Shown piece by piece: positions 1 to 64,000 of a stretch of 64,000 nucleotides of DNA. This stretch comes from Raja brachyura (taxonomy: Eukaryota), in contig OY740790.1 of assembly GCA_963514005.1 (NCBI GenBank), forward strand, positions 12,276,001 to 12,340,000. Reading direction: 5' to 3'. The notes below the pieces were generated by a model. The model did no database searches. It saw nothing but the letters and a program-made list of their open reading frames with translations, and was not told where the DNA came from. Position 1 is the first letter of the stretch, and each line of letters starts with the position of its first letter. The position numbers and the translations under genes were made by a program.

Positions 1-860
1 ATTAAGCTAAAGAGAAATCATATAATGCGGCAAATATTATCAGGAAGCTAGATGATTAGGAAACTTTTAAAAACCAAGAGAAGGCAACTAAAAAAACATT
101 ATGGGGAAAAAGGATGAGGGTAAGCATGCCGATGATATAAAAGAGGATATTAAATGTTTTTTCCAGTGCGTAAGGAGTAAAAGAGAGGCAAGAGTGGACA
201 TGAACAACTGGAAAATGATACTGGAGAAGTCGTCATTTGGAACAAAGAGATGGCAGACGAACTGAATGTTTTTTGCATCAGTTTCACAGTGAAAGACACA
301 GCAACATGCCAGAATTTCAAGAGAGTCAGGGGGCTGAAATAAGCGCAGTTGCTATTCATGAGGAGGTGGTGCTTGGGAAGGTAAAAGAATGAAGGTGGAC
401 AAGTCACCTGGACAGGATGCATTGCACCCTAGGGCTCTGAAAAAGATAGCTGTAAAGATTATAGAGGCATTAGTAGTGACCTTTCAAGAATCACTAGAGT
501 CAGGAAAGATTCCAGAGGACTGGAAAATCGCAAATATCACTCCACTAAGAAGGGAGCAAGACAAAAGAAAGGAAACTTTATGCCAATTAGGCTGACTTCA
601 GTAGTTCGAAGATTTTAGAGTCCATTATTAAGGATGAGGTGTCATGGTACTTGGAGGCACATGGTAAAATAGGCAGACAAGAATGATGAACGAATTATTT
701 CGATTTCCGGAAGGCCTTTGATAAGGTGCCGCACACATAGCTTCTAAACAGGATTTGACCCCATGGTAGTAGAGGCACGATACCAGAATGGATAGAAGAT
801 TGGATGACAGGTAGAAGGCAAAGAGTGGGAATAAAAGTTGTAGCATCGGGGATGTCACCA
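1..860 (+). mobile_element. Degenerate CR1 LINE ORF2 fragment
   Basis: Broken frames with CR1 motifs KSPGQDALHPRALK and IPEDWKIANITPL; many stops and deletions. Confidence 0.85.
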
Positions 861-1289
861 GGTTCAATATCTCTGCCTCATATGTGGGCACAGTCCCTCA
901 TTATCTGTGAGGCACTGGCAGTCAGTCTCAGGCACTGGATGTCCAGGGCTTTTCCCGGCATCTTAGTCTTGACCAGATGCTGGTGCTGGTGGTCCCATGC
1001 TTGTCCCAGTGGATCAGCATTCCTCCTACCTGCGACAGTGATAATAAGTGGAGAATTATTGGGGACATGCTGAATTTCTTTGTTTTCTGAGGATGTAGAG
1101 GCTCTTGGCTGTGGCATCAATGTGGTAGGATCAGGAGGAATTATTGTGAACTGGAAACTGTTGATCATCTCCACTGTAGCTTCACTGTTGTGCAATGGGG
1201 TGTGTACTACACCCTGCTTCCTACGTCAATGACCAGAACTTTTGTTTTGTTAATGTCAAAGTAGAGGTTGATGTCATCACTCTATTACT

Positions 1290-1575
1290 TTTACAAAGGA
1301 ATGGTACCTCATATTTCACTTGGGTAGCTTACACCCCAGCGGTATGAACATTGACTTCTCTAACTTCAAATCGCCCTTGCTTTCCCTCTCTCCCCATCCC
1401 CACCCCATTCCCAGTTCTCCCACCAGCCTTACTGTCTCCAACTACATTCTATCTCTGTCCCGCCCACTCCCCTGACATCAGTCTGAAGAAGGGCCTCGAC
1501 CCGAAACATCACCCATTCCTTCTCTCCAGAGGTGCTGCCTGTTCCGCTGAGTTACTCCAGCATTTTGTGTACTAA
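1290..1575 (+). mobile_element. Penelope-like element 3' remnant with hammerhead-like motif
   Basis: Matches the end of the Penelope at 59474-60566; CTGAAGA-agggcctcgaccc-GAAAC at 1483-1507. Confidence 0.65.
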
Positions 1576-2866
1576 TCTCTCTACTTCCTGTGCTCCATCT
1601 CATCATTGTTCGAGATTCGATCCACTATGGTGGTATCATCTACAAACCTGTAAATGGAGTTAGAGCAGAATTTAGGAAGCAAAAGTATGTAACCTTATGA
1701 TGAGAGTATTTGAGTACAGGTGTAAGGATGTCTTTCTGCAATTACAAAGATCCTTAGGAAGACTACACGTTGGGCATTATATTCAGTTTTGTTCTCTGTA
1801 ACCAAAAGACATGTTCTTGTATAAAGGGAGTGCAAAAACAAAATCAGCAGACAGGTTCCAGGAATGGTAAGTTTTCATTAGGAGGAGATATTGAATAGAC
1901 GGGGCCTGTTTTTCTCTCGAGATTTGAATAAGAGGAAGCAGGGAGGATGTTTTCCTTCTCTGAGAAATCCGAACCAGAGATCTCAGTCATGGAACAAACA
2001 TGACATAATTTAGGACTCGGATGAGGAGTTTTATATGTTCAGATAATCATGGAAGGAAGGGGTTTATGAATGAGATGGAGTTAGAAGATCAGCTATGATC
2101 TTGATGATTAGCAGAGCAAGCTGGAAGGGGACAAATGACCAAAAATATTTCATTTGATCCTCAAGCAGAGAAATGTATGGTGATGCAGTTTGGTGGGCTG
2201 GACAATGTGGAATAAAGCATACTGTCCCAAAAGAGGTGCATGAGCAGAGGGACTTGGGGTTTGATCTGACTTATGAGGTGCTGTGTTGGACAGTTCGAAA
2301 AGACACAGTGGGCTCAATGACCCCCCCCCCCCCCCCCCCCCCCCACTCCGTGCTGCATTCTATACGTGTCCTCTATGGTCTCTTTGAAACAGAACACGGG
2401 AGGGAACTGATGTGGGCATAGGTCAGTGAAGATGGTTAAAACACGACAATAAATTGGTCTTGACGTCAAAAAGGTGAAAAAGAAAGAAGGCGATTGGCAA
2501 ATAATTAATAGTGACATGAGAGAAACGAAACACATTCCGTGTTTGCACCCCAAGAAACCTGGAAACATTAATGGAAGGAAAGGATTTGCAAGACCATGGG
2601 GAGAGGAGCAAGGGTGGGACACAAATGGATGGCCCTTAGTTTGTGCTGGCAGGAACTCAATGGGGCCGAGTTCGTTCGTAAGAAAGATTATGAGATCCTG
2701 CGCTTCCATAAATGTCGGGTTATGATCTGCAAGATATGGAATTGGGAAAGTCGGAGGATATCATGTGGTTATTTGAACTGTGATGCCCTTTGTGGTAAAT
2801 TCCCTTCAGCAGAGGAGCCAGGAGCCAGTGAACGGTGCGTGGTCGGGAATGCTGGTCTGACGCCAA

Positions 2867-2877
2867 GGGGAGTCCCC
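2867..2877 (+). promoter_or_regulatory. NF-kB consensus site in gene A promoter
   Basis: GGGGAGTCCCC fits GGGRNNYYCC, 17 bp upstream of the TATA box; TGACG half-CRE at 2858; mammalian VCAM1 is a known NF-kB target. Confidence 0.55.
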
Positions 2878-2894
2878 TGCTGTCCCAGACGGGT

Positions 2895-2900
2895 TATAAA
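2895..2900 (+). promoter_or_regulatory. TATA box, gene A
   Basis: TATAAA ~110 bp upstream of the Kozak ATG (ACCATGG); conserved in gene B. Confidence 0.7.
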
Positions 2901-3007
2901 GCGGGGCGGCGGAGCTCAGGCTCACAGCTCCAGAGCCTGGCGCCCCTTGCAGAAGTGAAGTCAACCTCGGCTTGTGTGTGTGTGTGTGTCCGAGTGCAGG
3001 CTGAACC

Positions 3008-3068
3008 ATGGCGGGAGGGAGATGCGACCCAGCCGCTACAATTACTCTTGCGTTGCTGCTCGCCACAG
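3008..3068 (+). CDS. VCAM1: Gene A exon 1, signal peptide
   Basis: MAGGRCDPAATITLALLLAT(G); Kozak context; donor G|gtttct. Confidence 0.85.
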
Positions 3069-6000
3069 GTTTCTCATTTATTTCACAGCACTAATAATCT
3101 GCACTTTCCTCTGATTCGTTTTGTGTTGAATATCAGGCACCAAAGTGTCAATTTTAGTATCTGTTTGTTTAAAGAAATAAAGAGGTGAACATTTAAAGGG
3201 TTCAACTTGTAAGCTTTAAAAAATAATAATAATATTGCCTTTGTGTTGTTTGTAAACTGCAGGATCCGCCTTCAATTTGGAGTTAAACCCGTCTGGAAAC
3301 GTGTGGGCTCGTATCGGGGACTCGCTGGTGTTGAACTGTCTGGCGAAGAGCTGCTCGTCTCCGACCTTCACGTGGAGAATCGGCACCGATAACCCCCTGG
3401 GCGGAACAGTCACAACTCGGGGCTCGGGGTCCACATTCACCATCTCCGCGGCTACCCCGCAGAACGAGCACAAGTACACTTGTTCCGCAAGATGCGGCGC
3501 AGAAGAAAAACGAAAATATGTCAACCTCAATATATTCTGTAAGTATTAACCCATCTCCTGACTGTAAACGTGTTGCAACTTTGTCCGTCCAGGTAAAAGT
3601 TACACAAATACAGGGAACGCTCAACTATTCGTGCAGACTCCACGAAGAGAGAAATAGAATCTCGACCCGAAACCTCACCCGTCCCTTCTCTCTCTCTCTC
3701 AGAGATGCCGCCTGTCCCGCTGAGTTAATCCAGCTTCTTGTGTCTATCTTCGGTTTCAACCGGCATCTGCAGTTCCTTCCTAACACTGAAAGGTCATTGT
3801 TCTGGGGAGATGTCACTCGTTGTAGCGCAGCGTCCGGGGTGAGCAAAGGTCTCTAACCGACAAGAATCACCTGTCTTCTCTCCACCAATACTGCCTGCCC
3901 GATGAGGATTTCCGGCACACGCTGTTTTATTCAGGGCCTTGCAACGGTTGCCTTTATTTTGGTCTTCAACAAATATTTTAGTTAACAGATTCATGAATGT
4001 TTTCTGACACAAAAGTGGTCCTTTTGCAGATTGGAAGGAGAGTTTAGTAACAAATCATTACTGATAGGAGCGGAATTCGCCCATTCGGCCCATCGAGTCT
4101 ATTCCGCCATTCAATCATGGCTGATCCATCTCTCCCTACTAACCCCATTCTCCTGCCTTCTCCCCATAACCTCTGACACCCGTACTGATCAAGAATCTGC
4201 CTTAAATATATCCATTGCTTTGGCCTCCACAGCCTTCGGTGGCAATGAATTCCGCAGATTCACCACCCTCTGACTAAATCGATGAGCACCTTGGTCGCTG
4301 TACATTCCACCCTGAATCCCTGTTTGATTCCTGAATCCATATGTCGTTGCAGCTCTGTCCGACACACTCATCGTGGAGACAGTGGGCAGTCTGGAAGTTG
4401 GCCAGAGAGGCTCTGTGAGATGTATGGTCCCCAAAGTCTACCCCGCTCATGTGGAGGTGGAGTGGCTGAAAGGGACAACGGTGCTGAAGACCGACAGCTT
4501 CCACAACTACACAGAGGAAGAAACGGCGATGAACCTCACCTACGAACTGACGCCCGAATTGCGAGACTCGGGACAAGAGCTGACATGCCGAGTGCAATTA
4601 CTCACGGAGAACCAACCACGCAAGGCCGAGGGGACTCTAACGTTACAGGTTCACTGTAAGTATGGATACAGTGATATAACATTGAGAAAGGAGTCGCTGT
4701 TATAGATGTTGTCTGGACAATGGTTTAAGTCGCCCGCCTTTAATGTACTGAATGATCCCATCTCCTTCTACAGATGCTCCCACAGGGATTGACATTACTG
4801 CGGAGCCCTCTGCCACAGTGAGAGAGGGTCAGGATGTTCGGCTAACCTGTGCTGCAGACAGCAGCCCCGCTGCCAGGATTGTGTGGAGCAAGTTATCCGC
4901 CGGCAACTGGTCAGTCGTGGCCGAGGACCGAGCGATTCTGCACCTGTCACCGGCCCTGTTCGGGCACACGGGAATGTACCGTTGTGAAGCCAGCAATAAA
5001 CTGGGGACAATCACCAAGGGGGTGGAATTCCATGTTCAAGGTGCGTGGGTTTCACGATTGTAATTTTACTATCACTGTTATAGGAAAGACGTGGTCAAGC
5101 TGGAAAGGGTGCAAAGATTTACCAGGATGTCGCCAGGGCTAGAGGGTCTCAGCTAGAGGGAGAGGTTGGGCAGGCTGGGACTCTATTCCTTGCAGCGCAG
5201 ATGAGGAGTGATCTTATAGAGGTGTATAAATCATGAGAGGAATAGATCAGGTGGATGCAGAGTCTTTTGCCTAGAGTGGGTGCATTGATGACCAGGCATA
5301 GGTTTATGGTGAAGGGGAAAAGATTTAATAGGAATCTGAGGGGTAACTTTTTCACACAAAGGGTGGTGGGTGTATGGAACAAGCTGCTAGAGGAGGTAGT
5401 TGAGGTTGTGACTATCCCAACATTTGAGAAACAGTTAGAGAGGTACATGGATTGGAGGGACATGGACTAAACACGGGCAGGCGGGACTAGTGTAGCTGGA
5501 ACATGATGGCTGGTGTGGGCAAGTTGCGCTGAAGGACCTGTTTCCACACTGTATCACTTTATCACTATGACTATGTTTCTTTGCATGGATTTGGCTAAAC
5601 TTTTTGCAATTCATTAATTTCTCACACCTCTGGTCCCAGGTATTCCCAGGGACACCACTCTCTCCATCACCCCCTCTGCTGTGAAGGAAGGAGACGGGGT
5701 CACATTCAGCTGCACAACCCAGTCCAACCCCCCTGCCCAGCTTGTACTGAGGAGGCAGTCATCGAGCGGATGGAGCGAGCTAGACTCTGAGAATGGGACA
5801 TTGACAATCCGTGCTGTCCAGCCAGCTGATGCAGGGCTGTATCAATGTGAGGCCATTAATGCTCTGGGGATGCAAATAAGCGACAACAAACTCCAGGTTC
5901 AAGGTTTGTATGGAAATTAGTGAGAAATTTACAGGAACTGACTGTGAAAAGTATTTTCACTTGAATTATTACGAGGGGTGGAAAAAATGATTTGGATTTA

Positions 6001-9000
6001 TGGGGGAACATTCATACCATTTAGGACTACGCAAACACTTAAAGTGCCTTTGACATGTGAAGCAACGAAATGTGGTGCAGCACATTCTCACAAAGAGCAA
6101 TGTGAGGAAAACCAATTAGTTGTAATGAGGAAGAAAAATAAATTGCATTAGACTAAGTGGGATCCGTTGGGTCCCAGCTCCACACGGCAGGGCTGGTCCC
6201 CCAATGCAATATTGCGCCTCTCCAGCAATTCCAATATTGGAGGGGGGGGTGCTTTCTGGAGCGCTAGTATGTGTGTTTCCAGAGGGCTGGTATGGACATT
6301 GTGGGCTGAATGGATTCTTCGGCTGGCAGCTCAGTCACTCTGGCCAGGCAGCTCAGTCACTCTGGCCAGGCAGCATTTTAGAACCAGTAGAGACACATTT
6401 TGCAAGCATTTTAGAACCAATAGAGACACTCTTTCTGCAAGCATTTTGGAACCAATAGAAGCTCTTTTTGCAAGCATTTTAGAACCAATAGACACACTTT
6501 TTGCTACCAATTTGCAACCAATAGAGACAATTTTTGTAACCATTTTACAACCAATAGAGACACTTTCTGCAAGCATTTTAGAACCAATAGACACTTTTTG
6601 CAAGCGTTTTAGAACCAATAGAGACAGATTTTGCAACCATTTTAGAACCAATAGAGACACTTTTTGCCAAGCATTTTAGAACCAATAGAGACACTTGCAA
6701 GCATTTATAGAACCACATTAAGGGCACTCACAGTTGAGTAAACATGTGTTCAGTGCTATTGAGAGCTCAGAGACAAGTGACCCTCTGGCTTCCTCCATCT
6801 TGCAGAGACTGAGTGAGGCACACCACTTCCTGGTTTTATAGTCCCTCCCCCTCCCTCCAGCAGGGGCAGCAGAGAGAATGGCGAATTATTATTATTTTTT
6901 AAAATATATCTCTGATTTTTCATCGATGGGAAATATCCTCTGGTCCAGGAAGGCGGAGGGGGGCTCTGAGCGAGCTGGCCAGAAATGAGGGCCGTAGGAG
7001 GCGACGTTCTCTCGGCAATCACACCACACTGAGCCAAAAGCGGTCAAGATCAGACTTTTAGTAATATAGATATGATGATTTACAACAACAAAAAGACACA
7101 AAGTTCTGGAATAAATCAGTGTGTCAGGTACCATCCCCGGAGAACATGGATGGGTAAATTTTCAAGTTGGGATCCTTCTTCAGACTGGTGTTGGTTTAGT
7201 GATAAATATTGACCAGGATGCTGGAATAAACTGGGCAGAACTCTACCACTTTAAATTTTAAATAGTGTTACAGAATATTTTATGTCAACTAGAGGGGGCT
7301 TTAATTTAACAACTTGCGTGAAAATGTAACGAACTGCTGCCATCCTTTGGCACAGGACTGGAGAGACTTTCTAGCTTTTTGTGCCTAATTCCTTCAACAG
7401 AAACTTGAGCTTGTGAGTCATGGTGATTATTATACATTGCAATAATTTATGATTGTAAAAATCTTTAATAGACATCATGATATGAATAGATCGGGTAGAT
7501 GCACAGAGTATCTTGCCCAGAGTAGGCGAATCAAGGACCAGTGAACATAAGTTTAATGTGTAGGGGAAAAGACTTAATTGGAATCTGAGGGGTAACGTTT
7601 TTACACCAAGTGTGGTGGGTGTATGGAACAAGCTGCTAGAGGAGGCAGTTGAGGCTGGGACTATCCCAACATTTAAGAAACAGTTAGGCAGGTACATGGA
7701 TAGGACAGGTTTGGAGGAACATGGACCAAACACGGGCAGGTGGGACTAGTGTAGCTGGGACATGATGGCTGGTGTGGGCAAGTTGAGCCAAAGGGCCTGT
7801 TTTCATACAGTAGCACTTTATGACTATGTTTCTTTGCACAGATTTGGCTAAACGTTTTGCAAATCATTAATTTCTCACTCCTCTGGTCTCAGGTATTCCC
7901 AGGGACACCACTCTCTCCATCACCCCCTCTGCTGTGAAGGAAGGAGACGGGGTCACGTTCAGCTGCACAACCCTGTCCAACCCCCCTGCCCAGCTTGTAC
8001 TGAGGAGGCAGTCATCGAGCGGATGGACCGAGCTAGACTCTGAGAAAGGGACATTGACAATCCGTGCTGTCCAGCCAGCTGATGCAGGGCTGTATCAATG
8101 TGAGGCCATTAATGCTCTGGGGAAGCAGATCAACAGCAACAAACTCCAGGTTCAAGGTTTGTATGGAAATTAATGAGAAATTTACAGGAACTGAATGTGA
8201 AAAGTATTTTCACTTGAATTATTACGGGGGGGGGGGGGAATGATTTGGATTTATGGGGGAACATTCATACCATTTAGGACTACGCAAACACTTTATCATC
8301 AATAAAGTGCCTTTGACATGTGAAGCAACGAAATGTGGTGCAGCACATTCTCACAAAGAACAATGTGAGGAAAACCAATTAGTTGTAATGATGAAGAAAA
8401 ATAAATTGTACTAGACTAAGTGGGATCCGTTGGGTCCCAGCTTCACACGGGAGGGCTGGTCCCCCAATGCAATATTCCGCCTCTCCAGCAATTCCAATAT
8501 TGCTGGCAAGTGGGTGGGTGGGGGACGCATTCTGGAGTGCTAGTATGTGTGTTTCCAGAGGGCTAGTATGGACATTGTGGGCTGAATGGATTCTTGGCCA
8601 GGCAGCTCTGTCACTCTGGCCAGGCAGCTCTGTCACTCTGGCCAGGCAGCTCTGTCACTCTGGCCAGGCAGCTCATTCACTCTGGCCTGGCAGCATTTTA
8701 GAACCAATAGAGACACATTTTGCAAGCATTTTAGAACCAATAGAGACACATTTTGCAAGCATTTTAGAACCAAAAGACACACTTTTTACAAGCATTTTAG
8801 AACCAATAGACACACTTTTTGTAAGCAATTTAGAACCAATCTAGACACACTTTTTGCAACCATTTTACAACCAATAGAGACATTTTTTGTAACCATTTTA
8901 CAACCAATAGAGACACTTTCTGCAAGCATTTTAGAACCAATAGACACTTTTTGCAAGCATTTTAGAACCAATAGAGACACTTTTTGCAACCATTTTAGAA

Positions 9001-12000
9001 CCAATAGAGACACTTTTTGCAAGCATTTTAGAACCAATAGAGACACTTATTGCAAGCATTTATAGAACCACATTAAGGGCACTCACAGTTGAGTAAACAT
9101 GTGTTCAGTGCTATTCAGAGCTCAGAGACAAGTGACCCTCTGGCTTCCTCCATCTTGCAGAGACTGAGTGAGGCACACCACTTCCTGGTTTTATAGTCCC
9201 TCCCCCTCCCTCCAGCAGGGGCAGCAGAGAGAATGGCGAATTATTATTATTTTTTAAAATATATCTCTGATTTTTCATTGATGGGAAATATCCTCTGGTC
9301 CAGGAAGGCGGAGGGGGCTCTGAGCGAGCTAGCCAGAAATGAGGGCCGTAGGTGGCGACGTTCTCTCGGCAATCACACCACAGTGAACCAAAAGCGGTCA
9401 AGATCAGACTTTTAGTAATATAGATATGCTGATTTACAACAACAAAAAGACACAAGGTTCTGGAGTAAATCAGTGTGTCAGGTATGATCCCTGGAGAACA
9501 TGGATGGGTAAAGTTTCAAGTTGGGATCCTTCTTCAGACTGGTATTGGTTTAGTGATAAATATTGACCAGGATGCTGGAATAAACTGGGCAGATCTCTGC
9601 CACTTTAAATTTTAAATTGTGTTACAGAATCTTTTATGACAACTAGAGAGGGCTTTAATTTAACAACTTATGTGAAAGTGTAACTAACTGCTGCCATCCT
9701 TTGGCACGGGACTGGAGAGACTTTCTAGCTTTTTGTGCCTAATTCCTTGAACAGAAACTTGAGCTTGTGAGTCATGGTGATTATTATAAATTGCAATAAT
9801 CTATGATTGTAACAATCATTAATAGACATTATGAAATGAACAGATCCGGTAGATGCACAGAGTCTCTTGCCCATAGTAGGCGAATCAAGGACTGGAGAAC
9901 ATGGGTTTAATGTGTAGGGGAAAAGACTTATTTGGAATCTGAGGGGTAACGTTTTTACACCAAGGGTGGTGGGTGTATGGAACAAGCTGCTAGAGGATGT
10001 AGTAGCGGCTGGGTCTAACCAAACATTTAAGAAACAGTCAGACAGGTACATGGATAGGACAAGATTGGAGGGATATGAACCAAACACGGGCAGGCGGGAC
10101 TGGTGTAGCTGGGGCATGATGGCTGGTGTGGGCAAGTTGCGCTGAAGGGCCTGTTTCCACACTGTATCACTTTATCACTATGACTATGTTTCTTTGCATG
10201 GATTTGGCTAAACTTTTTGCAATTCATTAATTTCTCACGCCTCTGGTCTCAGGTATTCCCAGGGACACCACTCTCTCCATCACCCCCTCTGCTGTGAAGG
10301 AAGGAGACGGGGTCACGTTCAGCTGCACAACCCTGTCCAACCCCCCTGCCCAGCTTGTACTGAGGAGGCAGTCATCGAGCGGATGGACCGAGCTAGACTC
10401 TGAGAATGGGACATTGACAATCCGTGCTGTCCAGCCAGATGATGCAGGGCTGTATCAATGTGAGGCCATTAATGATCTGGGGAAGCAGATCAACAGCAAC
10501 AAACTCCAGGTTCAAGGTTTGTATGGAAATTAATGAGAAATTTACAGGAACTGAATGTGAAAAGTATTTTCACTTGAATTATTACGAGGGGGGGGAAAGA
10601 ATGATTTGGATTTATGGGGGAACATTTATACCATTTAGGACTACGCAAACACTTTATCATCAATAAAGTGCCTTTGACAGTGAAGCAACAAAATGTGGTG
10701 CAGCACATTCTCACAAAGGACAATTTGAGGAAACCAATTAGTTGTAATGATGAAGAAAAATAAATTGTACTAGACTAAGTGGGATCCGTTGGGTCCCAGC
10801 TTCACACGGGAGGGCTGGTCCCCCAATGCAATATTCCGCCTCTCCAGCAATTCCAATATTGCTGGCAAGTGGGTGGGTGGGGGGGGGGTGCATTCTGGAG
10901 TGCTAGTATGTGTGTTTCCAGAGGGCTAGTATGGACATTGTGGGCTGAATGGATTCTTGGCCAGGCAGCTCAGTCACTCTGGCCAGGCAGCTCAGTCACT
11001 CTGGCCTGGCAGCATTTTAGAACCAAATAGAGACATATTTTGCAAGCATTTTAGAACCAATCTAGACACACTTTTTGCAACCATTTTACAACCAATAAAG
11101 ACACTTTTTGTAACCATTTTACAACCAATAGAGACACTTTCTGCAAGCATTTTAGAACCAATAGAGACACTTATTGCAAGCATTTATAGAACCACATTAA
11201 GGGCACTCCCAGTTGAGTAAACATTTGTTCATTGCTATTCAGAGCTCAGAGACAAGTGACCCTCTGGCTTCCTCCATCTTGCAGAGACTGAGTGAGGCGC
11301 ACCACTTCCTGGTTTTATAGTCCCTCCCCCTCCCTCCAGCAGGGGCAGCAGAGACAATGGCAAATTATTATTATTTTTTTAAATATATCTCTGATTTTTC
11401 ATCGATGGGAAATATCCTCAGGTCCAAGGAAGGCGGAGGGGGGCTCTGAGCGAGCTGGCCAGAAATGAGGGCCATAGGTGGCGACGTTCTCTCGGCAAAC
11501 ACACCACAGTGAGCCAAAAGCGGGCAAGATCAGACTTTTAGTAATATAGATATGCTGATTTACAACAACAAAAAGACACAAAGTTCTGGAGTAAATCAGT
11601 GTGTCAGGTACCATCCCCGGAGAACATGGATGGGTAAATGTTCAAGTTGGGATCCTTCTTCAGACTGGTGTTGGTTTAGTGATAAATATTGACCAGGATG
11701 CTGGAATAAACTGGGCAGAACTCTACCACTTTAAATTTTAAATTGTGTTACAGAATCTTTTATGTCAACTAGAGGGGGCTTTAATTTAACAACTTATGTG
11801 AAAGTGTAACTAACTGCTGCCACCCTTTGGCACAGGACTGGAGAGACTTTCTAGCTTTTTGTGCCTAATTCCTTGAACAGAAACTTGAGCTTGTGAGTCA
11901 TGGTGATTATTATACATTGCAATAATCTATGATTGTAAAAATCATTAATAGACATCATGATATGAATAGATCGGGTAGATGCACAGAGTCACTTGCCCAG

Positions 12001-15000
12001 AGTAGGCGAATCAAGGACCAGAAAACATAGGTTTAATGTGTAGGGGAAAAGACTTAATTGGAATCTGAGGGGTAACTTTTTTACACCAAGGGTGGTGGGT
12101 GTATGGAACAAGCTGCTAGAGGACGTAGTTGCGGCTGGAACTAACCGAACATTTAAGAAACAGTCAGATGGGTACATGGATAGGACAGGATTGGAGGGAT
12201 ATGGACCAAACACGGGCAGGCAGAAGTAGTGTAGCTGGGAGATGATGGCTGGCGTGGGCAAGTTGCGCTGAAGGGCCTGTTTCCACACTGTATCACTTTA
12301 TCACTTTGACTATGTTTCTTTGCATGGATTTGGCTAAACTTTTTGCAATTCATTAATTTCTCACGCCTCTGGTCCCAGGTATTCCCAGGGACACCACTCT
12401 CTCCATCACCCCCTCTGCTGTGAAGGAAGGAGACAGGGTCACGTTCAGCTGCACTACCCAGTCCAACCCCCCTGCCCAGCTTGTTCTGAGGAGGCAGTCA
12501 TCGAGCGGATGGACCGAGCTGGACTCTGAGAATGGGACATTGACAATCCGTGCTGTCCAGCCAGCTGATGCAGGGCTGTATCAATGTGAGGCCATTAATG
12601 ATCTGGGGAAGCAGATCAACAGCAACAAACTCCAGGTTGAAGGTTTGTATGGAAATTAATGAGAAATTTACAGGAACTGAATGTGAAAAGTATTTTCACT
12701 TGAATTATTACGAGGGGGGGAAAGAATGATTTGGATTTATGGGGGAACATTTATACCATTTAGGACTACGCAAACACTTTATCATCAATAAAGTGCCTTT
12801 GACATGTGAAGCAATGAAATGTGGTGCAGCACGTTCTCACAAAGAACAATGTGAGGAAAACCAATTAGTTGTAATGATGGCGAAAAATAAATTGTATATG
12901 CTGATTTACAACAACAAAAAGACACAAAGTTCTTGAGTAACTCAGTGGGTCAGGTAACATCCCTGGAGAACATGGACGGGTAACGTTTCAAGTTGGGATC
13001 CTTCTTCAGACTGGTGTTGGTTTAGTGATAAATATTGACCAGGATGCTGGAATAAACTGGGCAGATCTCTGCCACTTTAAATTTTAAATTGTGTTACAGA
13101 ATCTTTTATGTCAACTAGAGGGGGCTTTAATTTGACAACTTATGTGAAAGTGTAACTAACTGCTGCCATCCTTTGGCACAGGACTGGAGAGACTTTCTAG
13201 CTTTTTGTGCCTGATTCCTTGAACAGAACCTTGAGCTCACAAGTCATGGTGATTATTATAAATTGCAATAATCTATGATTGTAACAATCATTAATAGACA
13301 TCATGAGATGAATAGATCCGGTAGATGCACAGTCTCTTGCCCAGTGTAGGCGAATCAAGGGCCAGAGAACATAGGTTTAATGCGTAGGGGAAAAGACTTA
13401 ATAGGAATCTGAGGGGTAACTTTTTTACTCCAAGGGTGGTGGGTGTATGGAACAAGCTACTGGAGAACGCAGTTGAGGCTGTGACTATCCCAACATTTAA
13501 GAAACAGTTAGACAGGTATATGGATTGGAGGAACATGGACCAAACACGGGCAGGCGGATGTATTGTAGCTGGAACATGATGGCTGGTGTGGACAAGTTTA
13601 GCCGAAGGGCCCGTTTCCACACTGTATCACTTTATGACTATGGCTATGTTTCTTTGCACAGATTTGGCTAAACTTTTTGCATTTCATTAATTTGTCATGT
13701 CTCAGGTATTCCCAGGGACACCACTCTCTCCATCACCCCCTCTGCTGTGAAGGAAGGAGACGGGGTCACGTTCAGCTGCACAACCCAGTCCAACCCCCCT
13801 GCCCAGCTTGTACTGAGGAGGCAGTCATCGAGCGGATGGACCGAGCTAGACTCTGAGAATGGGACATTGACAATCCGTGCTGTCCAGCCAGCTGATGCAG
13901 GGCTGTATCAATGTGAGGCCATTAATGATCTGGGGAAGCAGATCAACAGCAACAAACTCCAGGTTCAAGGTTTGTATGGAAATTAATGAGAAATTTACAG
14001 AAAATGAATGTGAAAAGTATTTTCACTTGAATTATTACGGGGGGGCGGGGGGAAATGATTTGGATTTATGGGGGAACATTCATACCATTTAGGACTACAC
14101 AAACACTTTATCATCAATAAAGTGCCTTTGACATGTGAAGCAACAAAATGTGGTGCAGCACATTCTCACAAAGAACAATGTGAGGAAACTAATTCGTTGT
14201 AATGATGAAGAAAAATAAATTGTACTAGACTAAGTGGGATATGTTGGGTCCCAGCTTCACACGGGAGGGCTGGTCCCCCAATGCAATATTCCGCCTCTCC
14301 AGCAATTCCAATATTGCTGGCAAGTGGGTGGGTGGGGGGCGCATGCTGGAGCGCTAGTATGTGTGTTTCCAGAGGGCTAGTATGGACATTGTGGGCTTAA
14401 TGGATTCTTGGGCTGGCAGCTCAGTCACTCTGGCCAGGCAGCTCAGTCACTCTGGCCAGGCAGCTCAGTCACTCTGGCCAGGCAGCATTATAGAACCAAT
14501 AGAGACACATTTTGCAAACGTTTTAGAACCAATAGAGACACTCTTTCTGCAAGCATTTTAGAACCAATAGACACACTTTTTGTAACCAGTAAATCAGTGT
14601 GTCAAGTACCATCCCCGGAGAACATCGATGGGTAAATTTTCAAGTTGGGATCCTTCTTCAGACTGGTGTTGGTTTAGTGATAAATATTGACCAGGATGCT
14701 GGAATAAACTGGGCAGAACTCTGCCACTTTAAATTTTAAATTGTGTTACAGAATCTTTTATGTCAACGAGGGGGCTTTAATTTAACAACTTATGTGAAAG
14801 TATAACTAACTGCTGCCACCCTTTGGCACAGGACTGGAGAGACTTTCTAGCTTTTTGTGCCTAATTCCTTGAACAGAAACTTGAGCTTGTGAGTCATGGT
14901 GATTATTATACATTGCAATAATCTATGATTGTAAAAATCATTAATAGACATTATGATATGAATAGATCGGGTAGATGCACAGAGTCTCTTGCCCAGAGTA

Positions 15001-18000
15001 GGCAAATCAAGGACCAGTGAACATAAGTTTAATGTGTAGGGGAAAAGACTTAATTGGAATCTGAGGGGTAACGTTTTTACATCAAGGGTGGTGGGTGTAT
15101 GGAACAAGCTGCTAGAGGACGTAGTTGCGGCTGGAACTAACCGAACATTTAAGAAACAGTCAGACGGGTACATGGATAGGACAGGATTGGAGGGATATGA
15201 ACCAAACACGGGCAGGCGGGACTGGTGTAGCTGGGGCATGATGGCTGGTGTGGGCAAGTTGCGCTGAAGGACCTGTTTCCACACTGTATCAATTTATCAC
15301 TATGACTATGTTTCTTTGCATGGATTTGGCTAAACTTTTTGCAATTCATTAATTTCTCACGCCTCTGGTCTCAGGTATTCCCAGGGACACCACTCTCTCC
15401 ATCACCCCCTCTGCTGTGAAGGAAGGAGACAGGGTCACATTCAGCTGCACAACCCTGTCCAACCCCCCTGCCCAGCTTGTACTGAGGAGGCAGTCATCGA
15501 GCGGATGGACCGAGCTAGACTCTGAGAATGGGACATTGACAATCCGTGCTGTCCAGCCAGCTGATGCAGGGCTGTATCAATGTGAGGCCATTAATGATCT
15601 GGGGAAGCAGATCAACAGCAACAAACTCCAGGTTCAAGGTTTGTATGGAAATTAATGAGAAATTTACAGGAATTGAATGTGAAAAGTATTTTCACTTGAA
15701 TTATTACGAGGGGGGGAAAGAATGATTTGGGTTTATGGGGGAACATTCATACCATTTAGGACTACGCAAACACTTTATCATCAATAAAGTGCCTTTAACA
15801 TGTGAAGCAACGAAATGTGGTGCAGCACATTCTCACAAAGAACAATGTGAGGAAAACCAATTAGTTGTAATGATGAAGAAAAATAAATTGTACTAGACTA
15901 AGTGGGATCCGTTGGGTCCCAGCTTCACACGGGAGGGCTGGTCCCCCAATGCAATATTCCGCCTCTCCAGCAATTCCAATATTGCTGGCATGTGGGTGGG
16001 TGGGGGACGCATTCTGGAGTGCTAGTATGTGTGTTTCCAGAGGGCTAGTATGGACATTGTGGGCTGAATGGATTCTTGGCCAGGCAGCTCTGTCACTCTG
16101 GCCAGGCAGCTCAGTCACTCTGGCCTGGCAGCATTTTAGAACCAATAGAGACACATTTTGCAAGCATTTTAGAACCAATAGAGACACATTTTGCAAGCAT
16201 TTTAGAACCGTAAGACACACTTTTTACAAGCATTTTAGAACCAATAGACACACTTTTTGTAAACAATTTAGAACCAATCTAGACACACTTTTTGCAACCA
16301 TTTTACAACCAATAGAGACACTTTTTGCAACCATTTTACAACCAATAGAGACACTTTTTGTAACCATTTTACAACCAATAGAGACACTTTCTGCAAGCAT
16401 TTTAGAACCAATAGACACTTTTTGCAAGCATTTTAGAACCAATAGAGACACTTTTTGCAACCATTTTAGAACCAATAGAGACACTTTTTGCAAGCATTTT
16501 AGAACCAATAGAGACACTTATTGCAAGCATTTATAGAACCACATTAAGGGCACTCACAGTTGAGTAAACATGTGTTCAGTGCTATTCAGAGCTCAGAGAC
16601 AAGTGACCCTCTGGCTTCCTCCATCTTGCAGAGACTGAGTGAGGCACACCACTTCCTGGTTTTATAGTCCCTCCCCCTCCCTCCAGCAGGGGCAGCAGAG
16701 AGAATGGCGAATTATTATTATTTTTTTAAATATATCTCTGATTTTTCATCGATGGGAAATATCCTCTGGTCCAGGAAGGCGGAGGGGGGCTCTGAGCGAG
16801 CTAGCCAGAAATGAGGGCCGTAGGTGGCGACGTTCTCTCGGCAATCACACCACAGTGAACCAAAAGCGGTCAAGATCAGACTTTTAGTAATATAGATATG
16901 CTGATTTACAACAACAAAAAGACACAAGGTTCTGGAGTAAATCAGTGTGTCAGTTATGATCCCTGGAGAACATGGATGGGTAAAGTTTCAAGTTGGGATC
17001 CTTCTTCAGACTGGTATTGGTTTAGTGATAAATATTGACCAGGATGCTGGAATAAACTGGGCAGATCTCTGCCACTTTAAATTTTAAATTGTGTTACAGA
17101 ATCTTTTATGTCAACTAGAGGGGGCTTTAATTTAACAACTTATGTGAAAGTGTAACTAACTGCTGCCATCCTTGGGCACAGGACTGGAGAGACTTTCTAG
17201 CTTTTTGTGCCTAATTCCTTGAACAGAAACTTGAGCTCACAAGTCATGGTGATTATTATAAATTGCAATAATCTATGATTGTAACAATCATTAATAGACA
17301 TTATGAAATGAACAGATCCGATAGATGCACAGAGTCTCTTGCCCATAGTAGGCGAATCAAGGACCAGAGAACATGGGTTTAATGTGTAGGGGAAAAGACT
17401 TATTTGGAATCTGAGGGGTAACGTTTTTACACCAAGGGTGGTGGGTGTATGGAACAAGCTGCTAGAGGATGTAGTTGCGGCTGGGTCTAACCAAACATTT
17501 AAGAAACAGTCAGACAGGTACATGGATAGGACAGGATTGGAGGGATATGAACCAAACACGGGCAGGCGGGACTGGTGTAGCTGGGGCATGATGGCTGGTG
17601 TGGGCAAGTTGCGCTGAAGGACCTGTTTCCACACTGTATCACTTTATCACTATGACTATGTTTCTTTGCATGGATTTGGCTAAACTTTTTGCAATTCATT
17701 AATTTCTCACGCCTCTGGTCTCAGGTATTCCCAGGGACACCACTCTCTCCATCACCCCCTCTGCTGTGAAGGAAGGAGACAGGGTCACGTTCAGCTGCAC
17801 AACCCTGTCCAACCCCCCTGCCCAGCTTGTACTGAGGAGGCAGTCATCGAGCGGATGGAGCGAGCTAGACTCTGAGAATGGGACATTGACAATCCGTGCT
17901 GTCCAGCCAGCTGATGCAGGGCTGTATCAATGTGAGGCCATTAATGATCTAGGGAAGGAGATCAACAGCAACAAACTCCAGGTTCAAGGTTTGTATGGAA

Positions 18001-21000
18001 ATTAATTAGAAATTTACAGAAAATGAATGTGAAAAGTATTTTCACTTGAATTATTACGAGGGGGGGAAAGAATGATTTGGGTTTATGGGGGAACATTTAT
18101 ACCATTTAGGACTACGCAAACACTTTATCACCAATAAAGTGCCTTTAACATGTGAAACAACGAAATGCGGTGCAGCACATTCTCACAAAGAACAATGTGA
18201 GGAAAACCAATTAGTTGTAATGATGAAGAAAAATAAATTGTACTAGACTAAGTGGGATCCGTTGGGTACCAGCTTCACACGGGAGGGCTGGTCCCCCAAT
18301 GCAATATTCCGCCTCTCCAGCAATTCCAATATTGCTGGCAAGTGGGTGGGTGGGGGACGCATTCTGGAGTGCTAGTATGTGTGTTTCCAGAGGGCTAGTA
18401 TGGACATTGTGGGCTGAATGGATTCTTGGCCAGGCAGCTCTGTCACTCTGGCCAGGCAGCTCTGTCACTCTGGCCAGGCAGCTCAGTCACTCTGGCCAGG
18501 CAGCATTTTAGAACCAATAGAGACACATTTTGCAAGCATTTTAGAACCAATAGAGACACATTTTGCAAGCATTTTAGAACCAAAAGACACACTTTTTACA
18601 AGCATTTTTGAACCAATAGACACACTTTTTGTAAACAATTTAGAACCAATCTAGACACACTTTTTGCAACCATTTTACAACCAATAGAGACACTTTTTGC
18701 AACCATTTTACAACCAATAGAGACACTTTTTGTAACCATTTTACAACCAATAGAGACACTTTCTGCAAGCATTTTAGAACCAATAGACACTTTTTGCAAG
18801 CATTTTAGAACCAATAGAGACACTTTTTGCAACCATTTTAGAACCAATAGAGACACTTTTTGCAAGCATTTTAGAACCAATAGAGACACTTATTGCAAGC
18901 ATTTATAGAACCACATTAAGGGCACTCACAGTTGAGTAAACATGTGTTCAGTGCTATTCAGAGCTCAGAGACAAGTGACCCTCTGGCTTCCTCCATCTTG
19001 CAGAGACTGAGTGAGGCACACCACTTCCTGGTTTTATAGTCCCTCCCCTCCCTCCAGCAGGGGCAGCAGAGAGAATGGCGAATTATTATTTTTTTAAATA
19101 TATCTCTGATTTTTCATCGATGGGAAATATCCTCTGGTCCAGGAAGGCGGAGGGGGGCTCTGAGCGAGCTAGCCAGAAATGAGGGCCGTAGGTGGCGACG
19201 TTCTCTCGGCAATCACACCACAGTGAACCAAAAGCGGTCAAGATCAGACTTTTAGTAATATAGATATGCTGATTTACAACAACAAAAAGACACAAGGTTC
19301 TGGAGTAAATCAGTGTGTCAGTTATGATCCCTGGAGAACATGGATGGGTAAAGTTTCAAGTTGGGATCCTTCTTCAGACTGGTATTGCTTTAGTGATAAA
19401 TATTGACCAGGATGCTGGAATAAACTGGGCAGATCTCTGCCACTTTAAATTTTAAATTGTGTTACAGAATCTTTTATGTCAACTAGAGGGGGCTTTAATT
19501 TAACAACTTATGTGAAAGTGTAACTAACTGCTGCCATCCTTTGGCACGGGACTGGAGAGACTTTCTAGCTTTTTGTGCCTAATTCCTTGAACAGAAACTT
19601 GAGCTTGTGAGTCATGGTGATTATTATAAATTGCAATAATCTATGATTGTAACAATCATTAATAGACATTATGAAATGAACAGATCCGGTAGATGCACAG
19701 AGTCTCTTGCCCATAGTAGGCGAATCAAGGACCGGAGAACATGGGTTTAATGTGTAGGGGAAAAGACTTATTTGGAATCTGAGGGGTAACGTTTTTACAC
19801 CAAGGGTGGTGGGTGTATGGAACAAGCTGCTAGAGGATGTAGTTGCGGCTGGAACTAACCGAACATTTAAGAAACAGTCAGACAGGTACATGGATAGGAC
19901 AGGATTGGAGGGATATGAACCAAACACAGGCAGGCGGGACTGGTGTAGCTGGGGCATGATGGCTGGTGTGGGCAAGTTGCGCTGAAGGACCTGTTTCCAC
20001 ACTGTATCACTTTATCACTATGACTATGTTTCTTTACATGGATTTGGCTAAACTTTTTGCAATTCATTAATTTCTCACACCTCTGGTCTCAGGTATTCCC
20101 AGGGACACCACTCTCTCCATCACCCCCTCTGCTGTGAAGGAAGGAGACAGGGTCACGTTCAGCTGCACAACCCTGTCCAACCCCCCTGCCCAGCTTGTAC
20201 TGAGGAGGCAGTCATCGAACGGATGGAGCGAGCTAGACTCTGAGAATGGGACATTGACAATCCGTGCTGTCCAGCCAGCTGATGCAGGGCTGTATCAATG
20301 TGAGGCCATTAATGATCTAGGGAAGGAGATCAACAGCAACAAACTCCAGGTTCAAGGTTTGTATGGAAATTAATGAGAAATTTACAGGAACTGAATGTGA
20401 AAAGTATTTTCACTTGAATTATTACGAGGGGGGGGGGGAATGATTTGGATTTATGGGGGAACATTTATACCATTTAGGACTACGCAAACACTTTATCATC
20501 AATAAAGTGCCTTTGACAGTGAAGCAACAAAATGTGGTGCAGCACATTCTCACAAAGAACAATGTGAGGAAAACCAATTAGTTGTAATGATGAAGAAAAA
20601 TAAATTGTACTAGACTAAGTGGGATCCGTTGGGTCCCAGCTTCACACGGGAGGGCTGGTCCCCCAATGCAATATTCCGCCTCTCCAGCAATTCCAATATT
20701 GCTGGCAAGTGGGTGGGTGGGGGGCGCATTCTGGAGCGCTAGTATGTGTGTTTCCAGATGGCTAGTATGGACATTGTGGGCTGAATGGGTTCTTGGGCTG
20801 GCAGCTCAGTCACTCTGGCCAGGCAGCTCAGTCACTCTGGCCTGGCAGCATTTTAGAACTAATAGAGACACATTTTGCAAGCATTTTAGAACCAATAGTG
20901 ACACTCTTTCTGCAAGCATTTTGGAATGAATAGAGACACTTTTTGCAAGCATTTTAGAACCAAATGACACACTTTTTGCAAGCATTTAAAAACAATAGAG

Positions 21001-23898
21001 ACACTTATTGCAAGCATTTATAGAACCACATTTAGGGCACTCACAGTTGAGTAAACATGTGTTCAGTGCTATTCAGAGCTCAGAGACAAGTGACCCTCTG
21101 GCTTCCTCCATCTTGCAGAGACTGAGTGAGGCACACCACTTCCTGGTTTTATAGTCCCTCCCCCTCCCTCCAGCAGGGGCAGCAGAGAGAATGGCGAATT
21201 ATTATTATTTTTTTAAATATATCTCTGATTTTTCATCTATGGGAAATATCCTCTGGTCCAGGAAGGCGGAGGGGGGCTCTGAGCGAGCCGGCCAGAAATG
21301 AGGGCCGTAGGTGGCGACGTTCTCTCGGCAATCACACCACAGTGAGCCAAAAGCGGTCAAGATCAGACTTTTAGTATTATAGATATGCTGATTTACAACA
21401 ACAAAAAGACACAAAGTTCTGGAGTAAATCAGTGTGTCAGGTAGCATCCGTGCAGAACATAGATGGGTAAAGTTTCAAGTTGGGATCCTTCTTCAGACTG
21501 GTGTTGGTTTAGTGATAAATATTGACCAGGATGCTGGAATAAACTGGGCAGAACTCTACCACTTTAAATTTTAAATTGTGTTACAGAATCTTTTATGTAA
21601 ACTAGAGGGGGCTTTAATTTAACAACTTATGTGAAAGTGTAATTAACTGCTGCCATCATTTGGCACAGGACTGGAGAGACTTTCTAGCTTTTTGTGCCTA
21701 ATTCCTTCAACAGAAACTTGAGCTCACAAGTCATGGTGATTATTATAAATTGCAATAATCTATGATTGTAAAAATCATTAATAGACATCATGATATGAAT
21801 AGATCGGGTAGATGCACAGAGTCTCTTGCCCAGAGTAGGCAAATCAAGGACCAGTGAACATAAGTTTAATGTGTAGGGGAAAAGACTTAATTGGAATCAG
21901 ATGGGTAACGTTTTTACATCAAGGGTGGTGGGTGTATGGAACAAGCTGCTAGAGGAGGCAGTTGCGGCTGGGACTAACCGAACATTTAAGAAACAGTCAG
22001 ACGGGTACATGGATAGGACAGGATTGGAGGGATATGGACCAAACACGGGCAGGCGGGACTGGTGTAGATGGGGCATGATGGCTGGTGTGGGCAAGTTGCG
22101 CTGAAGGACCTGTTTCCACACTGTATCACTTTATCACTATGACTATGTTTCTTTGCATGGATTTGGCTAAACTTTTTGCAATTCATTAATTTCTCACGCC
22201 TCTGGTCTCAGGTATTCCCAGGGACACCACTCTCTCCATCACCCCCTCTGCTGTGAAGGAAGGAGACGGGGTCACATTCAGCTGCACAACCCTGTCCAAC
22301 CCCCCTGCCCAGCTTGTACTGGGGAGGCAGTCATCGAGCGGATGGACCGAGCTAGACTCTGAGAATGGGACATTGACAATCCGTGCTGTCCAGCCAGCTG
22401 ATGCAGGGCTGTATCAATGTGAGGCCATTAATGCTCTGGGGAAGCAGATCAACAGCAACAAACTCCAGGTTCAAGGTTTGTATGGAAATTAATGAGAGAT
22501 TTACAGGAACTGAATGTGAAAAGTATTTTCACTTGAATTATTACGAGGGGGGGAAAGAATGATTTGGATTCATGGGGGAGCATTTATACTATTCTGGACT
22601 ACGCAAACACTTTATCACCAATAAAGTGCCCTTGACTTGTGCAGCAATGAAATGTGGTGCAGCACATTCTCACAAAGTGCAATGTGAGGAAAACCAATTA
22701 GTTGTAATGATGGCGTAGAATAAATTGTATATGCTGATTTACAACAACATAAAGACACAAAGTTCTTGATTAACTCAGTGGGTCAGGTAACATCCCTGGA
22801 GAACATGGACGGGTAACGTTTCAAGTTGGGATCCTTCTTCAGACTGGTGTTGGTTTAGTGATAAATATTGACCAGGATGCTAGAATGAACTGGGCAGAAC
22901 TCTGCCACTTTAAATTTTTAATTGTGTTACAGAATCTTTTATGTCAACTAGAGGGGGTTTTAATTTAACAACTTATGCGACAGTATAACTAGCTGCTGCC
23001 ATCCTTTGGCACAGGACTGGAGAGACTTTCTAGCTTTTTGTGCCTGATTCCTTGAACAGAAACTTGAGCTCACAAGTCATGGTGATTATTATAAATTGCA
23101 ATCATCTATGATTGTAACAATCATTAATAGACATCATGAGATGAATAGATCTGGTAGATGCACAGTCTCTTGCCCAGAGTAGGTGAATCAAGGACAAGAG
23201 AACATGGGTTCAATGTGTAGGGGAAAAGACTTAATAGGAAACTAAGGGGTAACCTTTTTACACCAAGGGCGGTGGGTGTATGGAACAAGCTGCTAGAGGA
23301 GGCAGTTGAGGCTGGGACTAACCAAACATTGGAGAAACAGTAGATCGGGTAGAGTCAATAGACATGTATTTTCCCCCTCATCACCAAACCTGACTGTTTG
23401 GGCTCATCCTTCCAAACTGGTTGATGAAGGAGAAAAGGTCACCATTGACTGCACCATTCATAATATCCACTTAGCCAATTTCACCCGGAAGAAACTAGTG
23501 AACAACAGTGAAAATGTGCTGTCCTTCAGTAACAACAACTTTACAATCCTTGAAAAATACACCAAGTGACGCTGGGCTTTATAAGGTCAAAGCGATGAAT
23601 AAACTTGGGAAACAGGATTTGTGGAAATACAAGAAATTGGTAAGTTTAAGTATAGATTGAGAATTGTTGTGTGGAGAATGTATTTTACTGATATTGTTCT
23701 TTAAAAATATTCTTCTGTCTCTTTGCAGAAAAAATACCTGATAGAGCAACAACTACTGAGATTCCTCCGGGAGTTCTGGAAACAGTATGCACAGGAGCCG
23801 CAATTGGATCAGCAGGACTGATATTTTCTGCTCTGTATTATGCCTTTCGCAGAAGCAATTTGACAAATTCTTACAGAATAGCGGGAGAGATCCTGTGA
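3008..23898 (+). CDS. VCAM1: Gene A: VCAM1-like adhesion molecule, 14 coding exons, 12 Ig domains, predicted 1150 aa
   Basis: Exons of 61+276+303+267+9x264+170 = 3453 nt, all GT-AG phase-1 introns, open to TGA; domains align by eye to human VCAM1 D1, D2, D3, D7, TM and tail. Confidence 0.88.
3263..3538 (+). CDS. VCAM1: Gene A exon 2, Ig D1 (integrin-binding domain)
   Basis: ARIGDSLVLNCLAKSCSSPTFTWRIGTDNPLGG...NEHKYTCSARC; four-Cys pattern of VCAM/MAdCAM/ICAM D1; tgcag| and |gtaagt. Confidence 0.92.
4353..4655 (+). CDS. VCAM1: Gene A exon 3, Ig D2
   Basis: GSLEVGQRGSVRCMVPKVYP...LKG...LTPELRDSGQELTC resembles VCAM1 D2; canonical splice sites. Confidence 0.92.
4774..5040 (+). CDS. VCAM1: Gene A exon 4, Ig D3
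   Basis: YAPTGIDITAEPSATVREGQDVRLTC...IVWSKL...GMYRCEASNKLG; cag| and G|gtgcgt. Confidence 0.92.
5085..5575 (+). mobile_element. CR1 3' fragment; its 3' part precedes every array exon
   Basis: RGNFFTQRVVGVWNKL-type CR1 C-terminus plus 3' UTR and (ctatga)n-like tail. Confidence 0.8.
5640..5903 (+). CDS. VCAM1: Gene A D7-like Ig exon copy 1
   Basis: GIPRDTTLSITPSAVKEGDGVTFSC...LVLRRQ...DAGLYQCEAIN...LQVQ; lacks the C-strand Trp like VCAM1 D7; cag| and G|gtttgt. Confidence 0.88.
6148..7070 (-). mobile_element. Non-autonomous Helitron copy 1 with 22-bp and 33-bp minisatellites
   Basis: Minus strand starts TCTATATTACTAAAAG and ends with a GGGACCCAACGGATCCC hairpin then CTTAGTCTAA (CTAG in other copies); A^T target, no TSD. 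Confidence 0.8.
7893..8156 (+). CDS. VCAM1: Gene A D7-like Ig exon copy 2
   Basis: Intact 264 nt, AG/GT; NGT sequon changed to KGT. Confidence 0.85.
8411..9424 (-). mobile_element. Non-autonomous Helitron copy 2
   Basis: 5' TC and 3' CTAG termini, hairpin, A^T target. Confidence 0.85.
10253..10516 (+). CDS. VCAM1: Gene A D7-like Ig exon copy 3
   Basis: Intact 264 nt, AG/GT. Confidence 0.85.
10770..11550 (-). mobile_element. Non-autonomous Helitron copy 3
   Basis: Same termini; shorter minisatellite. Confidence 0.85.
12379..12642 (+). CDS. VCAM1: Gene A D7-like Ig exon copy 4
   Basis: Intact 264 nt; following intron has the empty Helitron site at 12896/12897. Confidence 0.85.
13706..13969 (+). 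CDS. VCAM1: Gene A D7-like Ig exon copy 5
   Basis: Intact 264 nt; acceptor tract shortened (tttgtcatgtctcag). Confidence 0.8.
14225..14588 (-). mobile_element. Helitron copy 4, 5' part deleted
   Basis: CTAG end present; minisatellite joins directly to downstream intron sequence. Confidence 0.8.
15375..15638 (+). CDS. VCAM1: Gene A D7-like Ig exon copy 6
   Basis: Intact 264 nt, AG/GT. Confidence 0.85.
15893..16896 (-). mobile_element. Non-autonomous Helitron copy 5
   Basis: Same termini and target. Confidence 0.85.
17725..17988 (+). CDS. VCAM1: Gene A D7-like Ig exon copy 7
   Basis: Intact 264 nt, AG/GT. Confidence 0.85.
18243..19264 (-). mobile_element. Non-autonomous Helitron copy 6
   Basis: Same termini and target. 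Confidence 0.85.
20093..20356 (+). CDS. VCAM1: Gene A D7-like Ig exon copy 8
   Basis: Intact 264 nt, AG/GT. Confidence 0.85.
20610..21383 (-). mobile_element. Non-autonomous Helitron copy 7
   Basis: Same termini and target. Confidence 0.85.
22212..22475 (+). CDS. VCAM1: Gene A D7-like Ig exon copy 9
   Basis: Intact 264 nt; following intron has the empty Helitron site at 22729/22730. Confidence 0.85.
23382..23639 (+). pseudogene. Dead membrane-proximal Ig exon of gene A
   Basis: PNLTVWAHPSKLVDEGEKVTIDC..., then frameshifted TPSDAGLYKVKAMNKLG; CAT where CAG is expected; in-frame TGA at 23567; intact donor |gtaagt. Confidence 0.75.
23729..23898 (+). CDS. VCAM1: Gene A last exon, transmembrane segment and cytoplasmic tail
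   Basis: EKIPDRATTTEIPPGVLETVCTGAAIGSAGLIFSALYYAFRRSNLTNSYRIAGEIL*; tail resembles human YFARKANMKGSYSL; strong acceptor. Confidence 0.88.
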
Positions 23899-24392
23899 AG
23901 TGAAAACAAAGGACCAAAGGAATGGACATTCACACTTCTAGCACCGATCAATCTCTGGGACTGTGCTGCTAGGGGCGGGAAGTTGGGAAATGACGGAGCT
24001 GGATTATAACAAGATTCAAAATATTACCAACAGCTGGTATCTAAAAAGTGGTCAGTAGACTTGAACTTGGGGCACTTTATTGTAAATAATAATTTGTTGG
24101 CGTTCTTGCGAGGAATAGTACTGTGCTAAGGAAATAGTGCACAAACAATTCACTTCAAATAGTTCTCTGGCTTAAACAAATGCATTTTCGATATTTCTCT
24201 CCCATGTTCCAGGCAAAATTCAAACCATTAGCACTCTTCAGTGAAACAGATCTAGATTTTTCAGATGCAAAATGGTGCTGGACTTGATCCCATCCTTCCC
24301 TTGTGGGTAATGGGAGGCCATTGTGAGCCAGGAGCAAGGCACTTTATACTTACTGTTCTACTGTTTATGGATAAAAAAATATTTGACCTCCT

Positions 24393-24875
24393 ATGGTTCA
24401 CCAGACTGATTCCTAGGATGTCAGAACTTTCATATGAAGAAAGACTGGATAGACTCGGCTTGTACTCGGTAGAATTTAGAAGATTGAGCGGGGGGGAAAC
24501 TTACAAAAGTCTTAAGGGGTTGGACAGGCTGGATGCAGGAAGATTGTTCCCGATGTTGGGGAAGTCCAGAACAAGGGGTCACGGTTTAAGGATACAGGGG
24601 AAGTATTTTAGGACCGAGATGAGATAAACATTTTTCATACAGAGAGTGGTTAATCTGTGGAATTCCCTGCCGCAGAAGGTATTTGAGGCTAGTTCATTGG
24701 CTATATTTAAGAGGGAGTTAGATGTCGCCCTTGTGGCTAAAGGGATCAGGGGGTATGGAGAGAAGGCAGGTACAGGATACTGAGTTGGATGATCAGCCAT
24801 GATGATATTGAATGGCGGTGCTGGCTCGAAGGGCCGAATGGCCTACTCCTGCACCTATTTTCTATGTTTCTATGA
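24393..24875 (+). mobile_element. CR1 3' fragment in the probable 3' UTR of gene A
   Basis: FTRLIPRMSELSYEERLDRLGL motif, 3' UTR and ctattttctatgtttctatg tail. Confidence 0.88.
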
Positions 24876-25328
24876 TGCTGTTGATTTTTTTTTTTTTTTT
24901 AATGCTGCTGCATTCTTCCCAGAACATTTGAACCACTTTTGCAATGAATTCCTAACACATTGAACTGGGACACCTTCCATTGTGGTTGAATCTCGGAACT
25001 GTGTGCTGGTTTAGGTACTGAACTCTCAGCTGGGGACCATTGGTCGGTGACTCAGTTTTCTGAAGCTGGAACTGGAAATCCAAACCAAATGAATTGTACT
25101 CTTTGAACTAAACTATTGTTAAACTCAATTTGCATTACTGTCCACACGTTATTTCAATCATTTTTTAATCTAACATGTCAAATCCTGCAATAATTGAGAT
25201 GAAACAAATTAACCAAAATAGTATTTATTTTTTGACTTAATACACCTCTCAAATTAAGTAATTTAAAATATTAGCAAAGATTTTTCACAATTGGAATATA
25301 ATATTGTCAACTTTACTGTTTTGAGAAT

Positions 25329-25546
25329 AATAAATTTCCAACGTGAAAACCAGGAATTTCAGTGACACTTGCAATAATTTTAAATAAAGTCCAGTCCCAG
25401 TACATTTTGCAATGCTGTCAGTCCAGGAAAGGTTGCATGTGTAGAATTAATGATTTGGCTGCTTCTAAAAGCGAGTGAATATCCGTGAACTTGTGTGGAC
25501 ACTTGTACTACTGATTCTATTGACTAATGTTGTGGGTTTTAATAAA
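25329..25546 (+). terminator. Candidate polyadenylation signals of gene A
   Basis: AATAAA at 25329, 25383 and 25541 in AT-rich sequence; the site used is unknown. Confidence 0.35.
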
Positions 25547-28169
25547 CTGTATAATTATCTGAGCAGTTTCTCATGATAGTCTGTGAATCCTGATGGTCTG
25601 AGAGTTAAATATAATCACAGCAGTGTTACTCTATAGGTTCAGTCAAAGCACTTACTGTAAATGCGACAAGTTCATTTGTTTAGAGTTTAGCTTTGTAATT
25701 CTTCTACGTTTATGAAATTTAATATATGGAGAGCAACTTTGATTAAACAAACACTTTTAAGCTGCAGCAAAAATAAACTATACGAGCTGCACAACCTCTT
25801 GGGAAACTGGTATCCCAAAGAAATTGTGATATAGAATATCAATTAGCCCGAAATGACTGTCTTTAAAATTCTTATCATTTAAAATGAGTTACTAACACAT
25901 ATAGGTCAAAGGCCATGGATATAGGATATCACCAATGATTTTAAAAAGTGTATGGGAGAAGGAAACAGAAAATAAAGTAATGGTCTGATGATGCAAGTTT
26001 AAAGATTGTGAAGCAGAACAGAGTGGGAACATTTGAGGAATAGAGTCGTTTTGAGGTCTTTGTGTTTATTTAGACGAGTTGGATAGTCTTTATTTCCATA
26101 CTGAAGATTATTCCCAGGATCACCAGCCAGGAATAGGGGGTCAGACAAGTACGTGTGAGATAAGGAGGGATTTTAGCTCCCAGAATGTTGTGAATCTTCG
26201 GAATGTTCTGCCTTAGACAGGCATGGAGGCCGTCTTTGAATATATTCAAGATTAATGTTGGTATTTTTGTACTATACAAGAGTCAAGGGTTATGGGGAAT
26301 GGGCAGTAAAATGCATTTGAGGTGAACATCAAATCTCATTGATGGTGAAGCCAAGGCACACAGGGCCTACTACTCCTTACATTCTTAGATGAAACAAAGA
26401 GGTTGGGCCAGGGTAGAATGTTAATGAGACAATGACTACAAAACATTAATGCCTGGTGTGACCATCTCCACTAGTCAGGGAAAGCTCAAAGTTACGCAGA
26501 GACAGTCTTCTGTAAATTGTCCCTAGCGTAGAGTATAAAACTGGTGTATGGACGATCATTGGTTGGCAGGGACTCGGTGGGCCGAAGGGCCTCTCTAAAC
26601 TAAAAAAACGAAGCAAGAAACAGTGGGTCCAATCTCGTGGTAACTTAGGCCTCAATGGGAGGCAGAAGAGCTGGCTATTAGGATAATAACAACAAATCTC
26701 TAAACTAAGTCTAGGATCCTGTAGTGAGATTTCAGCATGGTAACCAATAAGATCAAATAGAACAAGTTGTCCTACAACTTTAGGCTGTGCAGACCATATG
26801 CAAGAAGAGGCATGGTAACATAGTGACGATTTGTGACATATTGATGAGAATAGAATGGTGTGTTGGAGAAATTAACATAAGTGTACCTCTGGGTCAGAGT
26901 GCATTTAAAGGAACCGGCACCATCCCTGGGTAGTTTGGTATGGCAGGTTGGTCAGTTGTGCCTTGGACAGCGTGACTGTGTTTGCAGCACTTATAAATGA
27001 GAGTGGGTCTCTGCGTTAGAGTGATGTGGCTACTGAGGACTCTGGATAGTGGGACAGGGATTGCTTGGGATGTCAGAGGAGGGTGTAGACGTTTTCAGTA
27101 GACCTTCATGGGCAGTGCACCTATTAATGCAGCAGCTCTTGTACTATCAAACTGATTACTGCTGATAAAGAGTCTCATTTAGTCCAGCATTTTAAAATGT
27201 AATTGGCCTTGGCTCAGCACAAGTGAATACGCAGGAGAGACCTCGTGAAAGTGTTCCTGGACTCGGCCCAACTCTATTAAAGTCTAAGTTGTTTCCTACG
27301 GCATAATAAAGTCAGCCCGCATTCAGATCAGTGTTGCAGAGTAGAGTTGGTATATATTTTATGTTCAGAAGAATGAAAAGTTAGCATAGAAACTAACTGT
27401 TACTGCCTTAAAGACCAGAGTTTTAAAACACCAGTGCCATTTACTGTAAAACTGGAAGAGGATACAAAGGGGAATTCTGCAACCTATGGGTAATTTACAA
27501 GATTTCTACTAATCCCAGAAGATTCATTAAAGTTCCTCTATTTGGAGAAAAGGCTGTTTTTTGTTTTATTCAACAGCCAGAATCAGTTGGAACAGATCAG
27601 ACAGCTAATCCACTCACAGAATGTCACTCACTTAAGAGTAAACTGGCTGCAGTTTAGTTTCTAGAATTACAACATGGAAACAAGCCCTTCGGCCCATCGA
27701 GTCCATGCCGCCCAACGGTCACCCTTCACATTAGTTCTATGTTATCCCACTTTCTCATCCACTCCCTACGCACTAGGTGTGTAGGAAGGAACTGCAGATG
27801 CTGGTTTATACCAAAGAAACCACAAAATGTTGGAGTAACTCAGCGGGTCAGGCAGCATCTCTGAATCAATGGGACCAGCGAGTGTGTAGCGTCAGAGGTG
27901 ATGTGCTCTATCCACCATTTATGTCGGGCTCCTAGAAGCTCCCAACACATGGACTTGAAGATTATATGGTCATCTGGAATCCCTTCCACCTTGAGTACTA
28001 ATGGACCAGGTATTCCCAGGAATCAATGAAAATGCGGCATCCTTTCAAGCAAGTTTGAAAACTATCCCTGAACCTTGTGTAAGTCAGAATCTCTTACTAT
28101 CTCTTACTATGACCAAGCTTAGAATTGATATTCTGTTTTGAGAGTGTATTGTCAGGCTTCTGTACAATG

Positions 28170-28700
28170 TGGTCATTAGGCAGAATTAGGCCATTCAGCC
28201 CATTGAGTCTCCTCTGCCATTTAATCATGGCTGATCTGTTTTTTTCCTCTCAACCCCATTCTCCTGCCTTCTCTCCATAATCTTTTATGCCTTTCCTAAT
28301 CAAGAACCTATCAATCTCTGCCTTAAAAATACCCAATGACTTGGCCTCCACAGCCATCTGTGGCAATTAATTCCACAGATTCACCTCCCTTTGGCTAAAG
28401 AAATTCCTCCTCAACTCCATTTTGAAGGTACATCCTTTTATTCTGAGGCTGTTCCCCAACTGCTTCTAGATTCTCCCATTACTGGAAACATCCTCTCCAC
28501 ATCCACTCTATCTGGGCCTTTCACTATCCAGTGGGTTTCCATGAGATCCCCCCTCATCCATCTAAACTTCAGCGTGTATAGGCCCAGAGTCTTCAAACGC
28601 TCCTTCTCTGTTAACCCAAATATCCATGGGATTGTTCTCCTCTGGACCCTCTCCAAAGTCGGCACATCCTTCCTCAGATATGAGGCCCAAAACTGCTCAT
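28170..28700 (-). mobile_element. CR1 3' fragment
   Basis: LERVQRR...ERLKTLGLYTLKFRWMRGDL on the minus strand. Confidence 0.8.
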
Positions 28701-29605
28701 TGGAAGATTTTGTGGAGCCATTTTTAGTGGTCCCTCACCAGTGCTTTGAGATGGCGGCTGTGGCTAGTCCACGTCTCCAAAGCAGATGGGAGGGCATAGA
28801 ATCAGAGGTGCAAAGAATAAACTTCCCGCTGGAGTGTTACTAATCCACAGGGCTGATGAAAAACTATCAACCTTCACAACTTCCACTCAAGAACCAATGT
28901 CACCCCAATATTTGTAGGTGAGCTGCAGTACCACCTTATGTGTCTGCATATTCAGAGGTCAGGCTCTTCATTAGACAGTGGGCCGAGAGGCCTATTTCCA
29001 CTCTCTATTTTTAAATCTAAACTCACTCATCGCTGGCACCTGAGGTGGAGCATCAAGAGCTGCGGTGGAGATGTCAGCCTAGCATGAATGTGGCTGAGAA
29101 TGATGTTCGACACAGTGATCTATCTGCTTCTTTTTGTCAGTGATGATGGTGAGGTCTGCAGATTTCAGAGAAGCATTTTTGGACATGATTGGACCTAATG
29201 CTCTGTTTATGCCATCGTGCACGGCACAAAGGTTTCCATAGTTGCGTGCAGCTTGGATTTCTTCGCCAAGTCACTCCAGTACCTGTGTAGCTGCTTTTGC
29301 AAGCTTTAGGCCTCTTCACGTGCTGCGGGTTCGGTTGTACAACATGTGCAAGGTGCGCAGAGCATTTAGCTTCAAAGATGGGTGACATTTCATCTAAGTA
29401 TGCCTCGAAACGTGATTTAGAGTGCTGATTCTTTGAAACCAAATGACAAAATAACAATTATGTCAACAGGGAGTTGAATGCTAAGTGGAACATATCAACA
29501 GTAACAGCAAAGTAGACATCCTGTTCTTTCGGAAATAATTTTGTTCTGTGAAGCAGCAGAATGCAGAGTTTCTTTTCACAGTGAACAATCATCTGTATTT
29601 CAGGA

Positions 29606-30600
29606 AAGGGCCTGTCCCACTGGGCCAGTCCCACTTAGGTGATTTTTTTAGGCGACTGCCAGTGACTAGGACCATGGAATTTACCAAAGTTAGCACCGGT
29701 GACAACCTACGTCACCCGGCGACAACATACGTCACCTGGTGACCACCTATGACAGCAGCTACAACAACCTACGACAATCTATGACAGTCCAAATTGTCGC
29801 CACTCTCGCCGAACGATTTTCAACATGTTAAAAAATGTTCGGCAGTCGCCTGTAGTTGCCTAAAAATCGCCTAAGTGGGACGGGCCCTAGTCAATTTTTT
29901 AGGTGACTATAGGCCACTAGGCTGTCACCACATGGTCGCCGGGGTGTCGCCTGTATGGTCGTGCCTCGGTCGCCCAAAGAGTTGTAGAGCTTTTCTGGTC
30001 ACTGCTGGATTTTGAAATGTTCAAAAAAATTTGGCGACAGTGGGCTTGGTGCCAATGAACGTAGTTTGACTTCTCCTGACGTAGGTGCTGTCGTAGGTTG
30101 TCACCAGGATGACGTAGGTTGTCGCCAGGATGGGGGGGGGCGGCAGCTCGCGGGGTGAAGGGGGTGGCAGCTCGCAGGGTGGGGCCGGCAGCTCGCGGGG
30201 GGTGGGCGGCATTTTGCGGGGGGGAGGACGGCAGCTCACGGGGGGGGGGGTGGCATATTGCGGGGGGGGGGGGGGCAGTAGCTCGCGGGGGCGCGGCAGT
30301 TTGTGGGGGGGCAGCAGCTAGCGGGGAGGCGGCAGCGGGCGTCGACCAAAGCTCTCGTGTACAGGTCCCAAGCCGAGTCGCGAGCGGGCGAACGTCTTCA
30401 GTCAACAGGGCGACTTTTGAACAACGGGGGGAGGGGGGAGGAGTGAGAGATGACGTCAATCGCAGCGCGAGCAGATGGCAGGAAGATCCATTATCATCTT
30501 ATGTGAAAAAAACAACAAATGGGTGTTTTGAATTGAAAATTGGATCGAATTTGTGAACATTTTTATTAATTACTCAAGCAATAAAGCACAACATTTTCAG
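29606..30600. mobile_element. MITE-like DNA element(s) with AGGGCCTGTCCCAC termini and GC-rich interior
   Basis: Inverted termini at ~29606 and ~29875-29888; gacaacctac-type internal repeats shared with 61026-61483; right boundary approximate. Confidence 0.5.
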
Positions 30601-31139
30601 CTAAGCGGATTTTTGACCCCAAGGGATGAATCTCAACCGGAATATGTAAAAAAGGTTGTGCTTTGAATAACATTTTGCAGGAATTCTAGAGGCAGTTGAG
30701 GAGCAAGTAAAAACAAGAATTAGGACTAATCCCTGTTTGGTTAGCTTACACCAAATCAGACTAATGTCCATTAAAATAATTGCAAATTTGTCCAAATGCC
30801 AATTAAAATAATGATTTTTTGCACATTCACATCCTGAGCAGTATATTAAACAGGACATGCCCACTTTCCATTTTGGACAGGTTTATGGCTGTGTTTATAA
30901 ATGAGAAAGTCAAAACAGCAAAATCTTTACTGTCACAATAAATTGCTAACTTTCCTAAATTCTGAAGAAAATGAATGAACTTGAGCTAAGAACTGTATTC
31001 CTCTCTCTATCAATGCTAATTTTGAACCAGGGACAGAGGCTTACTATGTAATGAACACAGGATGCAGCAGAATAAGGTAAAGTAAAATAAAGTAAAGGAA
31101 ATTAAACTTTTGTTTTGAAGGGGGTGTAATATAAATATA

Positions 31140-31440
31140 GTTTAGTTTTCGGTAAGTTTAGAGATGCAGCGTGGAAACAGGCCCTTTGGCCCACCCCACC
31201 AACCAACAATTACCCACACACTAGTTCTATCCTACACACTCGGGACAATTTACAGAAACCAATTAAGCTTCAAAACTTGCACGTCTTTGGAGTGTGGGAG
31301 GGAACTGAAGCACCCAGAGGAAACCCACACGGACACAGGGAGAACGTACAAACTCCGTCCCGACAGCACCCGTAATCAGGATTGAACCTGGGTCTCGGGT
31401 GTTGTCAGGTAGTAACTCTACCCCTGTGCCACTGCGCCAC
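31140..31440 (-). mobile_element. tRNA-derived SINE (V-SINE/HE1-like)
   Basis: A-box-like gtggcgcag, B-box ggttcaatcc and core gtttgtacgttctccc...gggtttcctctgggtgct...ctcccaca on the minus strand. Confidence 0.7.
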
Positions 31441-31499
31441 CCAAAACTATTAATAAATCCTGCTGTGTGCAACAACAAGCTGGAACATTGCTTGTATCT

Positions 31500-31920
31500 T
31501 TGGCCCAACTTGCCCTTGCCAACCAAATTGCCCCATCTACGCGAGTACCATGCAACCGTGTTTGGCCTCTGTCCCTCTAAACCTTTCCTATCCATGTACC
31601 TGGCCAAATGTCTTTTAAATTACAGTATAGTACTTGCCTCGACTACCTCCTCTGGCAGCTTGTTCCATATACCCACCATCCCCTGTGTGATAAAGATGCC
31701 CCTCAGGCTCCTATTAAATCTTTTCCTTCTCACCTTAAACCCATGTCATCTGCTTCTTGGTACCCCTAGCCTGGGTAAAAAACCTAGTTCACCCTAGCTA
31801 TTCCCCTCATGATTTTATGCACCTCTATAAGATCACCCCTCAGCCTCCTGTGCTCCAAGGAGTAAAGGTTGGGCTTAGCCTGCCCAACCTATAGAACAGG
31901 CCCTCAAGTCCTGGCAACCT
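31500..31920 (-). mobile_element. CR1 3' fragment
   Basis: Reverse complement of the CR1 family at 5085-5575. Confidence 0.75.
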
Positions 31921-32403
31921 CCAAATTTGTGGATGATCAGCCATGATCACATTGAATGACGGTGCTGGCTCGAAGGGCCGAATGGCCTACTCCTGCACCT
32001 ATTGTCTATTGTCCTCATGAATCTTCTCTCACTATTTACAGCTTAACAATGTCCTCCCTATAGCAGGGTGACAAAACTGAACGTGATACTCCAAATGCAC
32101 CCACACCAACATCTTGTACCACTGTAACATAACATCCCAACTTCCATGTGCAGGAAAGAACTGCAGATGCTGGCTTACACCGAAGATAGACACAAGATGT
32201 TGGAGCAACTCAATGGCACAGGCAGCATCTCTGGATAGAAGGAATGGGCGACGTTACAGGTCATAAGGTCATATGTGAAAGGACTAGAATTAGGCCATTT
32301 GGTCATCTAGTCTACTCCGCCATTCAATCATGGCTGATCTATAACTCCTTCCTAACCCTGCCTTCTCCCCGTAATCCTGTCTTCTCCCCGTAACCTCTGA
32401 CAC

Positions 32404-35400
32404 AGTTATAATGGGTGACTTCACAGTTAATATACAGTTATAATGGGTGACTTCAATCTACATATAGATTGGGTGAATCAAATTGGCAGGGGTGCTGAGG
32501 AAGAGGATTTCTTGGAATGTATGCGGGATAGTTTTCTAAACCAACATGTAGAGGAACCAACGAGAGGACATGCTATTCTAGACTGGGTATTGAGTAATGA
32601 GGAAGGGTTAGTTAGCAGTCTTGTTGTGCGTGGCAAGAGTGACCATAAAATGGTTGAGTTATTCATTAGGATGGAGAGTGACATTGTTAATTCAGAAACA
32701 AGGGTTCTGAACTTAAAGAAAGGTAACTTTGAGGCAGGCACATGTGGTGAGTAATTACTCAGGGTAGGCAGTCAGTCGGCTTTAAAAAAAATTAAACCGC
32801 GCATGCGCAGATTGTCCTCTCCGTAAAAATAAAAAATAAAAATAAAGACAGTAACAATTTAATTTGCCCAAGGCTTCCAAGTTTCCTTTATTCTGAATTA
32901 CTGAATGGGTGGGGGATGAAGGGTGATGGCAGGTGGACAGATGGTGGGAAAAACGGGAGTACAGGGAAAAGTTGAACCAGTTGTCATCTAATTGAATGAC
33001 AACACTTGTTCAACGGACCAATTGGGGGGAAGAGTTCCTTTCACAGCGTGTGGAGAGTCTGTGCCAGGGGTAAAGTTGCGGGGAGGGCAGGAGTGTTGGG
33101 TCAGGGATAATGCCAGTAACTTACTCACTCACCGCTACCGCGGCGCTCTGGGTGCGAAGCCACGCACTGTAGCCGGGGATAGAAGCAGCCCGGGTAGCTG
33201 CGAGCGGCCGCCGGGACCCGACAGCAGAACTGACGGCCACTTCAGCGCCTTCTGCCGGCCTGCTCACCTCTGGCAGTGCTCTCCGTCTGAACACCTCTCA
33301 CCTGCCGCTCGCTCATGCCAACGGCTTCCTGCAAATCCTTAAATTCCCACAGCCGAGTAACCTCAACCTCAACCTGACATGAGTGAGGCCAGCGAGCGGC
33401 AGGAGAGTTTTTTAGACGGAGAGCTGCCAGAGATGAGCGGGCGCCGGCAGAAGGAGCTAAAGTGGCGGCTGGTCCGCTCTCCAGCACAGCAAGGAGCGTC
33501 GCAAGTGGCATGCTCCCGACCACTCCTTCACAACATTCGTGCCCTCCCCGCAACTTTACCCCGGGCCAGACTCCCCAAACATTGTGAAAAGAGCGCTCCC
33601 CCCACCCCCACACCCCGGGAAATACAGTATTTAAAAACGTAAACACAAAATGTACTTACCACATTATTGGTACACGTACTCCATTCTTCTCTCTTTGTTT
33701 CCTAACATACACTTAAAATAATGCCAATCCATATTTGAAAACCCTGCCAAGAAACTAGCGCTGCGCATGCGCAGTGCAGCAAAGGCAGAATTTCTGCTGC
33801 CTTCAACCCAGCTTGAAATTGACGCTTGAAGCAGCGCTGACGGCACGTGGGCTGCACAGACCTTCGCGTGTTACAAGTGCTACGAATGAAAGGCACGGAG
33901 AATTATGCCTACCTAAGAGATCGATATCTTAGGTAGGCATAATTCTCCCATGCTTTTTTATTTATATTTAGTAATTACTATGTTATAATTTTAGTTAGGG
34001 TAGGCAGTACCTACCTTGCCTACCCTGATGGCACGTGCCTGCTTTGAGGATATGAGATGTGAATTGGCCAAGATAGACTGGCAATTGATTCTTAAAGGGT
34101 TGACAGTGGATATGCAATGGAAGGCATTTAAAGACTGCATGGATGAACTACGACAATTGTTTATCCCAGTTTGGCAAAATAATAAATCAGGGAAGGTAGT
34201 GCATCCGTGGATAACAAGGGAAATCAGGGATAGTATCAAAACAAAAGATGAAGCATACAAATTAGCCAGAAAAAAGCAACTTACCAGAGGACTGGGAGAA
34301 ATTCAGTCCAGCAGAGGAGGACAAAGGGCTTAATTAGGAAAGGGAATATAGATTCTGAAAGAAAAGTGGCAGAGAACATAAACACTGACTGCAAACATTT
34401 CTATAGATATGTGAGGAGAAAAAGATGAGTTAAAACAAATGTAGGTCCCTTGCAGTCAGAAACAGGTGAATTGATCATGGGGAATAAGGACCTGGCAGAC
34501 CAATTGAATAACTACTTTGGTTCTGTCTTCACTAAGGAAGACATAAATAATCTGCCAGAAATAGCAGGGGACCGGGGGTCAAATGAGATGGAGGAACTGT
34601 GAAATCCAGGTTAGCCGGGAAGTGGTGTTGGGTAAATTGAATGGATTAAAGGCCAATAAATCCCCAGGGCCAGATAGGCTGCATCCCAGAGTACTTAAGG
34701 AAGTAGCCCCAGAAATAGTGGATCCATTAGTGATAATTTTTCAAAACTCTTTAGATTCTGGAGTAGTTCCTGAGGATTGGAGGGTAGCTAATGTAACCCC
34801 ACTTTTTAAAAAGGGAGGGAGAGAGAAAACGGGGAATTACAGACCAGTCAATCTAACATCTGTAGAGGGGAAAATGCTAGAGTCAGTTATTAAAGATGGG
34901 ATAGCAGCACATTTGGAAAGTGGTGAAATCATTGGACAAAGTCAGCATGGATTTATGAAAGGTAAATCATGTCTGACGATTCTTATAGAATTTTTCGAGG
35001 ATGTAACTAGTAGAGTGGATAAGGGAGAACCAGTGGATGTGTTATATCTGGACTTTCAGAAGGCTTTTGACAAGGTCCCACATAAGAGATTAGAATGCAA
35101 ACTTAAAGCACACAGTATTGGGGGTTCAGTATTGATGTGGATAGTGAACTGGCTGGCAGAGAGGAAGCAAAGAGTAGGAGTAAACGGGTCCTTTTCAGAG
35201 TGGCAGGCAGTGACTAGTGGGGTACCGCAAGGCTCATTGCTGGGACCCCAGTTATTTACAATATATGTTAATGATCTGGACGAGGGAATTGAATGCGACA
35301 TCTCCAAGTTTGCAGATGACACGAAGCTGGGGGGCAGTGTTAGCTGTGAGGAGCATGCTAGGAGGATGCAAGGTGACTTGGATAGGTTGGGTGAGTGTGC

Positions 35401-36209
35401 AAATGCATAGCAGATGCAGTATAATGTGGTAGCAAAAACGTGAAAGTAGTATTATCTGAATGGTGGCTGATTAGGAAAAGGGGAGATGCAACGAGAGCTG
35501 GGTGTCATGGTACACCAGTCATTGAAAGTAGGCATGCAGGTGCAGCAGGCAGTGAAGAAAGTGAATGGTATGTTAGGATTCATAGCAAAAGGATTTGGGT
35601 GTAGGGGCAGAGAGGTTCTACTGCAGTTGTACAGGGTCTTGGTGAGACCACACCTGGAGTATTGCATACAGTTTGGTCTCCTAATCTGAGGAAAGACATT
35701 CTTGCCATAGAGGGAGTGCAGAGAAGGTTCACCAGACTGATTCCTGGGATGTCAGGACTTTCATATGACGAAAGACTGGATAGACTCGGCTTGTACTTGC
35801 TAGAATTTAGAAGATTGAGGGGGGATCTTATAGAAACTTACAAATTTCTTAAGGGGTTGGACAGCCTTGATGCAGGAAGATTGTTCCCAATGATGGGGAA
35901 GTCCAGAACAAGCGGGCACAGTTTAAGGATAAGGGGGAAATCTTTTAGGACCGAGATGAGAAAAACATTTTTCACACAGAGAGTGATGAGTCTGTGGAAT
36001 TCTCTGCCACAGAAGGTGTTCGAGGCCAGTTCATTGGCTATATTTAAGAGGGAGTTAGATGTAGCCCTTGTGGCTAAAGGGATCAGGGGGTATTGAGAGA
36101 AGGCAGGTACAGGATACTGAGTTGGATGATCAGCCATGATCATATTGAATGGCGGTGCAGGCTCGAAGGGCCGAATGGCCTACTCCTGCACCTATTTTCT
36201 ATGTTTCTA
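32404..36209 (+). mobile_element. 5'-truncated degenerate CR1 LINE (partial APE + RT)
   Basis: [27 protein letters not shown] and FADD motifs; 3' tail; tgacac flanks both ends inside an older minus-strand CR1. Confidence 0.92.
32735..34041. mobile_element. Non-autonomous hAT-type DNA transposon nested in CR1
   Basis: TIR CAGGCACRTG...CACGTGCCTG; 8-bp TSD CTTTGAGG at 32727-32734 and 34042-34049. Confidence 0.85.
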
Positions 36210-36489
36210 TGACACCTGTACTAATCAAAAATATATCTATCTCTGCCTTAAAAATATCCATTGACTTCACTGCCTCCACTGCCTTCTGTGGCAAAGAATG
36301 CCACAGATTGACAACACACTGACTAAATACATTTCTCCTCATCTCCTTCCTAAAAGAACGTCCCTTAATTCTGAGGCTATGACCTCTATCCTAGACTCTC
36401 CTACTAGTGGAAACATCCTCTCCACATCCACTCTATCCAAACCTTTCACTGTTCTGTATGTTTCAATGAGATGTTTCAATGAGAGGTAC

Positions 36490-36870
36490 ATAATGACTTA
36501 CTGCTCACCGTTGACTCCGGCGACTGTGCAATCCTGCTCCTTCTTGACCTCAGCGCAGCATTTGATACTGTCGACCACGCCATCCTAATTGACCGTCTCC
36601 GGTACGGGGTTGGTATTGATGGCACTGCCCTGAGCTGGTTCATCTCCTACCTCAAAGGTAGGGGTTTCTCTACCAACATAGAAAACTTTTTCTGCTCCCC
36701 AGCTAGTCTCTGCTGTGGGGTTCCACAAGGTTCCATCCTTGGCCCCATTGTCTTCTCCGTGTCTATGCTCCCCTTAGGCCAAGTCATTGAAAGGCACGGC
36801 ATTTCCTTCCATTGCTACGCAGACGATACACAAATCTATCTCCCCCTGAAACCCAAAAAACAATCAAATC
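36490..36870 (+). mobile_element. L2-type LINE RT fragment
   Basis: LLDLSAAFDTVDH, GVPQGSILGP and FHCYADDTQIY motifs. Confidence 0.75.
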
Positions 36871-36874
36871 TCAA

Positions 36875-37618
36875 GTCAAAGTCAAACAAACTTTATTGTC
36901 ATTTATGCAATTCCAAACGCAATTCTGTTGCATTTGGCTCCCTGTGCAACATGATAATTAATAGAAGGATGAAATGGGAAAAAATGGATAAAAGGATAAA
37001 ATAGACAATCGTGGCAGCCCATTACATGGCATTCAGGAGTCTGAATGCAACCGCTGCTGTGCTCTCTTAACTGTTGATGTTATTTGACCAGGTCAGACTG
37101 TTAGTGATCTGCACCCCCAGGAACTTAGTGCTACTGATCACCTCCACATCGCTGTCATTGATGTGAAGTGGTGTGTGACTGTGCCGGTGTTTCCTGTGGT
37201 CGACGATGCCCTCCTTTGTTTTTTCGACATTCAGGATCAGGTTGTTTGTATGCTCCAGTCCACCAGGTTGTTTGCACCAGTCCACCAGTTGTTTCACCTC
37301 CTCCCTGTAAGCCAGCTCATTGTCGTCCCGGATGAGGCCCACCACTGTAGTGTCATCTGCGTACTTCATGATGTGGTTTGTACTAAACCTGGCACAACAG
37401 TCGTGGGTCATCAGGGTAAACAGCAGTGGACTCAGGACACAGCCCTGAGGGGAGCCGGTGCTCAGAGAGATGATGTTAGAGGTGTTGTTTCCAACCCTCA
37501 CTGACTGGGGTCTGTCAGTGAGGAAGTCCAGTAGCCAGTTACACATGGGGGTGCTGAGGCCCAATGGAACCAGTTTGCTTATCAGGTGCTGAGGGATAAT
37601 TGTGTTGAATACTGAACT
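36875..37618 (-). mobile_element. Rex1/Babar-type LINE RT fragment
   Basis: [25 protein letters not shown] and LNVEKTKE motifs. Confidence 0.75.
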
Positions 37619-37620
37619 CC

Positions 37621-40600
37621 TTATGAGGAGTTACGATGAGGGATTACGTAAAGAAGTCCGTCAGCCCGCATGTGCGTCAACCTTTAAAGCAGCGGTGTGA
37701 AGTCACAGATAACAGTTGTTGAACTGAATATAGTACGATTCGAGAAACTAGAACGAGAACAGCTGACATTTATGAGAAGAGGGTTGGGAGCGGACGGCAC
37801 GTAATCCCTCATTGTAACTCCTCATAAAATAAAGATCAAACTTCAAACTGGTAAACTCTCATTTAATCTTACTATTTTACTTCGGAGTCACGTGAGTGAC
37901 TACATGAAGATTTCAAAGCTCTGTGAATTATGCCGTAGACACGAGTCCATGCCACACACTGTATTAGTTGACCAAGATGAGTGAAATTAATAATGCTTTC
38001 AGACATGATATAGATTTAAAACATGCTGATGCTTTAATGGACAAAATTAACAATAGTAACCCCTCTCATCCCAGAGGAAACTATAAAACGGAACTTAAAA
38101 TGGAGTTGGCAAATCCCCCCCGGTCTGACTATGGATTTATTATAGAAAGTTTGAAAAGTGCACTCGTTTCACCATCCTGCAGCCACTAGGATGTTTGTCC
38201 AGCAGGATGTCCATAACACTCGCTGCTGACGTAGTTGCAGCCCTGGTGGAGTACGATTTGAAAATGTCAGTATCTACTCCTGCATAAGCCAGAACCCGTT
38301 TTAACCACTTGGAGATGATCTGTACTGAAACCTTCTTATGAAGTTTCTTGTTACTAACAAACTTTGCTAGTTCTGACCCCCTAAGGCTCTTTGTGACCTT
38401 AATATATTGTTGGCGGTGCGTGACCACACATAGCCGGAGGTCCAAGGGGTATGCCATAAAGAGTAGTTTGAGGCCGGAAGTACCTGGTCTTCTCTGTTTA
38501 ACTAGATCATACACATAAAATGTTATACTATTGGCAGATGTCATCATCCTATCCAGCCACAGCTTATGTAATGACTGGACCCAGTGCCACGAGCATCACT
38601 ACCTTGTAAGTGAGTTGGGCCAGGGACAGGGACAGGGATGTTGCTGGAGCCCACCGGCAAAGCAGCGTTAGTACCACGCTTTCATCCCATATTTCCGAGT
38701 ATCTGGGCCTGGGAAGATTCAAATTGAAGATACCCTTCATGAACCGGGATATCAGTGGGTGAGACCCAACAGAGTGGTGTCCCGGTCCTGGCAACAAGTA
38801 TGACGACAAAGCACTCCTGGCACAATTTAAAGCACTGCAACTCAATCTCTCATCAAAATAAAGTTTTGAGAGGAATTCCAATACATTTGTTATGTGTGCT
38901 GTCTCATACGAAATATTAGACTGTAAACAGAACACTTCCCATTTCTTAATATAGGAGATGTACTGTTTCTTGGTACTGTCTCTCCAGGCCGCAGTGAGCA
39001 CATCCACCGTACGATCAGATAGTGCGAGCCCCAGGAAAGGTCTTCTTAGTCTGCAAACCAACAGATTGAGCCGATCATGCAGTGGATGATTCTCCCCAGT
39101 CATGGGGTGAACTAGCAGATTTCGGCTTTTTGGAACTGCCATAAAAGATTCTGTGATCATTCCCAGTATGAGTGGAAACCATGGCTGTGTAGGCCAGTCA
39201 GGCACTATCAGAATGCCTGGGGCAGAGTCTTGCTTGATCTTAAGCAAGCACTGACTGACGAGGCAGAGTGGGGGGAATGCATAAAAAAACATTCCTCCCC
39301 AATGTAGCGAGAATGTTTTTCATTCCTCCCCACTGCCTCTGGGTCTGGTTCCCATGCAACATACTTTGGTAACTGGTGATTGAGTCTGGATGCAAACAAA
39401 TCTATATCCGGTGTTCCATACTGAGTGATAATATCATTAAACACGTCATGATTCAACATCCATTCTGTATTGTCATTGAATTTCCGTGACCTGGTGTCCG
39501 CCACAATATTGAACCTACCTGGTAAGTAGGTAGCTGAAATCCAAATGTTTCTTACAATGCACCAGTGCCAAATGAGGTTAGCCAATTTATCACAGGATAC
39601 TGACTTGATTCCACCCATGTGATTAATGTAGGCCACCACTGTGGTGTTGTCAATCTGAAGTTGAACCTGCAGATGGAGCATATTCCCACAATAAGCTTTT
39701 AATCCATAGAGTGCTCCCAGCAACTCTAAGTAGTTAATACCATACAACTGAAGAATTGATGACTCATGCGCATTCCATCTGCCACCACAGCTAGAGATGG
39801 TAGCAGTAGCGCCCCATCCCAGAGCACTAGCATCAGTTTGTAATATAACTGAAGGATTGTTGACCAAAATGTTACTGGAGCAATGCCGAATATAGGAATG
39901 CCACCATTGTAACTCAGCAATGGCTTCAGCCGGCAATCGCATAGGTCTGTTGAAGTGACCTGCATGGTGTTTGAGTGCCTGCTCCTTTGCACGTTGTAAA
40001 TTTTGATAATGCAAAGGCCCAAATTTTGCAGCTGGAAAAGCAGCCACTAATTTGCCGATTATACTGGCTACTTGTCGAATAGAAGGTTGCTGCTTCACTA
40101 TGAGATTGTTGCAGGCTTCTATTAATTCCAATCTCTTGCAGAGCAGAGTTATCAAGGCAGAGCTACAGACATGTGAATAGAGTTAATGGTAATTCCCAAA
40201 TAATCCATAAATCTAGATGGTGTCAACTTCGATTTAACTGGATGGATGAGAAACCCCAATCTCTCAAATAAGAGTTTGGTGGCTGAAATAGCTAATTCAG
40301 CTAACTTTAGCTGAAATGTCTACACTGCACAAAGGAGAAGCCGAGTCAAGTCAAGGATGATTCGGCATCCTCCATCCTTCTTTTGTCTTGTAAATATATT
40401 GGACACAAATTGGTGCGATTCATGACTCGACTTCTCAATTACTCCTTTTGTAAATCATGACTGAATTTCAGCTTGTACATCCAAACCCTCCAGTTGTGAA
40501 TGAACAAAGGTTTGGTTTGGTGTATGCTGGGTGGGTGGAAGTGAATCAGAAAGGAATTCAATTTGGAACCTGTCTATATTGTGCAGTATAAACTAATCTG

Positions 40601-42136
40601 ATGTTATCCATCCCCATTCATTCAAACACAAGCGTAATCTCCCACCAACTTGTGACTGATGCACACACTTCATGTTCCGGAGAGAACCAGACCCACCTAC
40701 CTCCATGGTTATCGGTGGATTTGCGGTGTCTATTTCCGCCCCCGGTGTTTGGGAGGTAGAGCTGCTGGAGAGCGCGAACTGCGCATTTTTGACGAGGGCC
40801 TGCCTGAGCCTTGCCCTCAAAAAGATCTCTGTCCAAAGTGTTTGGTCTTCGTGCTGCCACCAGCTTCTGTGAATCGTTTGCTGCTGGTGGAAGCGTAGGG
40901 GTGCTGCCGCCGGAATGACGAAGCTCTCGTTGGTGGAGCTCTGATTAGCCCCACAGCTTTCGCCTCGTCATCCAGGTCTTTGACCAGCTTTGGCAGATCT
41001 TCCCCATACAAATAGTTTGGCGGCTGTACGTTACTGGCCCTGCATAATCCCGCAAACTTGGGATTCAGGGCAGGGCGGATGGCATTCTTGCGGAAGCAAT
41101 TAATCTCAAAATGTGCGTTGCACATTAATGCCAGCGCATCTTGTTGCTCATCCGACAGAGAACTTCCATCCTCCGACCTGGCACAGGCTGTGATGCCTGA
41201 AGCTAGCAAGTTCAGGATCCTCTGGAGTTTCACCTCCTGGGTTTTGATGCCCCCACCAATGAAACTCCAGATCGAGCTGTTTACAGCCGGCAGTTGGCAG
41301 GCTTATGGTACCTCATGGATGTTTGCACCATTACCTGCTCCTGGAGCTGATGTGAAGCTAGGTAATTAATGCTTGCCGCCTATTCTTCATCCAGCGGCTC
41401 CCCAATTTGTGATGGTATAGCAAATTTGGATACCATAGCAGGCAATTCTGCTTCCCGCAGCTCGTGCATCGGGGACATACCACCGAATTCCAAGTCAGCT
41501 CAAAACTGACTCCGTATGCTCCCCTCCTCAGAGAGGGAGACTTGATGCAGCCCTGCGCCAGGCATTGCCGCGGGCCCCCGAGACCCACGCTGATATAACT
41601 CCGTTCCTTGGAGTATATCGTGATGCAGTATCCCTTCCATCAGATGCTCCATCCGGGATAGACGTCCGAAGACGCTACCCAATGTAGGGGGCAACCCCTC
41701 CTGGCCTGACTCGTCCGAGTCGATAGGCCTATTGGACTTTTGTTCGGCTTTCCCACCTCTCGGGGTAGCCAAGGTGCTCTCCATAGGAACCAAGTCTGAC
41801 GTCGCTGGCTGCGCCGCCAGCGACTCGGATGGTGAAATCAACGGCCGCCCGCTAACCGCACTCCCGTGATCTTCCTTAGCTGGTCTCCCCGTGGCCCGTC
41901 AGGACTTCACTCTTGATTTTTCCATCACTGTTCGTACTTGAAGCGCTGCAATCAAGAATTAGCGACCAAATGACCTCAGAATAAGTTCGAGAACTTACCT
42001 GTGAATCTTTTAACCTTACAGCTGGAGGAGCGACGCGCCTACCAGCCAGTTGTGGCGCCATGCGTTAGACGTATTGACGCGCATGCGGGCTGGCGGGCTT
42101 CTTCATGTAGTCACTCACGTGACTCTGAAGTAAAAT
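37621..42136 (-). mobile_element. DIRS1-type tyrosine-recombinase retrotransposon, near full length, degenerate
   Basis: gag-like ORFs 40817-41841; RT remnant, RNase H (QTDASALGWG, LELLG, IDNTT, ADTRSR) and methyltransferase-like IDLFASRLN; YR (STRAATTS); inverted termini and internal complementary region 37799-37910. Confidence 0.92.
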
Positions 42137-42669
42137 TAACCATTCCTTAGCCCACTTGCCTCACTAATAAAAATGCTGCTGTCATTTGTGGTAACCATCT
42201 TCGCTATCTATGATACCACCCAGTTTAGTATCATCTGTAAACTTACTAATCAGTTCTTGCACATCCACATCCAAATCATTAATATAAAGTAGCTGCTTGG
42301 TGCTTGTTTACTCTCATGGGAGAATATAGAACTGGAGGGACAGAATAAGACGTTGCCCATTTAAAATAAGGTTTATGGGGGATTCCCTTCTCTCAGAGGG
42401 CCTTGAATCTTTGGAATACCTCAGAGGGCAGCATCATTGAAGACATTCAAGCCCCAGACCGAAAGATCTTTGTTCTGTAAGAGAATGAAGGATAATAGAG
42501 CACTGGAAATGGGGATTCCTATGTGAAATAAGAAAAATGATTATGGGGCAGCAAAGTAGAGCTGAGGTCAAGATAAGATGAGCCAAGAGAGCAAAGGGGC
42601 CTGAAAGGCTGCTGTCAGCCCCATTTCCTCATTTTCTGCTTTGTTTCAGAATTGCAGCGTCTGCAATAT

Positions 42670-43195
42670 ATTAGTTTAGTCCATTAGACACACCGAGTCC
42701 ACACCAGCGATCAATCATCCATTCAAACTAGTTCTGTTTTCCTACTTTCTCAGCCACTCCCAACACATTGGGAACAATTTTACAGAGGCCAAATAACCTG
42801 CAAACATCTTTGGGATTTGTGAGGAAACTGGAGCACCAGGAGGAAACCCAAACAGACACAGACAGACAATACAAACACCGCACAGACAAACACAACACAG
42901 CAGTGCTGAACTACCATCTACCTCATTGGTGACCCTCGCACTATTCTTGATTGGACTTTGCTGGCTTTACCTTGCACTAAACATTAGTCCCTTATCATGT
43001 ATCTATACACTGTAAATGGATCGATTGTAATAATGTATTATCTTTCCGCTGACTGGTTAGCACGCAACAAAAGCTTCTCACTGTACCTCGGCCCACGGGA
43101 CAATAAACTAAACAGACAGCACTCTAGGTCAGGAACGAAACTGGGTCTCTGGCGCTGTGAGGCAGCAACTCTACAATCTGGGCCACTGTGCCACC
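42670..43195 (-). mobile_element. tRNA-derived SINE interrupted by another repeat
   Basis: Same head and core as 31140-31440. Confidence 0.6.
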
Positions 43196-44813
43196 CAAGC
43201 ACTTACAAACTGTGCTTAATATTGCCTCTGCATGTTGCAGGTGATTGTTCCAATGTCCAGGCTTTGTAACTATGGCCACGGTACAGAGGTACAGGTGGGA
43301 ACCAAATCAATGTCGATGCATATCATCTCATTATTGTGGTAATGCCTTTTGCTTTTCTATGGAGTTTGCTTTGCATCGATAAGCTTCTATGATTCCTATA
43401 TCTCGTTTCCCTTTCCCGTGACTTTCAATCTAAAGAAGGGTCTCGACCCGAAACGTCGCCCATTCCTTCTCTCCGAAACGTCGCCCATTCTGCCTGTCCC
43501 GCTGAGTTACTCCAGCATTTTCTGTCTACCCTATTACTAATCTCATCATTGTTCGAGATTCGATCCACTATGGTGGTATCATCTACAAACCTGTAAATGG
43601 AGTTAGAGCAGAATTTAGGAAGCAAAAGTATGTAACCTTATGATGAGTACAAGAGTAAGGATGTCTTTCTGCAATTACAAAGATCTTTAGGAAGATTACA
43701 CGTGGGGCATTATGTTCAGTTTTGTTCTCTGTAACCAAAAGGCATGTTCTTGTGTTAAGTGAGTGAAACAAAAAAATCAGCAGGTTCCAGGAATAGTAAG
43801 TTTTCATTCGGAGGAGATATTGAATAGATTGGACCTGTTTTTCTCGCGAGATTAGAATAAGAGGATGCAGGGAGGATGTTTTCCTTCTCAGGAATTTGAA
43901 CTAGAACAACATTAGATAATTTAGGACTCAGATGAGGAGTAATATTCAGATATTCAGGGAAGGAAGGGATTTATGAATAGTCAGAGAAAATGCGATGGAG
44001 TTAGAAGATCAGCTATGATCTTGATGATTAGCAGAGCAAGCTCAGGGGACAAATGACCCACCCAAAATATTTCCTTTGATCCTCATGCAGAGAAACATAC
44101 AGTGATGCAGTTTGGTGGGCTAGACAATGTGGAATAAAGCATACTGTCCCAAAAGAGGTGCATGAGCAGAGGGACTTGGGGTATAATCTGATTTATGAGG
44201 TGCTCTGGGGGAGAGTTGGAAAAGACACAGTGGGCTAAATGACCCCACCCCACTCTATGCTGCATTCTATACGTGTCCTTCTATAGTCTCTTTGAAACAT
44301 AACACGGAAGGAAACTGATGTGGGCATAGGTCAAGCATTCTGATGATGGTTGAAAGTCGAAAATAAATGGACCCATTGGTCAAAAGAATGAAGGCGATTG
44401 GCAAAATAATTAATAGTGACAAGAGAGAAACGAAACACATTCCGTGTTTGCATCCCAAGAAAGCTGGAAACATTAATGGAAGGAAAGGGTTTGCAAGACA
44501 ATGGGGGAGGAGCAAATGGGATCCAAACGGATGGCCCTCAGTTTGTGCTGGCACTAATCCAATGGCTCTCGTTCGTGCGTAATTTTTTTTTTAAGTGACT
44601 CTGCGCTTCCATAAGTGTCTAGTTACGATTTGCAAGATATGGAATTGGTAAACCTGTGAAAAAAATATGTTTTTTATGTGTGGTTATTTGAACTGTGATG
44701 CCCTTTTTGGTGCATTCCCTTCAGCAACCGGGCGAAGAAAGACCAGGAACCAGTGAACGGTGCGTGGTCAGGAATGCTGGTCTGACGCCAAGGCTCTTCC
44801 AGCCAAAGATTGT

Positions 44814-44819
44814 TATAAA
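44814..44819 (+). promoter_or_regulatory. TATA box, gene B
   Basis: TATAAA at the position homologous to gene A. Confidence 0.65.
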
Positions 44820-44920
44820 GCGGGGCGGCGGAGCTCAGGCTCACAGCTCCAGAGCCTGGCGCCCCTTGCAGAAGTGAAGTCAACCTCGGCTTGTGTGTGT
44901 GTCCGAGTGCAGGCTGAACC

Positions 44921-44981
44921 ATGGCGGGAGGGAGATGCGACCCAGCCGCTACAATTACTCTTGCGTTGCTGCTCGCCACAG
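44921..44981 (+). CDS. Gene B exon 1, signal peptide
   Basis: Identical to gene A exon 1. Confidence 0.8.
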
Positions 44982-47900
44982 GTTTCTCATTTATTTCACA
45001 GCACTAATAATCTGCACTTTCCTCTGATTCGTTTTGTGTTGAATATCAGGCACCAAAGTGTCAATTTTAGTATCTGTTTGTTAAAAGAAATAAAGAGGTG
45101 AACATTTAAAGCGTTCAACTTGTAAGCTTTAAAAAATAATAATAATATTGCCTTTGTGTTGTTTGTAAACTGCAGGATCCGCCTTCAATTTGGAGTTAAA
45201 CCCGTCTGGAAACGTGTGGGCTCGTATCGGGGACTCGCTGGTGTTGAACTGTCTGGCGAAGAGCTGCCCGTCTCCGACCTTCACGTGGAGAATCGGCACC
45301 GATAACCCCCTGGGCGGAACAGTCACAACTCGGGGCTCGGGGCCCACATTCACCATCTCCGCGGCTACCCCGCAGAACGAGCACAAGTACACTTGTTCCG
45401 CAAGATGCGGCGCAGAAGAAAAACGAAAATATGTCAACCTCAATATATTCTGTAAGTATTAACCCATCTCCTGACTGTAAACGTGTTGCAACTTTGTCCG
45501 TCCAGGTAAAAGTTACACAAATACAGGGAACGCTCAACTCATCGTGCAGCCAGGGCCGGCCTTAGGAGGTGCGGGGCCCAATTGGGAAAATTTGGCATAG
45601 AAATATAAATAAAGAATTATAAATGAGTCGCGTGTCGTGAGTAACATGACAATTCGGGGGAGAGTTCCTTTCACAGCGTGTGGGGCGTCTAGCCAGGGGT
45701 AAAGGTGCGAGGAGGGCAGGAGCGTTGAGAAGGAGAGGGTCGGGTTCATGCCAGTAACTCGCTCACTCAGCGCTGCCACGGCGCTCCGGGCGCGGAGCCA
45801 CCGCATTGTGGCCGGGGAGGGAAGCAGCTCTCGTGGCTACGAGCGGCCTCCATCACCGGGCAGCGGAACCGACTGCCACCTCAGCGCCTTCTCCCGGCCA
45901 GCTCACCTCTGGCAGTGGTCTCCGTCTGAACAGTGGGGGGACCAGCTCAAGAGCAAAGATCGTAGAGCGGAGCGGGTCAGCGGGTGATGGATAACATCAC
46001 AGCGGGCGGTGGAGCTTACTCCTGCATCAGCGCGATCAAGGGATCAATTGAGGTTACTCGCCCTGACATATGGAGTAAGCTCCACCGTCCGCTATCCTGT
46101 TATCCATCGTCCGCTGACCCGCTGGATGATCCCCGGTTGAACCCTTCTTCTCAACCCTCCTGCCCTCCCCGCAACTTTACCCCTGGACAGACTCCCCACA
46201 CGCTGTGAAAGGAACTCCCCCCCCCCCCCCCAGCAGCGCGGTCCTTTTACAGCCGCTTCCCACTTTACAGCCGCTTCCCAACAGTTGCTCGCAACGTTCT
46301 TGATGTTGCTGTACTGAGGGATAACAAAGTCTATCTTTTTTGGCTAACAACCTAACCTTCGGCCTCCAAGATGTAGGTACATTTTCTAGCAATGTTACAA
46401 CATTTTGAGATTTAAAAAATCAAGTCTGCAATTTATCCCATCAGATAAAGCATAAAAAGAAGTTTAATTTGACACCTAATTCATATCACATTCATTCAAT
46501 GTGATCATGGCTGATCATCCACAATCAGTACCCCGTTTCTGCCTTCTCCCCATATCCCCTGACTCCACTATTTTTAAGAGCCCTATCTAGCTCTCTCTTG
46601 AAAGCTTCCAGAGAACCCACCTCCACCGCCCTCTGAGGCAGAGAATTCCACAGACTCACCACTCTCTGTGAGAAAAAGTGTTTCCTTGTCTCAGTTCTAA
46701 ATGGCTTACTCCTCATTCTTAAACTGTGGCCCCTGGTTCTGGACTCCCCCAACATTGGGAACATGTTTCCTGCCTCTAGCGTGTCCAAGCCCTTAACAAT
46801 CTTATATGTTTAAATGAGATCCCCTCTCATCCTTCTAAACTCCAGAGTTTACAAGCCCAGCTGCTCCATTCTCTCAGTGTATGACAGTCCCGCCATCCCA
46901 GGAATTAACCTTGTAAACCTTCGCTGCACTCCCTCGATAGCAAGAATGTCCTTCCTCAAATTAGGGGACCAAAACTGCACACAATACTCCAGATGTGGTC
47001 TCACTAGAACTCTGTACAACTGCAGAAGGACCTCTTTGCTCCTATATTCGATTCCTCTTGTTATAAAGGCCGACATGTCATTTCTTAGCGCTAATGGCAG
47101 TTACTTGGGAAACGTGGTCTTCTTCTTCGAGTCCGTTGCAATCTCAGATGTCGTTCTGCCAGTATCTGGCGCAGGTCACAGCTGGTCGGGTCGGTTCAGC
47201 CAGGTCCTGGTGGCTGCACTGGGGGGCATCGTCACACTCCAGTAGGTGGGACATTGTCTGTACTGCTCCACAGCTACATGTGTCTTCTGCCTGGTAGTTC
47301 CATGCTTTCATAAGTGCTTTGCACCTCCCCTGCTCCACTCGTAATCTGTTGAGGGTCTTCCAGGTTGGCCATGGGAGGTCGTGCCCGCTGGCGAGGCATT
47401 CAGTCAAAGTGATTCTTCTCTCCATCCAGTCGTGGGCTCGTGTGTTGAGCTGGTTCCATTCATCTTTCCAGATGTTGGTCCTTGCTGTTTCTTTGGTTGT
47501 CTGGAGAGGTGGGACTGTCTGCAAGAAACTGGCTCTGGATTTCAGTCAGGGTGGAGGTGCTGTGTGTCCGTGCAGGGGTGCCTGGTATCGATCTCCTGTG
47601 CTCTCCGCTCATCTTGGGTGACGATGGATCGTCTGATATGGGGGGGGGGGGCAATACCAGCCAGGGCATAGTGGCACGGGACTGGCGTTGTCTTTATGCA
47701 TCCCGTGATAATGCGGCAGGTGTCGTTGAGGGCTGTGTCAACCAGTTTGGTGTGGTGGGAGCGGCTCCAGCTTGAGCACGCGTGCGTATTCAGCTGTGGA
47801 GAAGCACAGGGCTAGGGCAGTTGCACGGATGGTTGGTGGATCAGCGCCCCACTTTGAGTTTACCAGTTTGCGCAGGATGTTGTTGCGAGTGTTGACCTTG

Positions 47901-50900
47901 GCTTTGGTGTTCTGAAGGTGGGTTTTGAAAGAGAGTGTCCTGTCGAGTGTGACTCCGAGGTACACGGGGTGGGAGTGGTTGGAGAGTTTGTGGCCATCCC
48001 ATGAGACGCTCAGTTGTTTTCCTGCATCTCGATTTTTAAGATGGAAGCTGCGGAGTTGGGTTTTTGATGGGTTGGGTTTCAGGTGGTTGTTATTGGAGTA
48101 GGTTGTCATCTCTTGGAGGGCGCTTTCCAGGACAGACTCGATCTTCTGGAAGTTCTCCTGTTGGGTGGTGATGCAGAGGTCATCAGCATAGATGAAGCGG
48201 TGGCATTGTGAGGGAAGTGGTTGGTCGTTGGTGTAGATGTTGAAGAGGAGGGGGGCCAGTACGCTGCCTTGTGGTAGGCCATTCTTTTGGGCTTTCCATT
48301 TGCTCTTCTTGTCATTTAGTTGAACGAAGAGTGCCTGTTGTTGAGAAGGCTTTTGATGACTTGGCACAGGTCGAGGTCACCAGTCATGTCAAAAAGTTTC
48401 CTGATCATGGTGTGGTGCTGGACAGTGTCGTAGGCAGCGGTGAGGTCATGAAAGCTGCTCCGGTGATGAGTTTGCACTCAAAACCGTCCTCAATGTGTTG
48501 GGTGAGGTTCAGTAGCTGCCCGGCACAGGAGCAGCCAGGGCGGAAGCCAGCTTGATCTTTAGTAAGCTTGGAGTCTATAAGTGGCATAAGGCGTTGGAGT
48601 AGTAGCCTCTCGTAGAGCTTGTAGGTGATGCAGAGGAGGGAACTGGGTCTGTAGCTCTTTGGCGATGATGGGTCCTTTCCAGGTTTGGGAATTGCGACAG
48701 TCTTGGCCTTTCTCCATACAGGTGGGGTTGTTTTCTGTGCCATGCAGGAGTTCAGCATTGCTAGGAGCCAGGTCTTTGCTTTAGGTCCCAGGTGCTGGAT
48801 CATTTCCGTCAGTACATCACCGATTCCTGCAGCTTTCCAGGTTTCAGCATGCTCATTGCAGCTTCGAGTTTTTTTTAAAAAATTATATATTTTTATTAGC
48901 CATACATATTACAAATAATATAACAATTTTTTCAGATATAATTAATGCATCTTTCCAAAATTATATAAACATTACCAAACCATGTATATAGGCCTCCATT
49001 TTTTTATTATAATATATAGAGACAAGTATATAAATCTGAAATTAAACATTTTTGTTTGATCTTCCCACTGGGTACTTATTGAGTTTCAATGCCGAGCCCA
49101 GCTACCCCTTCATATAATCAGTGAATGGAGACCATATTTGTTCAAAAAGTTCAAGTTTATCCATTAGGATAAACCTAATTCTCTCCAGTTGTAATGTCTC
49201 CAACATTTCCACTGTCCACATTTCAATTGTAGGGGTAGCTTCGAGTTCTTCTAGGTCGAAAGGCTTGGTGAGAGTGCTGGCTGGTTGTAGGCGGTCTGTT
49301 ACCGCTGTCTGGCGGTATTCTCCTGTGGGTCTGCGCCGGTTTTGGCTACGACCGTTTGCCACCAGCTGTGCTGCAACTGAGTTTGCTGTGACTGTTGTGA
49401 GCGTGGGCGGTGTGGTATGGTCTTCACCGAGGCAGCGGATTGTGGCCCATGCCTTCCTGCTGTTATTGGTCATGTTGGTGTTTTCTATCAACTCCTTCCA
49501 GACTTGCCTTCGCTCCTCCCCGCCTGTGTTCTTCAGGATCTCTCCGAGTTCCATGGTGGTGGAGGAGAAAGGGTCCTCGTGGTTTGCCCTGTGCTAGGCT
49601 TTCAGTAGATCGCTGGATGTTTCCGACAGCCCGGGGATGTACTCGGTCTGGCATCCTCTTGGTCTATGTTGCCTGGCTGACCTTTTCAGCAGTTCTGTGA
49701 ACATGGTATAGTTGTTGGGGTGTGATGGAATGCTGGGGATGGAGTCTTCGATCTCCTGTTGGAATGACAGCCAGTCGGCGTCACGCAGATTGAACCTTCT
49801 GCGGAAGGGGACGGTTGTTGCTTGGAGAGCGGATGGGATGGTTATGGTGATTGGCCGGTGTTGCGTATGGGGGATAGGGTCCAGGACCTCTTTCACAGCT
49901 CTGGATGATAGTTCGCTGCTCACACAAACAAGGTCTGGGTTATATCCTTGTTTCCATCTGGCACTGTGGAAAGATTTTGCCAGTTTGGCGTCACGGATCA
50001 GGGTCAGGTGTTTCGACTGGAGCCAGCTTTCGACTTCATCTCCATCTTGATTGTTCACTTCATAGCCCCACAATGAGCTATGGGCATTGAAGTCCCCAAT
50101 GCTAATGTGGTATTTCCACTTGCATCTGTCTGGCAGTTCAGAGTGGAGGAACGGACTTTTGGGGGGTTTATACACTGATGTGACAGAGATGTTTGGGAGG
50201 GCAACTGTGATGGTTTCCATTTGCCCTTTGGTGGTGTGGGTGCAGACCTCTTCCATCGCGAGGTTTGGTCTGCTGAATACAGCTGACCCATACTGCCTGT
50301 CTCGGATCTCGGCCACCAGCTTCATTCCAGGGATGGCTGGTCGGTGTTGTGTAGGGCCGGTGTGGGTTTCCTGCATGCACACTATGTTGAAGTGTTTGGC
50401 CGCTGTCGCTAGTATGTCTGCCTTGCATCTGGAGAAGCCTTCAATATTGATTGACAGTGCAGGCCCCGAGGAGGGCGAGTGTCTGCGGTGCTTCACCATC
50501 GTCATCTAGTAGATTACTTGGGTAAGTATACAGATATTGGCCTACTGGTCTGCAACTAGACTGCAACAACCCGGTCTAGGAATAGCTACTTCCCCACAGC
50601 CATCAGGCTATTAAACTTGGCTCGGACAAAACTCTGAACATTAATATCCCTCCATCTGTTATTTGCACTTTATTAATTTATTAATTCATGTGTGTGTTTA
50701 CTTATATAATTGTAGTCAATGCCTACTATGTTCTGTTGTGCTATACAAAGAAAGAATTTCATTGTCCTGTCAGGGACACATGACAATAAACTCTTTTGAC
50801 TTTTGACTTTGACTTTGGTGGTAATAATATGAGATTATACCATTCAGTGTTTCCCAGGCTGCACCACGGGGAGGTTTCTGTATTAGCAGCCCGGGAAACG

Positions 50901-53890
50901 TGGTAACTCGTGAAGATTTTTCAACATATACTCGGGATGTAAAATTATGATACTTTTTAACACGTAGTCATACCATAGTAGCTCGTGAGTTTACCGTAGT
51001 AGGACCTGGTGTCCTATTGTATGTTCATGATGGAAATAAGAATACTCTGTATATTCATTACCTTTGAATTGTAGTGTTATGTAATCCTCCCATAATTTCT
51101 GAGTTCCATTTCACAATATCTATCAGACATAGAGAATGTTGCAAGGTAATATCTTGCCCAAACTCAGTTGTATCTTTCTATCTCAATAAATATCACAGAA
51201 TATGCCATTGTTTCAGCCAGATTATGACAAAATATAGAATGTAGATTATTTGTTATCAGTCACCCCATCCCAGTAACAACAGTACTCAAAGAAGAACATT
51301 TGGTTTACTAATTTACGAGCATGTACCAAACAGAGTCCGTTGATCCATATCCAACAAACTATTGTGATAATTGCATAAAGGGTATTATTGTCTAAGAAAT
51401 TTGGTGTGGAATGATAATCCATCTCAGTATTCATTTAGGCAAGTCCCAAGCCATAGATACTTTGCCACTATTTGGTTACAGGCAGTCGAGGGCAGCCATA
51501 GGGAATCAGATTCGCTGACTAGTCGTTTTAATTGGCTCATTGGAGTTTTCAGGACCAAGTAAAAGCGACCGATAATGTAAAATGCCTGCTAAACATTATT
51601 ATCGGTTGTCTGGCTTCTTAAAAGTGTCTCCACTCCTTCCTCCCCCTCCCCCTCCCCCTCCTCCTCCACTGATCCATCTCTCCCTCCTAACCCCATTCTC
51701 CTGCCTTCTCCCCATAACCTCTGACACCCGTACTGATCAAGAATCTGCCTTAAATATATCCATTGCCTTGGCCTCCACAGCCGTCTATGGCAATGAATTC
51801 CGCAGATTCACCATCCTCTGACTAAATCGATGAGCACCTTGGGCGCTGTACATTCCACCGTGAATCCCCGTTTGATTCCTGAATCCATGTGTCGTTGCAG
51901 CTCTGTCCGACACACTCATCGTGGAGACAGTGGGCAGTCTGGAAGTTGGCCAGAGAGGCTCTGTGAGATGTATGGTCCCCAAAGTCTACCCCGCTCATGT
52001 GAAGGTGGAGTGGCTGAAAGGGACAACGGTGCTGAAGACCGACAGCTTCCACAACTACACAGAGGAAGAAACGGCGATGAACTTCACCTACGAACTGACG
52101 CCCGAATTGCGAGACTCGGGACAAGAGCTGACATGCCGAGTGCAATTACTCACGGAGAACCAACCACGCAAGGCCGAGGGGACTCTAACGTTACAGGTTC
52201 ACTGTAAGTATGGATACAGTGATATAACATTGAGAAAGGAGTCGCAGTTATAGACGTTGTCTGGACAATGGTTTAATTCGCCCGCCTTTAATGTACTGAA
52301 TGATCCCATCTCCTTCCACAGATGCTCCCACAGGGATTGACATTACTGCGGAGCCCTCTGCCACAGTGAGAGAGGGTCAGGGGACAATCACCAAGGAGGT
52401 GGAAATCCATGTTCAAGGTGCGTGGGTTTCACGATTGTAATTTTACTATCACTGTTATAGGAAAGACGTGGTCCAGCTGGAAAGGGTTGAGAGAAGATTT
52501 GGAACTGGAACTCTTCTTCATGCTCGAGGGAAGTTCCCGCATACTCGCGCCTCAAGGGCCTGTCCCACTTGCATGTGATTGCGTGCGTTTGGCGCGACCA
52601 AATGGAAGCGGAGTTCACGCGAAGTTCGCGCCAAGTATGCGCTAAGTTCGCGCGTGACGTCATTTGCGTCATGCTTACCAATCAGCTGGGCAGGAGGCGG
52701 GCCAACTGGATTTGGGCGTCGCACGGCGTCGGGCAGTGACGTCGTCACGCAATGCCACGCCGGGTGGTGACGTCATCGCGCAACGCCACGCGCTAGGCGT
52801 ACGCCATCAAGACTCTGCGTATGACCACAATTCGCCTGCGTACCACTGCCAGAATGTCTGAGCCGCGCGCAATGTCGGGACCAGCCCCGCACAACTCCGC
52901 GCTTCTACGTAGTACCAGCCCCCCGCGGCTATACGGTGCCCGTACGCCTCAAGCGACCACGAGGTCGCGTAATGTTCCGCGTGTTGAAAAATGTTCCGCG
53001 TGTAAAAATTGGTCGGCATGGTTCTTTTGAACTCTTAGTGCTGTAGAGTGGGGTCGCTATGTAGTAACAGGCAGTCGAGGGCAGCCGTAGGCAATCTCCT
53101 TCGCTGACCGGGCATTTTAATTGGCTCATTGGAGTTTTCAGGACCAAGGAAAACGGACCAGTAATGTTAAATGCTCGCTAAACTTTATTATAAGTTGTCT
53201 AGCTTCTTAAAAGTGTCTCCATTCCTTCCCCCCCCCCCACCACTTTTCTTCCCTTCTCTCTTCTCCCCCCCCCACCCCCCCGCACTCTTTAAAGGACTTA
53301 CCGTACACTGTGCAGCCGTCTTTTACCTTCTTGTTCATCACGGGTGTGCATTTCAGACAGCGCTCCCCCGCTTTCCATGCCCCCGCCTTTGCGATATGTG
53401 TGCGCGGTCGGTTGATGCAGCTCTTGGTTTTATCGTTGACGGTAGTTCCAGCTTGAGGTTTTTCAGGCGAGTGCCCTCGATCTTGAAGGTCGAAGACAGT
53501 CGCTGAAAGGTCGCGTCAGTGGGACAGGCCCTTTATTAGACAGGTACATGGATAGGACAGATTTGGAGGGACATGTACTAGTGTAGCTGGGACATGATGG
53601 CTGATGTGGGCCAGTTGGGCTGAAGGGCCTGTTTCCACAATGTATCACTTTATGACTATGACTCTATGTTTCTTTGCACTGTTTTGGCTGAACATTTAGC
53701 AATTCATTAATTTCTCATGCCTCTGTTCTCAGGTATCCCCAGGGACACCACTCTCTCCATCAGTTTCAGCAACACAACCCAGCAGATGAACAGCACCAAA
53801 CTCCGGGTTAAATCGGGTGGTGCCACGATGACAGCTTCGCCAACAGTCTGTCCCTTCATCTTTTTTTTTGTTATTTCTAGTGTGATTTAA
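44921..53890 (+). CDS. Gene B: truncated VCAM1-like paralog, predicted 297 aa (SP-D1-D2-stalk-hydrophobic C-terminus); could alternatively be a pseudogene
   Basis: Exons 44921-44981, 45176-45451, 51901-52203, 52322-52417 and 53733-53890 total 894 nt in one open frame with canonical splice sites. Confidence 0.55.
45176..45451 (+). CDS. Gene B exon 2, Ig D1
   Basis: Differs from gene A by two S>P changes. Confidence 0.82.
45551..46490. mobile_element. hAT-like non-autonomous element remnant
   Basis: Starts CAGGGCCGGC; interior shares GC-rich inverted segments with 32735-34041; end approximate. Confidence 0.5.
46492..47085 (-). mobile_element. CR1 3' fragment
   Basis: RPHLEYCVQFWSP and FFSQRVVSLWNSLP motifs. 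Confidence 0.88.
47118..50510 (-). mobile_element. Single-ORF non-LTR retrotransposon (Vingi/Ingi-like; clade tentative), frameshifted
   Basis: APE (MQETH, GDFN, PDL), RT (QAGFR, GLPQGSVLAP, YADD), WGAD...ALALCFSTAEY, C-terminal CSCG..QT..H..C and (AAG)n tail. Confidence 0.8.
48871..49236 (-). mobile_element. L1/Tx1-type 3' fragment nested in the LINE
   Basis: TSD agcttcgagtt at 48860 and 49237; A-rich tail with AATAAA; W..EM..LERIRF...IWSPF C-terminus. Confidence 0.7.
51901..52203 (+). CDS. Gene B exon 3, Ig D2
   Basis: Intact; E>K and L>F relative to gene A. Confidence 0.82.
52322..52417 (+). CDS. Gene B exon 4, D3 with in-frame 171-nt deletion
   Basis: YAPTGIDITAEPSATVREGQ-GTITKEVEIHVQ; both Cys lost, both splice sites kept. 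Confidence 0.65.
52554..53533. mobile_element. MITE-like DNA element (possibly PIF/Harbinger-type)
   Basis: TIR AAGGGCCTGTCCCACT at both ends; partial related copy near 51470-51660. Confidence 0.65.
53733..53890 (+). CDS. Gene B putative last exon: collapsed D7 plus repeat-derived hydrophobic tail
   Basis: GIPRDTTLSISFSNTTQQMNSTKLRVKSGGATMTASPTVCPFIFFFVISSVI*; acceptor ttctcag intact, original donor displaced by an insertion. Confidence 0.5.
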
Positions 53891-53951
53891 AAGTTTGTGT
53901 TAATGTTCTCTGTTTTGTTTTATTTGGGGGGTAGGGTCGGGGGAAACATTT

Positions 53952-54410
53952 TAGACAATAGGTGCAGGAGTTGGCCATTCGAGCCAGCACCGCCATTCAA
54001 TGTGATCATGGCTGATCATCCCCAATCAGTGCCCCGTTCCTACCTTCTCCCCATATCCCCTGACTCCGCTATTTTTAAGAGCCCTATCTAGCTCTCTCTT
54101 GAAAGCATCCAGAGAACCTGCCTCCATCGCCCTCTGAGGCAGATAATTCCACACACTCACCACTTGTTGTGAGAAAAAGTGTGTCCTTGTCTCCGTTCTA
54201 AATGGCTTGCTCTTTATTCTTAAATTGTGACCTCTGGACTCCCCCAACATCGGGAACATGTTTCCTACCTCCAGCGTGTCCAAATCCTTAACAATCTTAT
54301 ATGTTTCAATGAGATCCCCTCTCATCCTTCTAAACTCCAGAGTGTACAAGCCCAGCTGCTCCATTCGCTCAACATATGACAGTCCCGCCATCCAGGTAAT
54401 TAACCTTCAA
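53952..54410 (-). mobile_element. CR1 3' fragment nested in an unclassified repeat (53811-54969)
   Basis: GLSYVERMEQLGLYTLEFRRMRGDLIE motif. Confidence 0.85.
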
Positions 54411-55268
54411 TCACTTACCTTGCCGGATATGCAATTGTTTTCCGGGTCATCTCTGGTCGCACTGCAGCCTGACATAATTGAGCTGGAGGCATGGACTTAC
54501 CATCAGAGCTGATTCCTTGCCTGGGATTGACGCTCCAATCCACAGCCTGTGGACTTTAACATCAGGGGCTTGTAGCCTCGGGAGAGACCGAGTCGGGAAG
54601 CTCCAAAACCGCACGGCGTTGGACTAGCCCCGGCCCGGGGTCCGATCGCCCGTCGCGGGGAACTGACATCTCCCGACGAAGGAGCTTGATCGCCCCGACA
54701 CGGAGGTCCCACTGCCGGCTACGGGAGTCAAGATCGTCCCATAAACCGAAGGCTAAAGGCCCCCGACTGCCGGAGATCAAAGAAGCGAAGTGATTGAACT
54801 TTTTGTTGCTTTCCATCACAGTGCAGAATGTGGAAGAGTCACTGTGGTGGATGTTTATGTTAAAATGTTATTTTGTGCGTTTTGTTGCTTTTTATTAGTA
54901 TGACTTTACGGCAAATCAAAATTCCTCGTATGTTACAATATATACTTCATAAAGTAAGTGAATATGAGTATGTATGGAAATTAATGGGAAATATACAGGA
55001 ACTGAATCATTATAAATTGCAATAATCTATGATTGTAACAATCATTAATAAACATCATGGGATGCATGGATCGGGTATATGCACAGAGTCTCTTGCCCAG
55101 AGTTGGTGAATCGAGGACCAGAGGACAAAGGGTGAAGGTGAAAGTGAAGGGAAAAAGATTTAAGAGTAATCTGAGGGGTAACTTTTTCACACCAAGGGTG
55201 GTGGGTGTATGGACCAAGCTGCGAGAGGAGATAGTTGAGGCAGGGACTATCCCAACATTTAAGAAACA

Positions 55269-57092
55269 CTAGACTAAGTGGGCTGGTACCCCAGTGGGGG
55301 AGGTGGCTTTCAGTTGCGCTAGTATGGGTGTTGTGGGCCGAAGGGACTGGTTTCCAGAGGGCTAGTATGGACATTGTGGACCGAATAGATTCTTGGGCTG
55401 GCAGCTCAGTCACTCAGGCCTGGTGGGCTGGCAGCTCAGAAATGGCCAGAAATTCTGCACAAAACAGGTGAGAGACTCGGTGAGAGAGAAGGGGGAGAGG
55501 GTGGAGATTCAATATTAGATATTTTTCTGCATATCACAGGAATGAAGGAGGAAAGTCTATCCTGGCCTGGATCTCACAGGGAGCCAGTGAACGGAGGGAG
55601 AAAAATACTGGGTTGAGGTTTAATACTTGCAGGGGGAATACTTACTGATGGGCTGAAAGGACTCCTAGTCTAGTACAGGCCTGATGGGCCGAAGGGTCTC
55701 TTAAAAAATAACTTGAGTGAAATCTCAGTGAAAGGCACTTTTTCTGGACTTTCCTTGGCCTGGCACAGGCCCTTTGGGCCAAAATGCTCCTCCTGGGCTA
55801 CTACGGGCATTTGGGGCAAAAGGGGCTGGTTTCTCAGCTAATAGATGCACTGTGGGTTGAAATTAGTGGTTTCGGGCAGGCCAAACAGCACATTTCATTT
55901 CCATTTCAATTTCCAGTACAGGGCAGGCCAAACTACTCATTTCATTTCATTTCCATTTCCATTTCAAGCACACGGCAGGCCAAACAACTAATTTCATTTC
56001 CATTTCCATTTCCATTTCCATTGCCGTAGCAAGCATAGGGCAGGCCATATAACTAAATTCATTTTCATTTAATTTCATTTCCATTTCCATTGCAGTTTCA
56101 AGCACAGGCCAGGCCAACAACTTCTTTCATTTTAAATTAATTTCCATTTCCGTTTCAAGCACAGGGCAGGCCAAACAGCTCATTGCATTTTCATTTCCAT
56201 TTCCATTTCCGTTTCAAGCACAGGGCAGGCCAAACAGATCATTGCATTTTCATTTCCATTTCCATAGCAGTTTCAAGCACAGGACAGGCCAAACAGCTCA
56301 TTGCATTTTCATTTCCATTTCCATTGCAGTTTCAAGCACTGGGCAGGCCAAACAGCTCATTGCATTTTCATTTAATTTCCATTTCAATTGCAGTTTCGAG
56401 CACTGGGCAGGCCAAACAGTTAATTGCATTTTCATTTAATTTCCATTTCCATTGCAATTTCGAGCACTGGGCAGGCCAAACAGCTTTTTGCATTTTCATT
56501 TCCATTTCCATTGCCGTTTCGAGCACTGGGCAGGCCAAACAGCTCTTTGCATTTTCATTTCCATTTCCATTGCCGTTTCGAGCACTGGGCAGGCCAAACA
56601 GCTCATTGCATTTTCATTTAATTTCCATTTCAATTGCTGTTTCGAGCACTGGGCAGGCCAAACAGCTAATTGCATTTTCATTGAGGGCTAACAAATCATT
56701 TATTGCAAGTACATTGCAGACTCAGACCAGTTGATTCACAGCTTAAAATTGTGAATTCACTTAAAATTCACAGTTGTATCCTCTCCCTCGCGATCATCCA
56801 AAGTGACTGTCTCACGTCCAGGCATCTGGGGTTTTATATTCCTTCCCCCCCCCCCCCCCCCCATAGTTACCTTCATCATGGTGATTAGCAGGCGAGAGGA
56901 CCAATCAGCTGATCTCAAGATTTTTTAAACACTCATAACTTTTTTATTTTTGATCAATTGGAAAAATCCTCGGAGGAGGAGGACTGAGTAAGATGGCCAA
57001 AAATCATAGCGATATATAGGGTAAGGTTTTTTCTAAAATCAATATACAGCGCAGACAGGAAGTGGTCAAGATGAGACTTTTAGTTATATAGA
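55269..57092 (-). mobile_element. Non-autonomous Helitron, second subfamily with a ~60-bp minisatellite (55870-56680)
   Basis: Minus strand TCTATATAACTAAAAGTC...CTTAGTCTAG; splits a CR1 at aagaaaca^tttagacagg (A^T, no TSD). Confidence 0.8.
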
Positions 57093-57309
57093 TTTAGACA
57101 GGTACATGGCTAGGACAGGTTTGGAGGGAATTGGACCAAACGGGGGCAGGCGGGACTAGTGTAGTTGGGACATGATGGCTGGTGTTGGCAAGTTGGGCCG
57201 AATGATCTGTTTCCACATTGTATCACTTTATGACTCTATGACTCTGTTTCTTCGCACGGATTTGGCTAAAACTTTAGCAAATGATTCATTTCTCAGCCTC
57301 TGGTCTCAG

Positions 57310-57604
57310 GTAGCCCCAGGGACACCACTCTCTCCAACACCCCTGCTGCTGTGAAGGAAGGAGACAGGGTCACGTTCAGCTGCTCAACCCAGTCCAACCC
57401 CCCTGCCCAGCTTGTACTGAGGAGGCAGTCATCGAGCGGATGGAGCGAGCTGGACTCAGAGAATGGGACATTGACAATCTGTAATTGTCATTAATATTGA
57501 CACAGCCCAGCTGATGCAGGGTCTGTATCAACGTGAGGCCACTAATGCCCTGGGGGGGGGGGGGGGGGGGGGGCAGACCAGTAGCAACAAACTCCAGGTT
57601 CAAG
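57310..57604 (+). pseudogene. Gene B dead D7-like exon
   Basis: In-frame TAA at 57492, small insertions, poly-G run. Confidence 0.85.
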
Positions 57605-57931
57605 GTTTGTAGTTCAACTGCGGTGTGAGGACTTGCCATCGGAGCCGATTCCTTGCCTGGGATCAACGCTCCAATCTGTGGCCTGCGGCCTTTAACATCA
57701 AGGGCTTGCAACCTCGGGAGAGACTGAGTTGGGAAGCTCCAAAACCACACGATGTTCAACTAGCCCCGACCCGGGGACCATTCGCCCGATGTAGGAACTT
57801 GATCGCCCCGACACGGAGGGCCCGCTGCCAGCTACGGGAGTCAAGATCGTCCCTTCAACGGATGGTTGGAGGCCCCCGATCGCTGCAGATCAAAGGGAAG
57901 AGATGGAACTTTTTTCCGCCTTCCTTCACAG

Positions 57932-58800
57932 CAAGCACGTGCCGTGAGTAATTACTCAGGGTAGGCAGTCAGTAGGCTTTTTAAAAAAAAACTTAATCCG
58001 CGCATGCGCAGATTGTTCTCTCCGTAAAAATAAAAATAAAAAGAGCAGCAGTAACAATTCAATTTGCCCAAGGCTTCCAAGTCTCCTTTATTCTGAATTA
58101 CTGAATGGATGGGGGGGTGAAGGGTGATGGCAGGTGGCGAGATGGTGGGAAAAACTGGAGTACAGGGCAAAGTTGAATTAGTTGTCAACTAATTGAATGA
58201 CAACACTTGTTCAAGGGACCAATTGGGGGGGAGAGTTCCTTTCACAGTGTGTGGAGAGTCTGTACCAAGGGTAAAGTTGCGGGGAGAGCAGTAGTGTTGA
58301 GAAGGAGGGGGTCGGGGATAATGCCAGTAACTCACTCACTCACCACTGCCGCAGCGCTCCGGGCACGGAACCACCACATTGTGGCCGGGGATCGAAGCAG
58401 CTCAGGGAGCTGCGAGCGGCCGCTGGGACCCGACAGTACAACTGGCCACCACTTCAACGCCTTCTGCCGGCCCGCTCACCTCTGGCAGTGCTCTCCATCT
58501 GAACACCTCTCACCTGCCGCTCGCTCATGTCAGCCGCTTCCTGCAAATCCTTAAATTCCCACAGCCGAGTAACCTCAATCGCGCTGTCAAAATGTAAGGA
58601 TTTGATGGAAGCAGCTGACATGAGTAAGGCCAGCGAGCGGCAGGAGAGAGGTTTTTAGACAGTGAGCTGCCAGAGGTGAGTGGGGGCCGGCAGAAGGTGC
58701 TGAGGTGGCGGCCGGTTCCGCTGTCCGGCCCGGCGGCCGCTCGCAGCCACCCGAGCTACTTCTCCCCTCCCCCTGGCCACAATGCGGTGGCTACATGCAA
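57932..58800. mobile_element. Truncated copy of the hAT element at 32735
   Basis: Same left end and interior. Confidence 0.8.
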
Positions 58801-59310
58801 CCTCATCTTCTTCGAGTCGACTTAAACGTTTAGCCAATCATTAATTTCTCATGCCTCTGGTCTCGGGTAATTTCAAGTCAGTTTTTATTCATCACGTGCA
58901 CATAAAGTGCAGTGAAATGAACTTGCCAGCATCGGTATAATAAAAAAAGAACACACAATACAAATTTAACACAAACATCCACCACAGCATTCATCACTGT
59001 GGTGGAAGGCACAAAGTTTGGCCAGTCCTCCTCCATTTTCCCCCGTGGTCGGGACCACAACCCACCGCAGTCGCCGCTGCGGGTGTCCAGATGAGCAGAC
59101 AAGGTAAGTCCTGAATCGGTGCCTCCCCACCGGAGACCGCGACTTCAAGATGGTGTAGGCCGCAGGCCGGCGGTCGAACATCTAAAGTCCCCGCCGCGCC
59201 GCAGCCAGAAGCACCGTGGACCGCAGGGGCGGCGGTCGGAGCTCCTCGTCAGGGATCCCCGGCGAGGGACCCCGCTCCAGATGGTAAGCCCCCGCCGCGC
59301 CTGCGTTGGA

Positions 59311-60595
59311 GGTAGCCCCAGGGACACCACTCTCTCCATCACGCCCTCCGATGTGAAGGAAGGAGACAGGGTCACGTTCAGCTGCACAACCCTGTCCAAC
59401 CCCCCTGCCCAGCTTGTACTGAGGAGGCAGTCATCGAGCGGATGGAGCGCGCGCGCGCTAGACTCCGAGAATGTTTAAGAAGGAACTGCAGATGCTGGAA
59501 AATCAAAGGTAGACAAAAATGCTGGAGAAAATCAGCGGGTGAGGCAGCATCCACGGAGCGAAGGAAATAGGCAACGTTTCAGGTCGAGACCCTTCTTCAG
59601 ACATGTGAGGGTTGGGGGGACGGGAAGAAGAAAGGAAGAGGCGGAGACAGTGGGCTGAGGGATAGCTGGGAAGGGGAGGAGAAAGCAGGGACTACCTGAA
59701 ATTGGGGAAGTCAATGTTCATACCGCTGGGGTGGGCCTCACTCTGACCATGGAGGAGGCCCAGGACAGAAAGGACGGATTCGGAATGGGAGGGGGAGTTG
59801 AAGTGCTGAGCCACCGGGAGATCAGGTTGGTTATTGCGAACCGAGCTGAGGTGTTGGACGAAGGGATCGCCAAGCACCGATGTAGAGCAGTTGACACCTA
59901 GAGCAGCGGATGCAATAGATGAGGTTGGAGGAGGTGCAGGTGAACCTCTGCCACACCTGGAAAGACTGCTTGCGTCCTTGAATGGAGCCAAGGGGGGAGG
60001 TAAAGCAACAAGTGTAGCATTTCCTGCAATTGCAAGGGAAAGTGCCAGGGGAGGGGGTGGTTTGGGTAGGAAGGGACGAATGGACCAGGGAGTTATGGAG
60101 GGAGTGGTCTCTGCGGAAAGCAGACGGGAGGAGATGGGAAGATGTGGGCAGCGGTGGGATCACATTGGAGGTGGTGAGAATGTTGGAGGATTACTTGTTG
60201 TTTGTGATGGCTGGTAGGGTGGAAGGTGAGGACAAGGGGGACTCTGCCCTTGTTACGAGTGGGGGGATGGGGAGTGAGAGCAGAGTTACGTGGTATAGAA
60301 GAGATCCTGGTGAGAGCCTCATCTATAATAGAAGAGGGGAACCCCCATTCCCTGAAGAATGAGGACATCTCCGATGCCCTGGTGTGGAACACCTCATCCT
60401 GGGTGCAGATGTGGCGTAGACGGAGGAATTGGGATGGAGTCCTTACAGGAAGCAGGGTGGAAGAAGTGTAGTCCAGATAGCCATGGGAGTCAGTGGGTTT
60501 ATAGTAGATGTCGGTCAGTAGTCTATCACCTGCGATGGAGATAGTGAGGTCTAATAGATAGTCAGATAGACTCTGAGAATGAGACATTGACATTG
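59311..60595 (+). pseudogene. Gene B dead D7-like exon split by Penelope
   Basis: Exon sequence at 59311-59473 and 60567-60595; acceptor near 58866 mutated and separated by an insertion; 3' part deleted. Confidence 0.8.
59474..60566 (-). mobile_element. Penelope-like element, 5'-truncated
   Basis: RT end (LDL...DIYYKPTDSHGYLDY), GIY-YIG (NLIYCIRC..C..LYIG); 15-bp duplication tagactcYgagaatg at 59459 and 60567. Confidence 0.85.
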
Positions 60596-60842
60596 CCAGA
60601 GGGGGCTTTAATTTAACAACTTACGTGAAAGTGTAACTAATTGCTGCCATCCTTTGGCACAGGACTGGAGAGACTTTCTAGCTTTTTGTGCCTAATTCCT
60701 TGAACAGAAACTTGAGCTCACAAGTCATGGTGATCATTATAAATTGCAATCATCTATAATAGTAACAATCACTAATAGACATCATGAGATGTATGGATCG
60801 GGTAGATGCACAGAGTCAATAGACATGCGTTTTCCCCCCCAT

Positions 60843-61025
60843 CACCAAGCCTGACTGTTTGGGCTCATCCTTCCAAACTGGTCGATGAAGGAGAAAAGGT
60901 CACCATTGGCTGCACCATTCATAACATCCACTTAGCCAGTTTCACCTGGAAGAAACTAGTGAACAACAGTGAAAATGTGCTGTCCTCCAATAACAACAAC
61001 TTTACAATCCTTGAAAAATACACCA
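60843..61025 (+). pseudogene. Gene B dead membrane-proximal Ig exon, truncated
   Basis: Homolog of 23382-23566 with the same CAT in place of the acceptor; cut by a MITE. Confidence 0.75.
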
Positions 61026-61483
61026 ATTTTCGGCGACAGTGGGCTTGATGCCAATGAGCGTAGCTTGACGTCTGCTGACGTAGGTGCTGTCATAGGTTGT
61101 CCCCAGGATGACGTAGGTTGGCGCCAGGTAACGTAGGTTGGTGCTGGTGCTGACTTCGTTGAATTCCATTGGCGACTACCAACGTCAACCCACTTCAACC
61201 GACGACAGGTACCAGCGACTGAATTGTCTGAAGTTGTCTTTAGTTGTCGCAGACAGGGTCGTAGTTTGTCGTGGATGGACGTAGGTTGTAGGTGTGGTCG
61301 CAGGTGGACGTCCTAATGGGTCGCCGGTTGTTGGTAGCTTGCAGTAGCTTGATGTTGACTAGGTGGTAGGTTGTCGTAGACATTGCCGTGGCGGGGTCCA
61401 GTCGCCGGTTTTTCAGCCACCAGTTACGATTGTGCCAGTCGCCAGCAGTCGCCGAAAAAATCACCTATGTGGGACAGGCCCTT
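61026..61483. mobile_element. MITE fragment, AGGGCCTGTCCCAC family
   Basis: Right TIR gtgggacaggccctt; interior similar to 30030-30130. Confidence 0.6.
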
Positions 61484-61804
61484 AATGTCAAAATAGGTAT
61501 CGGGTTATGGGAGACTCAGACATAAATGATGTTGTTGTTTTACTTTACATTTATAGCTGTTATTTTCTGTTATTGAAGGGTTTTTTTTAACAATTACTCA
61601 ATGTAAAATATATTTTTATTTCAGCTCCGTACAAAACTTGAGTAAGGTCCGAATATAGATTCTACAACAGAATGGTGAGGTGAGTGGATGAGAGGATCTC
61701 AATATCACATGGGTATTCATAAGCAAATTCCAGTAATCTGCGTGTGGAAGTTTGATACGGGCATTTTGTTTGGCTTTAATTCCAGATTTGATGTTACTGT
61801 GCAG

Positions 61805-64000
61805 CAACACAGTAAAGGTAACAATCTCAGGATTACTGCCTGTGCCACGTGACAGTGAGAGTAGAAATGAAGCAAGGTGGAGGATAAATGCTTGGCTGAA
61901 AGACTGGTGCAGAGGGCAGGGATTCAAGTTTCTGGATCATTGGGACTTCTTTTGGGGTAGGTGGGACCTGTACGGAAAGGATGGGTTGCACTTGAACCCG
62001 AGGGGACCAATATCCTGGCGGGGAAATTTGCAAAGGCCACTGGGGAGACTTTAAACTAGAATGGTTGGGGCGAGGGATGCAAATAGCAAAAGCTAGTAGA
62101 CAGAATGGGAGGCAGGAAGCAGAAAAGGGAAGCACTCGGACACAAGAGCAGAAAGAAAAAAAAGGAAATAAACAGAGAATAAGAGATGGGGGGTTTCTTA
62201 AATGTGCATATTTTAATGCTAGGAGCATTGTAAGAAAGGTGGATGAGCTTAGAGTCTGGATAGACACCTGGAAGTATGATGTTGTGGCGATCAGTGAAAC
62301 ATGGTTGCAGGAGGGCTGTGATTGGAAACTAAATATTCCAGGATTTCGTTGCTTCAGGTGTGATAGAATTGGAGGGGCAAGAGGTGGAGGTGTTGCATTG
62401 CTAGTCAGGGAAGATATTACAGCAGTGCTTTGGCAGGATAGATTGGAGGGCTCATCTAGGGAGGCTATTTGGGTGGAACTTAGAAGTGGGAAAGGTGTAG
62501 CAACACTTATAGGGGTATATTATAGACCGCCAAATGGGGAACGAGAATTGGAAGAGCAAATATGTAAAGAGATAGCAGATATTAGTAGTAAGCACAAGGT
62601 AGTGATTGTGGGAGATTTCAACTTTCCACACATAGACTGGGAAACACATTCTGTAAATGGGCTGGATGGTTTGGAGTTTGTAAAATGTGTGCAGGATAGT
62701 TTTTTGCAGCAATACATAGAGGTGCCTACTAGAGGAGGGGCAGTGCTGGACCTCCTGTTAGGAAATGAGACGGGACAGGTGGTGGAGGTATGCGTAGGGG
62801 AGCACTTCGGGTCCAGTGATCACAATACCATTAGTTTCAATATAATTATGGAGAAGGACAGAACTGGGCCTAGGGTTGAGATTTTTGATTGGAGAAAGGC
62901 TAACTTTAACGAGATGCGAGATGATTTAAAAGGAGTGAACTGGGACATTTTGTTTTATGGGAAAGATGTAGAGGAGAAATGGAGGACATTTAAAGGGGAA
63001 ATTTTAAGAGTACAAAATCTTTATGTTCCTGTTCGGTTGAAAGGAACCAGTAAAAATTGGAAAGAGCCCTGGTTTTCAAGGGAAATTGGACATCTTGTTC
63101 GGAAAAAGAGGGAGATCTACAATAATTATAGGCAGCATGAAGTAAATGATGTGCTTGAGGAGTATAAGGAATGTAAAAAGAATCTAAAGAAAGAAATTAG
63201 AAAAGCTAAAAGAAGATATGAGGTTGCTTTGGCAAGTAAGGTGAAAGTAAATCCAAAGGGTTTCTACAGCTATGTTAATAGCAAAAGGATAACAAGGGAT
63301 AAAATTGGTCCATTGGAGAGACCGAGTGGACAGCTATCTGCAGAGCCAAAAGAGATGGGGGAGATATTGAACAATTTATTTTCTTCGGTATTCACCAAGG
63401 AGAAGGATATTGAATTATGTGAGGTAAGGGAAACTAGTAGAGTAGCTATGGATACTATGAGTTTCAAAGTAAAAGAAGTACCGGCACTTTTGAAAAATAT
63501 AAAAAGGATAAGTCTCCAGGTCCTGACAGGATATTCCCTAGGACATTGAGGGAAGTTAGTGTAGAAATAGCCGGGGCTATGACAGAAATATTTCAAATGT
63601 CATTAGAAACTGGAATAGTCCCCGAGGATTGGCGTACTGCGCATGTTGTTCCATTGTTTAAAAAGGGTTCTAAAAGTAAACCTAGCAATTATAGACCGGT
63701 TAGTTTGACTTCAGTGGTGGGCAAATTAATGGAAAAGATACTTAGAGATAATATATATAAGTATCTGGATAAAGAGGGTCTAATTAGGAACAGTCAACAT
63801 GGATTTATGCCTGGAAGGTCATGTTTGACTAATCTTCTTGAATTTTTTGAAGAGGTTACTAGGGAAATTGACGAGGGTAAAGCAGTGGATGTTGTCTATA
63901 TGGACTTCAGTAAGGCCTTTGACAAGGTTCCTCATGGAAGTTTGGTTAAGAAGGTCCAACTGTTGGGTATAAATGCAGGAATAGCAAGATGGATTCAACA
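61805..64000 (+). mobile_element. CR1 LINE: ORF1 esterase end and ORF2 (APE, start of RT), runs off the window
   Basis: ISGLLPVPR...DGLHLN; NARSI, SETW, YRPP, GDFN, SDH; frameshift near 63500; QHGF and [11 protein letters not shown]. Confidence 0.92.

What the first reader, a model, noticed from the sequence alone, without database searches (positions are those of the whole stretch)
52322..53890. Gene B looks re-engineered into a two-domain, possibly GPI-anchored mini-VCAM rather than simply dead
Seen: three separate deletions (171 nt in D3, two in the first D7 exon) all keep frame and leave the acceptors intact. They remove three Cys, and the fourth codon TGC has become AAC, so no unpaired Cys is left in the stalk. 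Two N-glycosylation sequons absent from gene A appear (NTT, NST). The frame runs into an inserted repeat and ends ...RVK-SGG-ATMTASPT-VCPFIFFFVISSVI*. Known: GPI signals have small omega residues, a spacer and a terminal hydrophobic stretch, and mouse VCAM-1 has a short GPI-anchored splice form. Inference: independent origin of a GPI-type VCAM by gene duplication plus repeat exonisation. Downstream exons are dead and no TM exon is seen in the window. Three in-frame deletions would occur by chance about 1 in 27 times, so this is suggestive only.
Basis: partly seen in the sequence, partly recalled or inferred. Interest (0 to 1): 0.85.

Follow-up and report, generated by a model that had tools for sequence, protein, structure and literature searches.

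The report
Truncated, transcribed VCAM-like gene copy
A cut-down second copy of a VCAM-1-like adhesion gene keeps an open 297-codon frame that ends in a repeat-derived, lipid-anchor-like tail. Its last exon is spliced into RNA in a related animal, but nothing yet shows the protein is made or kept by selection.

Summary
Gene B is a tandem copy of a VCAM-1-like gene. Three deletions (171, 33 and 150 nt) all keep frame. One Cys codon TGC has become AAC, and two new N-glycosylation sequons appear. The frame runs 78 nt into a 1155-nt repeat insertion and stops at 53888-53890.

New here:
- The insertion sits exactly between the exon's last codon and its original donor, now at 54968.
- In one public run that behaves as RNA (related organism), a contig starts exactly at acceptor 53733, carries 28 unmatched letters upstream, and reads past the weak donor and the stop.
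- A DNA run of another organism holds the gutted exon plus tail without any indel.
- A loose GPI rule is met by only 0.25-1.1% of comparable open frames in this window.

Against a selected function:
- All 14 coding changes seen are replacements.
- The likeness of D1-D2 to gene A looks like gene conversion.
- B lacks gene A's kappaB-like promoter site.
- No common poly(A) signal follows the stop for 850 nt.
- The exon upstream of 53733 in the RNA is unidentified.

My odds: transcribed decaying copy 0.45; GPI-type mini-VCAM 0.30; other short form 0.20.

The parts
44814..44819 (+). TATA box of gene B. It also marks the 5' edge of the tract that is about 99.5% identical to gene A (44812-45549).
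   Evidence: Upstream of it, A and B are only about 86% alike, with indels.
44921..44981 (+). Exon 1 coding part: ATG in a good Kozak context, 20 codons plus 1 nt, signal-peptide-like. Identical to gene A.
45176..45451 (+). D1 exon (I-set Ig). It has the VCAM-1 type double disulfide, and GTDNPL aligns with human QIDSPL.
   Evidence: PDB 1VCA/1VSC/1IJ9, E 7.5e-17. Pfam I-set, 1e-11. Two differences from A, both Ser to Pro.
45550..51668 (.). 6.1-kb repeat insertion in intron 2 of B, where A has 485 nt. LINE endonuclease and RT open frames lie on the minus strand.
51901..52203 (+). D2 exon, intact.
   Evidence: Matches human VCAM-1 D2, E 1e-5. Pfam C1-set / ICAM D2. Two replacement differences from A against 14 in 350 nt of flanking intron.
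52322..52417 (+). D3 remnant of 96 nt. The 171-nt in-frame deletion junction lies at 52381/52382, and both splice sites are kept.
52488..53535 (.). About 1-kb repeat insertion in the intron between the D3 remnant and the last exon.
   Evidence: Very high read depth.
53733..53812 (+). Remnant of a D7-like Ig exon: 80 of 264 nt after losses of 33 and 150 nt. TGC has become AAC, and the NTT and NST sequons are new.
   Evidence: Acceptor 53733 is used in RNA-like run X1.
53813..53890 (+). Insertion-derived coding tail of 25 codons plus TAA: small residues, an 8-aa spacer, then a 14-aa uncharged hydrophobic end.
   Evidence: X1, X7 and X9 contigs run through it.
53813..54967 (.). 1155-nt composite repeat insertion that separates the exon from its original donor.
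   Evidence: A's intron homology resumes at 54968. (LINE fragment 53943-54393, minus strand).
54954..54973 (+). Displaced donors: a consensus GTAAGT at 54954 and the original GTATGT at 54968. Using either would leave the stop far upstream of a junction.
57310..57604 (+). Dead D7-like exon with 31 extra nt, frameshifts and stops.
59312..59478 (+). Truncated D7-like exon with a 6-nt insertion. Homology is lost after about 59475.
60806..61048 (+). Last Ig-like exon of B. It has the same frame break at an A5 run (61014-61018) as gene A.

Best explanation
Gene B is an old tandem duplicate of a VCAM-1-like gene that is decaying from its 3' end but is still transcribed and spliced. Shown: its downstream Ig exons are broken. 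Two Ig exons have been reduced to 96-nt and 80-nt stubs. A 1155-nt repeat insertion has pushed the donor of the second stub 1.1 kb away, so the acceptor at 53733 still works and the transcript reads on into the repeat. Inferred: repeated gene conversion from gene A keeps the core promoter, exon 1, D1, D2 and the splice sites nearly identical to the working gene. That is why the copy still makes spliced RNA and still shows an open frame. On this reading the in-frame deletions, the lost Cys and the GPI-like tail are coincidences, or leftovers of an earlier working stage, and the product is not maintained by selection today.
For: - Decay: exon 57310 has 31 extra nt and stops, the exon near 59312 is cut off, and the last Ig-like exon has a frame break. 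There is no TM exon in 53.7-64 kb.
- Conversion rather than selection: the tract from the TATA box into intron 2 has 4 substitutions in about 735 nt, while the sequence just upstream is 86% alike. The D2 exon has 2 differences in 303 nt against 14 in 350 nt of flanking intron (Fisher p 0.009). None of the about 3 expected silent changes is seen, so both silent and replacement sites are homogenised.
- No constraint visible: all 6 A-B coding differences are replacements, including two Ser to Pro in B's D1. All 8 independent changes in the last exon among three organisms are replacements. Divergence in organism E is 5/156 in that exon against 2/105 in the intron. NST becomes NSI in organism A.
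- Promoter: gene A has a palindromic kappaB-like site (2867-2877) 26 nt upstream of its TATA box. B has none within 400 nt.
- 3' end: none of 12 common poly(A) hexamers lies between 53801 and 54739. A consensus GTAAGT (54954) and the original donor (54968) lie downstream.
X1 depth over 52379-52475 is fully explained by an A-type contig.
- No protein in the public collections carries the tail.
Against: - Three in-frame deletions have p = 1/27. The GPI-like tail has a base rate of 0.25-1.1%. The one remaining unpaired Cys codon was changed by two adjacent substitutions.
- The exon is spliced and read through in run X1 at a contig depth (55.8) close to that of A-type D2 contigs (68-70). That is not what a transcript degraded by nonsense-mediated decay would be expected to show, although the tool warns that contig depth is a poor measure.
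- The gutted exon, the junction with the insertion and the T9 run are kept without indels in organisms D, E and probably A.
- 14 of 14 replacement changes is itself more than neutrality predicts (p 0.007-0.02). A-type D2 also shows 4 replacements to 1 silent change among organisms, so fast protein evolution is a trait of the family and is not proof of death.
Confidence: 0.45

Rival explanations
1. Gene B is a working short VCAM made of a signal peptide, D1, D2, a 58-aa glycosylated stalk from the two exon stubs, and a repeat-derived C-terminal GPI signal. The GPI transamidase would cleave at the Ser-Gly-Gly-Ala small-residue cluster. This would put a two-domain alpha4-integrin ligand on the outer leaflet of the membrane, or allow it to be shed.
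For: - D1 keeps the VCAM-1 fold signature and the acidic C-D loop motif, and D2 matches VCAM-1 D2.
- Three in-frame deletions with all splice sites intact.
- No unpaired Cys outside the part that would be cleaved off.
- The tail passes the small-residue / spacer / hydrophobic-end rule in the window and in both variant organisms. Base rate is 0.25-1.1%.
- No substitution falls in the 14-aa hydrophobic end in either organism.
- A stop inside the last-used exon would escape nonsense-mediated decay (established rule).
- Mouse makes a three-domain GPI-anchored VCAM-1 (PMC2193422).
Against: - The GPI rule is home-made and post hoc. No trained predictor was run.
- There is no poly(A) signal for 850 nt, and strong donors lie downstream.
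- The kappaB-like promoter site is lost.
- No purifying selection is detectable anywhere in B, and the NST sequon is lost in organism A.
- The 14-residue hydrophobic end is at the short end of the range for GPI signals (general knowledge).
- Protein databases are blank for the tail.
Confidence: 0.3
2. The exon at 53733 is a real alternative 3' end, but of a different transcript than the one modelled. It could be joined to an intact D3 in related organisms, where the 171-nt deletion may be absent, giving a three-domain short form like the mouse one. It could instead be joined to a D7-like exon or to gene A read-through transcripts. The product may be secreted or membrane-attached.
For: - The 28 upstream letters of X1 record 5 did not lie on 52390-52417. 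The window's B has two private changes there (52397, 52405), so an ancestral or A-type D3 end would fall below the 95% threshold.
- The 171-nt deletion lies inside a tract converted about as recently as these organisms diverged, so it may be private to the window's species.
- X1 record 3 runs from D2 through a full-length D3 as one contig.
- Gene A shows no TM exon and a broken last exon in this window.
Against: There is no direct view of the 28 letters. A 28-nt piece with one mismatch might simply not have been seeded. Read-through from A would have to cross 20 kb of repeats and B's own 5' exons.
Confidence: 0.2
3. Assembly artefact: gene B, or its deletions, come from a mis-join or a collapsed haplotype.
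For: No independent contig bridges the 171-nt deletion junction. Only A-type contigs were laid on D2-D3 in X7 and X9.
Against: - B differs from A by kilobase insertions and by 14% divergence upstream.
- X7 contigs match 53626-53978 exactly. X9, from another organism, holds the same gutted exon and insertion junction.
- Contigs drop the rarer variant, so the absence of a B-type D2-D3 contig proves nothing, as the tool itself notes.
Confidence: 0.03

Closest known systems
Mouse three-domain GPI-anchored VCAM-1 (alternatively spliced, cytokine-inducible form; Terry et al. 1993, as cited in PMC2193422)
   Same: A short VCAM with the N-terminal integrin-binding domains followed by a short novel C-terminal peptide in place of the TM and cytoplasmic exons. 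The proposed attachment is by GPI.
   Different: The mouse form is a splice variant of the single VCAM1 gene. It uses an extra exon after D3 and keeps three folded domains. Here it would be a separate duplicated gene with only two foldable domains, a stalk made of two gutted Ig exons, and a tail taken from a repeat insertion. GPI attachment is shown for mouse and not shown here.
Human VCAM-1 D1-D2 (PDB 1VCA, 1VSC, 1IJ9)
   Same: B's D1 aligns end to end (E 7.5e-17) with both disulfides, and the Asp-containing C-D loop motif is in register. D2 aligns to residues 99-178 (E 1e-5).
   Different: Identity is low outside the core. B carries two Ser to Pro changes in D1 compared with its neighbour, gene A. 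Integrin binding is untested.
Transcribed unprocessed (duplicated) pseudogenes kept similar to the parent gene by gene conversion
   Same: It is a tandem copy with dead downstream exons and mosaic identity to the parent (99.5% and 97.7% tracts inside 83-86% flanks). It is still transcribed and spliced, and no purifying selection is seen.
   Different: The surviving 297-codon frame has no stop or frameshift. Its three deletions are all in frame, and it ends in a rare GPI-like architecture.
Exonisation of transposable-element sequence as a new 3' terminal coding exon
   Same: The last 25 codons and the stop come from an inserted repeat block that displaced the donor.
   Different: The 3' end of the RNA (poly(A) site) was not found, so 'terminal exon' is inferred from read-through only.

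Membership tests
VCAM-1 family (IgSF alpha4-integrin ligands) | N-terminal I-set domain with the extra D1 disulfide and an acidic C-D loop motif (human QIDSPL) | tested here: met
   E 7.5e-17 to 1VCA/1VSC/1IJ9 over residues 1-88. GTDNPL is in register, and both Cys pairs are present.
VCAM-1 family (IgSF alpha4-integrin ligands) | Second domain of the VCAM/ICAM D2 type | tested here: met
   VCAM-1 residues 99-178, E 1e-5. Pfam ICAM1_3_5_D2 at its cut-off, and C1-set.
VCAM-1 family (IgSF alpha4-integrin ligands) | Multi-domain ectodomain followed by a TM segment and a short cytoplasmic tail | tested here: not met
   In gene B, D3 and the next Ig exon are stubs and the later exons are dead. There is no TM-like exon in 53.7-64 kb.
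VCAM-1 family (IgSF alpha4-integrin ligands) | Binds alpha4beta1 / alpha4beta7 | not testable with these tools
   Needs an adhesion assay.
GPI-anchored protein | N-terminal signal peptide | tested here: inconclusive
   Exon 1 encodes 20 residues with a short hydrophobic core, identical to gene A. No signal-peptide predictor is available.
GPI-anchored protein | C-terminal signal: small omega / omega+2 residues, a 5-10 residue spacer, and a terminal uncharged hydrophobic stretch with no cytoplasmic residues | tested here: met
   My own loose rule. The window and both variant tails pass, against 0.25-1.1% of control open frames. The rule is post hoc, and the 14-aa tail is short.
GPI-anchored protein | Positive call by a trained predictor (NetGPI, PredGPI, big-PI) | not testable with these tools
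   None is installed. It would also need the joined model, which I did not build.
GPI-anchored protein | Release by PI-PLC or presence of anchor components | not testable with these tools
   Bench experiment.
Unprocessed pseudogene | Disabling lesion (stop, frameshift or lost splice site) in the coding path | tested here: inconclusive
   There is none in the 297-codon path. However, two Ig domains are destroyed, the donor is displaced and the downstream exons are dead.
Unprocessed pseudogene | Evolution without purifying selection | tested here: inconclusive
   14 of 14 coding changes are replacements, and the last exon is no slower than the intron. This is compatible with neutrality or with positive selection. 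The numbers are small, and gene conversion blurs D1-D2.
Unprocessed pseudogene | No stable, correctly spliced transcript | tested here: not met
   X1 record 5 is spliced at 53733 at a depth near that of gene A contigs. It comes from a related organism, and the run's RNA nature is inferred from contigs that stop at exon borders.

The most novel reading that the evidence does not exclude
An independent origin of a short, GPI-type VCAM. A duplicated VCAM-1-like gene was pared down by in-frame loss of two Ig domains to D1-D2 plus a glycosylated stalk. It acquired its membrane-anchor signal and stop codon from a repeat insertion that turned an internal exon into a terminal one. It is expressed at levels near its full-length neighbour and evolves fast at the protein level. 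This would be a convergent counterpart of the mouse GPI-anchored VCAM-1 splice form, reached by gene duplication instead of splicing.
Probability: 0.3. Interest if true: 0.6.

Novelty: new member of a known kind. Interest (0 to 1): 0.45.

Why it matters
If the short form is real, it would show that vertebrates have arrived at a lipid-anchored, N-terminal-domains-only VCAM at least twice by different genetic routes: splicing in mouse, and duplication, domain loss and repeat exonisation here. It would also be a clean example of a transposable-element insertion supplying a GPI signal. If it is a transcribed relic, it is still a useful caution. Gene conversion from a working neighbour can keep the promoter core, signal peptide, two domains and splice sites of a dying copy pristine, so that the copy yields spliced RNA and a long open frame that annotation pipelines would call a gene. 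Either way, the locus appears to be part of a multi-copy, fast-evolving VCAM-like cluster. That cluster includes a neighbour with nine tandem Ig exons and deserves proper annotation with long-read cDNA.

Tried and rejected
- Protein searches for the 51-aa last-exon peptide came back blank: the word-indexed collection and 1.84 billion representatives. The three weak hits were unrelated Ser/Thr-rich repeats.
- Searches with the D3-remnant open frame and the D2 open frame were also blank. Given the length filter and 50% clustering, these blanks say little.
- I looked for another copy of the tail DNA (53805-53960) in the window and found none. Likeness to the SINE-like element at 54650-54960 was not above shuffles, and likeness to the one after 57605 was borderline.
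- I scanned for TM-like exons downstream of A and B and found nothing convincing.
- I tried to read Terry et al. 1993 (PMC46838); it is not held.
- I rejected 'purifying selection keeps D2 intact', because silent sites are as depleted as replacement sites.
- I rejected 'haplotig', because of the kilobase insertions and 14% upstream divergence.
- All searches were exon by exon, by reference.
- Complex prediction and structure prediction were not used. No claim here rests on binding or on a fold.
Full report
**The locus**

The window holds two tandem copies of a VCAM-1-like gene on the + strand.

Gene A has these parts:
- a TATA box at 2895 and an ATG at 3008
- D1, D2 and D3 exons
- nine near-identical 264-nt Ig exons (acceptors 5640 to 22212)
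- a last Ig-like exon near 23330-23639

Gene B starts with a TATA box at 44814 and an ATG at 44921. It is followed by D1 (45176-45451), D2 (51901-52203), a 96-nt D3 stub (52322-52417) and the exon at 53733.

Family identity is clear. B's D1 aligns end to end with human VCAM-1 D1 (PDB 1VCA/1VSC/1IJ9, E 7.5e-17). Both disulfides are present and GTDNPL is in register with QIDSPL. D2 aligns with VCAM-1 residues 99-178 (E 1e-5). Pfam gives I-set and C1-set/ICAM-D2. The repeats suggest a cartilaginous fish to me, but I did not test that.

**The observation**

- The D3 deletion is exactly 171 nt, with both splice sites untouched.
- Against each of A's 264-nt exons, the exon at 53733 has lost a net 33 nt and 150 nt. 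The first Cys codon TGC is AAC, and NTT and NST are new.
- With phase-1 junctions the split codons read GGA, TCT, TAT and GGT. The path counts 297 codons to TAA at 53888-53890. I counted exon by exon and did not build the joined sequence.
- The 'inserted repeat' can be stated precisely. Homology to A ends after 53812 and resumes at 54968 with A's intron start, GT(A/T)TGTATGGAAATTA. So 1155 nt (53813-54967) were inserted between the exon's last codon and its donor.
- The block holds a minus-strand LINE fragment, and read depth jumps by three orders of magnitude within 53834-53930.
- The downstream exons are dead, and no TM-like exon follows.

**Mosaic history**

B is not a young copy.
- Upstream of the TATA box, A and B are 86% alike with indels. 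The intron before 53733 is about 83% alike to A's repeat units.
- Two tracts stand out. The first runs from the TATA box into intron 2 and has 4 substitutions plus a (TG)n length change in about 735 nt.
- The second is 51669-52487, at 97.7% identity. Inside it the D2 exon has 2 differences in 303 nt against 14 in 350 nt of flanking intron (p 0.009).
- Both D2 differences are replacements, and none of the roughly three expected silent differences is seen. That pattern fits a recent short conversion tract better than purifying selection.
- The 171-nt deletion lies inside this tract, so it is younger than the conversion.

**Reads (one call)**

Run X1 (organism A) is listed as 'RNA?'. It behaves as RNA.
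- Its contigs stop exactly at 51901 and 52203.
- The 118-nt intron 52204-52321 has no cover beyond what the exon edges explain.
- Its D2-D3 contigs are A-type. Record 3 runs from D2 through a full-length D3.
- Record 5 (294 nt, depth 55.8) lies on 53733-54001. It starts exactly at the acceptor, with 28 letters left over.

The orientation convention can be checked on X9 record 25, which stops at the deletion edge 52381. By that convention, the 28 letters of record 5 lie upstream of 53733. So the acceptor is used, and the RNA reads through the weak donor (exon end 53816), through the stop and into the repeat. A low-depth contig (4.2) covers the unspliced boundary.

X1 depth in that bin (26.8) is fully explained by the A-type contig. 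B in the window has two private changes there (52397, 52405). An ancestral-type D3 end would therefore fall below the 95% threshold, so the upstream partner remains unknown.

Run X7 (organism D) matches 53626-53978 exactly, including the T9 run. Run X9 (organism E) covers 53628-53907 with seven substitutions and no gap. The gutted exon, its junction with the insertion and the frame are therefore shared by at least two, probably three, organisms about 2-3% apart.

**Selection**

- The five X9 and four X1 substitutions inside the last exon amount to eight independent events. All are replacements: Thr to Ser or Ile, Leu to Phe, Arg to Trp or Gln, Thr to Ala, Ser to Leu, Pro to Arg.
- All six A-B coding differences are also replacements.
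- Fourteen of fourteen is more than the 70-76% expected without selection (p 0.007-0.02).
- A-type D2 among organisms gives four replacements to one silent change.
- So there is no sign of constraint. There is a weak hint that the whole family evolves fast at the protein level.
- None of the changes falls in the 14-residue hydrophobic end, but that is not significant.
- Both variant tails still pass my GPI rule, though organism A loses the NST sequon.

**How unusual is the tail?**

I wrote a loose rule with four parts:
- a small omega residue, and G/A/S at omega+2
- a 5-11 residue spacer that is not hydrophobic
- at least 10-14 uncharged residues with a high hydropathy mean
- that stretch running to the very C-terminus

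It is met by 4-18 of 1611 stop-to-stop frames of at least 25 aa in this window (0.25-1.1%). The rule was written after seeing the tail, so the real rarity is somewhat less.

**Points against a tidy gene**

- Gene A has a palindromic kappaB-like site, GGGGAGTCCCC, 26 nt upstream of its TATA box. B has nothing of the kind within 400 nt, because the 20 nt between the shared flanks are replaced. In mammals VCAM1 induction depends on kappaB sites at that position (established knowledge).
- None of twelve common poly(A) hexamers occurs between 53801 and 54739.
- A consensus GTAAGT at 54954 and the original donor at 54968 could splice the 1.2-kb read-through into the dead exon 57310. That would expose the stop to nonsense-mediated decay.
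- No public protein carries the tail. The length filter and clustering make that weak evidence.

**Weighing**

Under a pure-relic model the coincidences multiply to about 1e-4 or less: 1/27 for frame, about 1/100-1/400 for the tail, and perhaps 1/4 for loss of the last Cys. This locus was picked out of a very large scan, however, and each feature was noticed after the fact.

The RNA result was a forward prediction that held. A transcribed relic with an intact acceptor and a displaced donor would give the same picture.

My odds:
- transcribed, decaying copy: 0.45
- another real short form (different upstream exon, three-domain in relatives, or secreted): 0.20
- assembly artefact: 0.03

**Comparison with what is known**

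Mouse VCAM-1 has a cytokine-inducible three-domain GPI-anchored splice form (PMC2193422, citing Terry et al. 1993). VCAM1 is reported from fishes onward (PMC7916592). I found no paper on duplicated or GPI-type VCAM in cartilaginous fishes.

The scan's only other note on this genome that bears on the locus is the nine-exon array of gene A. The scan has not seen this on other DNA.

**Limits**

- Only the one read-laying run used contigs, not raw reads.
- The organisms are coded.
- The 171-nt deletion lacks independent support.
- No trained GPI or signal-peptide predictor was available.
- The joined model was neither searched nor folded.

Noticed in passing
window 2867-2877 versus 44790-44813: Gene A has a palindromic kappaB-like site, GGGGAGTCCCC, 26 nt upstream of its TATA box. 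In gene B the about 20 nt between the same flanks are replaced, and no kappaB consensus lies within 400 nt. The 99.5% A/B identity tract begins exactly at the TATA box.
   Followed up: partly
window 23330-23639 (gene A) and 60806-61100 (gene B): The last Ig-like exon, the counterpart of mammalian D7, has a frame break at an A5 run (23553-23557 and 61014-61018). It reads Tyr-Lys-Val-Lys where the second Cys should be. Both copies share this, so gene A's own 3' end may be damaged or that exon may be skipped.
   Followed up: partly
window 23500-43400: No convincing TM/cytoplasmic exon for gene A was found between its last Ig-like exon and gene B. The interval is mostly LINE and other retroelement open frames. 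Gene A's true 3' end is open.
   Followed up: partly
window 51798-52487 as laid in runs X7 and X9: The A-type D2-D3 contig of X7, the organism that matches the window exactly elsewhere, differs from the window's gene A at 52051, 52083, 52174 and 52255. Its depth is about 3 times that of the single-copy B contigs, and about 7 times in X9. This suggests further copies or alleles of the D2-D3 unit outside the window.
   Followed up: no
window 5640-22475: Nine tandem 264-nt Ig exons with identical acceptor and donor motifs lie in 1.3-2.4-kb repeat units in gene A. They are the subject of a separate note of this scan (s1-881190).
   Followed up: partly
window 51901-52203: Among organisms, A-type D2 shows four replacement changes (His to Arg, Asn to Asp removing a sequon, Thr to Met, Ala to Val) and one silent change. 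This hints that this VCAM-like family evolves fast at the protein level (codon assignment).
   Followed up: partly
window 45550-51668: A 6.1-kb insertion sits in B's intron 2, where A has 485 nt. It carries LINE endonuclease (49594-50505) and reverse-transcriptase (47738-48803) open frames on the minus strand.
   Followed up: no
window 38140-41841, minus strand: A string of long open frames (up to 315 aa) looks like a retroelement with RNase H / integrase-like parts, in the A-B interval. It was not examined.
   Followed up: no
window 55784-56734: A tandem-repeat block downstream of the insertion translates to a monotonous His/Phe-rich periodic frame. I avoided it when choosing the stretch for read laying.
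   Followed up: no
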